A DNA stretch of 64,000 nucleotides from a virus: the IMG/VR virus record IMGVR_UViG_3300035181_002074, positions 1 through 64,000 of that record, one strand, 5' to 3'. The stretch's first letter is position 1. Each line of letters begins with the position of its first letter. This document shows positions 1 through 64,000 of the stretch, piece after piece. The position numbers were made by a program, and so were the translations under genes. Below the pieces are notes generated by a model, which was not told the origin of the DNA, searched no databases, and saw nothing but the letters and a program-made list of their open reading frames with translations.

Positions 1-788
1 CCCAAGCACTAGAGAAAAAGGGAAGAGCTTTTACAAAATTTGAGCGATCCAGTAATACAGACAAAACAGGCACCGTAACGGATTTTGGTAAAAAAACTGA
101 TGTGAATAATTCATCGTCGGTTAATCAAACTCAGAGAACCATGTTCGGAGAGCTACCTCGTTGGGCTATTGACGAAAGCATGATTAAATCGGTAAGTACT
201 GCTACTAGTGAATCTAAGCGCATCAATTTTGTGCAAGTATGGGGCAAAAATGCTGGCGCGGAATTTAATGGTGCGACCGGTATATCATCTGAAGCAATTA
301 AACAAGGTCAAATGGCAGCTGGTAATTATCGTGCAGATGTTGCAGATATTAAGCGCCATGGATTACGTGCCTCGATCATGACATCACTATTTGATACGCT
401 TGAAAATGGATCTTCTGCAGCCCCTGAATGGGCGAAGCGTCGAGCTGACTGGGAATTTAACGGCCATTTGAAACTCAGTGGCACTATTACATGTATTGGA
501 ATTCAAGAGCCTATTTGTGAAGGTGACAACGTTGAAGTGCGTGGAATCGTATATCATATTGATAGCGTATCACATTCAGCCTCGATATCCTCAAGAGGAG
601 TTAAAACTTTTACTACTACATTACATGTATCAAACGGATTAGTAGCAAAAAGTTTAGAACCAAACAAGCCACCATCGTATGCATGCCATCTGTCTCCAAC
701 TAGATCAGGTCACGAAGCACCGGGCTTTTCCGAAGTTCAAACTAGGCACTCCGATAAAAAAAGAAACAGTAATGGAGACCAATCATAA
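1..788 (+). CDS. 5'-truncated baseplate hub-like protein (gp27/gpD class)
   Basis: Frame is open from position 3 to TAA at 786-788, so the gene begins upstream of the window. C-terminal GTITCIG..P.I..GD.V....YHIDSVSHS pattern and position just before the spike gene fit a hub. Confidence 0.55.
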   Translation, partial: QALEKKGRAFTKFERSSNTDKTGTVTDFGKKTDVNNSSSVNQTQRTMFGELPRWAIDESMIKSVSTATSESKRINFVQVWGKNAGAEFNGATGISSEAIKQGQMAAGNYRADVADIKRHGLRASIMTSLFDTLENGSSAAPEWAKRRADWEFNGHLKLSGTITCIGIQEPICEGDNVEVRGIVYHIDSVSHSASISSRGVKTFTTTLHVSNGLVAKSLEPNKPPSYACHLSPTRSGHEAPGFSEVQTRHSDKKRNSNGDQS

Positions 789-1693
789 TGGCACTCCATG
801 GAATGTATTTTGGTATTATCGAAGAGGTGTACCCACCTAATCATCAGATGAACGCATCAAAGCTTCAGTATGAATACCGCGCTTTGATTACTATTGATGG
901 ACAGGCTCAACTACCGGTTAAATGTATTAAGCTAGACCCATACGGATCAATTCATAATTACGAAGACTCAGTCTTAACTAAGGGCTGCCGTGTATTTGTG
1001 CAATTCCCGCGAGGCGATAAATCTTTGGGTGTTATCATGGGGGGATCGCGATTTAATAATACGGGCACGGATTCAAAAGCTGGTATTATTTACGAACACC
1101 GCTTCAACGAGATCATAGAAACCAATGACTTCAAAGGTTCATGGATGTTGCGATCAACAAGTGGACCATTTATCAAGCTCGAAAAAACTCGTATTTCAAT
1201 TACTGATACTCCAATTAAACAGGATGGAATTCAAAATGCAAACTACCAAGCTACTAACGATGCGGCACAGAGTATCACTACTGATCCGTTTAATGGTCAG
1301 TTCATTGTTTTAGATAAAGCAAAAGGCGAACTATTCATTAACACAAATGAATTAAAAATAATCGTGAATCAAAATGCAGACGTGCATATCCGCAAAGATT
1401 CTAAGGTGGTCATAGATGGCGCTGCAACAATCAATATTACCAAGGATGCTACCGTAAATGTGCAAGGTAATACTAATTTAAATGTGGCGCAAAATGTTGT
1501 GGCAAAAGTTAAAGGTGATCTTAAAGCAGACATTGGCGGACAAGCCACTGTTAAAGCAAAAGAGATTATGCTAAAAAGTGATGGCGCTGGGTTTCCATTA
1601 TCAAGTCTGATTTCTACTATGTCTTCCCCCTTGGTGGATATGATCACTGGTTTACCAGCTGAAGGATTAGATACAATCCAAGGCGGATCATAA
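788..1693 (+). CDS. Baseplate central spike (gp5/gpV-like)
   Basis: N-terminal OB-fold-like region (MYFGIIEEV...GCRVFVQF..GD..LGVIMG) and C-terminal 8-residue beta-helix repeats (VVIDGAAT-INITKDAT-VNVQGNTN-LNVAQNVV). Confidence 0.75.
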   Translation: MALHGMYFGIIEEVYPPNHQMNASKLQYEYRALITIDGQAQLPVKCIKLDPYGSIHNYEDSVLTKGCRVFVQFPRGDKSLGVIMGGSRFNNTGTDSKAGIIYEHRFNEIIETNDFKGSWMLRSTSGPFIKLEKTRISITDTPIKQDGIQNANYQATNDAAQSITTDPFNGQFIVLDKAKGELFINTNELKIIVNQNADVHIRKDSKVVIDGAATINITKDATVNVQGNTNLNVAQNVVAKVKGDLKADIGGQATVKAKEIMLKSDGAGFPLSSLISTMSSPLVDMITGLPAEGLDTIQGGS

Positions 1694-2427
1694 TGCCAGC
1701 TCAACCAGCGGTTCTTGCTGAACTATGCAAGACTAAGATGCATAATGAAATTTTAGCGGTGTATCAGCAACGTCATCCTGATACAGATAAATATCATGGT
1801 CCTTTAAATCAAAGGAACCCGATGTACTTTATTCAATTTGCTAATGCGATTGGCCAAGGTATAGCTCAAGGCACACCATTAGTAAACTTTACAACCTTGG
1901 ATGTTGGGGTCATGGGTACACCACCCGTACCCGGAACCGGTGCCGGAGTTGGAATCGTATTCGATGCAGCCTTTTTTGAACAAACCGCTTACACTCATAT
2001 CCGTAATGCAATGCTGGCAACATTCAGTAAATGTGCCCATGATCCATATCCGCCACGTCTGGAAAATTCTGGAATGTATCTAAAAGCCATGTGCAAAGCC
2101 GTGGGTGAATCCATTGCGGAGCATTATAAGACCGCTTGGATTTTAACCTCTGCTCATCCGCTGATCTATGTCGGTACTGGGAAAATCAATAACGGTATGT
2201 TTTCGGGTATCCAGCAAGATCTCGTCTATCAAAGCATACTATCGCTCGGATTCTTAATGAGGGGTCAAGCTTGGCCAATTATATGTCAAGAAATCGCCAA
2301 AGCTTATAAACTGACCATAGAGACTAAATCGACCGGTCAAGTCACCATCGTGGGTGTTTGTATCCCGTCGATTTATCAACTTTGTATGATTAACAGTACA
2401 GGTGCTGGAACAGGCACTGCCACCTAA
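1693..2427 (+). CDS. Putative baseplate-associated structural protein
   Basis: 244-aa ORF coupled to the spike gene; context only. Confidence 0.45.
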   Translation: MPAQPAVLAELCKTKMHNEILAVYQQRHPDTDKYHGPLNQRNPMYFIQFANAIGQGIAQGTPLVNFTTLDVGVMGTPPVPGTGAGVGIVFDAAFFEQTAYTHIRNAMLATFSKCAHDPYPPRLENSGMYLKAMCKAVGESIAEHYKTAWILTSAHPLIYVGTGKINNGMFSGIQQDLVYQSILSLGFLMRGQAWPIICQEIAKAYKLTIETKSTGQVTIVGVCIPSIYQLCMINSTGAGTGTAT

Positions 2428-2431
2428 TATT
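2423..2431 (+). promoter_or_regulatory. Putative late promoter motif CCTAATATT
   Basis: The same 9-mer precedes seven plus-strand structural/lysis genes. Confidence 0.7.
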
Positions 2432-2456
2432 TTACCATAGAGAATCTCCCCCTACC

Positions 2457-5063
2457 ATGTCACTACCCAATATACCCTCAGTTGGACCTCCAGCTATTCC
2501 AAGCGCATCAAGCATTCTGGATTCATTGAATCCGTTCGCTAATCGTACCGTGAATAATCAAGCATCGGGGACAGGAAAAGATTATGCTATTAATGACAAA
2601 ATCTTTAATAATAGCAGAGATTTAGTTAATTTACTGGCTCCATCCCATCAGTCGCAATTTGATCCATTAGATTTCAGTCGTATATATGGATATAATCTAA
2701 CTATATACGGTGGCGACAGTGTTTCTGTTTTCAATTTCCCCATCCCACCCCAAAATATTTCCATCTCGGTTCCATCCGCCACAGACACGACTGTCACGAT
2801 GAAAGGTATTGTTGAAGATCATAATGGGGCACCGTTACGTCGTATCGCAATACGCGGCACGACTGGCGTACTACCACTTGACCCAATGACGTCTACCAGT
2901 CAAACGACTGGGCCAAATAATCTTTTACAAGCCATGTTTAAAGATACATTTCAATCTGCTGTGCGGGTTGTCAATCAGGCCACACAATTAGTGGAAACAG
3001 TGAAATCTATTTTTGGTGGTGGCAACATAAGTGCCCCACTGAACTGGAAAAACGCTGACATAAGTAAATCCACAACTGGATATGCCATTGCTCATACTAT
3101 GTATCGATTCTTGGATGGCTATCTGGCCATGAAAAAGAGTCACCATAATTCCAGAGTACGTTTATGTTTTGAAATGCATAAAGATAAAATGTATTATGAT
3201 TGCACACTGAACGACTTCAGTATTAATAAGATGCAAGGCTCGCTAGAGTATGAATACACAATCAATTTAACGGCATGGCGTAGACAAGCTGTGCCACCGT
3301 CTGGTGCTACCAATAAATGGGCTAAAGCTACTATTTTAAATACAACCCCCGCGAAAGATCTTAATGCTATTGCTGGAATCACTAAAGCCCTCAGACAAAG
3401 CCGTAAGCTTCTTGCAAGTTCGTTTGGTATTATGTCTGGTATTCGCGGAGATGTGGATACAGTATTTACTCAGCCTCTAAGAGAAGCTATTCTGCTTGGC
3501 GGCGAGGCTTCCGGCGGTTACAATTCATTAGGTGATTTCCCGAAGTCATTGGTTCTTAGTAATCAGTACGGATTAAAGTCCGCGATGGATGCAGCGAAGG
3601 ATCAATCAAAAATGGCTTCGATTAGTCAGTTATTGATTAAAAAGGGTTATTTTTCCAACGACAATAATAAGCCGAACTACGCTAATTTTGCTCCATCCCA
3701 ATCAATTCTAGCTTCGGAATCTCGCGAAGCAAAAGATTCTAATCAGGCAGAATTAAACGGTTACGATAATGATGGTTCCAGTTTCCTGTCTGCATTAAAC
3801 GATCCAGAAGTGTCGATTGAAATGTTAGATGCTTTTACTGTTGATGAAATACCAATGAGTGATGCGCAACAGAAGGCAATATCAGATGAGATTGAGCGTG
3901 TGCAAAATTTAACAGTGGGTGACTGGCGCCTTCGTCGTGATCAAATGGAATCCTTCGCTGCGTCTATATCAGAAGCTTTTGGCGGCGGTAACGCTACATA
4001 TAATCGCATCTATGGACGACAAAATAAAAAAGTTAATAAAAAACTACGCACAGAAGACATCTTATTATTAGCACAAATCAATGACGTTATCTTAGCCATG
4101 AATTCTTTTATTAATGCCTTTGATGAATCCACGTCTACCGGACAAAATGATTATTACAGTTATTACGCTAATTTAGCGAGAGAGAATGGTATCGCGTTTT
4201 CTACTAATCAAAGCAAATTCTATGTTCCGTTTCCATATGGAGCATCCATGGAATCATTGGCAGTGCAGTATCTTGGTCAATCCAGTCGTTGGCTCGAAAT
4301 TGCTGCATTAAATGGCCTTAAAGCTCCATATATAGATGAAGACGGTTTTGATAAATATTTTAAATCAACCGGTTCTGCCAATAGTATTACATTAAATAAT
4401 TCCGAAAACCTTTATATCGGCCAGACCGTATTACTATCGTCTGATATCCAAGTTGGTTCTCCCCGTAAGATTACCGGAATTGATAACGTATCTGAAATCG
4501 CAGCTATAATTACAGTTGATGGAGACAGTAATCTTTCGGATTTTAAATCCAGCGAAAACGCTAAACTGAAGGCTTATATGCCTGACACCGTTAATAGTTT
4601 AAAAATGGTAGCCATTCCATCTGCAAGCGGCACAGGTATTAATAATCGTATTAAAGTCACCCCAACCCCAGCAGACTTAGACCCGATCGCATTAGTGGCG
4701 CAGACTGATTTCTTGCTTCAATCCGATGGAGATCTTGCAATATCATCATCCGGCGAAGTATCTCTCGCAACCGGTTTAACCAATATCATACAAGCAGCTA
4801 ATATTAAAATCCTGACTAGAGCTGGCTCTATCATTAGTGACCCACAATTTGGTAACCCTTTAGCGGCGGGTGACTCTACAGCTGATACCACTGCGGCCAG
4901 CTTACTATCACGTTTATCCGATTTATTTGCCGATGACCCAAGATTTGGACCAGTTTTAGCTGCCAGCGTCAATAAGAAGGGGGTAGCCTGCGAGATCTCT
5001 ATTCTTATTCGGGTCGCTGGAACTGATCTAAACCTTCCTATCGTAGCTGAACTACCGTTATAA
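2457..5063 (+). CDS. Multidomain baseplate protein: tube-initiator-like N-terminus, LysM-like domain, gp25/gpW-like C-terminus
   Basis: FNFPIPPQNISIS...IAIRGTTG (tube-like fold); GASMESLAVQYLGQSSRWLEIAALNGL (LysM/gpX-like); DFLLQSDGDL...G..NIIQA..IKILTRAGS...PQFG (gp25-like). Confidence 0.6.
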   Translation: MSLPNIPSVGPPAIPSASSILDSLNPFANRTVNNQASGTGKDYAINDKIFNNSRDLVNLLAPSHQSQFDPLDFSRIYGYNLTIYGGDSVSVFNFPIPPQNISISVPSATDTTVTMKGIVEDHNGAPLRRIAIRGTTGVLPLDPMTSTSQTTGPNNLLQAMFKDTFQSAVRVVNQATQLVETVKSIFGGGNISAPLNWKNADISKSTTGYAIAHTMYRFLDGYLAMKKSHHNSRVRLCFEMHKDKMYYDCTLNDFSINKMQGSLEYEYTINLTAWRRQAVPPSGATNKWAKATILNTTPAKDLNAIAGITKALRQSRKLLASSFGIMSGIRGDVDTVFTQPLREAILLGGEASGGYNSLGDFPKSLVLSNQYGLKSAMDAAKDQSKMASISQLLIKKGYFSNDNNKPNYANFAPSQSILASESREAKDSNQAELNGYDNDGSSFLSALNDPEVSIEMLDAFTVDEIPMSDAQQKAISDEIERVQNLTVGDWRLRRDQMESFAASISEAFGGGNATYNRIYGRQNKKVNKKLRTEDILLLAQINDVILAMNSFINAFDESTSTGQNDYYSYYANLARENGIAFSTNQSKFYVPFPYGASMESLAVQYLGQSSRWLEIAALNGLKAPYIDEDGFDKYFKSTGSANSITLNNSENLYIGQTVLLSSDIQVGSPRKITGIDNVSEIAAIITVDGDSNLSDFKSSENAKLKAYMPDTVNSLKMVAIPSASGTGINNRIKVTPTPADLDPIALVAQTDFLLQSDGDLAISSSGEVSLATGLTNIIQAANIKILTRAGSIISDPQFGNPLAAGDSTADTTAASLLSRLSDLFADDPRFGPVLAASVNKKGVACEISILIRVAGTDLNLPIVAELPL

Positions 5064-5064
5064 C

Positions 5065-5097
5065 CCTAATATTTTCATTAAGGAAATCCCTCACATG
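5065..5097 (+). promoter_or_regulatory. Late promoter motif plus leader/RBS, near-identical to 24536-24567
   Basis: CCTAATATTTTCATTAAGGAAATCCCTCACATG versus CCTAATATTTTCATTAAGGAATCCCTCACATG. Confidence 0.75.
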
Positions 5098-8000
5098 GCC
5101 GAAACACCAAAGCTTAGAAGCCCCGAAACCATCTATGGCGATTTAGTCGATGGATTCACTTCTCGTGCCCGTAATGTTACAGATCTTAGTAAGCAATCTG
5201 TATTAAATCAATTAATTAAGGCTGTTTCTGAATCTAATTTCAGGGCAGTGGCTGATATTATTCAAAGCATTGATGCTCTCAATATTGATAGAGCTATTGG
5301 TGATGCTTTGCAACGCCTTGCTCGTGACCGTAATGTACCAATCCTTTCTGGTCGTTATTCCTCTGGTCGTGTTGACATCACAGATACGACGTTTACTAAA
5401 ATTGAATCCGCTATCTTTGCCGGTCAACCAGCTCCAATCGGTGGATCACAAGTGATTTACGTAGCCGATGCATCTAAGTTTACCGCTACTGGTAAGCTCT
5501 ATATCGGACGCAATACACCAAACGTGGAAGGTCCATTGGATTATATTTCCATTGCATCCCAAGGCGGCGGAGCCTATTGGGCGATCACTTTGGCTCCTAC
5601 ATCATTGACTACCAAGTATCATAACGTAGGTGAAAAAGTTATTTTTGCTCAAGGCGGAAACCGCTTAATTAATGCAAACGCAGGAGTTCAAACTGCTTCT
5701 GGTTCTAGTGCTGAGCCAATTACTTTTAAAACAACTTCTAATGCCACTATCCAAGATGGTGAAACAACTGTTTACAATGTACCAATCGTTTGCAACCAAA
5801 TCGGTACAGCCGGTAATGTGCCTAAAGGTTCCATCCGTGAAACTGTTTCATTGCCGTTTGATTCAGTAGCTAATAACTCTCAACCGTTTACTAACGGTAT
5901 GGCTCCAGATAATGACGATACATTAAGAGATCGTATTAAAGCTTACGAACAAGCGAAATCTAAAGGTACTGAAGCTGCAATTAAAGTATCCGCGATTGAT
6001 GTAGTATCTGATGATGATCTTAAACGTGTAACTTCTTCAAATGTAATCCGTTATTCGGATTTATCTTCTGCACTGATCTTCGATGATGGAACAGGCTACG
6101 AGTCTATTTTTAATGGCGTTGGTCTAGAAAAAGTAATTGATAAAGCCCTCGGTGGTGAAACTAACTTACAACTAAGACAGTATCCATTAACTCAAGCACG
6201 GGTGATCAACAACGTAGATGGTCCATTTAATATTAATGATGGCGATACCTTAGATATTGATATTCAAGGTGTCCGCAAGTCTCATATCTTCTATTCCACT
6301 GATTTTAAAGTACAAGGAGCAGCAACTGTATCAGAAATTGTTGACTCAATTAATTCTGACCCCAACTTTCATGCTTACGCTACTGGCGCAATAAATACTA
6401 CTCGTATTGCATTGTACCCACGTGAGCGTACACAAAATGAGATCACTGTTAAGAGTCGTTCTACGATTGATGCGAATGTTCATTTAGGTTTTCCAGTTAA
6501 TACTGAGTACACCATTCGTTTATATAAAAATGATATTGCTTTATATCAAGATGGACTAGTGGCAAAAGTTAGTACTAGCCCAAAAGCAAACTGGGTTAAT
6601 ACTATTACTGCCGGAGATACGCTAATTTATTCAGTGGATAACGCTCCAAGCATTACTACGACATTTACCACTGATTCTTTTCAAGCCGTCAGCTTAACAT
6701 CAAGTGTTAGTTCATTTACGTCCATTGAAATTTGGGCAGCTGTAATGAACACATTAATGGCTGGATGCACTGCTACCGTAAATGGTGATGTGATTGAAAT
6801 TAAATCAAACTTAGGACAAGACACTAGAGCTTCTATTTATATTAGCGGTGGAACGATCTATAGTAAAATGTTTCCTGCTAATACAGTATTAGCAGCTACA
6901 GGTAGAAGTTCTGATTTTAATCTCAATATTAATACTGGGCAACTTGAACTAACCGAACCATTGCTTGCTGGCGATTCGATTGCTGCCGGATCTGCGTTCA
7001 CTAGAAGTAAGATATCTACGAATTCTATACCGAATGGCCCAACTTCTGTGGGTAATATGTGGTTAGTATCAGATGGTAACGCTAAAGGCATTGCAACTGG
7101 TTTAAGATTAAACACAACCCTTTATTTTGAGCAATACAATGCAAACCCAGATTTATTACGTCTACGTGGCGTGTCTGCAACTTTAACTCCAGAAGGATTC
7201 ACTAGCGTACAAGTAGGTGACTGGATATTGGTATGGGCTGAAGCGGCTGATGCAATGTTATATCCAACGATGTATGCTAATCGTGGTTACTGGCGCGTAG
7301 AGCAAATTGATAATGGTATCGTAGTTCGTATCGGTGGTAACTTCACTCCTACTTATGGCTTTGAATATGGTCTACCTCTTGATCGTATCGCAGTTGTACG
7401 CAGTACAGCTCCAGTACAACATTTAAATTACCCAGTTAGCACTATTGGCGGCTTCATTAATACTATTAAATCACAAATGGTAGGTATTGATGCGGAAGCA
7501 GTTGGCTCTACTGTACGTATTTCCACACAGACATCTGGATCAGCAGGTGAACTATTTGTGATTGCAGCCGATGCTGGAGCTAGATCTCTTGGTTTTGCGT
7601 CATCTACTATCGTGGATAATATTACTTCACATTATGGTTTTGCAGCGAATCAAGACGCCGAAGCCGGTACTCCTTTATTTACCCACAGTGCTTTTGGTAC
7701 AAAAACTAGCGCAACTGAATTTCAAGAAACAAACTATGTTGCTTTGGGCGGACATCTCGATAACTTCGCAGAGCTGCTTAATAATTACGAAACTAGCCCA
7801 CTACAAGAATTGCCAGATTCTAATAAATCCCGCAGAGTTCTAACTGAGGATTATATTGGTTCGAATGTTACCTTGAAAATTCCTCCGTATATGGCTAACA
7901 CTGAATCACCGATCCAAGCTTCAGATCGATACTTCCTAAGAGAAAGTTATCAATTTGACGCTAACGATCAAGTGACGTTCATTGTGGATGGCGACAATAA

Positions 8001-11000
8001 TACCAAGACTTACAATACTCCAACCTCTAGAAAAATCAAAGTTAATAGTCACAGTACTCCTAGCTTACAAGATTTTTCTGCTTCTGATACTGAATCTACT
8101 TTAGCTCTAGAAGACCCATCATCGTTTAATACTTTTGACTTTACTGATTTCAAAGTATGGCGTAAAGCTGGTATTTTATTGAGTGATGGATCATTATCGA
8201 TTAAATTTAATTCCGCCGATTTCGGTCCTGCCGGTAATTCCTTGCGTGTTGGTTATGTGTATCCAACTAGTCGCACTCAGACTAGTTTATCGTACAATAC
8301 AATCAACAATGAAACAGGCGCCATCGGTATCACATTACCAGTGACGTTAAGCCGTACTGCTAATTGGGATGGAACAACTTCCTTTACGACTGATGTAGTG
8401 ACTACTGGCGGTAGAGATGCTGTAACTTACACTTATCGCGTCGGTACAGCCCCATCTTTAAGTATTGGTGCTGGTGTGACCAATGGCGATATCGCGATGC
8501 TTGACCCAACATCAAATTTCCTATCAAGCAATAAAGATTTTTCAGCGAAAGTATCAGCAGTAACCCCAACAACTTTTACTATCAATAGACCTACTGGAAC
8601 AGCTACTAGTGATAATGTTATCTTTAGTTCCATGATCAATCAAGCAGGCGTTACAACTGTAACTTCAACCACTTCTCATGGCATTACTACTGGTGATCGC
8701 ATCGGTATCTGGAATACTGCAGCAGTTAGCGGTATCACGAAGCCTTTCGAAACCACTTATTTCCCCACAGTAACAAGTCCGAATACTTTTACAATACCAA
8801 CTCCAGTTACTGCCCCAACTGGTACAATCATTAGCACTACCCATGCTGGTAACATTGTGACTGTAACCTCAACTGCCCATGGATTGCAAGCGGGTAATAT
8901 CGTAATTATATCTAACGTGGCAACTGCCGTTAATGGTACTCACCCAGTTTCTAATATTTTAAATGCTAATCAGTTTCAATATGTAGTGATTGGATCAAGC
9001 TCCCCTCCGACCGGTGGACAGTTTGATTTCCAAAGTTATGCCGCAGACGGAACTACTTCACAATCTATTACCAGCGTTACTAAGTCTGGTTACACTGTCA
9101 CAGTTTTCGACAATAATAATCTTGTTACAAACGATCTAGTACAAATTACTGGTGCCGTTTGGGATGCTTACGTTGTGCTCACTACATATGGTATTGGTGA
9201 CATGGTAAGATATTCTGGAATAGATTATGTATCGTTAGTGTCAGGCAATACTAGTAATCAGCCTAACACCTCACCAGCGCAGTGGGCTATTAGCTCACTG
9301 ACCCTCAATGGCAACTATGTTGTTAGCTCAGCTGTCGCTGGTGTAAGTTTCACGTTTACCACTTCATTTGGTGGTAATGGTAGTTCAACTGGCACAGGCA
9401 CCGCAGCAAAGATGACAACTGCTGGTAAACTTGCAAGATCTATTGGTTCCAGCGAAGCGAAATTACAATTTGCACAAGTTCAATCAACAGCACAAGATGT
9501 CCTTACATTTGTAAGCACTAGCATGGCTGGCGTTTTACAAGCGGATCTCGTTACAGGCAGCTTAGGTGATTTAATTAATACATCAACTGCTGACAATGGC
9601 ATCGGTACTAATTACTATTCCGTAACGGCATTAAATATTAGCGGAACAATCTCTAGCAATCTCATTAATATTACAGTAAATGGTAATATTGCAGCAGGTT
9701 CTGATATTATATTGAATTCATCAAGTCATGCTGCGTATAACGATAGTTATGTAGTGTTAGATTCAGTACAATCTGGATTAAATTATATTTTAACGCTCAG
9801 AACAGCTATTAATTCTACGACAACGTTCTCTGCAGCGATGACCGGTGGAACAGTTCGCGGTACGAATGCTTATTCAATGTTTAAAGATGGTGAAAATTGG
9901 GTAAAATCATCTGATTTACAATCTTTACCCACGTTGCCACAATTCTCTCTCAAACGTGCATGGTCTACTGCTCCAGCAATAGACGAAGAAATACGTGTAA
10001 TTGCTACCACCAATGATCATTTAGCTAGATTTTGGAATATTTTAAGCGTGACCGGATTATCTAACGTTGCTACGATCAATAATAGTGAATATGGACGTCA
10101 ATTACAGGTTAGAACCAAAACTTTCGGTGCATCTGGTTCTATTCAAGTAGCCGGTGGTAGTGCAACAGCTGGACAAATTGCTTTAATTGGTGCCGGTAAA
10201 GAACAAGATACGACAACAGGGTCATTTGTGATCCCGTATGAAGCTCGCAAAGGTTTAAATAGCCGTTCATGGGTTAAACTTACACAAACAGTTAGACAAA
10301 ACAAATCACTCGGATTCAGTGGTACGACAGTAATACAAACGTTTAACGATGGATTGCAAATTACTGGCGGTACTGGATCATTCCAAACTTTAAGGGCAAC
10401 GACACAAGCTACCGGCACTACGATCAAAGTAGAGCGTCATGGTGATTATGTGGCCTACATTGGAATCGATGGTGCATCCATGGGATTACTTTCGAATTCT
10501 ACACAATTCGTGCGCGAAGGTGACTGGGTTAAGATTAGAAACACTGTATCTGTGCCATTTACACCATCCAACTGCGGAATCTTCCAAGTTGTGCGTGTAT
10601 TCGGTAACGGTACTTTCTGGATTGAAAATGATTTAGCTGTGGACGAGATTGTTACACTGACGGCTTCTACTGAGATGGCATTTTACAGCTATGATTCGGT
10701 TATGCCGGATGATACGCTGATCATTGCTGGGAACATTTTAGATCCGTTAAACGTAGGTCGTTACTTGGTGATTGATGAAACATCTGCGGGAGCATTTTTC
10801 CCTACCAGTACTAGAATTTATACTAAGCCTATTCCTATTACTCATGCACCAACCGTGCTTGGAGATTCTTTCTTGCAGGTTAACGTTGAAGAGTATAAAC
10901 CACTATCACTGTTGAAGCGCATCGTGACGATTGCCCCATCATCGGCTGGCTACGCTAATGTAATCGTTGATAGCTCAAACTTAATGAATAAAATGTCTTC

Positions 11001-11493
11001 AGCTAATAGCGCTGCAGCAATTTTCCAAAATAAATTGGCTTACCCAACTGAGATCCAATACGGTGTAGATTCTTATCGTTACTATAAAGGATTAGTAAAG
11101 CAGTTGAACAAGGTGATTTATGGAGACTCCTTCGATTCGATCAATTATCCGGGTGTTCGGGCTGCTGGCACTGCTATTGATATTAAGCCTGCTATCTTGA
11201 AAAGAATTACAGTTGCAATGTCGGTTCGCATCAAATCTGGTGTACCATTCATTGAATTACGTGATCGTATTAAAGCTGCTGTTGCTGGATACGTAAATTC
11301 ATTGAATGTTGGTGAGCAAGTAAGCTTGTCTAAGATCGTGGATGCTGCTGGTAAAATCAATGGAGTAACTTCCGTAGTAATTACTTCACCTGTTTATGAT
11401 ATCAGCAGCGATCTTATTTATGTTGGCCTCGACCAACGTGCCGCTATCACAGATGCAACTAATGACGTAACCGTTTCTATTTTAGGTAACTAA
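5095..11493 (+). CDS. Giant baseplate J-like (gp6) wedge protein with a large internal insertion
   Basis: N-terminal AIGDALQRLA, GTAGNV, NG..PDNDDTLRDRI and KGTEAAI motifs; C-terminal RAAGTAIDI...IKAAVAGYVNSLNVGEQVSLSKIV...INGVTSV; about 1700 aa of T/S/G-rich beta domains in between. Confidence 0.8.
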   Translation: MAETPKLRSPETIYGDLVDGFTSRARNVTDLSKQSVLNQLIKAVSESNFRAVADIIQSIDALNIDRAIGDALQRLARDRNVPILSGRYSSGRVDITDTTFTKIESAIFAGQPAPIGGSQVIYVADASKFTATGKLYIGRNTPNVEGPLDYISIASQGGGAYWAITLAPTSLTTKYHNVGEKVIFAQGGNRLINANAGVQTASGSSAEPITFKTTSNATIQDGETTVYNVPIVCNQIGTAGNVPKGSIRETVSLPFDSVANNSQPFTNGMAPDNDDTLRDRIKAYEQAKSKGTEAAIKVSAIDVVSDDDLKRVTSSNVIRYSDLSSALIFDDGTGYESIFNGVGLEKVIDKALGGETNLQLRQYPLTQARVINNVDGPFNINDGDTLDIDIQGVRKSHIFYSTDFKVQGAATVSEIVDSINSDPNFHAYATGAINTTRIALYPRERTQNEITVKSRSTIDANVHLGFPVNTEYTIRLYKNDIALYQDGLVAKVSTSPKANWVNTITAGDTLIYSVDNAPSITTTFTTDSFQAVSLTSSVSSFTSIEIWAAVMNTLMAGCTATVNGDVIEIKSNLGQDTRASIYISGGTIYSKMFPANTVLAATGRSSDFNLNINTGQLELTEPLLAGDSIAAGSAFTRSKISTNSIPNGPTSVGNMWLVSDGNAKGIATGLRLNTTLYFEQYNANPDLLRLRGVSATLTPEGFTSVQVGDWILVWAEAADAMLYPTMYANRGYWRVEQIDNGIVVRIGGNFTPTYGFEYGLPLDRIAVVRSTAPVQHLNYPVSTIGGFINTIKSQMVGIDAEAVGSTVRISTQTSGSAGELFVIAADAGARSLGFASSTIVDNITSHYGFAANQDAEAGTPLFTHSAFGTKTSATEFQETNYVALGGHLDNFAELLNNYETSPLQELPDSNKSRRVLTEDYIGSNVTLKIPPYMANTESPIQASDRYFLRESYQFDANDQVTFIVDGDNNTKTYNTPTSRKIKVNSHSTPSLQDFSASDTESTLALEDPSSFNTFDFTDFKVWRKAGILLSDGSLSIKFNSADFGPAGNSLRVGYVYPTSRTQTSLSYNTINNETGAIGITLPVTLSRTANWDGTTSFTTDVVTTGGRDAVTYTYRVGTAPSLSIGAGVTNGDIAMLDPTSNFLSSNKDFSAKVSAVTPTTFTINRPTGTATSDNVIFSSMINQAGVTTVTSTTSHGITTGDRIGIWNTAAVSGITKPFETTYFPTVTSPNTFTIPTPVTAPTGTIISTTHAGNIVTVTSTAHGLQAGNIVIISNVATAVNGTHPVSNILNANQFQYVVIGSSSPPTGGQFDFQSYAADGTTSQSITSVTKSGYTVTVFDNNNLVTNDLVQITGAVWDAYVVLTTYGIGDMVRYSGIDYVSLVSGNTSNQPNTSPAQWAISSLTLNGNYVVSSAVAGVSFTFTTSFGGNGSSTGTGTAAKMTTAGKLARSIGSSEAKLQFAQVQSTAQDVLTFVSTSMAGVLQADLVTGSLGDLINTSTADNGIGTNYYSVTALNISGTISSNLINITVNGNIAAGSDIILNSSSHAAYNDSYVVLDSVQSGLNYILTLRTAINSTTTFSAAMTGGTVRGTNAYSMFKDGENWVKSSDLQSLPTLPQFSLKRAWSTAPAIDEEIRVIATTNDHLARFWNILSVTGLSNVATINNSEYGRQLQVRTKTFGASGSIQVAGGSATAGQIALIGAGKEQDTTTGSFVIPYEARKGLNSRSWVKLTQTVRQNKSLGFSGTTVIQTFNDGLQITGGTGSFQTLRATTQATGTTIKVERHGDYVAYIGIDGASMGLLSNSTQFVREGDWVKIRNTVSVPFTPSNCGIFQVVRVFGNGTFWIENDLAVDEIVTLTASTEMAFYSYDSVMPDDTLIIAGNILDPLNVGRYLVIDETSAGAFFPTSTRIYTKPIPITHAPTVLGDSFLQVNVEEYKPLSLLKRIVTIAPSSAGYANVIVDSSNLMNKMSSANSAAAIFQNKLAYPTEIQYGVDSYRYYKGLVKQLNKVIYGDSFDSINYPGVRAAGTAIDIKPAILKRITVAMSVRIKSGVPFIELRDRIKAAVAGYVNSLNVGEQVSLSKIVDAAGKINGVTSVVITSPVYDISSDLIYVGLDQRAAITDATNDVTVSILGN

Positions 11494-12863
11494 TATCGTA
11501 TTCTTTGCTTTGTTTAGGCAACAGTTCCGGTATTTGATAAATAGCTGGTTCCCATATAACCCACCAGCCACTGTTGTAAATAGTTAGTACCCATCTATTC
11601 ATAACGGATATACCAAGTTTTATAATCACCTTTATCAACATGATAAGTTTGTTTTGACCAAGACGTTTGGTCACACAAGATTGTCCAGCCTTCTGGATAA
11701 ATTCTTTTGTTGCATATCACTAAAATATACTTACCCTTCATAATCAATATGCCATGCCTTTTTATCTATGTCATCCAATATCAGTTTATCCACATGCCAC
11801 GGTTCACCATCATTTAATAAACACCAGTAATCTTTTTCGGCAATAAGCAGCAGGGAGAATGGCTCATTAAAATTAACATAATGATTAGTCATGATAATAC
11901 GATCCTGTAAATTTTTGATTCAATTGATAGTATATGGAGTGTAAGCGGTACGGCCGTAGGCATTATCCTGAACTTCATTCTAAGTGGTATGTTCCATGCA
12001 GCCACGATAAAATATCCGTTAATCATACTCCACACTAATAACTTTCAGTTCGTCCGGTAATGGATGACCCCATATTGATGGAAAACTACCACCTTCCAGC
12101 TCCACGAAAAAATATTCCAAACTCTTGCGGACTATAATAAGGTAAGTCATTCATCTATCCAAATAATATATAGTTTATGCTCCTGCTCCAACATCTCTTG
12201 AATCATCCTGTCGTGACTTTTGTATGTCGCGGTAAAATACCCTATGGGGCAGTCAGCATCCGTCACGAAAGCAATGAGGTATCTATTCACCATAAATCAT
12301 CCATTCCTTAACTTGCGATGGCGGTAGATGTGTTACGTATGATGGCTCAACTGGCGACCAAACCCACCAAAACCCATCATATCGGGAAGTTAATCCATAT
12401 AATTTACGCATGTTCAACATAAACACTGTATTCCCTGTATTCATTATCTAGCAACGTATTGTCATTAAAACTAAACGATATCTGCGGCGTCTGATCTCTC
12501 CAAATATACCATGTGCCACCATCTACGAATGCAATGGAATAATAGTCAATCACTGTAATGTAACACCTTTGGAATCCCAGCCAGTAAGCCAAGCCTTAGT
12601 CGTTTCTTGGAACCAAGCAGCAGCTTCTTCTTGGGTTTTGAATTGATCTTTACCAGATCGAGCTACGATATTACCCTGACTGATGATTTCCCAAGTACGT
12701 GTAAACTGATCGTATTTGATTTCCATTATGTGTCTCCTGTTTCAATTATAAATTGTCTGACTGAGCTTGTGTAACGTATATCCCGCCAATACTTATCCAC
12801 GGAATGAAATTTAACATATACGTCATAAGTCTGCAAAGTTGGGAAATAGATTAAATAAGTCAC
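11477..12863 (-). other. Micro-ORF array A (9 members, 41-53 aa)
   Basis: Overlapping ORFs at 11477-11602, 11595-11741, 11731-11892, 11889-12026, 12019-12150, 12147-12293, 12283-12411, 12404-12553 (GTG) and 12726-12863 (GTG); e.g. MVNRYLIAFV...KLYIIWIDE, MKGKYILVI...KTWYIRYE. Confidence 0.8.
12550..12726 (-). CDS. Hypothetical protein, 58 aa (MEIKYDQFTRTWEII...), not a member of the micro-ORF family
   Basis: AGGAGA RBS; codon use resembles the structural genes. Confidence 0.7.
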   Translation of the reverse strand: MEIKYDQFTRTWEIISQGNIVARSGKDQFKTQEEAAAWFQETTKAWLTGWDSKGVTLQ

Positions 12864-13132
12864 AGTTTCTCCACTGGTGAGTCCGTGGTGTAGCCAGTTA
12901 CATATCGGCGTGTGAGATTTTTAGTTGTTTCAAGGTAAATTTCTAAAACCATCTGTCCGCCTGCATCGCTGGGACGAAGGAAAAATGAAGACTTCCGCTC
13001 AACATGTTGTTTGATTAATGCGTGAGTATACGAATTAAAATCCGTTTTCTTTTTGATATCATAGATTCGATTTTCTACATATCTACACTGAGCTTGGAAT
13101 GAGGTAAGTATCATTTGGTTTAATTCTGTCAT
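12860..13132 (-). CDS. Hypothetical protein, probably leaderless
   Basis: ATG lies 6 nt downstream of the -10 box at 13139-13144. Confidence 0.6.
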   Translation of the reverse strand: MTELNQMILTSFQAQCRYVENRIYDIKKKTDFNSYTHALIKQHVERKSSFFLRPSDAGGQMVLEIYLETTKNLTRRYVTGYTTDSPVEKL

Positions 13133-13138
13133 ACAAAT

Positions 13139-13167
13139 ATATTACCATGTTTTCTATTAAATGTCAA
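13139..13167 (-). promoter_or_regulatory. sigma70-type early promoter
   Basis: TTGACA-17 bp-TAATAT with TG extension. Confidence 0.7.
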
Positions 13168-13496
13168 GCCGTTTGTCGAGCGTTATAGATTACCATATAT
13201 GCGTCATGGCTAGCGCGTTGTTTCTTAGTCATTGGGTCAAAACCTTTGCTTTGAGCCCAGCCGTATGGCGAAGTAGCCTCACATCCAGCAACGATTTCTT
13301 CAGGAGAGAATCTTTGTAAGCACCACTTAATAAAACGCTTAGCGGTAGCTTTTGGGCTAGCATACTTAAAACGGCCAGCAAATTCAGCGCCAGTAGCTAC
13401 GTTAAGGCTTACCCATACTTCGCTAGAACCATTGAAGTTACCAACTTGTTTTCCATTTACGAAGATTGCATTTTCAACGAAAGTTACTTTATTCAT
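13164..13496 (-). CDS. Hypothetical early protein
   Basis: 110 aa, GAGG RBS, own promoter. Confidence 0.7.
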   Translation of the reverse strand: MNKVTFVENAIFVNGKQVGNFNGSSEVWVSLNVATGAEFAGRFKYASPKATAKRFIKWCLQRFSPEEIVAGCEATSPYGWAQSKGFDPMTKKQRASHDAYMVIYNARQTA

Positions 13497-13513
13497 TTGG
13501 ATACCTCATAAAT

Positions 13514-13542
13514 AGAATACCCTATAATGAGATAAATGTCAA
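13514..13542 (-). promoter_or_regulatory. sigma70-type early promoter
   Basis: TTGACA-17 bp-TATTCT; -10 plus leader TATTCTATTTATGAGGTA is identical to that at 20442-20459. Confidence 0.75.
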
Positions 13543-13627
13543 TAAAAAAGATTATGAATATGACAAAGGCTCAGATCCAATACAATCATTATAGCAGTCG
13601 ATATGATAATTAGCACTATAATTGGTG

Positions 13628-13906
13628 TCATTTGGAGTCTCCCCATATGATTTTATGTGCCGTTGGGCATTTGATTTCCACTTGTTCGCGACGCTTTTCT
13701 TTAGGAGCAGCCTTGCTTCTGTAGCGCTTCATGATTCTAGACACAACTTCTTTATTATTGTTAATCCAAACTTTTTTGGTAAGAGCCACGCATGCACGAC
13801 ATCTACCTGATAGGCCATCTTTATTGCGTTTATAGCCATGGAAGTTCTTTAATGGCTGTGGATTAGGCTGGGCACAGTCTTTGTTTGTACAGGTTTTCAC
13901 GGACAT
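13628..13906 (-). CDS. Zn-finger protein resembling the N-terminal domain of HNH homing endonucleases, without a nuclease domain
   Basis: KTCTNKDC...NFH....DGLSGRCRAC matches the start of the HNH at 36102 (KQCNTC...SFH....DGRQYKCKLC). Confidence 0.55.
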   Translation of the reverse strand: MSVKTCTNKDCAQPNPQPLKNFHGYKRNKDGLSGRCRACVALTKKVWINNNKEVVSRIMKRYRSKAAPKEKRREQVEIKCPTAHKIIWGDSK

Positions 13907-14138
13907 TTTATCTCCTTCGAATATACGTACTCGATAGTAAACACTTTACCATCCAAATCACTAGACCACCCAGCATCGTAGCCATACCATACACGATACT
14001 TGTAATGCATACCTTTGACGCCGTGGATACCGATAGTATTGGGGCGCCATTGGGCATCAGGGGATTGGTAACAGTGCCCAAAGGAATACTTCGGCAATGT
14101 TGGCTCCGGCCATGATACGAACATTAAGGCTATTAATT

Positions 14139-14375
14139 CTACCATTCCACGTCCAGCCATTGGCCACACCCTGAGATAAAAACTCTGAAACCTTTTTTTC
14201 TTAATTCGCGGCTAATCCGCAGCGCATCCCGTGAAGGGTTCCTAAGATAAACTTGTGTATTTGAAAATCCCAGTTTAGCGAACTTGGTTAATTCTCTACT
14301 AGCACCAACGGTAGTAGTGTATCTTGGCGATAAGCTGTCGGCTAATTTGCGTAATTGTTTTGCTGTAACTTTCAT
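14139..14375 (-). CDS. Hypothetical basic protein, probably leaderless
   Basis: ATG lies 6 nt from the -10 box. Confidence 0.6.
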   Translation of the reverse strand: MKVTAKQLRKLADSLSPRYTTTVGASRELTKFAKLGFSNTQVYLRNPSRDALRISRELRKKGFRVFISGCGQWLDVEW

Positions 14376-14381
14376 ATAATC

Positions 14382-14410
14382 AATATAACACTATTATACA
14401 GTTAAGTCAA
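14382..14410 (-). promoter_or_regulatory. sigma70-type early promoter
   Basis: TTGACT-17 bp-TATATT. Confidence 0.7.
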
Positions 14411-15453
14411 CCTGAATTAAATAGCGCATATATTCGGGGTCATTGATGTCTTTAGACTCATCGAAAATACCATACAATATGCTTCCGACTTTCACTATGT
14501 GGTAATTATTCATGCCATACCTCAATATCAATATAATGGGTATATGGCTCATTACATATTAACCAAAAGCTGGAAACCTTAAGCCAACAATCGGTATAGA
14601 CAGCTTTCTCGATTAAGTAATCTTTCATACTTCCTCCATTAATTCCACCGTGAGCCATAAATGACTGCCATTGTCGATAAACACCCATATGCGTGGAGCA
14701 GTCCCGTCAAATAGAGGCTCCCAGTCGCTGGGTGTAGCTATTATGAGTCTATAACTCTTCGATGATAATGCTATATTGTTCATAACTGAATTCCTTATCC
14801 GCAGTGAGATCGTCTATATAATATGTACAAATATATATATTGCCTTGTTTATCAAAAGAGTGTACTCGGCTGATGTGATAAGAATTCATAATGATATCTC
14901 CACATGAAACAGTAACTCATACGTATCTCGGTCGAAAATAATATAATGCCTTATATCCATCCAAGCATCACTGTGATACATGCCGTATGGTTTATACATA
15001 GACCACCACGCTAAAGTTATGATAGAATGCGTGGGTAGCGTATATGGTGTAATAGATTTGCTCCGTTTGTCCAAAGAAACCTAGACTGCGCGATGAGTAT
15101 ATTTTATATGGTTTCATCATTCCAAGGTCTTTCCATGTAGTATTCTTTATCGCCAAGATCATTTTCAATTGACCAGCACTCTTGAATTCCTTCAAACCAG
15201 TGGTACATGTAATAAAGCTTACCCATAAATGAAGTCTACCCAGTAATGTTTATTTTCTCCGCCGATCAGTATAAACCATGGTCTCTGCGCTTGAAAGTCG
15301 TCATCCCATTGAAAATGAGTGCGAATTGTATAATCAGTCATATGCTATCCGCCACATGTGCTGACCTATTTCACCTTCATGGATATGGAACCATATTAGA
15401 TCTGCTGCACAGTAAATTCTTACGTGCCTATCCATGAAAGTATCATTCTTCAT
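14394..15453 (-). other. Micro-ORF array B (9 members, 37-52 aa)
   Basis: 14394-14513, 14506-14628, 14625-14783, 14749-14889, 14886-14999, 14992-15120, 15104-15226, 15219-15341, 15334-15453; e.g. MNSYHISRV...QYSIIIEEL, MTDYTIRT...KHYWVDFIYG. Confidence 0.78.
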
Positions 15454-16708
15454 AGATCTTTTTTTTAGGGTTATTACTTATAAAATCCGCTAATTTAAAA
15501 CTGATTATACGATTTGCATCCAAGATCGTATCCTTTAGGCATAGACTTTGCCAAAATGTGGTCGGTTTGCCAGATTTATCTGAGTATATGCCATATAATC
15601 TCTGTCTACTTTGCTTGGATACTTCAGCCCATGCCTCAAATGACTTTGCTTCACCTTCGAATCCTTCTGTGCCGTCATGCAGTACGAAAACGGTATTCGG
15701 AGTTATTTCTCTTATGTCCCCAGCCTGAAAAATGGCTGTTGCGGTGCTAGCCACCATGCCAGTTCCAATTACATGGATTGGACAGGAACTACCCTTTAAT
15801 TTATCGTAAATGCTTAATCCATCCCACCAGTTACCGCCTTCACTCATTATTTTTACAAATATTGTCGCATGCGGATTAATATGTTCCATTATTTCTATGG
15901 CTCGGTTCACATTTGATGCCATTTCATTGTTAATTTCTCCAAAAATAAAAACAGTTCTGGTGTCGATATGATATCCATTAGTATATAATGTATCGAGGGC
16001 AATATTACGTTGCTCCTTAACAGCATGCATAGCTATTAGCATTTCAGATACCGTTAATTTATCTCCTTTAATAGAATTGCAAGAACCACAGCACGGCACT
16101 ACATTGTCTATTTTGTAGCCAATTTTTTTATCTAATATTATCCTATCCAATCCCGATCCCGATGGTGGCAAACTGCCCCCGCAATAAAAACAAGGTTTAC
16201 TTCTGAGAAGAGCAAATTCGGCTTTCGATATGTTCCATGGCATTTTGCGCTCAGAAGCTTGTCCTTTACCTGCATTAAATTGTACAGCTAAAGACGGTTG
16301 TCTTTTTTTAATTGGTCTTTTTTCTTTTGTTTTAACAAAACAAGCCGCACATAATGTGCCGGTATATTCAGCAGCACCAATTCGACCGCATCCCACACAA
16401 TCTTTACCCTTAATCGGATCTTTTATGATTGGCATTAAGGTGTCTAATAGTCCATTCGATACGCAAAATTTATACTTACCAGAGAATTTTTTTTTGAATT
16501 CCGATCGACTGCCGCATTCTTTTATGGCTTTTTTGAGACTATCGGTTGTGTAATCATGTTTAGTGGTCATATGTGCAAACAATTTGTTCCCTAGTTTAAG
16601 CTTGATAATAGCGGAGTATGCGCCGGAAGCCTGCGTTCGCATTTCGTGTCTAGTGGCGTACTTCTTAGATTCTTTGGTTAATGCCTCTTCTGTCCATTTT
16701 TTTTTCAT
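15443..16708 (-). CDS. HNH-type nuclease domain fused to a ClpP-family (S14) serine protease domain
   Basis: CFYCG...GLDRI...GY..DNVVPCCGSCNSIKG, then RTVFIFGEI...SEGG...GMVASTA...VLHD...KDTIL (Ser-His-Asp triad) in one uninterrupted frame. Confidence 0.85.
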   Translation of the reverse strand: MKKKWTEEALTKESKKYATRHEMRTQASGAYSAIIKLKLGNKLFAHMTTKHDYTTDSLKKAIKECGSRSEFKKKFSGKYKFCVSNGLLDTLMPIIKDPIKGKDCVGCGRIGAAEYTGTLCAACFVKTKEKRPIKKRQPSLAVQFNAGKGQASERKMPWNISKAEFALLRSKPCFYCGGSLPPSGSGLDRIILDKKIGYKIDNVVPCCGSCNSIKGDKLTVSEMLIAMHAVKEQRNIALDTLYTNGYHIDTRTVFIFGEINNEMASNVNRAIEIMEHINPHATIFVKIMSEGGNWWDGLSIYDKLKGSSCPIHVIGTGMVASTATAIFQAGDIREITPNTVFVLHDGTEGFEGEAKSFEAWAEVSKQSRQRLYGIYSDKSGKPTTFWQSLCLKDTILDANRIISFKLADFISNNPKKKIYEE

Positions 16709-16711
16709 AAA

Positions 16712-16906
16712 CTATTCCTTAACCCATCCGTATTCGAGGCACTCTTGTTCATTGATGATGATATTTGTTGATAGTTCACATTCTTTTTTATTAAAATCAT
16801 TATGTTTAACGCATTCTGTCTTGATGATGCGATTGGTTTCATATTTGATACACTTATATTTGTCACAACCAGTCAAAAGTAGCAATGTTAATAGACAGAT
16901 TCTCAT
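16712..16906 (-). CDS. Small Cys-rich lipoprotein
   Basis: Lipobox LLTGC. Confidence 0.6.
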   Translation of the reverse strand: MRICLLTLLLLTGCDKYKCIKYETNRIIKTECVKHNDFNKKECELSTNIIINEQECLEYGWVKE

Positions 16907-16926
16907 ATATTATATTACCACAGTTT

Positions 16927-17109
16927 TTACGCAGTCCATATTTTAAATACCACGACCCAAAATGATACAAAAATGATAATTGCCGATAAGGCTATCATGA
17001 TATTAACAGTATCTTGAATCGGAGAACTATCGTTAATTTCTGGCTGTACCCCAGCGTCATCCCACTTAGCTTTACGAAATTCATTCTTTCTTCTAGCTCT
17101 TCTTTTCAT
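16927..17109 (-). CDS. Small membrane protein (start probably MKRRARR)
   Basis: AAGGA RBS before ATG at 17109; C-terminal transmembrane segment. Confidence 0.55.
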   Translation of the reverse strand: MKRRARRKNEFRKAKWDDAGVQPEINDSSPIQDTVNIMIALSAIIIFVSFWVVVFKIWTA

Positions 17110-17129
17110 AAATTTCCTTCTTTCAAAAC

Positions 17130-17398
17130 ATGTGGGGTGGATCGCGACTTCCACCTCGGATTGTTACCCATGCAGCCTCTACCCTGCACTCAATGCGTTC
17201 AGCTTCTTACACCAACGCCCGATAAGGCTCCGACCTTAAAGATTTTAGGCGTTTCTCTAATGAAGTGTGTTTTCTACAAATAGTACTGGTCACATCACAG
17301 CTTCCAACGCCGCCCACATTCAAAATTTGGCCGTAATTTTAATTCCACGGCTCTACAGAATTCCCCGTCGTCTTTAAAGTCTACGGGTACTACGACTC
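17130..17398 (-). ncRNA. Candidate structured non-coding RNA(s)
   Basis: GC-richer intergenic gap with stems ATGTGGG/CCCACAT, GTGGA/TCCAC, AACGCCT/GGGCGTT enclosing TAAGG/CCTTA, TGCAG/CTGCA, CCCGT/ACGGG and GCCGT/ACGGC. Confidence 0.45.
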
Positions 17399-17400
17399 TT

Positions 17401-17883
17401 TTAGAAATCTAAACCAATCAACAATGAACCAGTTTTGTTCGTTTGTCCTTGGGCACCTACCGACAATCTGCGGGTAAGTAACCGTTGATATTGTAAACCA
17501 CCTACTAAACCACGACTATTTTCTACGGATACTGTGGTACCATTAGTAGAAGTATCAAGCTTATTGCGTGAACCATATCCACCAACCAAGCTCACACGAT
17601 TCTTATCGTTAACACTAACAGTGCATGAAGTCTTGGTTCTTTGTTCGGCAGTTTTGATAATATATTGCTGTACACGTGGTACAACTTTAAATTTCTCCGC
17701 TGGAACAGTGCTTTCTTTCCCATCAGCTTGACGAATGGTAATCGTCGCACCTTTCAGGTGGTTTGGCACATTGGTGTTTATATCGTAGAAAGAAGTAGCT
17801 TCTTCTGCGCTTGTACTTGAGGTACAGTCTTCGGCTAATGCTGGGGATGCTAACATAACGCTTAATAATAATAGATATTTCAT
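17401..17883 (-). CDS. Secreted / outer-membrane protein with C-terminal beta-strands ending in Phe
   Basis: Signal peptide (ALA-ED); ends ...SLLIGLDF. Confidence 0.6.
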   Translation of the reverse strand: MKYLLLLSVMLASPALAEDCTSSTSAEEATSFYDINTNVPNHLKGATITIRQADGKESTVPAEKFKVVPRVQQYIIKTAEQRTKTSCTVSVNDKNRVSLVGGYGSRNKLDTSTNGTTVSVENSRGLVGGLQYQRLLTRRLSVGAQGQTNKTGSLLIGLDF

Positions 17884-17884
17884 T

Positions 17885-18610
17885 TTAGTCGTCCTGTTCT
17901 TGGTTATTAGAGCAAGTTAATGTTGGAACTTCAAGCGTTATTGTGCGTACTTGAAATGTACCTGAAGTAGCTGCCGTGATAAGCGATGGAGAATGGTAAG
18001 TCCAGTCAGTTGGACAGCTGTTTCCGTGTATCACATTACTAGTTAACTCATTGTATGGAGCTGAGTTTTTCTTGCAGTAAGCATTAGAATATACTGCTGG
18101 TGTAGGTAGCACTGTGTAATCATTGAACGATACCGATATATTTTGCGTTCCAGTTGTGCAATTAGCGTCTTGACCATTGGTTCCAGCTGCCCCAGTAGCG
18201 CCGGTATTTCCTTTATCGCCCTTATCACCTTTGCTTCCTTCAGCGCCGGTTTGGCCGTCGTATAATCTGGCAGATGAGTCACCACATGTAACAGTTACAT
18301 AATTTGCATGGCATGGTCTATTGATAGAGCACGAATCACCTTGAGGTCCGATTTCACCTTGAGGTCCGATTTCACCTTGTATCCCCTGATCTCCATTTGT
18401 ACCATTGAAAAGCTCAGAATAGCTACCATCAGTACACGAAATCAACGACCCAATTTTTATTTCGCTTTCTCCATATAAATCCGATACAGAGCAAGACGAA
18501 CCGTCAGCTCCGTTGGTACCATTGGTACCATTCACAATCTGCACTACTTCTCGATCTGGGCCGCAACCCACTAACATAATTAAACTAACTAAAATTCCGA
18601 TATTTTTCAT
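17885..18610 (-). CDS. Collagen-like lipoprotein
   Basis: Lipobox LVGC; G-X-Y runs alternating with SCS...I.C.D modules. Confidence 0.8.
   Translation of the reverse strand: MKNIGILVSLIMLVGCGPDREVVQIVNGTNGTNGADGSSCSVSDLYGESEIKIGSLISCTDGSYSELFNGTNGDQGIQGEIGPQGEIGPQGDSCSINRPCHANYVTVTCGDSSARLYDGQTGAEGSKGDKGDKGNTGATGAAGTNGQDANCTTGTQNISVSFNDYTVLPTPAVYSNAYCKKNSAPYNELTSNVIHGNSCPTDWTYHSPSLITAATSGTFQVRTITLEVPTLTCSNNQEQDD
18336..18379. repeat. 18-bp tandem repeat (about 2.4 copies) in the collagen region
   Basis: TCACCTTGAGGTCCGATT twice plus TCACCTTG. Confidence 0.9.
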
Positions 18611-18628
18611 TTATTTCTCCTTGTTTTG

Positions 18629-18657
18629 AGTGTATCACTCTTTTTTTGTTTCGTCAA
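18629..18657 (-). promoter_or_regulatory. sigma70-type early promoter
   Basis: TTGACG-17 bp-TACACT, followed by an AAGGAG RBS. Confidence 0.7.
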
Positions 18658-19523
18658 CCTCTTTTAAAATTGCTATATTGTAGACGTGTGGGTCGAATAA
18701 CGTCGCTTGAAATGGATATTGGGCTTCTTCACCACCATCATCTATTATGTCATAGCTATTAGGCAGGATTATTATCCCGTAATTTCTAATTGGTGTCATT
18801 TAATTGGGCAATCAAAGCATCGGCGAGCCTTACAGCCATGATCGCCTTGCCTTTAGATTCATCGGCATTATTCGTATTATGTCCACCAGCAATAGCAGGA
18901 ACAACTAATCCTTGCATAATCAACGCAGCAAAATATTCTCTCTTGGTTAGGGCATCGCCCATTTGAGATTCTTGGTGGACTTTATCGTTTGGGTTTGTTT
19001 TCATATTTTTCTCCTATTGCTATATTGTAAATTTTTATGGATTTTTCGCCTTCTGGTGTATTAGTAAATGCATACGGGGTACTGGGGTTTCGTAACGTTT
19101 TATCGTCCGTTATTGGATAATAATAAGTTTTACTTACAATCATGATACCATAATTAAACAAAACTTTGAATTTAGTCATAAACCGCCAAGTTATATATCA
19201 CATTAAGCTCTGCCGCGATGCTGTCGTATAATAGTTCATCTATATTACTGAAATTTATTTGGACATGGGGATTCATTCCACCGTCATTCACTATATGAAA
19301 ACCTGCAGAGCGGATTGCAACCGCATAATTGAATGTAACTTTACTCTTCGCCATTTATTATTACCCAATCCCCTAAGAAGGCGATGTTGTATATCTTTGC
19401 TGCTTTGTTGCTCATAGCCTGTCCAAATGATGTATCAGGATTGATACCGTCATCGGTAACCATAAGGTACGGTACTTCACGTCGATGATACATAATAATC
19501 CCGATGTTGAATACAACCTTCAT
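18635..19523 (-). other. Micro-ORF array C: four clear paralogs (NYG...DDG...IYNIA subfamily)
   Basis: 18635-18799, 18982-19179, 19172-19354 and 19341-19523 share (F)N[YI][GA][IV]...[DN]D[GK]...[IV]YN[IL]A; three also share an NP motif. Confidence 0.85.
18786..19004 (-). CDS. Conserved small phage protein (LTKREYFAA...QG...AVRLADALI type)
   Basis: Recognisable motif of a widespread phage hypothetical family; AGGAG RBS. Confidence 0.65.
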   Translation of the reverse strand: MKTNPNDKVHQESQMGDALTKREYFAALIMQGLVVPAIAGGHNTNNADESKGKAIMAVRLADALIAQLNDTN

Positions 19524-19687
19524 GCAGTTACCTGAGCCAACCAATACAATGGAGCCCCAATCCAACCAAATAAAGCCATAGACCAGAATTCATCTGATTT
19601 GCCTGCCACGACATAGTAATACATGTAAGTAAAACATGTGAGATAGTATGATAAATATACGGCACTGGCAATTAAAAAGGTCTTCAC
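19520..19687 (-). CDS. Small two-TM membrane protein (probable GTG start)
   Basis: GTG lies 7 nt downstream of the -10 box at 19695-19700; hydrophobic sequence. Confidence 0.5.
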   Translation of the reverse strand: MKTFLIASAVYLSYYLTCFTYMYYYVVAGKSDEFWSMALFGWIGAPLYWLAQVTA

Positions 19688-19694
19688 TTGGGTT

Positions 19695-19723
19695 AGTGTA
19701 TCATTCATAGACAATAATGTCAA
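19695..19723 (-). promoter_or_regulatory. sigma70-type early promoter
   Basis: TTGACA-17 bp-TACACT. Confidence 0.65.
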
Positions 19724-20218
19724 CCTGTTTTTGAATTGATCTGTGCCGCCCGATATTGTCCAAATCCTCCGACTTAAACCCAGTATAGATTTCCCATTTT
19801 CTACCATATATCGACCGCATCCAAAATACGACTTCTATTCGGTATTTAAACTTCATGGCAATATCCTTATGCTATATACCTTTTGTTCTGTTATTCCTGT
19901 AATCCATTCTGTCAGTGTCGCTATATTACGGGTGAAAATATGGTAGTTACTGTAACGATCCCATCTATACGCCTTTTTGCGAAATACATATATACCATAT
20001 TGGCAAATATTATTATTCATAAATCCTTATAAGCCATTCAGCCTTGCAATATGACAATTCACTTAGATTCGCATGTGGTACTTCTGTGCCCCATCGAGCA
20101 AGGTTCCAGCTACCGCCTTTCCAGTTGGTAATTGCAATAGTAACTAAATGGTTATTCATATGTTATTCGTAATGGTATGTTGGTCGAATAGAAATAGCAT
20201 AACGGTATAAAGGTTCCA

Positions 20219-20437
20219 TTATTCAAAATTCACGGTTAGGTAGTCATTGTATCCATTAGCAACCATTTCCTTAGCAGTAGCCAAGGCAGCTTTACCAGCT
20301 GGGGTGATCATATTCATTTCTTCCAACCATTGGGTCTCAGGTGTAACCAATCTCAAGTGCCCACGGCGTGGAGCAGATAATTCAGGGTTATTGTTAACGA
20401 TCAAAGTAAATTTTGGGGCTGGATTAGTTTGTTTCAT
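20219..20437 (-). CDS. Hypothetical early protein (start MKQTNPAPK)
   Basis: GAGG RBS and own promoter. Confidence 0.7.
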   Translation of the reverse strand: MKQTNPAPKFTLIVNNNPELSAPRRGHLRLVTPETQWLEEMNMITPAGKAALATAKEMVANGYNDYLTVNFE

Positions 20438-20453
20438 AGTGTACCTCATAAAT

Positions 20454-20482
20454 AGAATATCATCCTTTATCCGAAATGTCAA
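20454..20482 (-). promoter_or_regulatory. sigma70-type early promoter
   Basis: TTGACA-17 bp-TATTCT. Confidence 0.75.
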
Positions 20483-20815
20483 CATAAAAATTATATATTT
20501 TTGCTACCATGCTTTGAATAACCACATGCTTGTCGATTCGCGGGTGATATGGATGAGCTGAAACCCAATCCCCTATTAGATAGGTGCCGCTACGCGACCC
20601 AACATGACGTGCGTATCGTTTATTGTGCAAACTTATTTTATACCGCTGCGTTACTTTCATGGGTTAAAGCTCCACCGAGATTCTGTAATACTTAATAAGG
20701 GACATATCTTCTACATCAGCTCCTTTAGCCTCTATATCGAACACCGATTTCCAGCTATCGATCATATACGTAAACCGTTGAATTTTAATGCCGTAGCGCT
20801 GTGTGGTATAAAATA

Positions 20816-21031
20816 TCATTTCGTATCCGTGGTGCAAGCGTCGTCCATAGACGTACTGTTACCTGTAATAGTGTCCGTTACACTATAAGCATACTTACAG
20901 CCATTCACGAAACCGTTGGAACTACCTTTATGGTAAGCACCCCACATTAATCCACCGGTTAAGGCAGCGTCAAGTAAGCCAAGGGTTAAGAAGATATAAA
21001 AGCCTTTTTTGGTAAGAATTGGGTGGTTCAT
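20816..21031 (-). CDS. Small membrane protein, probably leaderless
   Basis: One TM segment; ATG lies 6 nt from the -10 box. Confidence 0.6.
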   Translation of the reverse strand: MNHPILTKKGFYIFLTLGLLDAALTGGLMWGAYHKGSSNGFVNGCKYAYSVTDTITGNSTSMDDACTTDTK

Positions 21032-21037
21032 GTAAAT

Positions 21038-21066
21038 AGCTTATCACGGTTATTCCCAGAAGTCAA
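21038..21066 (-). promoter_or_regulatory. sigma70-type early promoter
   Basis: TTGACT-17 bp-TAAGCT. Confidence 0.65.
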
Positions 21067-21104
21067 CTAGTTTTTATGGTATTATCAATTGGAGAACAAA
21101 TTTT

Positions 21105-21341
21105 ATGCAATCAACTGTAACTTTCACTGCTTATGCCCCAGATGGTACCGTAACAGCTACTAAGACCACTCGCCATGCCAATGGTTTTCGTTTAGATACC
21201 TATGCGAACAATGAATTCCCTTATGATAAGGTAGGCATGCAATACGCCGACAATAACGATCTGACAGCCGTGGTCAAGAATGCTGAAGGTAGAGTTATCG
21301 CCACATTCCTTCAGATCAAAGACGCCCCAGACGCCGAATAA
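21105..21341 (+). CDS. Hypothetical protein
   Basis: 78 aa, GGAG RBS. Confidence 0.65.
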   Translation: MQSTVTFTAYAPDGTVTATKTTRHANGFRLDTYANNEFPYDKVGMQYADNNDLTAVVKNAEGRVIATFLQIKDAPDAE

Positions 21342-21342
21342 G

Positions 21343-21351
21343 CCTAATATT
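21343..21351 (+). promoter_or_regulatory. Putative late promoter motif CCTAATATT
   Basis: Upstream of the 21426 structural gene. Confidence 0.65.
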
Positions 21352-21425
21352 TCCGGTACAGCCCACTTGCAACTCCTCTACTCTACGGAGCATGAATATG
21401 TGGTTTTCTTTTTATTGGGATATCA

Positions 21426-23828
21426 ATGGATTTCAAAAACACTAACAGCTACAAATGGATACGTCAATATATCTCCAGTTTCATGACTGGGCCGAATATC
21501 GATGCGCTCTTGGCGTCTTTTGGTGATGAACACCAAAGGCAGCAAGATTTATCTATTGCCGTTAATGATTCCTTAACTATTTCTACTGCCTCTGGTGATT
21601 ACCTTGATAAACGCTTAGCTGAAGTGGGGATTACCCGTCCAGCTGATCTCGGTATGTCCGATGATGCGTTCCGTAAAATGGGAATTCAAATCAACGCCCA
21701 AAAACAAATTACTGACGTCATACATACAGTTTTGGAGACCTTTTTTGGTGAAGAAACCGTTAGAGGTTATACCCAATCTGGAGCTTACGAGCCTTACCAG
21801 TTCCAAGATCAAGATGAACTATGGGTAGAACTAGAAAATGGCATTATTTATAAAATCCCTTTTTCATTATCATTCTTCAATAACCCGTCACAAGCCACAG
21901 CCCAAGAAGTCTCCGACATCATTACCCGATTCTTTCGCTCACAAGGCATACAAGCCTATTCAACTGTTTTGGAAGATGTAACGACCCGCAAGAACTATGT
22001 CCGTGTATTTGGTGCATCTAAGGGGCCATACTCCATGGTGCGTATCCGTGGTGGTAGAGCCCAAGTAGTATTAGATTTCCCAGATGTGCGCAATACTGCA
22101 TTAGCCTTGAATACCACTCTCTGGCAGATTACTCGCAACATTGGCTCTACAGTACGTTTCCGTTGGTACTCCGGCCCTAAGCCAGCATTAGATCAAATTA
22201 TCCCAAGTGATACGGCATTGATATACGGTACACCATTCCAGACTGCTGGAATCGAAGGAAGCTTCGAGGTTACCAACGTGAGGCCAGCTGGAGCATTACC
22301 ATCATTAGACTCAGGGTATTTCGAAGTAGACATTCCTGATCTCAGCACGTTACGCTATACACCACCAGATACTGCGCCACCGGCCAACACACCCGGTAAC
22401 ACTTACTCCTATTTAGTGAACCAAGGTGTTTACGAAGATCTCAAGTTCTTTGCATCTAAGAAAAACGTACCATATGAACAACCACGCTATGCATTAGCTT
22501 TTGAATCCAAAGCTGGTGTACTCAAGATCTATTTACCTGCGACGACTAAGGTAGTGAAGCGTGACCTCATTGGGTCAGCTCACATGCATATGCACTATGA
22601 TGAACTCAACCTGAATGGTACATTTGGTTCTGGTTTAGTAAATGATGATGATAATAAGATTATTGTAGTAAATGATTTCACTATCAAATACAAGCAGTTA
22701 GGACTCGACAATAATGGAGTAAACGGTACTGCTACCATCAATGATACTATACCATGCAGTGTTGATATCGACTATGTCATACGTGAGTCCGTAGCCTGCA
22801 CTGTAGTATTTAAAGATGTTCATAATATTACAACCATTGAATGGAAACCTTCGGTTAATTATACCACAGGAAATGCAGTATATTACCAAGGTGCTAAATA
22901 TACTGCATTACAAAACAATGGTCCATTAAGTTCTATACAATACCCAACAGACAATGCCGCCTATTGGGAATATGTGAAACCAAGCCAAAACTATTCCGAT
23001 CTCACTGTAACGGTGGATATGGGATTCGTAGAGCAAGATGACCCCAATGCTCCATTCCTTGGTCCTTATATCATTGACCCAGTTGCACCCTATACATTGA
23101 CTAATAACTTCGCGACTATCAGGGAATCTATCAGAGCGGGTGAGCGTAAACAAACGTTACTATGCCAAGGTGTTTTCCCTAATGAAGAAGGTATTTTACT
23201 TTTCGGCTTAAATGAAGATAACCAAGAAGGTCCGGTCAAGTATTATGGCGCTCAGATGGCTGGCTCCGTTTCACCGGTTAATCTCGTGTCTGCATCTCAG
23301 TCAGGCGTAACTATCACGATCGTAACTGCCCAGCCACATGGAGCCATTACCGGTTCTAATATAGTTATCGCTGGAACCAGTACAGCTTTGGATGCGCCAC
23401 ATGTCGTGGATAGCGTAATATCTCCAACTATTTACCAATGTATTGCTGCTAGTCCAGCTACCATATCAGCTATTGGCGTTGGTACTTCCACTACCATCAT
23501 CGAAGGCTCGGTTAGTACACTATTACTAGACCCATCATATACTTTTAAATATGGTCATAACATTAGCGAAGATGTATCACTATTAAGTGACACTATTGCA
23601 TATCAGCCTGCAGAAGATGGCTCCGACTATGCACCGTATATCACCGGAACAGCTGAAGGTAGAGTATTCGCCCAAGGGCTGATTGAGTCAATTACTGCAT
23701 TAGGTATCAAATTAAATATAGTAATCGTGTACCCGGAAGATACTGGCTGGGGTAATGACGACTATCCAAAAGATGGCAATGTAACTCCTCATAGTGACGC
23801 GGTATATATATACAGCGGTGAACAATGA
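21426..23828 (+). CDS. Baseplate wedge protein (gpI/gp7-like) with accessory beta domains
   Basis: TASGDYLD....GITRP..MSDDAFRK N-terminal signature; C-terminal ITALGIKLNIVI. Confidence 0.7.
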   Translation: MDFKNTNSYKWIRQYISSFMTGPNIDALLASFGDEHQRQQDLSIAVNDSLTISTASGDYLDKRLAEVGITRPADLGMSDDAFRKMGIQINAQKQITDVIHTVLETFFGEETVRGYTQSGAYEPYQFQDQDELWVELENGIIYKIPFSLSFFNNPSQATAQEVSDIITRFFRSQGIQAYSTVLEDVTTRKNYVRVFGASKGPYSMVRIRGGRAQVVLDFPDVRNTALALNTTLWQITRNIGSTVRFRWYSGPKPALDQIIPSDTALIYGTPFQTAGIEGSFEVTNVRPAGALPSLDSGYFEVDIPDLSTLRYTPPDTAPPANTPGNTYSYLVNQGVYEDLKFFASKKNVPYEQPRYALAFESKAGVLKIYLPATTKVVKRDLIGSAHMHMHYDELNLNGTFGSGLVNDDDNKIIVVNDFTIKYKQLGLDNNGVNGTATINDTIPCSVDIDYVIRESVACTVVFKDVHNITTIEWKPSVNYTTGNAVYYQGAKYTALQNNGPLSSIQYPTDNAAYWEYVKPSQNYSDLTVTVDMGFVEQDDPNAPFLGPYIIDPVAPYTLTNNFATIRESIRAGERKQTLLCQGVFPNEEGILLFGLNEDNQEGPVKYYGAQMAGSVSPVNLVSASQSGVTITIVTAQPHGAITGSNIVIAGTSTALDAPHVVDSVISPTIYQCIAASPATISAIGVGTSTTIIEGSVSTLLLDPSYTFKYGHNISEDVSLLSDTIAYQPAEDGSDYAPYITGTAEGRVFAQGLIESITALGIKLNIVIVYPEDTGWGNDDYPKDGNVTPHSDAVYIYSGEQ

Positions 23829-24043
23829 GCAGCGAAGTTCTTGGTGTAGCATTATACAAAAGAACTCTAAATAATATTTATGAGCTGCTGGAGCGCATAC
23901 ATTTAAAAGGCGATGGTGGAATTTTAAGTACGACCGATGAAGAAGGCGTTAAGAAGTTTTACCAGACGTTAATTTTGATTAATAAAAGAAGCAAACGAAA
24001 GAAGAATATACCGTTCATTTGCCATAAGACAGGTAACGCATGA
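23825..24043 (+). CDS. Hypothetical protein
   Basis: Coupled (ATGA overlaps) to both neighbours. Confidence 0.55.
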   Translation: MSSEVLGVALYKRTLNNIYELLERIHLKGDGGILSTTDEEGVKKFYQTLILINKRSKRKKNIPFICHKTGNA

Positions 24044-24531
24044 AATCCGTAATAAGGACTGGAGCTAAGCTCGCATTAAAGATTGACGATGGCAGTGGGG
24101 AAAGACTCATTGGCTTTTGTACTGGTATTAATTATACCGTATCACAAGGCACTAAAACCATCTTCGTGGTGGATAGTCCGTTCCCGTTTGAAATAGCATC
24201 AGGCGCTTCTAATTCACAAGTACGCGGTAGCATGAATATTTACATGCTACAAAACACTACCCCTGAAAGTGCTGGACTCGTGCCTTATCGTACATCTGGA
24301 GCCGCATCAAGTAAAGATAACTCACCACACCCCGGTGATCCGACCAATACGATCCACTTAGCTCATTCAAAGTATTTCCATATGCGCTTGTATGATAGAG
24401 CTAGCGGAGAATTATTCGCGGGTATGGATTATACCAAGGTAACTGGCTACACTGTATCCACTAATGCTAAAGGTATCGTTACCGCATCATTAACTTTTGA
24501 AGCAAAATATCTAATATCTGGTCAAGGCTAA
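24040..24531 (+). CDS. Tail tube-like protein
   Basis: 163 aa; IGFCTGINYTVS..K.I.VVDSP.P.EI...VRGSM...YTVST..KGIVTASLTFEA pattern typical of myovirus tube folds. Confidence 0.55.
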   Translation: MKSVIRTGAKLALKIDDGSGERLIGFCTGINYTVSQGTKTIFVVDSPFPFEIASGASNSQVRGSMNIYMLQNTTPESAGLVPYRTSGAASSKDNSPHPGDPTNTIHLAHSKYFHMRLYDRASGELFAGMDYTKVTGYTVSTNAKGIVTASLTFEAKYLISGQG

Positions 24532-24535
24532 GTAG

Positions 24536-24567
24536 CCTAATATTTTCATTAAGGAATCCCTCACATG
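24536..24567 (+). promoter_or_regulatory. Late promoter motif plus leader/RBS
   Basis: Near-identical to 5065-5097. Confidence 0.75.
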
Positions 24568-27500
24568 GCAGTTAAACGCAGACTGAAGCTCTTCTCAAGT
24601 GCTCGCCTCGACATCCCACATTTAAGATCAACAGAGTCAGGCGTTGCCAGTGACTTTGATAGTGCATTACGTGGACTCGTTACTGGATTAAATCAACCGT
24701 ATGTTATTCGCGGTTTTGATCTCGTTATTCCTAATGCTGCTATCCCTGCAACTTCTTTAGAAATCAAAGTATCTGATTCAGCTGTGCTACATGCAACGGC
24801 TGCTGAAGCTGGAACTATCCTTAGTGTTGCTGCTGGTACAGTAAATGAAATTCTATCACCAACTAATACTAAAGTGTTTGGCGCATTCCAAAACGGTGTA
24901 GCCAATTACGTTTCATTAGCTTATCGTCGTCGCACTGATCCAACTACTGTTGACCAAGTTGCTGGATGGTCTGAGTCACAAAAGATTGAATACCAACGTT
25001 CAGTTCCAACCGGTGATATATTAGAATACCAATTCGTTATCAGTACGTCAGGATTCTCTACTAACTTACCTTTATACATTGTAGGCACGACTTCGACCGG
25101 TGCTGTGCAATACGCTACGAAAGCTGCCCCCAACTTATTCCGCCTTGGACGTGGTGGTGCCGTACCTGATCCATATTATACATTCAATTACCACAATCAA
25201 AACAATAATTCACAATCACCTTCACAACCTCGCAGAGAATGGATTAATAATAGTCCATCATTAACTCCTAACCCAGTTACCGTATCACCGGGCGATCCAA
25301 CTAGCGCATTCCAGTATGGCGATTTCAATATTGCTAATATGAAAGAGTGGATGGATGCTATCATGAGTCGATTCAAGGAATTGACCGGTAGTACGTATTG
25401 GTATTTGGATTCCGCACTATCTGCAGGTTCACCAAATCTTTTCGACACATGGTATGATTCACTTGGTTCAGTAATGACTGGTAGCGGATCTATCTCATAC
25501 AACCTAGTACTTGAAGCAGCTCAACCAACATTTGGTGAGTTCCAATCCTTTTTCACTGATAGCGAAATCCTTGCCGGTGATTCTTATGTAGTTGGCCAGA
25601 CATCCGGTAACAGAGCCAACATTAGCGCGTTCAATGCTAACCAGCTTATCATTAATTCAATGTTGCGCCAAAACTTCATTGCTAATGAAACACTTTACAA
25701 TCGTCGTCTATATAGACCTGATCTAGTTAAGTTTGATCTATACAATACTGCCGATGCATTAGCTGCCAATAAGATTGGTGTGTTACGTCGCAAAGCTAAT
25801 GGATCTGGTACCCCACAATCTATTTCTTCTTGGTCTTATACTCAAATAGGTTCTTTATCTGCTGCTGACTGTACAGCTAACTTTGGTTCAGCTCACGGAT
25901 TTAACGTAGGCGACTATGCATTCTTCAGTGGCTTAGCGTGTACAACTAATCAGCCATCTGGCGTCTACATGATTAAAGAAGTGCCTACCAGTACTTCTTG
26001 TGTATTTTCTGTTTCATATCTACCAACTGGTGCGGCTACCGTATCATCCGCAACGGCTGCATTAGATACTGCAACACATCATCCTTATCTGCCAACATTT
26101 GTAGTTCAATCATGGTCATATGTAGGTACGGCTATTAAGGTACAAGCACTTGGCCATAACTTCTTAACCGGTGACAAGATTACTATCGGTGGATTGGCTT
26201 GTACAACTAACGCACCCAATGGTCGTTTCACTGTAACGGTTAACCCAGATAACTCTATCAACTTTACTGCAACAGCTCCAACTGGTACAGCAACCGTTAG
26301 TTCGGCATTCGTGCAAGCTAATACTGCCGCATTCCAGTTAACTGTATCGGGCACTAATCCAAATAATTATGATGTTATTGATGTGGTGGCTACAGCTGCT
26401 TCTGATACTGATTTCAATTACGTTATTGGTGCAATCTCTTTACCGACTATTCCTGTTGGCACTGGCGCGATTACTTTAGATGGTGTAGTAGCAGTATCTT
26501 CAGTGCTTGACCCAACTATCGTTTCAAGTATTACTTGGAATGGTACAGCGATCGTAGTTAATACTGCTACTCCTCATGGATATGCTAGTATCGCTGGCCC
26601 AACTGATTTCACGATATACGGTAATCAATCTTTGTCCGCATACATCACTACTTACAGTGGCGTATCAATTGTAAACATTAGTTCAAATGTATTCCAGATC
26701 ACCGGCGGCAATGTTGCTAATCACGGTACTTACACTAACGGCGGCAGTGATTTAACTTACGCACGTTACCCAAATAATCCTTACGCTGGTCCTATCCAAT
26801 GGGATAGTGACATGATTATTAAAGGTATCATCGGTGACAAGTACATGCGCATCCCACAAACTGCGACTGCTACTGGAACTCAACTAGCTAACAAATTTAA
26901 TATCAATGGCCTAACTGGTACAGCTTATTTACAAGACGGTGAAGTAGCATACATTATCATGGAGCGTAATAAGCTTCTTGCTAATGGTGCAAGCTATTCA
27001 ACTGCTGGTGGTAGCGCACAAGTTACTGGTTCAACTTCTCCAACATACGTAGGTGGTACTCGCTTACGTGTAGGTGATTTCGTTAAGTGGGAAGATGAAA
27101 GCGAAGCTTCTTGGCTACGTGTATCTAATCAAGGTTACCCTTCATTAAACGAAGGCGATCAATTGCCATCATTAGCTACTAACTTCTATTTAGTGACTGA
27201 CAATGGACAACCGCCTACTAGTTCACAACGTCCAGCTAAAACTGGCCGCATGGTTTACACTAGAGGAACTTATCAAGAAGTTATCGTTAGTAAGCATTGG
27301 CAAGTAACCCAAAGCGCTGACATCTATTGGATCGCTGTACGTCGTGACAATGGTGCATTAAAATCTAAAGTATATCTCAAGGCATTGGAACTAGAACTAG
27401 GCGAAGTTAGACAGATCAATGATAATGCCCCAAGCAATCTATTAACTTATACTGGAGCTGGTAGCGAAGCGGCTATCAATCCAAACTATAGTGTTATTGA

Positions 27501-29118
27501 TCAAACAGGTGCTTACCAAGAATCACAAGTCTTAGCAGTAGGCAGCAATGCAGCTGACAAGGATAACAGAACTAGACAAGTTACATTTGATTCTGCACCT
27601 GAATTAGATTTCCAAGCTGGCGACAAGATCGTTAAGACTGTTGGATTAACTCATTACAGTTATTTAATCAAGCATGTTATCACTTCTCGTACAGTGATCA
27701 TGGCTGATGATATTTCTACATTAGCTGCTGGTGATACGGTAACATATTACAGAGTGAATCATAATATCAACGATTCAGATAATCTTACATTGGCTATCCG
27801 TAAAGAAGATCGTGATCTAGCTAAAGTAAATACTGCTTTAACTCGCCCGATCTATGACGAAACAGTTTACTTGCAAAAGATGAACGTAACTGGATCTGGC
27901 TTCATTAAGTCTGGTTCATACATTTACAAAGGCACACAAGATCAACCGACTGCTTTAGCATGGGTACTCCATGGAACTAGCAATCAAACTGAAACTATCG
28001 AAGGATTCGGTATCAGTATGCCGGGTAGTAAATTTGGCGCATCATCCATTTTAGTGCATATCCTCAGTGGGACATTCTCCCATGGTGATAGTGTTTACCA
28101 AAATGGCGCATCTACTTATACCATCAATAACGTTGGTAACCCAGCTTTCCCAAGCCCAGCGATCTTAGCTGCTAGCAATGTGGAAATCGTATTACCACCA
28201 AACAGACGTACCCAAGTTGTTGGGTCAAGTTATGTGGTATGGCCAACTAACTGTGCATACAAAGCTTCCTTAGATGATAATTTATGTGGTGAAGAACTAT
28301 TAGTTATTGCCAATGATTCTATCCGCCAAGCTAACTTGGATTACTCCGAGACATATGGTGGACCGAAGGGTAAGATTGAAATATCCCGTAACTTACCAAT
28401 CAACACTCGTTTACGTTTCCGTATCTTGCCAGCTTATGGCTCTGCTAATGTTAGCTCATCCAGTTCTACTAGTTTACAATTAGCTTATGACGGTGGCAAT
28501 ATCGTTTCCATCTTATCTGGTCGTCCAATCGATGTCCGCGTAAGTGATAGAACAACTGGTATTGCACTAGACGGTACATTAAGTATTGATGCAGTTTACA
28601 GCGGTAATGTAGTTGGTGGTATCATGCCTAAGACTGATCGCAGTTTCGACATTGGTACTGAAGCACTGAAGGTTAATCAGATTTGGACAGCAATCCAAAA
28701 CATTAAAACTCATACAACTCATCCATCATCTGGTAACACTAAGTTTACCGCTGTGGGTACATCTACTAATAACTCTGCTTACATTATCCCATCATCCAAT
28801 ATTACTTTGGCGCAAGGTGAAGCAATGCAAGTTGTGGTGACTGGTGTGGCTCGCCGTTCAGAAGGTGTTGCGACGCCAACTACTCAAGGGTCTGCGTCCT
28901 TCAGAATAGAAGGTTGCTTTTACCGTGAAACAGCTGGTAGCACCCAAGCTGCTGGGAGTCCATACAATCTGGTTAGTGGTGCTTACGGTGACGGTATAAG
29001 TTACGCCCTTACATTTGGTACTGTAGGTAATGATGTGGTAGCCGTTGCCTTTGGTGAGAGTGCTGCTATTGAGTGGGCGATCAGTGTAGAATATCAAAAA
29101 GTTCGCCTTCCTAGCTAA
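24565..29118 (+). CDS. Large baseplate / tail-fibre attachment structural protein
   Basis: 1517 aa, T/S/G/N-rich; tandem H[GN]F..GD.....GLACTTN.P.G repeats; preceded by the late motif. Confidence 0.6.
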   Translation: MAVKRRLKLFSSARLDIPHLRSTESGVASDFDSALRGLVTGLNQPYVIRGFDLVIPNAAIPATSLEIKVSDSAVLHATAAEAGTILSVAAGTVNEILSPTNTKVFGAFQNGVANYVSLAYRRRTDPTTVDQVAGWSESQKIEYQRSVPTGDILEYQFVISTSGFSTNLPLYIVGTTSTGAVQYATKAAPNLFRLGRGGAVPDPYYTFNYHNQNNNSQSPSQPRREWINNSPSLTPNPVTVSPGDPTSAFQYGDFNIANMKEWMDAIMSRFKELTGSTYWYLDSALSAGSPNLFDTWYDSLGSVMTGSGSISYNLVLEAAQPTFGEFQSFFTDSEILAGDSYVVGQTSGNRANISAFNANQLIINSMLRQNFIANETLYNRRLYRPDLVKFDLYNTADALAANKIGVLRRKANGSGTPQSISSWSYTQIGSLSAADCTANFGSAHGFNVGDYAFFSGLACTTNQPSGVYMIKEVPTSTSCVFSVSYLPTGAATVSSATAALDTATHHPYLPTFVVQSWSYVGTAIKVQALGHNFLTGDKITIGGLACTTNAPNGRFTVTVNPDNSINFTATAPTGTATVSSAFVQANTAAFQLTVSGTNPNNYDVIDVVATAASDTDFNYVIGAISLPTIPVGTGAITLDGVVAVSSVLDPTIVSSITWNGTAIVVNTATPHGYASIAGPTDFTIYGNQSLSAYITTYSGVSIVNISSNVFQITGGNVANHGTYTNGGSDLTYARYPNNPYAGPIQWDSDMIIKGIIGDKYMRIPQTATATGTQLANKFNINGLTGTAYLQDGEVAYIIMERNKLLANGASYSTAGGSAQVTGSTSPTYVGGTRLRVGDFVKWEDESEASWLRVSNQGYPSLNEGDQLPSLATNFYLVTDNGQPPTSSQRPAKTGRMVYTRGTYQEVIVSKHWQVTQSADIYWIAVRRDNGALKSKVYLKALELELGEVRQINDNAPSNLLTYTGAGSEAAINPNYSVIDQTGAYQESQVLAVGSNAADKDNRTRQVTFDSAPELDFQAGDKIVKTVGLTHYSYLIKHVITSRTVIMADDISTLAAGDTVTYYRVNHNINDSDNLTLAIRKEDRDLAKVNTALTRPIYDETVYLQKMNVTGSGFIKSGSYIYKGTQDQPTALAWVLHGTSNQTETIEGFGISMPGSKFGASSILVHILSGTFSHGDSVYQNGASTYTINNVGNPAFPSPAILAASNVEIVLPPNRRTQVVGSSYVVWPTNCAYKASLDDNLCGEELLVIANDSIRQANLDYSETYGGPKGKIEISRNLPINTRLRFRILPAYGSANVSSSSSTSLQLAYDGGNIVSILSGRPIDVRVSDRTTGIALDGTLSIDAVYSGNVVGGIMPKTDRSFDIGTEALKVNQIWTAIQNIKTHTTHPSSGNTKFTAVGTSTNNSAYIIPSSNITLAQGEAMQVVVTGVARRSEGVATPTTQGSASFRIEGCFYRETAGSTQAAGSPYNLVSGAYGDGISYALTFGTVGNDVVAVAFGESAAIEWAISVEYQKVRLPS

Positions 29119-32100
29119 TATTAATATAATAGAGTTTCGTGATTGAGCCATCAAACTCGAATTGAGTTTCTGGGTAATTGATCTGCTGATGTCTCCATTT
29201 CATTACTTTAAATCCCCAGCCCCACATCTTAATACGATACTTGCTATAAGTTACCATTCAATTTGCTCCCCAATATTAATATAGTAAACCTTTCGTGCAG
29301 CCGTGAAGGTATGGAACACGGCATTGATCATATTAGCTTCATTATCATCGTATGCAGTAAAGCGTAATATCAATCCATTTTTACGGATAATTATCCTGTA
29401 CTTATTCATAGCGTATATTCCAAGCTTTGTAGATGTTGTATACAACCATATCTCCAGCGGTTATGTATATGTCTAATCTCCCCCAGTTTGGCATAACAAC
29501 GTCACCACCACGATATTGTATCACTGAATAGCTATTCATAATTCATGATCCACGCTTTCTGGATACTATTTAACTTCATGTCATAGAAGTTTGGTGAATG
29601 GAGCCGAAAACTAAAATGCTTGACCATGTGGTGACCCCATGAGTATTGACACACGTAATAAGATCTAATCATAAGTAAATCCTATATACCACTCTAATTG
29701 GTGCATAAATTGTTGGCTCACCTTCTAGGTGTCTTGGCCATTTCGTAATAAACCAGCAGTGATGTCGCACTACGAGAGAGTATTGCTTAATCATAATTGA
29801 TTACCCATGTGCGTTTTATTTGATATTTTCGCATTCCGTCCTCACCGAAGTAAATGTTCGGGCTAAGCCAGCTATTCACATTGATTAAACCGGAATCAAA
29901 TTCTGCAACGGAATAAGCTCTAATCATTCTAAAACCTCCACCTGTAGGCAACGTTTAGCATATTGATATTCATATAATGCCCTTGCTGGCTGCCAAGCGG
30001 GATTCTTTTCAATCCAACGAGACTCGCCCAAGAATATTAATATTCTGTAAATGCTTAAGTGTATATCTGAATTACCCATAACTTGGTCTCCCTTGGATGC
30101 ATTGGCGTTGGGTCATCTTCCCTGTAATCATAAAGCTTAAACAAAGTGTCGATCCACACAATCGCGTAGTATTGCACATCATGCATGGTGATCATCCTTT
30201 GGGCGAAATGTTATCTCATACAATTTCAACGGGCAACCTTGCAGCAATTGCCATGCAATGTTATCCTTGATCGCCCAGCCATTTGGGTATATCCATACGC
30301 GGTAAAAAATTGGCGTCCTTGTTACCATACTCCCTCTGTACCAATATTGATGTAATACACCTTCACATCGTCACCATACAAGACAAACGCTACCTCCGGC
30401 TGGTTCGAAGTATTAATATCAAACCTGACGATACGTGATGCCCCATTATGATAGCAGATGCGGTATTTCCTGTGAATCATTCCATCACCACCGTGTAAAA
30501 GACTACTTCATCTTTGCGCATATGGCGAACTGGCCTTGGTGTATGAGTCCAAGCACCAATCAGATACCGATTATTATGTATGTAAACACGGTAAAACTTA
30601 ATCTTCATAAGTCACCATCACTGAAAATAACGACATACCAACATAGAAGAAGCTTGGTGGACTCAATAAGCTACTATAACGATAGATACATTGGCCACCA
30701 ACAGGAAGGGGAAAAACACGATATGTTGCTGATTTAGTCATACTAACTCGATTCTCCAGCCCAATCTGTTTCCTCGTCCGCCATCAAGCAAGACTATTAC
30801 ATAAAGACAATTCAGTGAACTGTCGGAATAAGCTGGCTTGTAGATTCTATAATCCTTCATATATAATCTCTACCATAAAAATCGTGTGGATGTGATGCAT
30901 ATTGCGCAAAGTAATTTCTGGGTCATTGTATCCGAAACGAGTTCCACCTCGTTGCATGACAAAATTTCCTCGCCAAAATGGTTCATGACTGCATGCGATT
31001 CGGTATATCATTCAATCACCATCACATTATAGATCTTATTATGCAAGTCATACAAATTGATCGGCAAATTATAATATCCCTGATATTTAAAGATCGTCCA
31101 CCAACCACCTTGCTCGCAGTAAACATCGTCTTGCCTGTTAAATAGTATCACACGGTAATTCTTATACATATTCTATCTCTATCAACCATGCGTTCTCGGC
31201 GTCATCTACGAACCATAATAGATCTTGCGTATATCGGTGCAAATTCTCTGCATCGATGATATACCTTAACCTACTTATGCTCACGTAATCTGGGTAATCC
31301 ACAATCCTAAATATCATAATCCACCATCACATAGTAAGCTTTCTGGACTGGAAATTGCTCCATGAATATTGCTGGCGAGAAGAAATCAGCGAACACGACA
31401 GTATCCCCGCTTTGCCTATAACGAGAGGATACGATTGATACGCTAGCATCAAATAAGGCAACTCGGTAAGCTTGTTTTGGATATGACTTCATAAAATTTT
31501 AACCTCGAAATAGCGGCTAGTGGGGATAACACCTTGTGTAAACAGGCTATAAGTTTTACCAATGCCTTGTGACCCGAAGTCAATTAGCCGGTACCCTTTT
31601 TCTCGTTTGTACTTTTTCGCTTTAAAGATGATGTAATAAAATCTCATCCCAGCCCCCGAATCAAATAAACCTTCTCTGCGTCGGCTTTTAATAAATATTC
31701 TTGTCTAACGTGATAATCATACGACTGATGGATACGCAGTTCATTTGTAATTATGCACCAGTATACAGTAACGTAGCTCTCAGGAACAAAGAAGTCTATC
31801 ATCCGACCACCTCTATGGTAAATATCCTGCGCCCGTGTCCAGATTTTCCACTCAAAATAATCTCAGGGTTAATAAAAAAAGAAGCATACCGTGCAATAGC
31901 AATAGTATATGAGGCGCTCGCGTAGATTAAAATGCGGTAGACTACCCGATTAGGCTTCATAAGATATGTACCGCAATGATTTTGGCTACCTTATAATGTT
32001 TAGAGCCCCAATGAATGGAAATAGCATTCTCCAGTATATCCTCTGATGTATGCAAAACATATTTCCCCGTCGTGAAAGATATAATCCTGAAAGTCTTAAT

Positions 32101-32127
32101 CTGATGGCATTTATACGGTTTAATCAT
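29111..32127 (-). other. Micro-ORF array E (21 consecutive members, 40-61 aa)
   Basis: 29111-29257, 29251-29409, 29402-29539, 29532-29672, 29669-29794, 29787-29927, 29924-30079, 30055-30195, 30179-30328, 30322-30480, 30477-30608, 30598-30741, 30738-30860, 30847-31011, 31008-31169, 31162-31317, 31307-31492, 31489-31647, 31644-31802, 31799-31960, 31957-32127; every ORF overlaps the next. Confidence 0.85.
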
Positions 32128-32314
32128 GCTTATTCAACAGGGAATTCATTTTACCTGTTACGTAAGTATATGAATCAATCACTCCAACTACGTATCCGTA
32201 AACATACCAAAACACGCCCATGAAAGCTAGCTTACTGGCAATAGTCCAATCCGTTTCTTGTAGGAAGGTTAACGTAGCCCATGCACATATCAATGTTATT
32301 ATTATTCTTATCAT
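32120..32314 (-). CDS. Small two-TM membrane protein
   Basis: Hydrophobic MIRIIITLICAWATL...FMGVFWYVYGYVVGVI; start placed at the Met after an AAGGA RBS. Confidence 0.55.
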   Translation of the reverse strand: MIRIIITLICAWATLTFLQETDWTIASKLAFMGVFWYVYGYVVGVIDSYTYVTGKMNSLLNKHD

Positions 32315-32315
32315 A

Positions 32316-32639
32316 TTATTCCTTAGCCTCTTTGGCCGCTTTCTTTGCTGCTTTTTCAAGCTTAGCGTTTTCTTTCTCGATATCTTCTTGGGTTTGGAGT
32401 ACGGATTCGAAACGTTTCACACCGGCTGGCCTAAAAACTGTATTTTTCTCGGAGAAGTTATCCACGATGGACACGAAACGTGGGGTCGCTTCGTCAGTTG
32501 CGAATTTCTTATTACCAAAATACCCACATTGGGTAAATTCCACCGTCAAGGCATCAAGTTCTTCGTACAGAGGTTTTACAGCCTCAAGTTGGTCTTTGAT
32601 CTGAGCGATACGATTAACGATTTCATTTATACGTGACAT
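32316..32639 (-). CDS. Hypothetical coiled-coil early protein
   Basis: 107 aa, AAGGAG RBS, own promoter. Confidence 0.75.
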   Translation of the reverse strand: MSRINEIVNRIAQIKDQLEAVKPLYEELDALTVEFTQCGYFGNKKFATDEATPRFVSIVDNFSEKNTVFRPAGVKRFESVLQTQEDIEKENAKLEKAAKKAAKEAKE

Positions 32640-32651
32640 AATAAGTCTCCT

Positions 32652-35235
32652 TTAATTAGCATACCATTCTTTTTGATCCGAGTCAAGTACTATTTCAAAT
32701 CGTCGATGTTGTTGATGTTTATAGTAATTACACATGACCGTATAATACAGCTCTTCATGGTTATCAACGATTCTGATTTCATTACCATATCTGGGGATGT
32801 TAAAGAATATGCTGTACCTAGTCCTCATATCGGATCTCGATTTGATAGTGTCTTGGATAATCCATAAATGTTTGCCATATTACGTAGAAAGATGAGTTGC
32901 TAGCCCTGATTACATATTTTTCTTTATAACGATATGCGATGGTGTATTCGTGGATTTGTTTCATTCGATTGTTACCACAAATCGTACATCATATGTTGCC
33001 CATCGCTTTAATAAGTCAAGCCAACCATCACTATTATCCCATATATGGACTCCTTGACGATCATCAATATTGATTACATACATTGTAGGTTGATTCATAA
33101 GATATTAATCTGATAATGGTGATCACTGTTATTAAAGAGTTTCCAGATGACGTACATGTCTTCATTATCGTGACCTATCATGTAATTTAAAGTTAATAAA
33201 AGGATGGTGTATTCTTTTGGTGGCTTCATAAAAAATCAATCTGCCACATTTTATCAATCTTTCCTTGGACAAGGTCGATGTGCGCAGCGACCCAGTGTAA
33301 ATAATGTTCCAAGGCACTAATGTTCCAAGGCAATTTAGACCAAGGCGACTTATTATAAATACGATATGACCTAATCATTGATGGTGACCTCATAAATTTT
33401 GGTGCTAACTAAATGCAGAACTATGCTTCTATTAAACTCCACCCCTACTCCAGCTACATTCGTTTTGATGCTGCTCCATCTGGCACTGACTTTGCCACTT
33501 AGTATTGTCCATCTCGCTCCAATGCGTAAATAAATGCGGAATGATCTTTTATTCATACCACTCCACTTGCCAAACGATATACGGCGCGTCAGAAAGCTGC
33601 AAGCTATCTACCATAACATCATGAGACCCGCGAATAAATCCACCCATAAATATGGGGGATATGCTGTAGTATTTATGATTATATGTATGTACGATATGCC
33701 CACGAATGCGAACTGCACGTAGGTCTTGGTCATTCAAGCTCATCGACAATTACCTCCCAGAACTTGCGGTTATGTGAATGTACTTTGAATACAATTTCGG
33801 GGTTCATCCGATATACTCCACTGATTGACCAAATAGCCCAAGACACATTGTTTGTGATAACACGATAAGATCTACTCATACCATTCCACCTGCCAAATTC
33901 TAATCATAGGTTTATATAAGCAATCTGTCAACCTCATATGGCCAGTCCCAGAGAACTTGGTATATATTGACGACATGAAAAACTTGGTTCTCTTGTGTCT
34001 TTTATATTCCCTGATCCTTACTGCCCGTGTGTTTTTACTCATAAGTTATACCATAGATCGTTTGAACATTTTCAGAGCCTATTATAATATTTTTTTCGCG
34101 GAAAACCCCTAGCATGCTGTTGATCATATCATACTCCTTACCCCAAACACCAGATACTTGCACTAATGAATCGCTCACATATATTAAATATCCTTGCTTA
34201 TTCATTAACAATCTCGATTTCGTAGCCTCTATATATCCAATCAGATTTAAGTACGTGCGACTGCCTAATAATAAATGGATCTGGGTACCAGCCTTGGTAT
34301 ATTATTACCATGTTATCCGTAACGCTCATCATGTCGTAAATTCGCAAAACTTTATACATATTTTACTACCCAAATCTTTGTGATGAGTTGGCCGTTAAAA
34401 GTTAAAGGCACATATATATTGTTTAATTCTCTCACCCATAATACACCGATATCGCTGGTACCACTCCATGCAATGATTCCATGACTCTTAGCGCAGTTAT
34501 TAATGATGTATTGGGTAACTGGTTTATTCATAAGTAAACTCGTATAGTTTCCGAAACGTACTACCTAAGTGAATTGCCCTGTAATTTGCTATTGCGTCAA
34601 AATACCAGCCGAATCCCCATTCTCCATTGCGATAGATAATAACACCATGTGGCAACCTGTTACCCATAAGTTACCTCGACAGTGAAAATCTTGGTGTGGC
34701 GGGGTGACATTCTAGTTTCATCACCGAGATAAGCGAATTTACCTTCTTCGTCTAACGCGTAGATTTCGTAAGCACGATTCTTGTATAGGTATATGCGGGT
34801 AGATTTAATCATATCGCACCACATAGATCTTGATTCGATCATTCGCAGCTATGCTAAATACAGAGCCATCATATATATAACTGTGATATATTGTATACTC
34901 ATTACGACTTATCATCACACGATACTCGAAAGATGGTGGAATTTTATTCAAAGGTCACCGTCCATATACACTGAACCGGCAAACCTTTGGAAGTCAAAGG
35001 CTGTTTTATGAACGTATCAACCATGGACGCAGCTATTTCTGGGTATCCATCCCAGTGTTTGGCAGCATAGCCCGTGCCATTTGTATATACCATGTATGAT
35101 TTATTCATATTCTATCCTGTACCCGCGAGTTACATACGTATTAGTGAAATAATTGATGCTATAATAAAACATTCTATTCATTGAATAGTGGCCACTGCTT
35201 TTAATCCATATATCTTGCCAGAATCTAGTGTCCAC
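32652..35235 (-). other. Micro-ORF array F (17 consecutive members, 44-64 aa)
   Basis: 32652-32828, 32818-32964, 32961-33098, 33095-33229, 33226-33378, 33371-33556, 33549-33743, 33730-33879, 33872-34042, 34035-34205, 34198-34359, 34352-34531, 34524-34667, 34660-34812, 34805-34951 (TTG), 34944-35108, 35101-35235 (GTG). Confidence 0.85.
32658..32686 (-). promoter_or_regulatory. sigma70-type early promoter driving array E
   Basis: TTGACT-17 bp-TATGCT with TG extension. Confidence 0.75.
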
Positions 35236-35395
35236 AGCAACCACGGAAAGCCCAACAAAAAGCGACTGCCATCCCAATATTCATGACGGCAGATGGCCAA
35301 TTAGTTGGTGGCTCAGGTTTATCATTTTGGCAGGTATCACATTCGCAGTCACAACCATGGCAATTTTTCACACAATCACATTCTTGTTCACCCAT
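35225..35395 (-). CDS. Cys-rich metallothionein-like peptide (56 aa)
   Basis: MGEQECDCVKNCHGCDCECDTCQNDKPEPPTNWPSAVMNIGMAVAFCWAFRGCCGH; first ORF after the promoter at 35405-35433. Confidence 0.55.
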   Translation of the reverse strand: MGEQECDCVKNCHGCDCECDTCQNDKPEPPTNWPSAVMNIGMAVAFCWAFRGCCGH

Positions 35396-35404
35396 AATCT
35401 CTAA

Positions 35405-35433
35405 ACTATACCACTAAACCAGATCTAAGTCAA
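35405..35433 (-). promoter_or_regulatory. sigma70-type early promoter driving array F
   Basis: TTGACT-17 bp-TATAGT with TG extension. Confidence 0.8.
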
Positions 35434-35434
35434 G

Positions 35435-35443
35435 CCTAATATT
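35435..35443 (+). promoter_or_regulatory. Putative late promoter motif CCTAATATT
   Basis: 9 nt upstream of ATG 35453. Confidence 0.7.
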
Positions 35444-35452
35444 TTGCATTAG

Positions 35453-36100
35453 ATGGCAACCACCAAACAAGACATTATCATTATTGGTAAGGGGGCGATG
35501 AACTCAAATGCATCGTCTGCCCAGATATTTGCCAGCAAAAGCGCTGTCAGTTTTTGGGATACCGCAATTACTTACAACATTGAAACATGTGTTGAATATT
35601 CAGGTAACATCTGGAGATCATTAACTAATTCAAACATAGCTAACAATCCAGCTTCTTCCCCAACCCAATGGGAATTAATCCTAAAAAACACCAAAGACGG
35701 TGATGCCTGTTTCGTTATCAATGGGGCATCTTCTGATCTAATGATGCGCGTCAATTCAATCTGGGAGACTTTGGGCAATAAACCTTACATCATTAGCCTA
35801 AACGATAACCAAGTTTCGCCTACTTCCGCTTTTACTTATTTGGGCACAGCATTCCCATATGCCCAAATCGAGCTAAGAATCAGACGCAATAACTCTTATT
35901 CTTCAGCGTTTAAGAAGACTTACGAGGTTTTAAATGATGGAACTACTGATTTACAATTTTCTGCTGACGGGGTTAGCATTGGTGCTGATACTGGGGTGGT
36001 CATAACCCCTTCAATTACCGCTGGAACGGTATCTTTTGATTACACCAGCACTAACTTATCACAAGCAATTTCACTCGAATATACATTGCGTGGGTTTTAA
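35453..36100 (+). CDS. Structural protein with CBM5/12-like module and C-terminal beta-sandwich
   Basis: WDTAITY....VEYSGNIWRSL...NNPASSPTQW; C-terminal domain resembles those of ORFs 40400 and 42112. Confidence 0.55.
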   Translation: MATTKQDIIIIGKGAMNSNASSAQIFASKSAVSFWDTAITYNIETCVEYSGNIWRSLTNSNIANNPASSPTQWELILKNTKDGDACFVINGASSDLMMRVNSIWETLGNKPYIISLNDNQVSPTSAFTYLGTAFPYAQIELRIRRNNSYSSAFKKTYEVLNDGTTDLQFSADGVSIGADTGVVITPSITAGTVSFDYTSTNLSQAISLEYTLRGF

Positions 36101-36101
36101 T

Positions 36102-36677
36102 ATGAAACAATGTAATACTTGCAATTTAACTAAAAACCTAGATTCTTTTCATAAAAATAAGAATTGCCTTGACGGTCGTCAATATAAGTGTAAACTATGC
36201 GTCAATACATATCTGAAAGCGTATTATTCCCAAAACAAGGAACAAGTAAAAGAAAAAGTTAATAATTACCGTCAAAATAACCCCACTAAGATTTCGGCAA
36301 GGAAAAAGTTATATCGTCAAAACAATATGCAAAAAGTAAAATCTGGTTTGCATAATTGGTATATGAATAATAAATCGAAATCTGCCGAAACTACAAAAGC
36401 ATATAACAAGGCGCATCCAGCACAGGCTTTGGCGCGATGTAATAAAAGACGAGCATCTAGGCTAAATGCTATACCTAGATGGCTAACCAAAGAAGATTTA
36501 TTAAAAATTAAGGAATTTTACATAGAGGCCAAACGACTAGAGTTATTGACTGGGGGTAAATACCATGTAGATCATATTATCCCACTTCAAGGTGAGGCGG
36601 TTCGTGGGCTACATGTACCTTGGAATTTACAAGTTATTCCTGCCTACCAAAATATAATAAAAGGGAACAAGATTTAA
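36102..36677 (+). CDS. HNH homing endonuclease
   Basis: N-terminal CxxC...CxxC; YHVDHIIPLQG..V.GLHVPWNLQVI...N..KGNK; start at ATG 36102. Confidence 0.9.
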   Translation: MKQCNTCNLTKNLDSFHKNKNCLDGRQYKCKLCVNTYLKAYYSQNKEQVKEKVNNYRQNNPTKISARKKLYRQNNMQKVKSGLHNWYMNNKSKSAETTKAYNKAHPAQALARCNKRRASRLNAIPRWLTKEDLLKIKEFYIEAKRLELLTGGKYHVDHIIPLQGEAVRGLHVPWNLQVIPAYQNIIKGNKI

Positions 36678-39655
36678 TGTCACAAATACCTGATGGCCAA
36701 GGCGCCATAAAAAGCTCAGAGATCTACACGGATGCACCATTAACGGCTCTCGGCTCAACCGAGGGTACCGATAATCTTTCCGTTATCCAGCAGCTCACCC
36801 AATTAGCTACCGATTCCTTCTTTAAGCAAGGTATCACCCCGTTTTCATTAGGCTTTCTCAATTGGGATGGCTCTGTATTAGATTTCGCCCAAGACACTAA
36901 TACCAATGATGTTTACTTCCGTGCTTTACAAACTGATAGCGATACTTTAAGAACTATTGACATCGTAATGAAGGCTAGTACTTCTGCCAATAGCGCTAAT
37001 AGATTTAAGAATATTACCCTAGCTACTGGTGACCTTTTGTATGCTGAAATCAGTCATGCTAATTTGATGTCCGCTCCTGCGGGAATCCTTGAATTAGAAA
37101 ACGCTGTTAACGGTGGCTCTATCGTTGTCGGCAAAACAGTTCGTAAGATCAACTTATCGTCCACAACCGGTATTGGCCAAATCACTTCTTTATTGACTGG
37201 TGATGGCACTTCTTTATTTATCCCAATCGCTTTCTGTAATACTTGGACTGCTAACTCTATCACTTACGATGATCTTTTGTGGTGTGTGAATAATAATCGC
37301 TGGGAACGTGACACCAAGAATATGTTGGGCTCGGCTCGTGCATTATCTGTGGGTGGAGCAATTCTCAACTTCCTCGAAACTTCTACTCCTAAGATCTCTT
37401 GGGATGCTGAAGTTGGTATTCAAAACATGGTTACCTATAACGATTCATCTGCTATACCAGTTGATGGTACAGGTGGAACCGTTAATCCTGATTTCGTTTT
37501 CACTACTACTGCCAATCTAGCTGAAGTATTATCTGGCAACGATTCTTTCGTAATTGAAAAGAATGCTGTTGGTTCTATGCAAGGTAACGGTATGTCGTTT
37601 GATGTACAAATCTTTGCTGGCTACCGTTCACGCCAAGTAGTTTTCAAATGCTTATTTAACAAATTATCTGGTACATACAATGATGGCGACATCAAAGTAT
37701 ACGTAATCGCTGATCCAAACGGTACACCACAAATCATTACCCCAATCAATGGTAATGTTGGTGCATCCATGGGTGAAATGTCCGCAACGTTTTATCCGTT
37801 CCAGAGTATATCAGAATATCGTATTTGTTTCCATTTAGCTACGACCAATAGTAATACTTTCAGAGTTGCGCTAGATGATATCAAGTTAAACCCAATTTAC
37901 TATGTAACAGCTGACGCATTTGGTTCAGTTCAACCTGCGGGATCTATTGCAGCATTTGGTGCTAACGTTGACCCTGACGGTTGGATGATGTGTGATGGCC
38001 GTTCTTTGAATAGATCAGCTTACCCTGAATTGTTCGGCATGATCGGTACATCATTTGGTACAGCATCCGGCACAACTTTTAATATCCCTGATTTCCGTGG
38101 TAACTTCTTGCGTGGTACTGACTACACTGCTGGCCGTGACCCTGACAAACTTACTCGTACTGCTTTGCTAGCTGGCGGAGCAACTGGTAATAATGTCGGT
38201 TCGTACCAAAACGAAGATTTCAAATCACATACGCATTCAACTTTAAATTATTATGGCTTGTCACTATCTGGTGGTGGACAATTAAGTTATTTCAATGGTG
38301 GCGGTTCAACTGGTGCAGCCGGTGGTAGCGAAACTCGTCCAAAAAACGTTAACGTAAATTACATTATCAAGCTTTATGGTGATCGCAAGAATACTGTATT
38401 AGCTAATGTTCGTGTAGAATATACTTCTAATGCTAATACGACTTCAGCAACTTCTGATACGAGTGCATTCTTCAATGGTATCGAAGGACAATTAATCCCT
38501 AACTTAGTACAAGGCGTTTCGGCTACTCGTAATGTGTCTTTCTTATCACAAATTCAAGCAACTGATACCACTAAATTACAAACTGATTACGCATCAGGTG
38601 GGGCTTATTGGGTAGATGCAGCTGCATTATTCCCTAAGTCTGATTATCCTGCTATTACTATCTTAGCTAATACTAATAATCTAAGCAATCAAATTACTAA
38701 TATTTCTAACTTATCGGGTATAATTACGGGCATGTCTGTGTCGGGTACTGGTATTCCAGCTGCTACAGTTATTACTAACGTGAATAGAACAACCGGCGTA
38801 GTGACAATGAATAACAATGCTACTGCGACTAATATTAATACTTTAATTCTATTGGGTGGTATTAGTTTTGGTATGGCATTTACACCATCAATTTCTAGTT
38901 CAACGCAAGGTATTATAACTTTCGGTGCTGGTGGTGCTCAACCTGATGTTACGTGGGCTTCACTTGATGCATCTTTATGGCGCTGGCGTGTAGTTAAATC
39001 TACCAACGATCTTGCTGTAGAAGTAATCACTAAAGACGATTCAGGCGTAATAAAAATGTATGCCGGTTCATCAGTTCCGGCTGGTTGGCTAGAATGTAAC
39101 GGACAATCATTATTACGTTCAGCTTACCCAGAACTATTCTTAGCATTAAACACCAGACATGGTAGCGCTGATTCATTACATTTCAATGTACCTGACATGC
39201 GTGGTATGGTGGTTAAAGGTGATACTGGATTCAGCGCTGTTAACGTTACACCATCTTCGATATCTGGCCAAAATATTACTATTGCTGGTCATCCTTTTAA
39301 TCGGTCAGGTATTCCTGTTCAATTAAGTGGTATAGCAATGCCGTCACCATTAGCTACAGCAACAGATTATTATGTAATTGTAGTGGATGCAAATACAATT
39401 CGCTTGGCGTTAAATAGAGCTAATGCCTTAGCTGGCACTGCTGTTACTATGGTCGGTACCAATGCTAATGCAATTACTATTACACAATTTTTAGATGTTG
39501 ATTTATCTACATCATTACCAATGACGACTGGTGCAACTTATAATTCTTACCAAGAATCTGCATTCGGTATCGGAACTCCGGGCATTGGTGGTAGCTATAA
39601 CGAAAGTGGCGTGTTTTTACGCGCCATGTTAATGAAATATATTATAAAGGTTTAG
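36677..39655 (+). CDS. Tail fibre protein with two phage tail-collar domains
   Basis: PAGSIAAF...PDGWMMCDGRSLNRSAYPELF...FNIPDFRGNFLRG and GVIKMYAG..VPAGWLECNGQSL.RSAYPELF...FNVPDMRG; start coupled to the HNH stop (TAATG). Confidence 0.85.
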   Translation: MSQIPDGQGAIKSSEIYTDAPLTALGSTEGTDNLSVIQQLTQLATDSFFKQGITPFSLGFLNWDGSVLDFAQDTNTNDVYFRALQTDSDTLRTIDIVMKASTSANSANRFKNITLATGDLLYAEISHANLMSAPAGILELENAVNGGSIVVGKTVRKINLSSTTGIGQITSLLTGDGTSLFIPIAFCNTWTANSITYDDLLWCVNNNRWERDTKNMLGSARALSVGGAILNFLETSTPKISWDAEVGIQNMVTYNDSSAIPVDGTGGTVNPDFVFTTTANLAEVLSGNDSFVIEKNAVGSMQGNGMSFDVQIFAGYRSRQVVFKCLFNKLSGTYNDGDIKVYVIADPNGTPQIITPINGNVGASMGEMSATFYPFQSISEYRICFHLATTNSNTFRVALDDIKLNPIYYVTADAFGSVQPAGSIAAFGANVDPDGWMMCDGRSLNRSAYPELFGMIGTSFGTASGTTFNIPDFRGNFLRGTDYTAGRDPDKLTRTALLAGGATGNNVGSYQNEDFKSHTHSTLNYYGLSLSGGGQLSYFNGGGSTGAAGGSETRPKNVNVNYIIKLYGDRKNTVLANVRVEYTSNANTTSATSDTSAFFNGIEGQLIPNLVQGVSATRNVSFLSQIQATDTTKLQTDYASGGAYWVDAAALFPKSDYPAITILANTNNLSNQITNISNLSGIITGMSVSGTGIPAATVITNVNRTTGVVTMNNNATATNINTLILLGGISFGMAFTPSISSSTQGIITFGAGGAQPDVTWASLDASLWRWRVVKSTNDLAVEVITKDDSGVIKMYAGSSVPAGWLECNGQSLLRSAYPELFLALNTRHGSADSLHFNVPDMRGMVVKGDTGFSAVNVTPSSISGQNITIAGHPFNRSGIPVQLSGIAMPSPLATATDYYVIVVDANTIRLALNRANALAGTAVTMVGTNANAITITQFLDVDLSTSLPMTTGATYNSYQESAFGIGTPGIGGSYNESGVFLRAMLMKYIIKV

Positions 39656-39664
39656 GGAGAGATT

Positions 39665-40381
39665 ATGCCTATTTTTCAAATTGGAGCAGGTGGCGGAAGT
39701 AGTGGTACTGGTTTTACTTCAATTGAACCGCTAGCTAATGGCGGGACTTTTACAGTTCCAGCTGGCGTAACTACATTGTATGTTATTGGTTCTGGTGCTG
39801 GCGGCGGTGGTGGTGGTGGCGGAGCTGGGGGAAATAGTTCTAGTGGCCCCGGCGGTTCAGGAGGTTCAGGTGGAGCTGGTGGTGGTGCGTTCCCCTCTAT
39901 GCTACGAATCACGGTAGCCGCTGGACAAGTTTACACTGCTCAAGTAGCCGATGTTGCGAACGCTGGCGGTGGCGGTCCCGTTCAAGCATGGTATTACAAT
40001 GGTGGTTCAGGTGGCTCAGGAGCTGTTGGTGGTGACACTATTCTTAAATTAGGTATTACTTCAGTTGTCACTTTTTCAGGTGGAACAAATGGAAGTGGTG
40101 CAGGTGGTGGCGCAGCAAACTCAATCAGTGGTGGTGGTTCTGGTAGTGCAGGTGGTGGCGCCAAAATGGGTTTTATTAATGCATTATTTGGCTCATCCCA
40201 AGGTGGCGCAATTGGAAATGGTATAGGCACAAACGCTGCATTCATAACTGGTCGTGGAGTTTTAGGTATGGGGGCATCAGGCAGCAACGGTAATGTTGGG
40301 GCAGCTGGCAGTAATCTTGGAGCTGGGGCTGGTGGCTCAGGTGGTAATGGCGCACCGGGTTACTTAATGGTTTGTTATTAA
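39665..40381 (+). CDS. Glycine-rich tail-associated protein
   Basis: GTFTVPAGVTTLYV...GAGGGGG...GGNGAPGYLMV. Confidence 0.75.
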   Translation: MPIFQIGAGGGSSGTGFTSIEPLANGGTFTVPAGVTTLYVIGSGAGGGGGGGGAGGNSSSGPGGSGGSGGAGGGAFPSMLRITVAAGQVYTAQVADVANAGGGGPVQAWYYNGGSGGSGAVGGDTILKLGITSVVTFSGGTNGSGAGGGAANSISGGGSGSAGGGAKMGFINALFGSSQGGAIGNGIGTNAAFITGRGVLGMGASGSNGNVGAAGSNLGAGAGGSGGNGAPGYLMVCY

Positions 40382-40399
40382 TTTTAGATTGGTTTAACT

Positions 40400-42100
40400 A
40401 TGGCACATAATAATTTCCGCCAATTCGAGGGTGGTATAAGCATTAAAGGCATTTACGCAACTGACCCAGTACAGGGTGAAGTTGGTGATATCTATTTTAA
40501 TACTACTACTAAATCTCTGAAATATTGTTTCAATGCAGCTCCATTAACATGGCGTGACTTAGTTATTGCTGCAGGTACGACTGCCGGTTCTGTTTTACAA
40601 TGGGACACTGGCACTTCTTCATGGACTGAAAATAATACTATCGTTACCGGTGTATCCACTATTGGTGGCACTAACGATAATGTACCCGATGCAGTCAAAG
40701 CTGCTAGTACTGTTTTCAAAGCTTCCGATAAAATAAATGTCGGTTCGACCGGTGACGGCGGAGATATTTCGCTTTTGGCTGGTACTTCATTTGCGGGTAA
40801 CCAAGGTTTAGTTTATTTAAAAGGTGATAGACTTTATCTAGATATTGGCCACGCTGCCGACCCTGTTGGTGGAATTGCTGGACAAGTTTATTATAATACA
40901 GCAACCAATGCTTTTTTATATTACAACGGAACTTCTTGGAAAGCTCTAGGTGGTTCAGGTGGTGGATTAGTTAAAGTTACCTTCCATGATCCAATCAGTA
41001 CAACTATGCCAGCTGCTGACCCAGCGACATTTGATGGCGCAATCTTAAATGCATTAGATACAGTTTTATTTACCAATCTAGCTAATCCAGCTGATAATAA
41101 TAAAATCTGGCAAGCTAACATTGCATTAGGCACAATCACTTGGACTCTTACTTCTCCATTTGAAACAGGTTCTGCTCCAGCACTATCTGATCAAGTTATT
41201 ATTTCTAAAGGTAATTCATTTGCGCAACAAGCTGGTGCCTATAATGGCACTATTTGGAGCTTCAATAATGTTACCAGATATTTCACCGGAAATGATTATT
41301 TCGAACAATCTGGATTAAATACTTCTACATTGGCCGACAACACGACTGCAGATCTATTTGCAATTGTAGCAATAAATAATGAAAACATTATAGTAGATTA
41401 CTCAGTTATCCGTAATACTGATAAATCACTCGGCACCTTACAAATCGTTTGCCAAGGTACCAATGTAAGTTTAGCCGATACTGGCACCGATTTAGGTATT
41501 GCCGGTGTTACTTTCAGTGCGTTCATATCTTCAGGCATATTACATGTTCAATACACTACTACCAATACGGGCTTTGCTGCAACGGCCAAATATTCTTTGA
41601 AACGTTGGTCTGATGCCGCTGGTGGCCCTGCTTCGGTTCCATCATACACCGGCGGCTCTACTGGGATTACCGCTGCTGGCTCTAATTCACAAGTTCAATT
41701 CAATGATGGTGGCAATTTTGGTGGTGACGCTGCGTTCACTTTCGACAAGACTAGCGGTAATATTGGTCACGGCGGCCACGTAACTACTACGTTAAATACA
41801 GCAGTTATTGCTGATAATCAAGCGACCCCAGCGACCCTAATATCATATAGTAAAGCATCGTATCCCCATACAGTGATTAGTTTTAGTATTGATCGCGGTG
41901 GTGAAACGGAAGTAGGAACAATATTAGTTGCCACAAATGGCACCGATGTTAGTATTAGCCCTAATTCCACGTATACGAACTTGGGCACTGGAGTAACTTT
42001 CAATGCCATTATCTCTGGCGCAAATGTAGAAGTACAATACATCAGTGATAACAGCGGGTTCGCGGGAACTTTTAAATTTTATAATAATCAATGGTCTTAA
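40400..42100 (+). CDS. Tail fibre / structural protein
   Basis: Two DP....G.[IV]Y[FY]NT repeats, AAGSNSQVQFND.G.FGG motif, two copies of a C-terminal beta-sandwich. Confidence 0.65.
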   Translation: MAHNNFRQFEGGISIKGIYATDPVQGEVGDIYFNTTTKSLKYCFNAAPLTWRDLVIAAGTTAGSVLQWDTGTSSWTENNTIVTGVSTIGGTNDNVPDAVKAASTVFKASDKINVGSTGDGGDISLLAGTSFAGNQGLVYLKGDRLYLDIGHAADPVGGIAGQVYYNTATNAFLYYNGTSWKALGGSGGGLVKVTFHDPISTTMPAADPATFDGAILNALDTVLFTNLANPADNNKIWQANIALGTITWTLTSPFETGSAPALSDQVIISKGNSFAQQAGAYNGTIWSFNNVTRYFTGNDYFEQSGLNTSTLADNTTADLFAIVAINNENIIVDYSVIRNTDKSLGTLQIVCQGTNVSLADTGTDLGIAGVTFSAFISSGILHVQYTTTNTGFAATAKYSLKRWSDAAGGPASVPSYTGGSTGITAAGSNSQVQFNDGGNFGGDAAFTFDKTSGNIGHGGHVTTTLNTAVIADNQATPATLISYSKASYPHTVISFSIDRGGETEVGTILVATNGTDVSISPNSTYTNLGTGVTFNAIISGANVEVQYISDNSGFAGTFKFYNNQWS

Positions 42101-42111
42101 GGAGAACATAA

Positions 42112-44586
42112 ATGTCAGTAAATAAAATGCACAAAATGGGTGGAATGTTAAAATTAGCGTCGTTCGCATCCGACCCCGCTAGTCCAGAAAACGGAGTGAT
42201 GTACTACAATAGTACGTCTAACTTAGTACGTCAATATATTAACGGTGGATGGGCAAATATTGCTTCTGGTTCAGTTTCCTTAACTGGTCAATCATTAACA
42301 AATGGTGCAATCATTATCGGTAACGGCAGTGGACAATCAGCTGCAGTAACTCCATCAGGTGATGCAACGATCAGTAACACTGGCGTGATTACAATTGGTT
42401 CCAATAAAGTAACCAACGCAATGATGGCTCAGATGGCTGCTAAGACTTTCAAGGGTAATAACTCTGGGTCTACTGCAAATGCTTCTGACTTAACAGCTGC
42501 ACAAGTTACTGCTGAATTAAGCATTATGTCTGGTGATGCTGGATCAGGTGGAACTAAAGGTTTGGTTCCAGCACAAGTTTCCGGTGATGCTACTAAATTC
42601 TTACGCGGTGATGGTACTTTCGCATCTGCTGCAGATACTACTAAGCTTCCATTAGCTGGTGGAACTATGTCTGGCAATATTGCCATGGGCACCAACAAAG
42701 TTACTGGGTTAGCTAATGGTACCGCAGCTTCTCAAGATGCGGCTACTGTTTCTCAAATGGAAACTGCCGATGGCTTCAAAGTTTCTAAGTCTGGTGATAC
42801 TATGTCTGGTAACTTAGCTATGGGCAGTAACAAAGTTACTGGATTAGCTGCAGCTACCAATTCTGGTGATGCTGTAGAATACAGTCAGTTTTCAACTGCT
42901 ACTGGTAATAAATTGCCTCTAGCTGGTGGAACTATGTCTGGTACTATCAACATGGGTAGTAATAAGATTACTTCTTTGACTGATGGTACTTCTGCACAAG
43001 ACGCAGTAAGCAAAACTCAAATGGAAACTGCCGATGGTTTCCGCGTGGCAAAAGCCGGTGACACAATGTCTGGTAACCTTGCTATGGGTACCAATAAAGT
43101 TACTGGTCTCGGTGCTGGTACTGCAGCAACTGATGCTGTAAATAAATCTCAATTAGATGGAATAAGCGCAGGTCTCGTATGGTTAAGTCCAGTTCAAGAT
43201 CCTGACTTAGTGGACGACAGTTTATCTGCTCCTCCAGTTGCTCCAGTTGCTAACACTACTTACTTGGTTAGCGATACAGCTACAGGATTATGGGCTGGCT
43301 TAGAAGGTCGCCTTGTTTATACCGCTGACGGTGGTACTTCATGGGTAGATGTATTAGGTCGTGCGGTTATTGTCGGCGATCGTTTTGGTATCACTATGGA
43401 GCATGGTTCGGGCTCTGAAGGTGGTAACATGGTGGGTAATCATAATAAGATTGCTCAAATTACTACTGCAACTCCGGGCTCTTATGCTTACAGCTACACT
43501 ACTGCTACTACTAATCAAGCGGTATTCGTTAGTGCTACAGGATCTCAACACACTGGTCATCAGTATACTTTCAACGGAACTTCTTGGATCGAGTTCGGTG
43601 GTACAGCAGCAGTTTCTGCAGGTATTGGTTTATCTTACTCAGGTAACATATTAAATGTTAATCTCGGTGCAGGTATTTCTCAATTACCTTCTGATGAAGT
43701 TGGTGTTGACGTACATACGTCTGGCGGATTATTCACTACCGTAGATAATAGTACTTCTAGTACTGTAACTGCCGCACAATTAGCTATTAAACTTGATGGA
43801 TCTACTCTAGGTAAATCATCTTCTGGTATTAAGGTTGCTACTGGTGGAATTTCAAACAACGAAATTGACGCTGCTGCTGCAATTGCTTACAGTAAATTAA
43901 GTTTAGGTACTAGTATCGTGAATGCTGATATCGCTACTGCTGCAAACATTGCTCGCAGTAAATTAGCTTCTGGAACCAACTACGCTTGGGCTACTAATAA
44001 CGGTTCCGGTGTATTGTCTGATGTTGCTGTAACTGCTTCAAGAGCTGTTGCAACTGATTCAAACGGTGCTCCAGTTGCTTCTGCTACTACTGCTACTGAA
44101 CTAGGTTATGTTTCTGGCGTAACTTCTTCCATCCAAACTCAAATCGGTGGAAAAATTGGTAACGTTGTTGAAGATACTACTCCACAGCTTGGTGGCAATT
44201 TAGATCTAAATGGGCATGCAATTGCTTCCCCATTCAAAGTTGGTACTGATACTAACTTCGTTTCTGAATCATACATCCATACCGCTACTTTGACTGCTTC
44301 TCAAACTAATACAGTGCTAAGTAATTTAACCTTTGCTTTTGCAACTACTATGGCTATCGACGTACAATACACTATTAAAGAAGCTACTACGAACAACGTT
44401 CGCGTAGGACATTTACGTGTAGTATGTAACGGTACCGATATTGGTATCAGTGATGATTACGCTGATTCAGCTGACGTTGGCGTGAGCTGGGATGCAGCTA
44501 TCAACGGAGCGGACGTAGAAATCAACTATACTACGACTGCTAACGCAAAAACCTTTAGAGCTTCCGTTAAGTCTTTCCAAGCGTAA
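42112..44586 (+). CDS. Tail fibre protein with GGTMSG...NKVTGL...DA repeats
   Basis: Four roughly 43-aa trimeric-adhesin-like repeats; AAGGAG RBS. Confidence 0.75.
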   Translation: MSVNKMHKMGGMLKLASFASDPASPENGVMYYNSTSNLVRQYINGGWANIASGSVSLTGQSLTNGAIIIGNGSGQSAAVTPSGDATISNTGVITIGSNKVTNAMMAQMAAKTFKGNNSGSTANASDLTAAQVTAELSIMSGDAGSGGTKGLVPAQVSGDATKFLRGDGTFASAADTTKLPLAGGTMSGNIAMGTNKVTGLANGTAASQDAATVSQMETADGFKVSKSGDTMSGNLAMGSNKVTGLAAATNSGDAVEYSQFSTATGNKLPLAGGTMSGTINMGSNKITSLTDGTSAQDAVSKTQMETADGFRVAKAGDTMSGNLAMGTNKVTGLGAGTAATDAVNKSQLDGISAGLVWLSPVQDPDLVDDSLSAPPVAPVANTTYLVSDTATGLWAGLEGRLVYTADGGTSWVDVLGRAVIVGDRFGITMEHGSGSEGGNMVGNHNKIAQITTATPGSYAYSYTTATTNQAVFVSATGSQHTGHQYTFNGTSWIEFGGTAAVSAGIGLSYSGNILNVNLGAGISQLPSDEVGVDVHTSGGLFTTVDNSTSSTVTAAQLAIKLDGSTLGKSSSGIKVATGGISNNEIDAAAAIAYSKLSLGTSIVNADIATAANIARSKLASGTNYAWATNNGSGVLSDVAVTASRAVATDSNGAPVASATTATELGYVSGVTSSIQTQIGGKIGNVVEDTTPQLGGNLDLNGHAIASPFKVGTDTNFVSESYIHTATLTASQTNTVLSNLTFAFATTMAIDVQYTIKEATTNNVRVGHLRVVCNGTDIGISDDYADSADVGVSWDAAINGADVEINYTTTANAKTFRASVKSFQA
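43057..43800 (+). repeat. Copy 1 of a 744-bp module duplicated at 45457-46200
   Basis: Colinear with offset 2400; includes an identical 41-nt stretch at 43681-43721 and 46081-46121. Confidence 0.9.
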
Positions 44587-44589
44587 CCG

Positions 44590-44598
44590 CCTAATATT
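44590..44598 (+). promoter_or_regulatory. Putative late promoter motif CCTAATATT
   Basis: Intergenic, upstream of 44668. Confidence 0.65.
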
Positions 44599-44607
44599 CT
44601 TTACATC

Positions 44608-44629
44608 GGGGCTATCTTCGGGTAGCCCC
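44608..44629 (+). terminator. Stable C(UUCG)G hairpin (terminator or 5' stabiliser)
   Basis: GGGGCTATC-TTCG-GGTAGCCCC; no U-tract immediately after. Confidence 0.5.
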
Positions 44630-44667
44630 ACTAATTTCAACAACCAACTAACGAAAGTGACTTAGTA

Positions 44668-46758
44668 ATGGCAAACAATCTATTTAACATCAACAAAGGT
44701 TTATCCCTTAAACCTCAAGCAACTGCACCGGCATCCCCTTCAGCTGGTGACACGTATTACGACTCAACATCCAACACATTAAAAACATGGAACGGTACCG
44801 CTTGGGTAGGCGGCGGCGGTGGTGGGCTTGCTAATGTAGTTGACGATACTTCTCCTCAACTTGGCGGTGAATTAGACGTTAATGGTAATAATATTTTACT
44901 TGGCGTGTCTTCAACAATTAAATCTGGAGCTAGTGATTCAAATATTTCATTCCCATCTTTGGGTTCTGTTAGACTAGAGGCTTCTGTAGCTGGTGACTCC
45001 CTTGTGCTAGGTTCTAACTTTGATGTTCAGATGGTTTCTGGTAATATCACTATGAGCAGCGGTGGAATCGTACAAATTGGTACTGGTTCAAATAAATTTT
45101 CATCCGATTCATCCAAAGCTGTAATTACAAATGGACTTACAAACAAAGTTGAGGTTAATGGTTCAGATATTATTTTAGACGCTGGTGCAGGTAACATTAC
45201 TGCTGCTAGTAATATTGCCATGAGTAGCAATAAGATTACCGGTTTAGCAGCTGGTGGAGTTGCTGGCGATGCTGTAGAATATAATCAATTTGATACAGGG
45301 CTCGGAAACAAGTTAAGTTTATCTGGCGGAACTATGTCTGGCTCTATCAATATGGGCAGCTTAACTATTCAGCAGATGGCTGATGGTGTTGGCTCTACTG
45401 ATGCTGCCACGGTTGGTCAGATGAATACCGCTCTTGGTAATAAAGTTTCCATATCTGGTGACACAATGTCGGGCAACTTAGCTATGGGTAGCAACAAAGT
45501 TACTGGCTTAGCTAATGGTACCTCAGCAAATGACGCTGTAAATAAATCACAATTAGATGGAATCGCTGTAGGGCTTGTATGGTTAAGTCCGGTTAATGAT
45601 CCAGACTTAGTTGATGATAGTTTATCTACCCCTCCGGGTTCTCCAGTAGCTAATACCACATATTTAATCGGCGCTTCGCCTACCGGTTTATGGGCTGGTT
45701 TAGCCGGACATATTGTTTATACCGCTGATGCGGGCGCTTCATGGGTAGACGTTTTAGGTAGAGCAGTGATCGTAGGAGATCGTTTCGGTATCACTATGGA
45801 ACACGGATCTGGTTCTGAAGGTGGCAATATGGCTACCAATCATAACAAGATTGCTCAAATTACTGTTGCTACACCGGGTTCTTATGCATATACATTTACA
45901 ACTCCAGCAACTAATCAAGCTGTTTTCGTAAATGCTAACATCTCGCAACATGCTGGACATCAGTACAGTTACGATGGTACATCATGGATTGAGTTCGGTG
46001 GAGCTGCTGCTGTATCAGCAGGCATTGGATTATCATATTCTGGGAATGTCTTAAATGTGAATCTCGGTGCTGGTATTGCTCAATTACCTTCTGATGAAGT
46101 TGGTGTTGACGTACATACGTCAGGTGGATTATTTACCACTATAGACAACAGTACTTCTAGTACGGCTACCGCTGCACAGTTAGCAATTTTATTAGATGGA
46201 ACTACTCTAACTAAATCCGCTTCTGGCTTGAGGGTGACTGGTGCAACAGCTGCTGAAATCGGTTATCTTTCTGGAGTAACTTCTTCCATTCAAACGCAAT
46301 TTACCGGTAAACTTTCTACAACCGCTAATGCCGTAGCTAATACTAACTTAGCCCAAATGGCTGCTAATACCTTCAAAGGTAATAATACTGGGTCTACAGC
46401 TAATGCTGCTGACTTAACGGTTGCTCAAGGTAAAGCAATGTTTGGTGTGACTGGTGAAACTGATGCAGGTAACTCTGGTGCAACTAAGACTTTGGACTTC
46501 GTCTTAACCCCAGCTAATAAAGTTACCATGACTGCTTCATGTACTTTTACTTACACTAATATGGTAGCCGGTGGTGCTTACGCGATTCGTATTGTTCAAG
46601 GTGGATCAGGTTCATACACTGTTACTTGGCCTGCTGGAACTAAATGGGCTGGTGGTACTCCTCCAACCTTGACTACTACTGTTGGTGGTATTGATTTAAT
46701 TTCAGTTTACTATGATGGAACTAACTACTACTCTAGTGCTGCTATGGCGTTTGCATAA
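44668..46758 (+). CDS. Tail fibre protein, paralog of 42112-44586
   Basis: Same repeats and core; different C-terminal domain (IVQGGSGSYTVTWPAGTKWAGGTPPTLTT..G.IDLIS.YYDGTNYY). Confidence 0.75.
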   Translation: MANNLFNINKGLSLKPQATAPASPSAGDTYYDSTSNTLKTWNGTAWVGGGGGGLANVVDDTSPQLGGELDVNGNNILLGVSSTIKSGASDSNISFPSLGSVRLEASVAGDSLVLGSNFDVQMVSGNITMSSGGIVQIGTGSNKFSSDSSKAVITNGLTNKVEVNGSDIILDAGAGNITAASNIAMSSNKITGLAAGGVAGDAVEYNQFDTGLGNKLSLSGGTMSGSINMGSLTIQQMADGVGSTDAATVGQMNTALGNKVSISGDTMSGNLAMGSNKVTGLANGTSANDAVNKSQLDGIAVGLVWLSPVNDPDLVDDSLSTPPGSPVANTTYLIGASPTGLWAGLAGHIVYTADAGASWVDVLGRAVIVGDRFGITMEHGSGSEGGNMATNHNKIAQITVATPGSYAYTFTTPATNQAVFVNANISQHAGHQYSYDGTSWIEFGGAAAVSAGIGLSYSGNVLNVNLGAGIAQLPSDEVGVDVHTSGGLFTTIDNSTSSTATAAQLAILLDGTTLTKSASGLRVTGATAAEIGYLSGVTSSIQTQFTGKLSTTANAVANTNLAQMAANTFKGNNTGSTANAADLTVAQGKAMFGVTGETDAGNSGATKTLDFVLTPANKVTMTASCTFTYTNMVAGGAYAIRIVQGGSGSYTVTWPAGTKWAGGTPPTLTTTVGGIDLISVYYDGTNYYSSAAMAFA
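45457..46200 (+). repeat. Copy 2 of the duplicated tail-fibre module
   Basis: See 43057-43800. Confidence 0.9.
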
Positions 46759-46767
46759 AGGATTACC

Positions 46768-49700
46768 ATGCATAAGATTATAATGTTTTTGACGAGATCA
46801 GTGATATCCCTGTTAAATCGGGGCTGGATCGGCGTAACTACGGGACTATGGAGTAATTCTGCTAACTGGTCTCCTGCGGTAGTGCCAAATGGCGTGACTG
46901 ATTCAGCAAATATTAATAATACTAGCGGTTCCAATAGTTCAGTGAATTTAGATATGAACGCCACAGTTAATCGTGTGCAATTTAAATCTACTGGCACACA
47001 ATGGAACATCTCTGGCGGAGCTTTTACTTTAACGTTTGCTGGAACGAATCCAAGGATCGAAGTAGGAGCAGTGGGAGGGCAAATCACTAACGATATTTCG
47101 CTTAGTGCTAATCTAACTCTTGATGTGCCGAGTACTTCAACTAATGGTCTTATTTTACGTAAAATCACGGCAGCAAGTAAAACTATCACTCAGTCAAATA
47201 ACGGCGAAGTAACTTATTTAATTAATAACGCTGCTACTATAACAGGAGGCACATATTACCTCGATAACGGTAAGTTATCTTTGGGTGTTGCGAATCCTTT
47301 AGGTAACGCTGGGGGCATGACTATTGTCTGGAGTAATGCAAATCCGACAATCATTAATAATCAAATTACTACACAAACTTTTCTGCATCCAATTACGATT
47401 AATAATACTACTAGTAATGCAATGACCATGAAAACAACCGGTAGCTCGACGACCTTTACATTTTCCGGCGCAATGAGTGGCAACCTTACAGGGCCATTAA
47501 CCTCAGATAATGGTGGTAATTTGGGTGTTATTGCATTAAGTGGCGATCTTAGTGGGGTAACTTGGTCTGGATCTGGAGCGTTATATCATTATGGTACCTC
47601 ATCTACCGGAGTATGCAGTGGATGTGCTGCATCTACATTGAAGATTACTGGTACCGCCGTAACTACGTTATCCGCAACAATGCCAATCATACTAGGGAAT
47701 ACTGTAAATGGATATCGCAATTCAGGATTAACTGGGAATCAATTCTGGTGGGACTCATCGGGTACTTTTCCTAATCCAATTTCTGTACGTGGATCAACTA
47801 CGACAGCCCAAACTGGATATACTAGCCTTAATGTCAATAGTGGCGCTACCGTTAGCGGAAATATTGTTTTAAATACAAATGCTAGCACAAGAGGCGATGT
47901 ATTTAGATTGAATGGAACTAGTACTTATACAGGTATTATATCAAAATCAGCTGGTTCAGATACCGACATGACTATCGCTATATTTGGTAATATTACTTTT
48001 ACTAATGCCAATACGGCAACTAATAATGTAACACTAGAGAATCTTTTAAATGTAACTGGATCAACTCAAAGTACTCTTACTACTATTGCATCTAATGCTA
48101 CTTTAGCTGGTAATGGTTCTGTCAAAGCGGTTACGAATTCTGCTGGATTTATTAAGGCGTATGACAACAATTCACCGGCTACTACTGATATCTTAACTAT
48201 TAATGGTAATTTAACGGAATCTGGCGCATGTGTTCACACTTTTCAAGTAGGTGCTGCAAATGCATCAAGTAAATTGCAAGTTAATGGTAATGTGACGCTG
48301 GCTGGCACAGTGAGTCAAACAACTAGAACTGGCGGAACTTTTGAAATATTAAATTATACTGGAACTCGTACAAATTCTTGGACCACCCCAGTGCCCGGAG
48401 GCTCAATTACCAATGATGATGGCAATAAAAAAGTTATCCTCACTGTGACCGCTACCGGCACCGTTAGCTGGATCGGTTTGACAGCCGGTACATGGCAAAC
48501 TACGACAAATTGGAATCCTGCATGGATACCAAATGATTCGGGTATAATCGTAAACATTAATACCGATCAAGGGGCTGGTGCAAAAACTATTGCTATGGGT
48601 ACAACAGTTCCAGCTACCATTAACCAATTGAACTTTATTAATGCTACGTCTGACTGGACCATTACAGGCACATCTCCAGCTGTTTTAACTTTTGACGGAA
48701 CCAGCCCTGTCTTGAATGCTACTCATTTAGCGGCTATTTCGGCGCCAATAGCGTTAGGAGCTTCTGATCTTGCAATTACCGGTAATGCTAATATTACATT
48801 AGGAGTTTTTAATGCAAACGGTAAAAATATTACCAATACTAACACGGCTGACATAATCCTTTCGGGTACCATGTCCAATGCAACAGGCGTATTATATCAT
48901 CAAGGCAAGGGACTCAGAACAAGTGTTGTGAATGCAACACCGGATATTAATTGGACTAATACTGTTTCTGGTACATATATCAGTGCCGTGGGTACAATAG
49001 CAAAAAATATTATTTTTAATGATACTGGCGCCAATACCTTTGAATTGGGATCATCAACCCAATCTGGTGGGGTATGGACTGGTAGTAATTTTTCAGGTAC
49101 TATTACGCATGATTTAATTGTACGTAACAGTTGTAATATTTTTAACACATGGACTGGATTTACGTTTTCTGGTGGTGCGAGGCTTATTATTGCTGCCCCC
49201 AGCTTAATCGGCGTATTAAATCCACCTAGTGGTGGATTTCCATCTGCAGCAACTATTAGTGTCGGAGATGGAGCAACAACCTCAACGAGCTTCCAGACTT
49301 TTCTTACACCGTTAGCCAGTCCTATTGTTTGCAGACCATCTACGACCACAGCAGGAGTTATAACTATTTATGGCTCTGGAGCGTCGCAAACTTTTTCTAA
49401 TGGAATTACTTTAAATTCCGATTCAAATTGTGTTACAGGATCAATAGTGGATATAGTACCTACTGCTAATATTGCTGCTACTATTAGTGGAGTGATTTCA
49501 AATGCAAGTAATGCTGCAAATGTAACCTTACGCTTGACTAGCTCTGGCGCGGGGTCGATCACCCTAAGTAATACTAATACCTACACTAGTCCGACTAGTA
49601 TTACTGCTACAGCATCTGTCGTAAATGTTACTGGTTCGATTGGTTCAACCTCATTAATTACTTTATCTGGCACAACCGTGACTTTAAAGGGTTCTGGTAC

Positions 49701-50052
49701 AGTCGGCCCAGTAACGACTGCTGGCGCATCACCTAAAATTGAAGCTCGTAGTATTACTGCACCAAGTTCTTCACAAGTTCTGACCATTAACGGCGCATTA
49801 AATGAAACAGTAGCAACAGTACATACTTTCGAAACTGGCGCTGCTAACGCATCTAGTAAGATTGTGTTGTCTCCGAATTTCAATGCTACGTTATCGGGAA
49901 CCGTTACTACTAACCCAGCGACTCCAGCTGTCGGTACTTATACTCTATTGAGCGTATCTGGTACTGGTACTATCACTGGTACTTGGACTACGGCAATCGT
50001 TGGTGGAAGTATTTCAGTAGTTGGCCAGAACGTAATTTTAACTAAGGTTTAA
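46768..50052 (+). CDS. Adhesin-like protein with autotransporter-passenger-type beta-strand repeats and two homologous halves
   Basis: Both halves begin WIG.T.G.W....NW.PA..PN and end LTING.L.E....VHTF..GAANASSK; contains ITLSNTNTYTSPTSI-type repeats. Confidence 0.65.
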   Translation: MHKIIMFLTRSVISLLNRGWIGVTTGLWSNSANWSPAVVPNGVTDSANINNTSGSNSSVNLDMNATVNRVQFKSTGTQWNISGGAFTLTFAGTNPRIEVGAVGGQITNDISLSANLTLDVPSTSTNGLILRKITAASKTITQSNNGEVTYLINNAATITGGTYYLDNGKLSLGVANPLGNAGGMTIVWSNANPTIINNQITTQTFLHPITINNTTSNAMTMKTTGSSTTFTFSGAMSGNLTGPLTSDNGGNLGVIALSGDLSGVTWSGSGALYHYGTSSTGVCSGCAASTLKITGTAVTTLSATMPIILGNTVNGYRNSGLTGNQFWWDSSGTFPNPISVRGSTTTAQTGYTSLNVNSGATVSGNIVLNTNASTRGDVFRLNGTSTYTGIISKSAGSDTDMTIAIFGNITFTNANTATNNVTLENLLNVTGSTQSTLTTIASNATLAGNGSVKAVTNSAGFIKAYDNNSPATTDILTINGNLTESGACVHTFQVGAANASSKLQVNGNVTLAGTVSQTTRTGGTFEILNYTGTRTNSWTTPVPGGSITNDDGNKKVILTVTATGTVSWIGLTAGTWQTTTNWNPAWIPNDSGIIVNINTDQGAGAKTIAMGTTVPATINQLNFINATSDWTITGTSPAVLTFDGTSPVLNATHLAAISAPIALGASDLAITGNANITLGVFNANGKNITNTNTADIILSGTMSNATGVLYHQGKGLRTSVVNATPDINWTNTVSGTYISAVGTIAKNIIFNDTGANTFELGSSTQSGGVWTGSNFSGTITHDLIVRNSCNIFNTWTGFTFSGGARLIIAAPSLIGVLNPPSGGFPSAATISVGDGATTSTSFQTFLTPLASPIVCRPSTTTAGVITIYGSGASQTFSNGITLNSDSNCVTGSIVDIVPTANIAATISGVISNASNAANVTLRLTSSGAGSITLSNTNTYTSPTSITATASVVNVTGSIGSTSLITLSGTTVTLKGSGTVGPVTTAGASPKIEARSITAPSSSQVLTINGALNETVATVHTFETGAANASSKIVLSPNFNATLSGTVTTNPATPAVGTYTLLSVSGTGTITGTWTTAIVGGSISVVGQNVILTKV

Positions 50053-50053
50053 T

Positions 50054-50293
50054 ATGAGCCTAATAGAAAAGATTAAAATAGCGTTCACTACAATCAAAGC
50101 AGTTGGCAATGGTATCGCTGAAGGTAAAGATATTATTGCGCCGAAGTCTCAAGCAGAGAAAAGAATGGATATTTGCAAACAGTGCCCTTTTTTAGGAGAT
50201 TTTGCAGGTGAGCCTCAATGTCAAAGATGTGGATGCTTGATGAATTTCAAAACCAAAGTTGCTGAAGCGACTTGCCCTGAAGGTAAATGGTAG
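50054..50293 (+). CDS. Small Cys-rich protein (DUF6171-like)
   Basis: R..IC..CP...C..CGC...K......CP.GKW. Confidence 0.6.
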   Translation: MSLIEKIKIAFTTIKAVGNGIAEGKDIIAPKSQAEKRMDICKQCPFLGDFAGEPQCQRCGCLMNFKTKVAEATCPEGKW

Positions 50294-50295
50294 GC

Positions 50296-50733
50296 TTAAT
50301 TACCCCAAAATAATTCACTCAAATAAGAGTGCTTAAAATTAAGGTAAACTTCATATGAAAAAGCGTACATGTACATTAAGCTAATCGGCTCGCCAAATGA
50401 ATCAAAGTTATCATTGTGTGGACGATTCAAGACGCAATGGCCTAGTTCGTGGTGAAACAACATTTGTCTTTCTGTCTCATTTAAGAACCCCCAAAATCTA
50501 TTACTAATCACAATCTTAGGCGTCATGTCTTCTGCTCGACGGCATTCACCCATTCTAGTCGTGCCTAAGTCACTTGCTGTTTCGACAATTAAATCATCCA
50601 CCTTGATGGATTTACCAACCGTTGCCGCATCCCGTTCAAAGGTTGTCACGTATTGTTGATATTGCGGTTCAATTATTAATTGGTGTTCATGGCTACAAGC
50701 CGATAATGCTAGAAGTAAAATAAGGTATTTCAT
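50296..50733 (-). CDS. Lipoprotein zinc metallopeptidase (zincin)
   Basis: Lipobox LSAC; HELGHCVLNRPH (HExxHxxxxxxH) and a Met-turn-like SLM. Confidence 0.75.
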   Translation of the reverse strand: MKYLILLLALSACSHEHQLIIEPQYQQYVTTFERDAATVGKSIKVDDLIVETASDLGTTRMGECRRAEDMTPKIVISNRFWGFLNETERQMLFHHELGHCVLNRPHNDNFDSFGEPISLMYMYAFSYEVYLNFKHSYLSELFWGN

Positions 50734-51038
50734 CTGCCGTAAGATCCTTTGCCGAATCGTTTCTCGTATATCTCTTTAAGCCAAGCCGCTTCCGATACCT
50801 TCAATATAGTTTCATATATGCCTGTGCTTGGTTTATTAAACCAAGCTCTTGCGCTAGATAGAGTCGGATGTTTATCTCTCATGTCTTGTTCTATGATATA
50901 TGGGATTCCATCTGTCGCTTGGAAATCTACCTCGCTATACATTGTGGTAATATACTTCCATTCCACTGCCGCATGAGCGACTTCGAAAGTGATAGTTAAA
51001 ACTATGATTGACATCAAAAAAATACAGAAATTTTTCAT
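50730..51038 (-). CDS. Hypothetical exported protein
   Basis: Signal-peptide-like MKNFCIFLMSIIVL...AHA. Confidence 0.5.
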   Translation of the reverse strand: MKNFCIFLMSIIVLTITFEVAHAAVEWKYITTMYSEVDFQATDGIPYIIEQDMRDKHPTLSSARAWFNKPSTGIYETILKVSEAAWLKEIYEKRFGKGSYGR

Positions 51039-51667
51039 AAATCGATTACCGTAACTGGACGACATGGTGAATACTGCTCGTCACATATAGCTAAGTTATA
51101 AAATGTCATACCATGCTTAGTTAATTGAGTTCCACCCTCGTGATGCAGGTGTCCGCCCATTACATGCTTTGGTTGTTTATCAATACAAGCCTTCAATAGT
51201 TCTTTACATCCTTGATTGCCATTACCGTAAATCGTAGTATCTAAAATACCGTAAGGTTGTCCGTGCGTAATTAACACATCTACATTTTCTGGAATATTAT
51301 CAAACTTCACCCCAATATGGCGACCTCTATCGCGCATCCATGCCCAATTTCCATAGCGCGGAACCCAAGGTGACCCGTAAAACTTGAAGCCATCGATAAT
51401 AATTTCTTCATCTAATAGAACTGTAATACCGTGCTCCTTAAATAATTCTCTTATTATATTGGTTTGTTTTTCAGCATAAACATCATGATTGCCAAAAACC
51501 ACGATCTTATGTTTATGCGGGTAGGCACCAAATTGCTTTGCAAAGGTATAGTGATCGGCATAGTTACCGGAATTACTGAAATCCCCCGCATGTATGAGCA
51601 CGTCTCCGTCTGGGATATCAACCTTGGTTAATTGGTTATGCGTATCGGATAAACAAATTAGTTTCAT
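51035..51667 (-). CDS. Calcineurin-like metallophosphoesterase
   Basis: SDTH, HAGD, GNHD, THG and GHLH motifs. Confidence 0.92.
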   Translation of the reverse strand: MKLICLSDTHNQLTKVDIPDGDVLIHAGDFSNSGNYADHYTFAKQFGAYPHKHKIVVFGNHDVYAEKQTNIIRELFKEHGITVLLDEEIIIDGFKFYGSPWVPRYGNWAWMRDRGRHIGVKFDNIPENVDVLITHGQPYGILDTTIYGNGNQGCKELLKACIDKQPKHVMGGHLHHEGGTQLTKHGMTFYNLAICDEQYSPCRPVTVIDL

Positions 51668-51879
51668 TTCTGCTCTTTCTCTGTTTGCTCAGCAATAGAT
51701 GACTGGTAAATACAAGAAGATATTTCAGTGACCACTGGGATACCCAGCAATAATAGAAACCAAGGGGACTTGGCGGCGCATAAATATATGGTTAAGATTA
51801 TTAACCCAAACCCTAAAATGAGGCTGCCCCAAAATATTAACACTTCTTTTAACGCTTCTTTATTCATTTGCTTCTCCAT
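51664..51879 (-). CDS. Small membrane protein
   Basis: Two hydrophobic segments. Confidence 0.5.
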   Translation of the reverse strand: MEKQMNKEALKEVLIFWGSLILGFGLIILTIYLCAAKSPWFLLLLGIPVVTEISSCIYQSSIAEQTEKEQK

Positions 51880-52099
51880 AAATAAACATTCAAAATAATA
51901 CTAATCACGAAAAGAAACAGTATTGCATCTAATGCTAATGGATATGCCATAGCAAAAAAGGCCGGTGCCCATAAAATAAATTCAATTACATCCATATTAC
52001 ATTCTTCCTTCTAAGTATCCATTAATAATTTGATAAATAGGCATAACCAGAACGATCACAATTAGCACCGATACAGCTGCAACTGCTATCCAGATTGCC

Positions 52100-52489
52100 T
52101 TATTCATCTTTTCTCCTGTATTGTGACACCAATTCTTCAAAATTAATGCAATGATCTACGTGTGGATACTTTGTTAAGACTTCTTTATAAGCTTGCTTGT
52201 AACAAAATACTTGCCATTTACCAAAAAGATAACTCATGCCAGTATACCTGAAAAATGGTATGAATACTTTATAGTCAAGTTTATGTAACCATTTTGGGAA
52301 CCTGTTGTAGATGTGTTGTGGGTAAAAAATGGAATGTAAAGATAATGCTGTACCAAGGTAGGCATACCACCGGGTTGAATAATATTTTTCCTTGATCTGC
52401 CCCATGATCATACCACGTCTAGCCCACTTATGGAAAATATCGATACTATCACTGATGGCTTTATAATCGGGTTGATAATCTGGTCTCAT
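52100..52489 (-). CDS. Hypothetical protein
   Basis: 129 aa, coupled; QIKEKY..TRWY motif. Confidence 0.6.
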   Translation of the reverse strand: MRPDYQPDYKAISDSIDIFHKWARRGMIMGQIKEKYYSTRWYAYLGTALSLHSIFYPQHIYNRFPKWLHKLDYKVFIPFFRYTGMSYLFGKWQVFCYKQAYKEVLTKYPHVDHCINFEELVSQYRRKDE

Positions 52490-52788
52490 TTCCGTACCCT
52501 CGCTTCGTAAACACTTGTTACAGTGCGGAATGTAATTACAATATCAATGTGATCGTTTTTCACGCCCAAGATTTGCTGTACAGGTGAAGTTCTGATCGTA
52601 TTAAATCCACGACCGCATAATATGTACGGCTTCACGTTTCCTTCTTTATCTTCAAACTCCATCACTTCAAAGCTACCTTCAATGGTATCACCCAGACTAA
52701 TAAAAGAATCGGCATGCATTTGAATTTTAGTCAATGTGCCATACTTTTCGGATAATATCTTTTTAAGGAGTTCAGTAGCAGCGTTCAT
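52486..52788 (-). CDS. Hypothetical protein
   Basis: 100 aa, coupled; IRTSPV...F.T.TSVY motif seen in phage hypotheticals. Confidence 0.6.
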   Translation of the reverse strand: MNAATELLKKILSEKYGTLTKIQMHADSFISLGDTIEGSFEVMEFEDKEGNVKPYILCGRGFNTIRTSPVQQILGVKNDHIDIVITFRTVTSVYEARVRK

Positions 52789-53039
52789 TTTTTCTTCCTG
52801 ACTGTTTTTACTAGATCGTAAGTCAAACCTTTGCGCGGCGGATTAAATCTTAAAGCAGATTCCCCGTATTCATTATAGGTTTCTGGCTGTTGCTCACAAT
52901 CTTTGGAATCCGGTACGCAAGACCAATCCAAGATGCCTACGTATGGGTATAAACCAGATTTCATCTTGTGTATGATTTTCACAGTACAACCAACGCCGTC
53001 TTTATAAGTTCTACCTATTTTAATCTTGGCTTTGATCAT
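52785..53039 (-). CDS. Hypothetical protein
   Basis: MIKAKIKIGRTYK..G..VKII...YPYVG...YNEYG...DLV. Confidence 0.55.
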   Translation of the reverse strand: MIKAKIKIGRTYKDGVGCTVKIIHKMKSGLYPYVGILDWSCVPDSKDCEQQPETYNEYGESALRFNPPRKGLTYDLVKTVRKKK

Positions 53040-53193
53040 AAATCTGGCCCAGTGTCGATTCCGTGAGCCAAGCACATTGTTTTTACAGCCTGTAGCTGCC
53101 TGTTCAGTTCGGTATAATGCCCGTCAAACCACCATATAGTGTGGATATTAAAAAGTATTAAGCCAAGGATAATTAATAGATACGGTAAATGCT

Positions 53194-53688
53194 TCATTTT
53201 TTGTCCCGTAATTCGGCGATTTGTTGGGACAGTGAATCTATTAGTGATTCAACTCGTCTAATTTTGTAATCCCGTTTAGCTAACTCGAAAAAGTAGCAAT
53301 CAACTGGCTGGTCGTAAGTATTAGAAAACTCGTGTTGTGATCGTAGAATATCAGCCGTATAGGCGGTTCCATCGGGTTGCCAACGGCTAGGGAGATCACC
53401 CCATGCGTCATACCTTTCAAAATTTACAACCTTCCAAGAATGGGTGTCATCGGAACGGGTGCCCGTGGATGTGATCTTTGCTACTGTATGTAAACTTGAA
53501 AAACACTTACCGGCAACATAATTTGATGGCCAACAATACCAAGCACCAAAGATTAAGGTGACAGCAGCAGCTAAAACCGATAAGACTTTTCCACAATCAA
53601 TATCCTTCATGCTGTCTTCTTTATCTGACCCGCGAGACGATGGTAATGGTTCTGGTCTAGTACTTTTAGTCTTTTTTGATTTTGCCAT
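53194..53688 (-). CDS. Hypothetical membrane-anchored protein
   Basis: One TM segment; start uncertain. Confidence 0.5.
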   Translation of the reverse strand: MAKSKKTKSTRPEPLPSSRGSDKEDSMKDIDCGKVLSVLAAAVTLIFGAWYCWPSNYVAGKCFSSLHTVAKITSTGTRSDDTHSWKVVNFERYDAWGDLPSRWQPDGTAYTADILRSQHEFSNTYDQPVDCYFFELAKRDYKIRRVESLIDSLSQQIAELRDKK

Positions 53689-53923
53689 TTTGTTCTTTCC
53701 TTCTATCTTGCTCTCTCTTATTTAATAATACCACAATTAAGTTGGTTTGTCCCCTTTCAACTAATTCTCTGGGACGGGCATGCTTTAATGAGGCGTTTTC
53801 TTTTTCATACCAACTTAAGCACTTTGCTCTAGGCCAGCCAAGCTTTTCCATGGCTAACTTGATAACTTCTTCCATGGTCATATGTCCATCATCATGGGGG
53901 TTCCGACATTTGCGCTTAGTCAT
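53666..53923 (-). CDS. Stand-alone Xre/MbcA/ParS antitoxin C-terminal-like domain
   Basis: VIKLAMEKLG...CLSWYEKENASLKHARPRELV..GQ...IVVLL resembles the W...pN.aL.g..P.ell signature of DUF2384. Confidence 0.5.
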   Translation of the reverse strand: MTKRKCRNPHDDGHMTMEEVIKLAMEKLGWPRAKCLSWYEKENASLKHARPRELVERGQTNLIVVLLNKREQDRRKEQNGKIKKD

Positions 53924-54150
53924 TTAATTCTTTCCATATCCTCGCAGAAGAACCAGTAACTCTTGTCTTCGCCTTTGATGTGAACACGAACACTAGTCTC
54001 GTTAACACCTTCAGCGATAAATTCTACCCCTTGATAAAATCCTTCTCTTGGTGTTATTTTATCACCGTACTTTATATTAGATGGGCATTCTTTATATTTT
54101 TCCGGTTTAGCACATCCAGCCAGCATAACCAAAATTAATAAATATTTCAT
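53920..54150 (-). CDS. Small lipoprotein with SH3-like domain
   Basis: MKYLLILVMLAGC lipobox; GGAG RBS. Confidence 0.6.
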   Translation of the reverse strand: MKYLLILVMLAGCAKPEKYKECPSNIKYGDKITPREGFYQGVEFIAEGVNETSVRVHIKGEDKSYWFFCEDMERIK

Positions 54151-54314
54151 GCAAATTTCTCCGCTAGTATATCGCCTAGACGAAAAATCCAGACGGCAAA
54201 TACGCCTGCCCAATAGCCGCCTGTAAAAGTAGGGTAACTATTTTTAATCGCCATATAGACTACCATTGCACCAATAAATGAACCACCAAAAAATAAGGCT
54301 TTCTTCATATAGTA

Positions 54315-54343
54315 ATCATACCATATTAATTAGAAATTGTCAA
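54315..54343 (-). promoter_or_regulatory. sigma70-type early promoter
   Basis: TTGACA-17 bp-TATGAT with TG extension; ATG 6 nt downstream (54308). Confidence 0.75.
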
Positions 54344-55187
54344 CCGCAACAGAATTCGTCTTCGGTATCTTCTTGACGTACCCGTACCCTGTTTTAGACC
54401 AAGGTGGATTCCCGTTAAAATCGCCCGGACTGGCGGCAAAGCTATCCCATGATACCAATTCGTCTAGTTCTAATGGGTGCAAACGCTTGCGTGTAGCCTT
54501 GAAGTGGGCTCTGGTGTTATTTTCCATGATATCTGATTCTTCTTTGCGTAAATATAAATTATTCCACAGTACAGTCGCTTTTTTGAATCCAAGCTTATCA
54601 ATAAACCACATTTGCATTTGCCAATAAGGAGTATGTTCTGCGTCACCCTTGAATCGTTTCAAATTCGGGAGCCTGATTCGTCGAAAGTTTTCTCGCTTGT
54701 ATCTGTCTAAATTTTCTACGACAGGTGGTGAATTGGCTTTAATTTCGTCATCAGTATATCTGTATGGGGTTCTCTTGGAAATGTATAGTTCATTACGATA
54801 CAGCCCCGTATTGGCTAACCATAATAGCCCGTATTCAGTATTAGACAGGCACAGAATAAATTTTTGATTGAACTGGTAAGTATTAGCATTAAAGATATAA
54901 TAATTGGAAATAATAACTAGCGAGGCATTTAATTCTTTAGATAATGTAGCCAGCTTTCGCGCATTCGCAGTGATATCTAAATGTCCACCCCACACTGACC
55001 CAATATTTGCGGCAAAGATTTGGATATCGTTTAGCGCAATATTCCTTGGATGGTCGTATCTGTAGTATCTATTAATATACGGAGACATGAATCCATCGCC
55101 AAGGATAGAGTCAGCTATTCTCTTGGCTTTGATCGGCAGCATTCCAAATATTCTCCACTTGTACCTTGGCTTCGAAAAATCTTTCAT
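54330..55187 (-). CDS. Hypothetical protein (true start may be downstream, near 55142)
   Basis: Long ORF, no recognised motif. Confidence 0.55.
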   Translation of the reverse strand: MKDFSKPRYKWRIFGMLPIKAKRIADSILGDGFMSPYINRYYRYDHPRNIALNDIQIFAANIGSVWGGHLDITANARKLATLSKELNASLVIISNYYIFNANTYQFNQKFILCLSNTEYGLLWLANTGLYRNELYISKRTPYRYTDDEIKANSPPVVENLDRYKRENFRRIRLPNLKRFKGDAEHTPYWQMQMWFIDKLGFKKATVLWNNLYLRKEESDIMENNTRAHFKATRKRLHPLELDELVSWDSFAASPGDFNGNPPWSKTGYGYVKKIPKTNSVAVDNF

Positions 55188-55617
55188 GGGCGGCTTCTAC
55201 ATCACCCATGTGCCTTAATAATTGCGCAGCATAAGGCTTGTTTAATTGTTCGGCTAATTTGGCCATATCAGTGTAACCAGTTTTGCCTAAAGTTTCAAAC
55301 CATCCAGCAACCTTCATGGTAATCTTGTAACCAGTGAACTTACATAAAAAATAAATAGCGTTCCCTATTAACCACATCTGGAAATCTAGATGTTTATTGG
55401 GTTCGGCGTCATTTCGCTTCAGTAAAGATTCAATTATCATGATATGATCGTATTCATCTTGGCGAATACGTATTAAGGCTAATTGATCGGCATCATTTTT
55501 GGCTGCTTCTTGGTGGCCTTTATATGCCCAAAACGCGGCTATTTCACCTGCATGAGCTTTTTGCAGCTGCTTGATGAATTTATCTTCATTACTCATAGCC
55601 CACTTAGCGTGATTCAT
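55111..55617 (-). CDS. Ferritin-like di-iron protein, Coq7 / demethoxyubiquinone hydroxylase-like
   Basis: HAGEIAA..AY.GH, DEYDH, E and EAAH carboxylate/His ligand pattern. Confidence 0.7.
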   Translation of the reverse strand: MNHAKWAMSNEDKFIKQLQKAHAGEIAAFWAYKGHQEAAKNDADQLALIRIRQDEYDHIMIIESLLKRNDAEPNKHLDFQMWLIGNAIYFLCKFTGYKITMKVAGWFETLGKTGYTDMAKLAEQLNKPYAAQLLRHMGDVEAAHERFFEAKVQVENIWNAADQSQENS

Positions 55618-56084
55618 TTGCCGGAACTCCCGAAACCTTGATCACCGCGAGATGAGTCACTTAGATTGTAAGTCTCGATAATTTCTTCTGCATAGGTGTC
55701 ATAGATTAAACCTTGGGCAATCTTGTCGCCTTGGTTTACATAATAGCCGAAACCTGAGCGATCTGGACTTATCGTACCAATTTTATCTTTGTTGCTAAAA
55801 TTATGTAAAATAACCTTGATTTCTCCACGGTAAGAATTATCTACTATTCCGCCGCCCGTTCTCAAACCCTTAACGGCCATACTTGAACGATCTTCGATTT
55901 TGAAAACTTGTTGCTGTTCGGTATTCCATCTGTTTTGCAATTCGATGGCAATACCAGTAGGCACAATCATGGTTGCGCCGTGCGGGATAAATACCGATTC
56001 GGATGCATATAAATCATAGCCATTGGAGCCGTCATCAGCCCTAGTTGGCAATTTAGCATCTGGATGTAATCTTTTAACTCTCAT
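55614..56084 (-). CDS. dut: Trimeric dUTPase
   Basis: GYDL, RSSMA, GIVDNSYRGEI, GDKIAQ and RGDQGFGSSG motifs. Confidence 0.95.
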   Translation of the reverse strand: MRVKRLHPDAKLPTRADDGSNGYDLYASESVFIPHGATMIVPTGIAIELQNRWNTEQQQVFKIEDRSSMAVKGLRTGGGIVDNSYRGEIKVILHNFSNKDKIGTISPDRSGFGYYVNQGDKIAQGLIYDTYAEEIIETYNLSDSSRGDQGFGSSGK

Positions 56085-56085
56085 T

Positions 56086-56319
56086 TTAAAGCTTCTTAAT
56101 CTTTGTTTTTGGTTTAGCCGTAAGATCCACAGATAGATTACCGTACACTTCGATAGTCAGCTTAGCAAGGCTTCTGGCAGACAGGTCAATCGAAACATGG
56201 CTAACACCTTTCATCAACTTGCCGTCCATGTATAATTCCATATTACTACCGGTAGATAATCCAGTTGCGCCAGCTTTTGGTTGTAATGAAAATTTATGTC
56301 CGATAGTTTTTTTACTCAT
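56086..56319 (-). CDS. Hypothetical protein
   Basis: 77 aa, AGGAG RBS. Confidence 0.6.
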   Translation of the reverse strand: MSKKTIGHKFSLQPKAGATGLSTGSNMELYMDGKLMKGVSHVSIDLSARSLAKLTIEVYGNLSVDLTAKPKTKIKKL

Positions 56320-56647
56320 ATGTTTCTCCTGCCTTTAATGGGGCGTCATGGAAGATTCCGTTTGCATCAGCTTCTTCATATTTTATATTACCTAAGATAA
56401 TATCTTGCTGGATTTTCATCCAAACTTTAAATTCTTTAGTTTCAGTCATTCGCTTGAAAGCAAGCGCTTGGTTCTCGCTTTGTTTTCGACTGTCTTGAGA
56501 CTTACCTTCAGCTCCGCTTGCTCGATGTACAATACGGCAGGCGCTTGATGTCTTCTGTTTTTTTTGCCCTCCGTTACCTGAGCCTACATAAAAATGCACA
56601 TCAAAATCTTTTCTAGTTAATGTAAAACATTTGGTTTGCTTTCTCAT
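56312..56647 (-). CDS. RF-1 domain peptidyl-tRNA hydrolase (ArfB-like, GGQ)
   Basis: GSGNGGQKKQKTSSACRIVH..SG.....QDSRKQSENQALAF. Confidence 0.85.
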   Translation of the reverse strand: MRKQTKCFTLTRKDFDVHFYVGSGNGGQKKQKTSSACRIVHRASGAEGKSQDSRKQSENQALAFKRMTETKEFKVWMKIQQDIILGNIKYEEADANGIFHDAPLKAGETYE

Positions 56648-56666
56648 ACCTTATTATACCATAAGT

Positions 56667-56906
56667 TTACTTCCAAAATTCTGGGTCAGCTAATTCATGG
56701 CCTGCAAATATACCTTCCAAATAGCCGATGAGAAATCCGTCTACGACACATTTACCGAATTCACCTTCGCCTTTGTGTCTCTTCTTTTCTTCCTTCATAA
56801 CCTTAATTGCCATTTTATTGAGTTTAACGATAAGATCATGACGCTTAATCAAATGCTGACTGTGCGCGATTAATTCTTCGGGAGTCATTTTCTTTACGTT
56901 TTTCAT
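56667..56906 (-). CDS. Hypothetical protein
   Basis: Coupled ORF in the early operon. Confidence 0.55.
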   Translation of the reverse strand: MKNVKKMTPEELIAHSQHLIKRHDLIVKLNKMAIKVMKEEKKRHKGEGEFGKCVVDGFLIGYLEGIFAGHELADPEFWK

Positions 56907-57223
56907 TTTTTCTTCTTTCTTGGTTTTCGTTTAGACATGGCTGTCGCACATTGTAACCTGATCTTGTTCCACTCCATCATACCGTACCTTTGGGTAAATT
57001 CATCTCTCAGTGTCTTGACGGTGAATCCAAACGAGAAGCTTAATGGATTAACGTTCCCATCTTTGATCATCATCACTATGGCATTTACTTTCATGGCTTC
57101 TTTTTCACCGAGAACCTGATTAAACACCGTAGCGTATAGATCTGCTGTATAATAGGCCACGACGGCATCATTATTAGATACCGATTCGAGGACTTTATCA
57201 ATCAGGCGTTTACCAAATTTCAT
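56903..57223 (-). CDS. Hypothetical protein
   Basis: Coupled ORF in the early operon. Confidence 0.55.
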   Translation of the reverse strand: MKFGKRLIDKVLESVSNNDAVVAYYTADLYATVFNQVLGEKEAMKVNAIVMMIKDGNVNPLSFSFGFTVKTLRDEFTQRYGMMEWNKIRLQCATAMSKRKPRKKKK

Positions 57224-57459
57224 ATTAAAATTGTAAATCTAAAGCTAGGGCTAGGAATATTGCTAATACCGTATAGGCGATTAAAAGGTTATGCACTTGT
57301 CTTTATCCCTAAAGTAATTCATCATGTTAAAAGTCACATTATTACACTGCACCACTAAAGTAGTCCGATTAGAATTAAATCCCACAGAAATGAATTGCCT
57401 ATTATTACCTTCGCATTGCTGTATACCCATTTTGATTAATAATGCCATCGAAATACAAG

Positions 57460-57798
57460 TCATTTTCTTCTCCTCATAGCGATATTTAACATGATCTTTG
57501 AAACTTCGATAGAGTTTAATCGTGTTAATAAAAAATCAGTAACCTGCTTGTTCGAGTATTCCCAATAATAACCTTCCATTAAAGCTAAAGGAATCTTCTG
57601 GGCTTTACGGCGTAAATCTTTTTGGCAATTATTAATCGCCACTCTAATCATAGAGTGACTAATATAATGCTCATCACCAAGTTCTGGGCTCCCCCAAGTA
57701 TGGTACACCGAACTGGTTCGCGTACCGGCAGTACCTTGGGTGTAATTAATAGTGAAATTGCTTGAGGATACGTTCCTTTGGTGTTTAGCCCAACTCAT
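57460..57798 (-). CDS. Hypothetical protein
   Basis: Coupled ORF in the early operon. Confidence 0.55.
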   Translation of the reverse strand: MSWAKHQRNVSSSNFTINYTQGTAGTRTSSVYHTWGSPELGDEHYISHSMIRVAINNCQKDLRRKAQKIPLALMEGYYWEYSNKQVTDFLLTRLNSIEVSKIMLNIAMRRRK

Positions 57799-58130
57799 TT
57801 TTTCCGATCCAAAAAGTATTTATGAACAAGGTTAGCCGCCATTGGGTTATTCAACCGCATTTCCATGAGCATATCGTCCAAATTAATCAGTTCAGCACCG
57901 TCTACAATCCCTACATCGGGTTTACCTTCGCGCCAGATACCTTGGGCTGTCACCACAGTTCCCGTAGCTTCGTCCACTAATACGGTGCCACGTTTGGTCA
58001 CAACCTTAATAATCTGCGGCAGGGCGCCTTCTGCGGCCTTTGGGGAGCCTACAATAACGGCTTCACCTTTAGATAGTTTTTCTAGTAGATCATTAATTGC
58101 GCCAGTGGGTTTTTTAGTGGGTTTCTTCAT
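57795..58130 (-). CDS. Hypothetical protein
   Basis: Coupled ORF in the early operon; GAGG RBS. Confidence 0.6.
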   Translation of the reverse strand: MKKPTKKPTGAINDLLEKLSKGEAVIVGSPKAAEGALPQIIKVVTKRGTVLVDEATGTVVTAQGIWREGKPDVGIVDGAELINLDDMLMEMRLNNPMAANLVHKYFLDRKK

Positions 58131-58608
58131 ATTTTAATAATAACCTCTTTTTGTTCATCCGTCAACCAGATTTCATAGCATCTGGTCATTTCGTACTGCT
58201 TACGCAGCATATCGTCGGCATTAAATATAGGGTAATGCACGATTTCAAAAGGAACTTGGTACAGGTTTAAGTTGTATGATTCTATCCGATAACGGTATTG
58301 TGGCCTATCATTCATATGTCAACCTGATTTCGTATATTTTGACTATTATAAATGATGACATCCTATTATAATCATAAAACATAAGACTAGCTGCAGTAGC
58401 CGATGGTTTCCTTGGTATATAAAATCCCCCGTCCAGCATAATATCGACGCGATGATCTGGCATCATGGCATAACCTCAATCATCCAGCCTTTGACCATAG
58501 ATTGGGATACCATAAATGCTCCAGATAGATTAATGGTGGGATCTCTTTTAACAGTATACGTGCCAGTAAACATCACAACAATGCGCCAGTGATTTAATCC
58601 GTACCCCA

Positions 58609-58809
58609 TTATTTTTTCACCACATTTTTGGCTTCTAACCCCTTTGGGTTTTCATAAAGATCGAATTCAACTTTATCTCCGCAACTTAAAAGTTTGTAAC
58701 CCTTATCAACAATACTCGAAAAATGCACGAATGCACTTCTGCCATCTTCAAGCTTGATATATCCGTAACCTTTTTTAGCGTCAAACCAATCTACTACACC
58801 CGTTTGCAT
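58609..58809 (-). CDS. csp: Cold-shock domain protein
   Basis: GVVDWFDAKKGYGYI...AFVHFSSI...GYKLL..GDKVEFD....KGLEAKNV. Confidence 0.93.
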   Translation of the reverse strand: MQTGVVDWFDAKKGYGYIKLEDGRSAFVHFSSIVDKGYKLLSCGDKVEFDLYENPKGLEAKNVVKK

Positions 58810-59012
58810 TTCTTTTTACTTTCTTTAATTTCTAGGAAAAAACCCGCAACAAAATCGACCGGATTATACGGATCATGAGCCACCGATGTCGGGTCTAATA
58901 ACACTGCTTCCGGTGAGAATATCCACGAACTATCAACCAAGAGCCATTGCCCTTTTTGTCTATCTCTAAAAATCATGACCCTAATTTTTTCATTAAAATC
59001 TATTTCAGACAT
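58794..59012 (-). CDS. Hypothetical protein
   Basis: 72-aa coupled ORF. Confidence 0.5.
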   Translation of the reverse strand: MSEIDFNEKIRVMIFRDRQKGQWLLVDSSWIFSPEAVLLDPTSVAHDPYNPVDFVAGFFLEIKESKKKCKRV

Positions 59013-59265
59013 ATACGCGGTACACCTTCCTGTCGGCTGGCCAATATATTGGAATCTTATAGGAGTCTCGGATAATTGTGTAGGTTAATGCTCCTCTTTC
59101 ATAAAAATTAATAGCAATAAACAATTGATACTTAATCATAGATCATTATTAAATACATTTTTCGGTCAATTTCATATGGATCAAAAGTGTTTGACATGTC
59201 ATGTGGGTAAACTGGTGCAATCCTTTGAAAGTTTGGTCTCAGTGGAATGAAAATAGTTATAGTTA

Positions 59266-59514
59266 TCATTCTTTACCTTCAATATCATCATAGCCGTAAA
59301 ATTTTGATAGCGAGTCTATTTTATCCACTACTTCTTTGTTAAAGCCATAATATTCACCATAAAAGCATAAAACGGCGATCAATGGAATATGACTCACTAC
59401 TGCAATGTCGGTGGCAGTATTAGACCAATTAAAATTCTCTTTAGCTTTCTCTTTTTCAAAAATTCCTTTAATCCAGTGATAGTTTCCTCTGTATCTATTG
59501 ATGTCAATTTTCAT
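59266..59514 (-). CDS. Hypothetical protein (start MKIDINRY)
   Basis: Coupled ORF. Confidence 0.55.
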   Translation of the reverse strand: MKIDINRYRGNYHWIKGIFEKEKAKENFNWSNTATDIAVVSHIPLIAVLCFYGEYYGFNKEVVDKIDSLSKFYGYDDIEGKE

Positions 59515-59651
59515 TTTGTAGCCTATCTTGGATGACTTTGCTTTGGTGGTCAACTTGCTGGGCGATATTATTAACTACAACGATGCACTGATGGGCTATC
59601 AGGAATAGACACGCTATCATTACAATGGATAATACTAACCTCATTCTAAAT

Positions 59652-59680
59652 ATAATACCACAATAAAGCGATTTAGTCAA
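59652..59680 (-). promoter_or_regulatory. sigma70-type early promoter
   Basis: TTGACT-17 bp-TATTAT with TG extension. Confidence 0.75.
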
Positions 59681-59683
59681 CCC

Positions 59684-59692
59684 CCTAATATT
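59684..59692 (+). promoter_or_regulatory. Putative late promoter motif CCTAATATT
   Basis: 6 nt upstream of the endolysin ATG. Confidence 0.7.
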
Positions 59693-59698
59693 CATAGT

Positions 59699-60127
59699 AT
59701 GAAAACTAATCAAAAAGGTCTGGATTTAATTAAAAGTTTCGAGGGGTTACGTCTACATAGCTATCAAGATAGCGTAGGAATATGGACCATCGGGTACGGC
59801 TCTACCGGTGCTGATATCATCGCTGGAATGACTTGGACGGAAGCTCAAGCCGATGCCAGAATGGCGCAAGACTTAGCTAAATTTGAGCAAGGGGTATCGG
59901 AAGCTTTAACCGTTACAGTAACAGAAAACCAATTCGCAGCAATGGTAGCGCTGGCGTATAATGTGGGGTTAGGTAATTTTAAAAGCAGCACATTACTGAA
60001 GAAAGTAAATGCACAAGATTTTGCCGAAGCAGCAAAACAGTTCTTGCGTTGGAACAAAGCTGGTGGTAAAGTATTAGCTGGGCTTACTAGAAGACGAGAA
60101 GCAGAAAAAGCACTATTTGAGGAGTAG
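59699..60127 (+). CDS. Endolysin, GH24 phage lysozyme
   Basis: FEG-8x-D-5x-T (FEGLRLHSYQDSVGIWTIGYG); YNVG; GLTRRREAE. Confidence 0.95.
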   Translation: MKTNQKGLDLIKSFEGLRLHSYQDSVGIWTIGYGSTGADIIAGMTWTEAQADARMAQDLAKFEQGVSEALTVTVTENQFAAMVALAYNVGLGNFKSSTLLKKVNAQDFAEAAKQFLRWNKAGGKVLAGLTRRREAEKALFEE

Positions 60128-60129
60128 AA

Positions 60130-60432
60130 ATGATTTACGACGATGACAGCTATCTATGGGGCTACGGTGGCGGTGAATCTGCAGCTAAACCACTTGTGAC
60201 ATCATCTAGAGATGATATTTATAAATACTCGATGCGTATCAGAGATCTGACCAAAACTGCGATGATCAGTAAAGAAGAAACTGTGGAACTGGAAGACCTT
60301 AGAAAAAAAATTGAGGACATTAGAAGTACTTGCTGGCACGACTGGGAAGTTACTGTTTTATTTCAATTCCCAAAAAGATTATGTAAGCGCTGCGACAAAG
60401 AAGATACCTCTTTTAATCACAGCGCCAAATAA
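60130..60432 (+). CDS. Hypothetical protein with C-terminal CxH...CxxC
   Basis: GAGGAG RBS; CWHDW...CKRC. Confidence 0.6.
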   Translation: MIYDDDSYLWGYGGGESAAKPLVTSSRDDIYKYSMRIRDLTKTAMISKEETVELEDLRKKIEDIRSTCWHDWEVTVLFQFPKRLCKRCDKEDTSFNHSAK

Positions 60433-60614
60433 TTTAAGATAAATCGACTTTTAATACTTTAGCAGTACCAATAGTTAAAGCAATTGCGGGTATAAATAAT
60501 CCCACTAATCCAAATGATAGGCTTTTTTTGAAACATAGTATGATTCCATAAAGATGGATACCTATGCTTGCAATAATTAACCCAGACAGTAAAATAACTA
60601 ATAATAAGCTCATA

Positions 60615-61532
60615 TTAATTCCTGTGAATTAGGTCATCACCTGTAAGAGTGTTCTCTAGGCAAAGACCATTAGTGTTCACTTTTTCATCTTTTGCTTTTT
60701 GACATGCTTGGTTAAGTTTTACAACAGAATCATGCAAACTTGCATCTTCGGTCGGAGCAGCGGTTGATTGATAGCTTGGACGGATAGCTTTAAGTGTCTT
60801 GGCTTCGACATTTAAAAAGAATCTTACGTAATCAGGTGGTACGGCCATTGCATACCCCAAAGAACCTTGTCCTGCAAAAGCTAATCCAGTTAATTCACCT
60901 TTTTTATTGAAAATCGGTGAACCGGATGAACCGGGCATAATTGTCGCTGTTACTAGTTGTGACTGATAGCTTTCATAAATAGGTAATCCACCTACTAAAC
61001 CGCAAATAAATCCCATAGCTGGATCTTTAAAGTCATCATCAGTACATTTACGCATTCCAATTAAGATCGTAATAATTTGAGACCCACTAAAATGTCCGGC
61101 AGTAACCGTTGTAGGCAATAAAGCTGGGTGACCCACAATAAATGCAGGTTCATAATAGTTTAAAGAGTCTGCGGCTAAGTTCACTCCAGTGCCAAGGTTT
61201 TCAGCAATCTGAATTAAACATAAATCGTGAGTTTGGGATGGCTTATAAGAAACAACGGTATTTAATTTGCCGTCATCAGTGCGAACCAATCCACCATTTT
61301 TTACGACACCACATACGTGACGGTTCGTCAAAATAAACGAGCCGTTACTTGTAGAAGAAAGAATTACTCCACTTCCACCACTATTTTGCGCCATATTTAC
61401 AATAGATACGGACACAGTTGCTAATTCTGCATTTGTGGTTGGGCGAATACGATTGTCACTCCATCGCTCGTGCAATAATATTATTCCTAATAGAAGGGCA
61501 AGTGCCCCAGTTGCTAAACCTAACTTTTTCAA
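60615..61532 (-). CDS. Membrane-anchored trypsin-like (S1) serine protease
   Basis: N-terminal TM; LTNRHV, HDLCL and PGSSGSP catalytic triad. Confidence 0.9.
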   Translation of the reverse strand: MKKLGLATGALALLLGIILLHERWSDNRIRPTTNAELATVSVSIVNMAQNSGGSGVILSSTSNGSFILTNRHVCGVVKNGGLVRTDDGKLNTVVSYKPSQTHDLCLIQIAENLGTGVNLAADSLNYYEPAFIVGHPALLPTTVTAGHFSGSQIITILIGMRKCTDDDFKDPAMGFICGLVGGLPIYESYQSQLVTATIMPGSSGSPIFNKKGELTGLAFAGQGSLGYAMAVPPDYVRFFLNVEAKTLKAIRPSYQSTAAPTEDASLHDSVVKLNQACQKAKDEKVNTNGLCLENTLTGDDLIHRN

Positions 61533-62035
61533 AATGAAACTCCTAACGTTAAACCTGTAGTGCGATTTTGTAAGTAAAATGCTCCAGCCGTGACCGCTCC
61601 GAAAACACGCTTGGTAGCTATAACCCCATATTCTGGAGAGTTAAATTTATTGATATTGGAATATGCCATGGCTCCTAAGAATACCCCGCTGCCACTGCGC
61701 TCGGTAGTTTTCTCGGCTAATTGTTCTTTGTATTTCTCTATCTCTTTTTTTGTTTCTTCTGTGGTATTTTGGGTGGTTGTCCCTTTATCGGTAATACGAG
61801 TTTCTTTTGTTTTTGTTCCGTCTGGATGAGTAGTTTCTGTAATGATGACAATCTTATTCTTTTGCTCCACCTTATCGGAAGTTTTTTCCGTTTTAGTTAC
61901 TTCTTTGATTACTTCTTTGATTTCAATCTTGGTCACAGTCTTAGTTGGTGATACCCAATATCCGAGCCCGAACACTCCTAAGAGGAGAGCAGCGGCAATT
62001 AATTTAGCTTGTAAAGTGCTTAAGTCAATCTTCAT
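61529..62035 (-). CDS. Membrane protein with charged stalk and C-terminal beta-strands ending in Phe
   Basis: N-terminal TM; K/E/T-rich middle; ends ...GLTLGVSF. Confidence 0.6.
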   Translation of the reverse strand: MKIDLSTLQAKLIAAALLLGVFGLGYWVSPTKTVTKIEIKEVIKEVTKTEKTSDKVEQKNKIVIITETTHPDGTKTKETRITDKGTTTQNTTEETKKEIEKYKEQLAEKTTERSGSGVFLGAMAYSNINKFNSPEYGVIATKRVFGAVTAGAFYLQNRTTGLTLGVSF

Positions 62036-62055
62036 ATATTATATTACCATAACTT

Positions 62056-63840
62056 TTAGAACGGACATTCCTCTTCTGGAGGTAATTCGCTAGGGGTTGT
62101 AACTGTTTTAGTTTTTTCGGCTTCAATTTCTGCTAAGTTGGCTTCAAACGTGATAGCAGTCTGTTTATCTCTCAGTTCGATATCCACTTTTTCTCTAAGC
62201 TCACTCAAGGATTGCTCTGAGCGCTTGTCTAAGGCAGTACCCTGCAAGGCAGATTCGCCAATCCATCTTGCTATCGCCTGAGAATCGACTTGGGTGTTAT
62301 AATCAAAAGTTACGGCAGGTAAATATATTCCGAAAGCTTGAGAGTGATCCATGTTGGTCTTGGAAGCGAATACACGGTCGGTTGCCCCAGCACGGTTCTT
62401 TACGATCATATAACGAATCAAGTCAGCTTGACGATCGGTTGGGGTTCTATTAATAGAAATAACTTGATCGGCAGCTTGAATGATACCAAAGGCTCCAGCT
62501 GCATCTCCCATGTCAAGCATTCTGCCTGTGCCGTTGATACCTTGATTGACCTTGTATCCATCACGGTTAGTCTGTACGGGCAATATGGTATGATATTGAT
62601 GCTCTCTAGCGTGATCGATGAAGTTTTGGTAAATCATGGTTAATTCATCATGTCTTTGCCCATTTTTACCAAAAGCAGGTGATCTAAGTCGTGCAGGGTA
62701 ATCGATCATTACTAAGTCAAATCCTTTACCGGTTGCCCGTTTACGCTTGACGATCGCTTGATTCAATAAATAATTCACATGCTCCATAGTCATCTGTGAA
62801 CTTTTATTGTGATGAATATGAGTAATCTGCTTGGATACTGTAGCTTCTACCATTGCCATAGAATAAAGAAAATTCTTTAATTCTGGATTTTCAGCAGCAG
62901 CCTTGTGTGGGCCACCCATGCCTTTTACAGTCTGACATAGTCGGCGCATCTCAAAATTGCTCTTATTTAAAATATTAGAGACAATCTTATCGCGAATTTC
63001 GTCTGCAGCTTGCTCTAGGGTGATTAGCAATACACTTTTGCCCATCATGGCATTAGCAGCTGCAATGGTACACAATGTTGTAGTCTTACCGCTATTAACC
63101 GTTCCTAGCACTACAGTAGAGCCACCAACAATTAATCCACCCATCGTCTGTTCCACTAGTAATTCGCCTGCACCCAAAATAGATTCATTTTTCTTGAAAT
63201 GATCATGAGATTTAAAGGTTTTTGTTGTCGGCAGAAGGCTTCCTTTTACTAGCATTTCATCAAATAGTGGATGACCGGTAGTACAATTATGTTCAGCCTT
63301 ATTATCATCTTGCTTGAGGTAACTTTCGTATAAGCCTTTGAAATTATCACTTGCGTCTGTGACATCACGGAAAACGATATCATTAATAGTATCGCTCATT
63401 TTCTGGACATGAGGCTTGATGGCTTTATAATCAGATTTATTTACATGTTGAGCAAGTTTATTGGCAAAATCTATCGCTGTTATTTTTGATAACCAGCCTT
63501 CTAGGTAGTCGCTCACGATTTCGATGGGATGAACATCTGCTAATCGATCACATTCAGCGAATTCATTTTGATATTTGAACTGGTCTTGTATATTACCTTT
63601 ACGTTCAACTAGGTACTTGAATACCACGGCACTATTAAAGACTAGATGAGTATAGTCAGGATTTTTGCAAAGCTCGTCAATAACGAAAACGATCTCCGAC
63701 AATAAGCCCGGAAACTGATTAAACTTCAGTTGGGTCATTACCTTTTCGGCAAATGAACGATCTTTTAGCATATGACCAACAATTGCTTGTGTGGTCGTTT
63801 TGTCTAATTCGATACCTGTTGATGTTAATAAATCTGCCAC
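62056..63840 (-). CDS. Replicative DNA helicase, DnaB/gp41-like (SF4)
   Basis: GTVNSGKTT (Walker A), ITLEQ, LVMIDY, PVQTNR, QAAD and KNRAG motifs. Confidence 0.88.
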   Translation of the reverse strand: MADLLTSTGIELDKTTTQAIVGHMLKDRSFAEKVMTQLKFNQFPGLLSEIVFVIDELCKNPDYTHLVFNSAVVFKYLVERKGNIQDQFKYQNEFAECDRLADVHPIEIVSDYLEGWLSKITAIDFANKLAQHVNKSDYKAIKPHVQKMSDTINDIVFRDVTDASDNFKGLYESYLKQDDNKAEHNCTTGHPLFDEMLVKGSLLPTTKTFKSHDHFKKNESILGAGELLVEQTMGGLIVGGSTVVLGTVNSGKTTTLCTIAAANAMMGKSVLLITLEQAADEIRDKIVSNILNKSNFEMRRLCQTVKGMGGPHKAAAENPELKNFLYSMAMVEATVSKQITHIHHNKSSQMTMEHVNYLLNQAIVKRKRATGKGFDLVMIDYPARLRSPAFGKNGQRHDELTMIYQNFIDHAREHQYHTILPVQTNRDGYKVNQGINGTGRMLDMGDAAGAFGIIQAADQVISINRTPTDRQADLIRYMIVKNRAGATDRVFASKTNMDHSQAFGIYLPAVTFDYNTQVDSQAIARWIGESALQGTALDKRSEQSLSELREKVDIELRDKQTAITFEANLAEIEAEKTKTVTTPSELPPEEECPF

Positions 63841-64000
63841 AGTTTAATCCAATACGTAATGTAAATCGAACCCTTTACCAAGATATTTATCTTTTGCTAT
63901 CTCTGTATAATTAATACCATATAATTTGCAATATTTTTTAGCTTTTTTTCGTAAATCGCTGCTAACATGTTTTGTAATCGCATAATAGGCTAATAAATCT

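Follow-up and report, generated by a model that had tools for sequence, protein, structure and literature searches.

Gene layout of the array and its putative promoters

The window, meaning the whole 64,000-nucleotide stretch analysed here (positions 1 to 64,000 of IMG/VR record IMGVR_UViG_3300035181_002074), derives from an uncultured phage of 160 kb whose genome is 99%-complete. The window sequence was assembled identically in three independent datasets; L005 and L006 are 100% identical to it, and L008 and L004 differ from each other by one base. On the minus strand, positions 29111-35235 hold 38 micro-ORFs of 40-64 aa (median 50.5) and two unrelated genes. A sequence-only reading of this DNA by a model had described a gap-free tiling by overlapping micro-ORFs, and this was borne out: ORFs of at least 38 aa covered 99.8% of the minus strand, compared with 61% of the plus strand, and intergenic DNA was absent between array genes, whose starts and stops overlap by 4-25 nt (4 nt, n=12; 8 nt, n=15; 7-25 nt, n=9). 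Its ORF list, comprising the 38 ORFs and the two unrelated genes, likewise stood, apart from one ORF corrected to 30055-30195 in place of an alternative frame. The start codon was ATG in 36 of the 38 micro-ORFs, about 14 had a Shine-Dalgarno-like site of at least 4 nt, and neither pseudogenised members nor frame breaks occurred across the 6-kb array. Roughly half of the array genes had already been called by ordinary gene callers in other assemblies of the same phage. Codon usage scored the called frame best in 36 of 37 cases, a result given little weight because it is partly trivial, the other frames containing stop codons. The array and its immediate surroundings comprise the following features.

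24536..24545, plus strand: CCTAATATTT copy preceding the 1517-aa structural gene, which borders the array on its other side (motif count)
29111..32127, minus strand: 21 family micro-genes (40-61 aa) that make up the downstream half of the array (ORF translation, motif discovery)
32120..32314, minus strand: unrelated 64-aa hydrophobic, membrane-like protein (no Pfam match)
32316..32639, minus strand: unrelated gene of 107 aa, preceded by an AGGAG ribosome-binding site of its own at a spacing of 12 nt (no Pfam match)
32652..35235, minus strand: 17 family micro-genes (44-64 aa) that make up the upstream half of the array (ORF translation, motif discovery)
35225..35395, minus strand: first gene of the unit, outside the family; its 56-aa product is Cys-rich at the N-terminus and has a hydrophobic segment at the C-terminus (no Pfam match)
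35405..35433, minus strand: sigma-70-like promoter, TTGACT-N17-(TG)TATAGT (consensus match alone)
35435..35444, plus strand: CCTAATATTT, a phage-specific, promoter-like motif; the 215-aa gene begins 18 nt downstream (motif count)

The last array gene and the 1517-aa plus-strand gene converge, the stop end of the former reaching 8 nt into that of the latter. The region is probably a single minus-strand operon of about 6.3 kb; the hyperplastic slot that it occupies is bordered on either side by a conserved structural gene on the plus strand. Homologues of the interrupting 107-aa gene, 46% identical, were found in two unrelated phages (L002 and L003), which had only this gene in common with the present phage and contained no arrays.

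Only 9 nt separate the end of the sigma-70-like promoter from the unit's first ATG, and hence the mRNA would be near-leaderless. By consensus match alone, TTGACT-N17-TAnnnT sites were present at two unit heads in the window, and sites similar to TTGACT-N17-TATAGT at three other minus-strand heads. The proposal that all arrays lie downstream of sigma70 early promoters was overstated, since sigma-70-like sites in the region were as frequent as expected by chance (32 observed vs 29 +/- 5.5), though such promoters are plausible at unit heads. CCTAATATTT occurred in 15 copies, 15 of 15 on the plus strand, compared with at most 2 in shuffles, and was absent from the arrays; a 57-nt divergent spacer holds both the copy at 35435..35444 and the sigma-70-like promoter of the array. 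Transcription of the array may start from a host sigma-70-type promoter at 35433-35405, which would place it in a temporal class distinct from the plus-strand genes bearing CCTAATATTT. At the ATGA and ATGAnTAA overlaps, ribosomes would terminate on one gene and reinitiate on the next.

A loose paralog family with conserved ends

Motif discovery against shuffled and unrelated-protein controls, which had been suggested as a check, placed both terminal motifs above the controls. Gibbs sampling of full-length sequences gave log-likelihood ratios (LLR) of 291-305 for the C-motif [KR]-x-[WYF]-x-[IV]-x-[IVY], compared with 251-262 in shuffles and pieces of large proteins, and placed it at most 9 residues from the C-terminus in 33 of 38 members. 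The N-motif [YF]-[RSY]-[IV] scored 253, compared with 217-222 in controls. The conserved N-block reads K/R-x-[YF]-R-[IV]-hydrophobic-hydrophobic-aromatic, followed by a G/N/D/S turn and then I/V/L, and at about 13 residues spans a whole hairpin, an extent that the sequence-only reading had overlooked; the C-block reads [KR]-x-[WYF]-x-[IV]-x-[IVYF], and 25-47 residues separate the two. When the middles were aligned alone, local alignment scores equalled those of shuffles and composition was near-random, in agreement with the description of conserved ends and hypervariable cores. Relative to the long proteins of the phage, W (3.1x), Y (2.9x), and H (1.7x) were enriched, as had been claimed, whereas F, also named, was not (1.17x); Cys was 4-fold depleted (0.25x expectation). 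The micro-proteins present diverse surfaces, with pI ranging from 4.2 to 11 and net charge from -6 to +9.

A leave-one-out HMM returned a median of 8.8 bits, compared with 1.7 for shuffles, and 22 of 38 members beat all 50 of their own shuffles. The other 16 did no better than their own shuffles, and jackhmmer runs seeded with single members detected no paralogs in the genome at E<1e-3, so for a large minority membership appears to depend on short motifs only. Full-length paralog pairs nonetheless exist (E 1e-5 to 1e-7), and members at most three genes apart were more alike than distant ones (p=0.0045). Motifs, paralog pairs, HMM, and neighbour similarity together support the view that this is one greatly expanded paralog family, and we consider the array members to be one real, if very loose, family of aromatic-rich proteins of about 50 residues, as judged from their sequences.

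Residues identical between paralogs were encoded by different codons at 74 of 138 positions, and even conserved positions used synonymous codons evenly (Y, TAC 14 and TAT 13; K, AAA 9 and AAG 9; R, spread over five codons), which argues that selection acts on the protein. In keeping with this, DNA information 5' of the ATG was below 0.6 bit per position and no DNA repeat was longer than 27 nt. The terminal blocks thus appear to be under purifying selection on amino acids, and the family seems to have expanded by local tandem duplication long enough ago for synonymous sites to be scrambled. The combination of 38 intact ORFs and saturated synonymous sites between paralogs points to long-term maintenance of reading frames rather than to fresh duplicates.

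Four further arrays of micro-genes were located in the window by ORF calling and motif scoring.

11477..12863, minus strand: second array, about 10 micro-genes; C-motif at >=5 bits in 40%
14394..15453, minus strand: third array, 8 micro-genes; weak match to the family motif (17%)
18635..20819, minus strand: fourth array, about 10 micro-genes; C-motif in 50%, including a sub-family F-N-Y-x-I ... K-I-Y-N-I-A
58127..59269, minus strand: fifth array, about 7 micro-genes; C-motif in 71%

Of the roughly 33 micro-ORFs in these arrays, only about half carry the C-motif; the figure of about 70 members given previously was hence too high, and about 50 are demonstrable.

Two AlphaFold models of members (pLDDT 66 and 69) were both all-beta with an N-terminal strand. 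At the C-terminus these models, both with pLDDT below 70, disagreed, one leaving the strand unpaired in the monomer, so that the proposed fixed scaffold of two paired terminal beta-strands is conjectural. Fold searches with models of this quality (pLDDT 66-69) gave nothing meaningful among 48,161 PDB representative chains (best Z 3.6), nothing at E<=0.001 in BFVD, and just partial matches to larger proteins in the ESM Atlas. A homodimer prediction scored 0.02, which speaks neither for nor against self-association. A small beta-sheet built from the N-hairpin and C-strand might close the chain, with the variable middle displayed on it.

Scans of all 38 members gave best E-values of 0.013 in Pfam and 0.05 in PHROGs, each for one member, a PDB profile search returned nothing at E<=1, and an ESM Atlas feature search produced no usable match. 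Libraries of 5.8 billion protein clusters and 1.84 billion representatives yielded only the phage's own proteins or repeat artefacts. Four long matches from an exhaustive profile search were rejected as artefacts: each was the translation of a perfect tandem repeat, and its score added up a weak motif match over 7-9 repeat copies. Neither the array nor the neighbouring 566-aa gene matched any of 50,697 cultured-phage records by megablast and tblastn, and no equivalent of the array was found described in the literature. Consistent with the sequence-only reading, which had not recognised a described family, the family appears to be orphan and phage-specific in the libraries searched.

Comparison with a sister phage and with known systems

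A sister phage with 63% identity in the flanking 1517-aa gene carries micro-gene arrays in the same syntenic slots, and these belong to unrelated families (profile-profile comparison of the two families, probability 0.15%). The two phages share the order of the flanking 800-, 1517-, and 215-aa genes but differ in what the slots contain and in slot size (0.5-23 kb). A homologue in the sister phage existed for only 6 of 112 micro-genes (5%), in contrast to 66 of 92 large genes, which suggests that slot content turns over almost completely between sister phages. In the relatives L007 and L009, with 46% and 53% identity in the 1517-aa gene, no array lay downstream of that gene. That the same slots house different families in the sister phage was a point absent from the sequence-only reading.

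The closest parallel in organisation may be the hyperplastic regions of T4-type phages (Arbiol et al. 2010, PMC2839356; Comeau et al. 2014, PMC4122927). There, small, non-essential genes without homologues occupy variable slots between conserved core blocks, are associated with sigma-70-like early promoters, and differ in content between related phages. Shuffling of the ORFan cassettes is mediated by the element that bounds each of them, a sigma-70 promoter with a stem-loop terminator (PeSL). Similarly, the array studied here sits in a variable slot between conserved, collinear core genes, and its genes lack homologues, retrieving only the phage's own proteins from the two huge libraries. Unlike PeSL cassettes, it has no intergenic DNA and no repeated DNA elements longer than 27 nt, its promoter-like sites are at chance frequency, and paralogs of one family make up most of the slot's genes. 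The phage itself does not belong to the T4 type: among cultured phages, Myxococcus phage Mx1 (OR576727.2) is closest to it, at about 25% identity. Mx1 also interleaves small minus-strand hypothetical genes with plus-strand structural genes, and both phages encode a Clp-protease-like gene. However, the small genes of Mx1 are mostly 50-200 aa with intergenic spacers, the terminal strand pattern occurs in 3% of them, and no tiled arrays of 40-60-aa genes are annotated.

Bacillus phage SPO1 offers a functional analogy, on the strength of which a role for the array proteins is inferred. Its host-takeover module comprises 26 early genes, and its members, each acting on a different host machine, bind and inhibit ClpCP, RNA polymerase, and HU (PMC6873191, PMC8208478, PMC8892312). 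Both are contiguous clusters of many small proteins, early in SPO1 and putatively early here. The SPO1 cluster is smaller, and in the papers found its members are described individually rather than as one paralog family, with neither shared terminal motifs nor overlap tiling mentioned; function has been shown for members of the SPO1 module, whereas for the array it is proposed.

Possible function and origin of the array

Given these comparisons, the reading that we favour and consider probable is that the locus is an operon of 38 phage-specific orphan paralogs, locally duplicated, with selected ends and shuffle-like middles, which would encode a host-directed accessory repertoire. The micro-proteins would act as a diversified set of small accessory proteins against host factors, in takeover or counter-defence. 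Roles as binders, anti-defence factors or decoys, as put forward in the sequence-only reading, are conjectural. A more ambitious version, which we advance tentatively, treats the array as a natural scaffold-and-loop display library: a minimal, selected beta clamp of N-terminal hairpin and C-terminal strand would hold essentially random inserts of 15-35 residues as stable mini-proteins, duplication and fast drift would supply a standing repertoire from which binders of host targets or defence systems are recruited, and sister phages would have invented other clamps in the same slots.

We think it unlikely that the arrays are a gene nursery in neutral churn. On that view they would be a by-product of tandem duplication running unchecked in permissive slots, and most members would have little or no function. 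The conserved ends would be the minimum for making a tiny protein and sparing it from degradation, namely a start that can be translated, a stop that is coupled, and a beta core that collapses. The micro-proteins match random-codon composition for 11 of 20 amino acids, which weakly constrained genes would also fit, and the shuffle-like middles, the 5% of micro-genes kept between sister phages, and the 0.5-23 kb range of slot sizes agree with such churn, as does the roughly 2-fold enrichment of a generic aromatic-x-hydrophobic-x-hydrophobic C-end, seen even in the sister phage's own, unrelated families. Set against this are the 38 intact, gap-free ORFs despite saturated synonymous sites between paralogs and the lack of pseudogenised members or frame breaks over 6 kb. 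The packaging-size pressure on phage genomes likewise counts against it.

Convergence of unrelated ORFans, their ends shaped by overlap junctions, translational coupling signals, and AT-rich codon usage, is improbable. The 8-nt overlap ATGAnTAA does dictate a [YHND]-[ED]-stop ending for one gene and an M-[NITS]-[KN] beginning for its neighbour, starts show a weak G enrichment at -8 to -12, and the jackhmmer result was negative. However, the conserved positions fall outside the 4-8 overlapped bases and use all synonymous codons, including both Arg codon boxes, the N-block reaches 13 residues into the protein, and full-length paralog pairs exist. The sister-phage arrays share the same junction types, but the window motif reached >=5 bits in only 0-5% of their genes.

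There is equally little to recommend a multi-subunit structure, in which conserved edge strands would mediate homo- or hetero-oligomerisation, for example by beta-sheet extension between the products of neighbouring coupled genes. Translational coupling is typical of genes whose products have to be made in constant proportion, aromatic or aliphatic residues occupy both faces of the conserved strands, and one monomer model leaves the C-terminal strand unpaired; yet the wide variation in charge and length would be odd for a repetitive assembly. A RiPP-like precursor-peptide library or a retroelement-diversified target is barely credible: many small, aromatic-rich tandem genes with conserved and hypervariable parts recall prochlorosin-type precursor libraries, but both ends rather than a leader are conserved, Cys is depleted, and the 99%-complete genome contained no radical SAM domain (the maturase searched for), no reverse transcriptase (RVT_1) match, and no template/variable DNA repeat pair, with no array repeat exceeding 27 nt.

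If the array proteins are functional, micro-genes make up about a tenth of the phage genome and about 40% of crude gene calls, and one orphan family of about 50 paralogs dominates them; we found no description in the literature of a phage micro-protein paralog family this large. With selected ends, random-like middles, and replacement in the sister phage, the locus offers a clean natural system for studying how new phage genes originate and are tested, and is also suited to asking what a mass of tiny early ORFans does. As a practical warning, the length cut-offs used in gene calling hide about half of such micro-genes.

Organization and candidate promoters of the main array

The source record of the window is a 160,612-bp phage in IMG/VR, its completeness rated 99%, and the window takes in its initial 64 kb. 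Across 29111-35235, ORFs of at least 38 aa covered 99.8% of bases on the minus strand versus 61% on the plus strand, and the best chain comprised 38 ORFs of 40 to 64 aa (median 50.5), reproducing the minus-strand tiling by 38 micro-genes and two unrelated genes that the sequence-only reading had described.

Individual genes of the main unit
35225-35395, minus strand: first gene of the unit, 56 aa, N terminus rich in CxC / CxxC
32316-32639, minus strand: 107-aa gene within the array, with its own AGGAG site and a 12-nt spacer
32120-32314, minus strand: 64-aa hydrophobic protein within the array

The 107-aa gene, for which no Pfam family was found, was the sole main-array gene with homologs elsewhere, at 46% identity in two unrelated phages of higher GC (L002 and L003). 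Eight Cys fall within the first 22 residues of the 56-aa product, whose hydrophobic C-terminal segment finishes CC-G-H. Among the micro-genes, 36 of 38 start with ATG, and junctions overlap by 4 nt (ATGA, n = 12), 8 nt (ATGAnTAA, n = 15), or 7 to 25 nt (n = 9). Since a Shine-Dalgarno-like site of at least 4 nt was present in only ~14 of the 38, most genes must, we infer, depend on termination-reinitiation. An assembly artifact as the source of the array was ruled out because independent assemblies of an SRA run (42.6-kb contig) and a JGI metagenome contained the identical sequence; ordinary gene callers on those assemblies called about half of the main-array genes. Samples containing this phage are SRR11723144 and JGI 3300035180.

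Sigma70 early promoters had been proposed upstream of all arrays. A matching site does stand at the head of the main unit, although sigma-70-like sites in the region were no commoner than expected by chance.

Promoter-like elements
Head of the main unit, minus strand: TTGACT-N17-(TG)TATAGT, with 9 nt between its end and the first ATG
2423, 5065, 21343, 24536, and 35435, plus strand: copies of CCTAATATTT in the window, with ten more in the remaining genome

A -10 element 9 nt before the ATG would imply a leaderless or near-leaderless first gene. Three other minus-strand units have similar sites 7 to 9 nt ahead of their first ATG, with the same geometry at 21031, 143340, and 155976 of the whole genome. 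The motif CCTAATATTT had 15 copies in this phage and 12 in its sister phage (L004), all of them on the plus strand, compared with two copies at most in shuffles. The copies preceded plus-strand genes, often structural ones, by 18 to 194 nt. The motif resembles a phage-specific late promoter conserved within the clade. Both elements meet in the 57-nt divergent spacer 35396-35452, which holds CCTAATATTT on the plus strand and TTGACT-N17-TATAGT on the minus strand. Going by these elements, the arrays and the structural genes would fall into separate promoter classes, and array expression could reasonably be taken as early.

Conserved ends and variable middles

Searches with jackhmmer from five seeds retrieved no paralog, and pairwise signal was weak. 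Gibbs sampling of full-length sequences reached a C-terminal motif, [KR]-x-[WYF]-x-[IV]-x-[IVY], with an LLR of 291 to 305, compared with 251 to 262 in controls made of shuffled sequence or of fragments of the phage's large proteins, and 277 for off-strand ORFs scaled to 38 sequences; the sampler sited it within 9 residues of the C terminus in 33/38 members. Once this motif was masked, an N-terminal motif, [YF]-[RSY]-[IV], emerged (LLR 253 versus 217 to 222 in controls), and in most members it lay among residues 1 to 10. Anchored on it is a block of ~13 residues with K/R at -2 (47% versus 12% background), Y/F at 0 (81%), R at +1 (62%), and I/V at +2 (92%); positions +3 to +5 are hydrophobic or aromatic, a turn of G/N/D/S occupies +6 to +8 (41 to 46% versus 21%), and I/V/L follows at +11 and +12. 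Past this block no positional signal remained, and the two motifs were separated by 25 to 47 residues. Middles, with 9 residues cut from both ends, had a mean pairwise score of 17.5 versus 17.1 for shuffles, which confirms the hypervariable core. Leave-one-out HMMs scored a median of 8.8 bits versus 1.7 in shuffles, and 22/38 members outscored all 50 of their own shuffles; hence ~40% of members are recognizable by short motifs only. These comparisons with shuffled controls indicate that the shared terminal plan put forward by the sequence-only reading is real despite weak pairwise similarity.

Full-length paralogs were nonetheless detected by blastp (E 1e-5 to 1e-7) for 33549/33872, 32818/33095, 29402/29532/29787, and 29111/29251/30322. 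Similarity was higher among members no more than three genes apart than among distant ones (permutation p = 0.0045), which fits local tandem duplication.

Several observations point to selection on protein rather than DNA. Overlaps can dictate only the last two and first three residues, DNA upstream of the ATG carried less than 0.6 bit of information per position, and direct repeats in the array did not exceed 27 nt. Of 138 residues identical within paralog pairs, 74 were encoded by different codons, as were 17 of the 26 identical residues of RAVRIR...WQVEWYE, common to two genes. Synonymous use at conserved positions across all members was near even (Y, TAC 14 and TAT 13; K, AAA 9 and AAG 9), with R spread over CGT (7), CGC (6), AGG (4), CGA (3), and AGA (2), and I/V over six codons. 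Such codon scatter at conserved residues shows the marks of translation, of end blocks under purifying selection, and of duplications old enough to have scrambled synonymous sites. GC3 was 0.41 in the micro-genes and 0.31 in the long genes of the phage, and array codon usage was much less biased.

Relative to the long proteins of the phage, the family was enriched in W (3.1x), Y (2.9x), R (1.8x), H (1.7x), and I (1.65x). Eleven of the 20 amino acids fell within 10% of what random codons of local base composition predict; on that measure W and Y were enriched 2x, and C (0.25x), L (0.53x), and S (0.68x) were depleted. Predicted pI spanned 4.2 to 11, and net charge -6 to +9. Two members modeled by AlphaFold2 from the family alignment came out as all-beta, with modest confidence: 31011-31169 (pLDDT 66; strands 3-10, 23-28, and 45-51) and 34663-34812 (pLDDT 69; strands 6-11, 14-20, and 26-31). 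Of the proposed scaffold of two terminal beta-strands, the N-terminal strand or hairpin was common to both models, whereas the conserved C-terminal segment was unpaired in the latter.

Reach of the family and turnover of its slots

A full-length profile run against the whole genome matched essentially the main array only (37 matches of at least 10 bits, training set included, versus 1 in shuffles). The C-terminal motif, at a cut-off of at least 5 bits, was found in 3 to 5% of shuffles and 9% of other micro-ORFs, and extended to further arrays.

Micro-proteins carrying the C-terminal motif, by array
11.4-12.9 kb: 40%
14.3-15.5 kb: 17%
18.6-20.9 kb: 50%
58.1-59.3 kb: 71%

Demonstrable members thus number ~50; the ~70 claimed from sequence alone is a tally of arrayed micro-ORFs (38 + ~33) rather than of family members. 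A sub-family of four paralogs (54 to 65 aa; 18635-19523, minus strand) seems to vary the main plan: [FV]-N-[YI]-[GA]-[IV]-x-[IV] lies close to the N terminus, and K-I-Y-N-I-A-[IF], close to the C terminus, precedes a short acidic or basic tail. The family also extends beyond the minus strand, since ~10 micro-genes clustered on the plus strand at 110-118 kb, outside the window, include a few near 113 kb that match its motifs (such as ...HRLWNIQVYEG and ...KKWKISYAS).

Among cultured phages the nearest is Myxococcus phage Mx1, whose primase-helicase is ~25% identical; there, too, plus-strand structural genes alternate with minus-strand small genes, but without tiled micro-arrays. The sister phage (159.8 kb) is 63% identical in the flanking 1517-aa gene. 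Its structural backbone is collinear with that of our phage and its micro-gene arrays occupy the same three slots, whose sizes differ (10 versus 3.8 kb, 0.5 versus 23 kb, and 6.3 versus 11.4 kb in our phage and the sister, respectively).

Micro-gene regions of the sister phage (L004, whole genome G001)
L004 14760-22562, minus strand
G001 79.4-102.7 kb and 72.7-76.5 kb (L013-L015)

A crude gene caller assigned 112/274 genes in our phage and ~177/345 in the sister to products of 70 aa or less, and one 23-kb sister slot held ~106 minus-strand genes. Cross-phage homologs were found for 66/92 proteins longer than 150 aa (median 53% identity), 24/70 of 71 to 150 aa, and only 6/112 of 70 aa or less, none of these six from the main array. 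The sister array in the orthologous slot follows its own plan, M-x-x-Y-x-W ... W ... F-x-F-E, and had no profile similarity to the family (hhalign probability 0.15%; cross-searches at shuffle level). The last 12 residues of sister-array proteins were ~2-fold enriched in a generic aromatic-x-hydrophobic-x-hydrophobic pattern (39 to 43% versus 19 to 23% in shuffles), which was present in 3 to 7% of larger genes and of Mx1 small genes. A terminal beta-strand may be a common requirement for micro-proteins of the clade. Two more distant relatives (L007 and L009) had no array at the main-array position.

Novelty and interpretation

Neither Pfam nor PHROGs held a family for any of the 38 members, the PDB gave no sequence match, and among 5.8 billion clusters only the phage's own proteins were recovered. 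When 1.84 billion representatives were searched exhaustively by HMM, the other matches were all translated tandem-repeat artifacts. This agrees with the earlier impression of an undescribed family, and no described phage case of paralogy of this size was found in the literature; both the family and its size are new. The description that fits best is an operon in a hyperplastic slot, carrying a phage-specific family of small, predicted beta proteins that has expanded in tandem. The closest concept in print is the ORFan cassette of T4-type hyperplastic regions (PMC2839356), whose defining feature there is a promoter plus stem-loop (PeSL) at the boundaries; the main array lacks PeSL boundaries.

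By functional analogy with the SPO1 host-takeover module (PMC6873191 and others), the array might serve as a binder repertoire. The main rival is an origin as a gene nursery. A RiPP precursor library is disfavored, the genome encoding no radical SAM enzyme and the family having few Cys, as is a retroelement-diversified target, given no reverse transcriptase in the genome and no repeats above 27 nt in the array. Among the micro-gene arrays lies a 421-aa protein (15443-16708, minus strand) with an HNH / endonuclease VII-like region (residues ~120-225) and a ClpP / prohead-protease-like domain (residues ~249-416), whose best match in Mx1 is a Clp-protease-like gene.

Follow-up and report, generated by a model that had tools for sequence, protein, structure and literature searches.

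Conserved ends and divergent middles in a tandem array of 38 overlapping microprotein genes of a phage

A tandem array of 38 overlapping genes encoding proteins of 40-64 residues occupies a single minus-strand block in the window, which covers the initial 64 kb of a phage record in IMG/VR with a length of 160.6 kb and an estimated completeness of 99%. An initial annotation had singled out three sets of these genes with near-identical termini and replaced middles, and had suggested that the arrays grow by duplication and that the core evolves faster than the ends through diversifying selection or a targeted replacement mechanism. The flagged pairs are probably old tandem paralogs whose ends constitute a scaffold under purifying selection and whose middle is weakly constrained or diversifying. 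What stands out is the array as such, in which an orphan microprotein is present in at least 38 coupled copies. About 4% of the genome (6.2 of 160.6 kb, and more with the other arrays) consists of one orphan family without a homolog outside this phage in the libraries searched, and very large expansions of microprotein paralogs thus exist in phages. The features of the array and of its upstream region are the following:

29111-35277, minus strand: whole array of 38 overlapping genes for proteins of 40-64 amino acids, apparently of one divergent family (from ORF tiling, overlaps, tiling statistics, and family profile)
32120-32639, minus strand: two unrelated genes inside the array, encoding a hydrophobic protein of 79 amino acids and a charged protein of 107 amino acids
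35225-35395, minus strand: ORF for a Cys-rich protein of 56 amino acids (CDC...CHGCDCECDTC) that ends in a hydrophobic tail, nearest gene downstream of the promoter-like site and unrelated to the array family
35405-35433, minus strand: sigma-70-like promoter, TTGACT-17-TATAGT with a TG extension, at the head of the array (by consensus match only)
35435-35444, plus strand: CCTAATATTT motif, opposite in direction to the array promoter

The array is located between two plus-strand tail-fiber-like genes, one at 24565-29118 and one from 35453 onward. Minus-strand ORFs cover 99.8% of it and form a single chain of 40 coupled ORFs; chain length is 3 for the plus strand and never exceeds 4 in 200 shuffles. 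The array ORFs are real genes. Each of them has a low codon-usage score and gene finders may skip them, which would fit a region that is non-coding or the remnant of a decayed larger gene. This explanation is hardly credible, however, in view of the length of the chain, the conservation of the peptides despite synonymous change, the existence of a family profile, and the ATG starts that regularly sit on upstream stop codons. Of the two unrelated genes, the one for 79 residues probably encodes a membrane protein; the 107-residue gene has its own AAGGAG site, which is the sole canonical one, and its junction is the sole one without an overlap.

Relatedness across the array was assessed with a leave-one-out profile, for which each tested member was ranked in a set of 316 sequences consisting of this member and 315 off-frame decoys. 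Nineteen of the 38 members rank first and 27 are found among the top 5, a recovery suggesting that the array is essentially one very divergent family; about one third of the members are missed individually. At the N-terminus, M is followed by [KR], and conserved columns of Y (29/35), R (23/36), and I/V (35/37) lead into an N/G-rich turn. Two aromatic positions are conserved internally (28/35, as [YWF]-x-[IV], and 32/34), and a proline column is present in roughly half of the members. The C-terminal columns [KR] (27/37), [YWF] (35/37), and I/V (36/38) make up the pattern [KR]-h-[YWF]-x-[IV]-x-h. The truly variable part of the family is a segment of differing length ahead of this last block. The ends noticed in the flagged pairs thus appear to be the most conserved blocks of the family, and the middle seems to hold two weaker conserved positions as well. 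Compared with the large proteins of the phage, the array proteins are enriched in W (3.1-fold) and Y (2.8-fold) as well as in R, H, and I, and A, T, and G are underrepresented in them; pI values extend from 4.2 to 11.0. Iteration of the profile recruited five further members, located in other arrays of small genes (at 11.6, 18.6, 19.9, 58.5, and 113.2 kb of the genome), and no decoys, and by eye many more ORFs in these arrays share the family plan.

Minus-strand arrays of ORFs for 40-70 amino acids with a similar design, i.e. an N-terminal Y-x-[IV] and a C-terminal aromatic-x-I-x-h-Y-E, are located at 11477-15341 and 18635-21031. Few of their ORFs are significant by the family profile, and the latter array includes a distinct trio at 18982-19523 (FNYG...IYNIA).

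The coordinates and sequences of the three flagged sets check out. Their members are the following genes:

33549-33743, minus strand: microprotein gene, 64 amino acids, first copy of pair 1, with RAVRIR and WQVEWYE in common with 33872-34042
33872-34042, minus strand: microprotein gene, 56 amino acids, second copy of pair 1 (BLASTP match with the first copy)
29251-29409, minus strand: microprotein gene, 52 amino acids, first copy of pair 2, with KYRI ... KVYYINIG ... W
30322-30480, minus strand: microprotein gene, 52 amino acids, second copy of pair 2, with KYRI ... KVYYINIG ... W (also modeled with AlphaFold2)
29111-29257, minus strand: microprotein gene, 48 amino acids, third member of the pair 2 subfamily and last gene of the array (Smith-Waterman comparison with 30322-30480)
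32818-32964, minus strand: microprotein gene, 48 amino acids, first copy of pair 3 (pairwise and codon alignment)
33095-33229, minus strand: microprotein gene, 44 amino acids, second copy of pair 3 (pairwise and codon alignment)

For 33549-33743, an ATG at 33743 is favored as start over a TTG at 33749, with GGAGGT located 8 nt upstream of the ATG. The two copies of pair 1 are identical at 22 of 61 residues (36%; BLASTP, E 2e-7), and pairwise protein comparison gave 20 of 50 for pair 2 (E 2e-7) and 19 of 44 for pair 3 (E 2e-9). Full-length Smith-Waterman scores of the paralog sets, compared with 2000 shuffles, correspond to z = 10.4, 11.5, 11.8, and 13.7; the third pair 2 relative, 29111-29257, reaches a score of 67 against 30322-30480 (z 11.8). 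With pair z values of 10-14 these genes are paralogs, and the proposed growth of the arrays by duplication is supported. Only 10 of the 703 possible array pairs pass the 99.9th percentile of the shuffled scores. The flagged pairs are among those 10 and appear to be the least-diverged members of the family. The copies of pairs 1 and 3 are each spaced by two genes, for which duplication in two-gene units was considered, but the genes in between show no significant similarity (z 1.7 and -0.9).

When the end blocks are cut off, the middles alone give z = -0.3 for pair 1 and 1.8, 2.7, and 2.6 for the other comparisons in the shuffle test. The description of exact ends around an unalignable middle is literally true of pair 1, with RAVRIR and WQVEWYE. 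It is roughly true of pair 2, in which KYRI, KVYYINIG, and W are the common blocks, and less so of pair 3, in which identity is distributed over four blocks including the internal YVIW. The claim that the core evolves faster than the ends therefore holds in the sense of a weaker constraint on the middle, but not in the sense of a targeted mechanism, as the codons of the conserved blocks indicate.

RAVRIR is encoded by CGT GCA GTT CGC ATT CGT in one copy of pair 1 and by CGG GCA GTA AGG ATC AGG in the other, and three of the five degenerate codons of WQVEWYE differ as well. Over all pairs, with M and W excluded, the same codon is used at 23 of 71 identical residues, compared with 30.4 expected for random codons at saturation. 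DNA identity between paired genes is 43-52%. Synonymous sites within the identical blocks are saturated, and it is the peptide, not the DNA or RNA, that is kept. From this saturation it follows that the duplications are old, that there was no recent gene conversion, and that conservation acts on the peptide. At such saturation of dS, a segment under weak constraint would no longer be expected to align, and no special mechanism is needed. The middle may be under relaxed constraint or under diversifying selection.

Targeted diversification, in which DGR-like mutagenic retrohoming or cassette replacement rewrites the middles and the ends serve as anchors, would account for the appearance of pair 1, whose fixed ends and unalignable middle look like a variable region between flanks. 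The genome offers no machinery for such a process, since the whole 160.6-kb record, at its estimated completeness, contains no RVT_1 (PF00078) reverse transcriptase candidate, and the control genomes were matched. A template repeat is likewise absent from the array, in which no repeat exceeds 27 nt and the longest direct repeat is one of 27 nt at 74% identity. Adenine-biased substitution, which had been suggested as a check, is not observed either: A makes up 0.25-0.32 of the mismatched bases in the pairs, which is no excess over its share of 0.30-0.40 in the composition. Moreover, the flanks are synonymously saturated, and at the nucleotide identity of the pairs the ends are unfit as recombination anchors. 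Lacking the reverse transcriptase, the template repeat, and adenine-only differences, the array does not belong to the DGRs, and targeted rewriting of the middles is very improbable. For the method, the array is a clear case of conserved ends with a replaced middle that are explained by age and uneven constraint and not by a mutagenic system.

A different objection concerns the ends, whose identity could be an artefact of translational coupling if the start, stop, and Shine-Dalgarno site of neighboring genes are embedded in them. The overlap is 8 nt long (TATGANTAA type) at 14 junctions, 4 nt (ATGA) at 12, and 7, 11, or 14 nt at a few others. In an ATGA overlap the upstream gene ends in an xxA codon (L, E, G, V) and the second codon of the downstream gene begins with A (K, N, I, R, T); in a TATGANTAA overlap the upstream gene ends in Y-[E/D/V/G] and the downstream gene begins with M-[N/S/I/Y/G]-[K/R/N/S]. 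The first two to three residues (M-[N/I/S/K]-[K/R]) and the last two to three (Y-E, Y-D, x-E, x-L) are fully accounted for by these overlaps, including part of the M-x-K start and of the Y-E end, and in about half of the genes a Shine-Dalgarno motif (GGAG, GAGG, or GGTG) is encoded in the last five codons. To this extent the coupling has left an imprint on the termini. The overlaps fix just these residues, however, and RAVRIR, KYRI, and EYTI are located beyond every overlap and KVYYINIG is located upstream of the Shine-Dalgarno site. Since the flagged blocks are mostly outside of the overlaps and Shine-Dalgarno sites and vary synonymously, ribosome binding and overlap do not fully explain the ends. 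The remaining half of the junctions, which have no Shine-Dalgarno motif, still hold the strand pattern, conserved aromatic positions are also found internally, and conservation persists once the overlap and Shine-Dalgarno nucleotides are set aside. Even inside the overlap the protein sequence matters, because position -2 is Y in 10 of 13 8-nt junctions with an ATG start, although codons for H, N, and D would serve the xAT equally well. Coupling as the full cause of the terminal identity is accordingly quite unlikely, and the termini in the array illustrate the combined effect of stop/start overlap and protein structure.

The reading of the flagged genes as old paralogs with a conserved scaffold is the most probable one and can be outlined as follows. 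An old, lineage-specific tandem expansion of one beta-rich and aromatic-rich family of 40-64 residues would have given rise to the array, and the flagged pairs would be its least-diverged survivors. The 38 copies in the minus-strand block are read serially via the 4-nt (ATGA) or 8-nt (TATGANTAA) stop/start overlaps. The putative scaffold would begin with an N-terminal strand at Y-R-[IV] and an N/G turn, continue with two internal aromatics, and close with the C-terminal strand [KR]-h-[YWF]-x-[IV]-x-h-x-E; all of this would be held by purifying selection on the protein. Ahead of the last strand, a segment of variable length that is weakly constrained or diversifying would have diverged past recognition. 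Gene overlap acts as a second layer that sets only the first and last two to three residues.

Transcription probably starts from the host-type promoter at 35433-35405, which would make the array genes early genes. The plus strand of the window carries five exact copies of CCTAATATTT (2423, 5065, 21343, 24536, and 35435), and in each case a plus-strand structural gene starts 9-74 nt further downstream. None of these copies precedes the array, and matches with one mismatch are at chance level. The motif is consistent with a phage-specific late promoter, as the initial annotation had proposed. The sigma-70-like promoter at the head of the array, together with the restriction of CCTAATATTT to plus-strand structural genes, suggests that the array is one long coupled operon which is transcribed early by the host polymerase. 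Promoter-like sites number 27, compared with 27.3 in shuffles, and terminator-like sites number 8, compared with 4.4 +/- 2.2.

Two members of the array were modeled with AlphaFold2 from paralog alignments, which gave low-confidence models. For 33872-34042 (pLDDT 69.5), strands are predicted at residues 5-15, 18-25, and 48-55, and residues 32-38 have a pLDDT below 50. For 30322-30480 (pLDDT 62), strands are predicted at residues 5-11, 14-19, and 38-45. Both models place an N-terminal beta-hairpin on the Y-R-[IV] block and a C-terminal strand on the last block, with coil or low confidence in the middle. The matching ends may thus represent a predicted beta-strand scaffold of the family. A Foldseek search against the PDB gave no match at E 0.001 or better, and in the ESM Atlas the shape search returned generic beta fragments only and the feature search nothing usable. 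Sequence searches against Pfam, PHROGs, PADLOC, and PDB sequences gave no match below E 0.01, and no family recurred among the 38 members.

The likeliest function would be that of a set of small host-directed accessory proteins, i.e. binders or inhibitors for takeover or anti-defense. The ends might instead be interaction or address elements. They could be edge strands by which the co-translated paralogs stack into a hetero-oligomeric beta assembly, comparable to a repeat protein divided among several genes, or they could serve as a tag for sorting, as the capsid-targeting sequence does in T4 internal proteins. Coupled translation would yield near-equimolar products as is typical of complex subunits, and each protein would be as large as one beta-propeller blade. 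Direct support for such a role is lacking, however, and the conserved positions are not confined to the ends. The wide pI range would be odd for equivalent subunits. The orientation of the array, opposite to that of the late structural genes, and the lack of the motif that precedes those genes speak against virion cargo. Interaction or address elements are therefore unlikely.

If the ends are scaffold, the roughly 40 or more scaffolded microproteins could be regarded as a germline library, in which one tiny beta scaffold carries about 40 loops, is produced in bulk from one coupled early transcript, offers a broad repertoire of binders against host defense or takeover targets, and is built anew from different families in related phages. 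Such a library is conceivable, if rather doubtful; if true, it would represent a previously undescribed phage strategy for breadth in counter-defense. Provided that individual members recognize different host targets, the array would lend itself to the search for minimal binding scaffolds and new anti-defense proteins.

The nearest cultivated phage is Myxococcus phage Mx1, to which the DnaE-type polymerase and the N-terminus of the fiber are 33-37% identical; this low identity suggests that the phage lineage is unstudied. The corresponding place in Mx1 contains no such array. Homologs of the array were not found by megablast against phages. In a word-indexed search of 5.8 billion proteins the only match was one of the array's own proteins, and a profile search of 1.84 billion representatives returned one own array protein and one match to a repeat protein that was judged spurious. 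Scans of IMG/VR and metagenomes identified one relative, G001, and two distant contigs without arrays. The tail-collar fiber was tried as a synteny probe and rejected, since it gave promiscuous domain matches only.

For proteins of more than 300 amino acids, 78% are common to this phage and G001, with a mean identity of 55%; just 8 of 107 ORFs of 70 amino acids or fewer are shared. G001 has no homologs of the array genes, nor of the 79- and 107-residue genes inside the array. The genes on both sides of the array are conserved in G001, with identities of 63% for the fiber and 55% for the ortholog of the gene at 35453, and the slot of 11.4 kb between them is filled with different minus-strand small genes (L083 1-11400). 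Many of these encode W/Y-rich microproteins with M-x-N-Y-x-W ... F-x-F, mixed with larger genes that include an ORF for 111 amino acids and one for a Cys-rich protein of 198 amino acids. The profile of the G001 microproteins is unrelated to the array profile (hhalign probability 0.1, as well as by cross-searches). The slot appears to turn over rapidly and behaves like a hyperplastic region.

In T4-like phages, hyperplastic regions are blocks of small and mostly early genes that vary with the lineage and are located between conserved core modules (PMC4122927). This phage and G001 likewise have a block of variable small genes between conserved ones; as in T4-type regions, the small genes are flanked by conserved structural genes of opposite direction and differ completely in content between relatives. 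In contrast, the genes of T4 regions are unrelated to one another and have individual promoter/stem-loop cassettes, whereas the 38 copies considered here belong to one paralogous family with fused stop/start junctions. PeSL-like promoter/terminator cassettes were not seen between array genes, which overlap without intergenic space.

The array members are adjacent and detectably homologous, as in tandem paralogous multigene families. The MGF110 and MGF360 genes of ASFV and the accordion expansions of poxviruses are tandem lineage-specific multigene families that encode host-directed accessory proteins. They likewise represent the tandem expansion of one family by duplication and divergence, but their proteins are much larger and are encoded in separate transcription units of eukaryotic viruses, whereas the bacteriophage array encodes translationally coupled proteins of 40-64 residues. 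The DGRs of phages (BPP-1 Mtd type) also combine a conserved scaffold with a variable segment. Unlike these, the array has no reverse transcriptase, template repeat, or adenine-specific changes, and its diversity is distributed over germline paralogs. Literature searches turned up no comparable array.

Several further observations concern other genes of the phage. Between two tail-fiber genes on the plus strand, the gene at 36102-36677 is HNH/endonuclease VII-like (phrog_1035, E 3e-25). In G001, the orthologs of its neighbors abut directly and no homolog of this gene was found; it looks like the insertion of a free-standing homing endonuclease. Off-frame shadow ORFs of the adjacent plus-strand structural genes 42112-44586 and 44668-46758 match each other with up to 84% identity over 37 amino acids, which suggests that the two genes are probably tandem paralogs. 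Outside of the window, at positions 112577-113020 of the genome, the plus strand carries an ORF for 147 amino acids that consists largely of A(N/H)LSGA(D/H)LRG pentapeptide-type repeats and adjoins another small-gene array.
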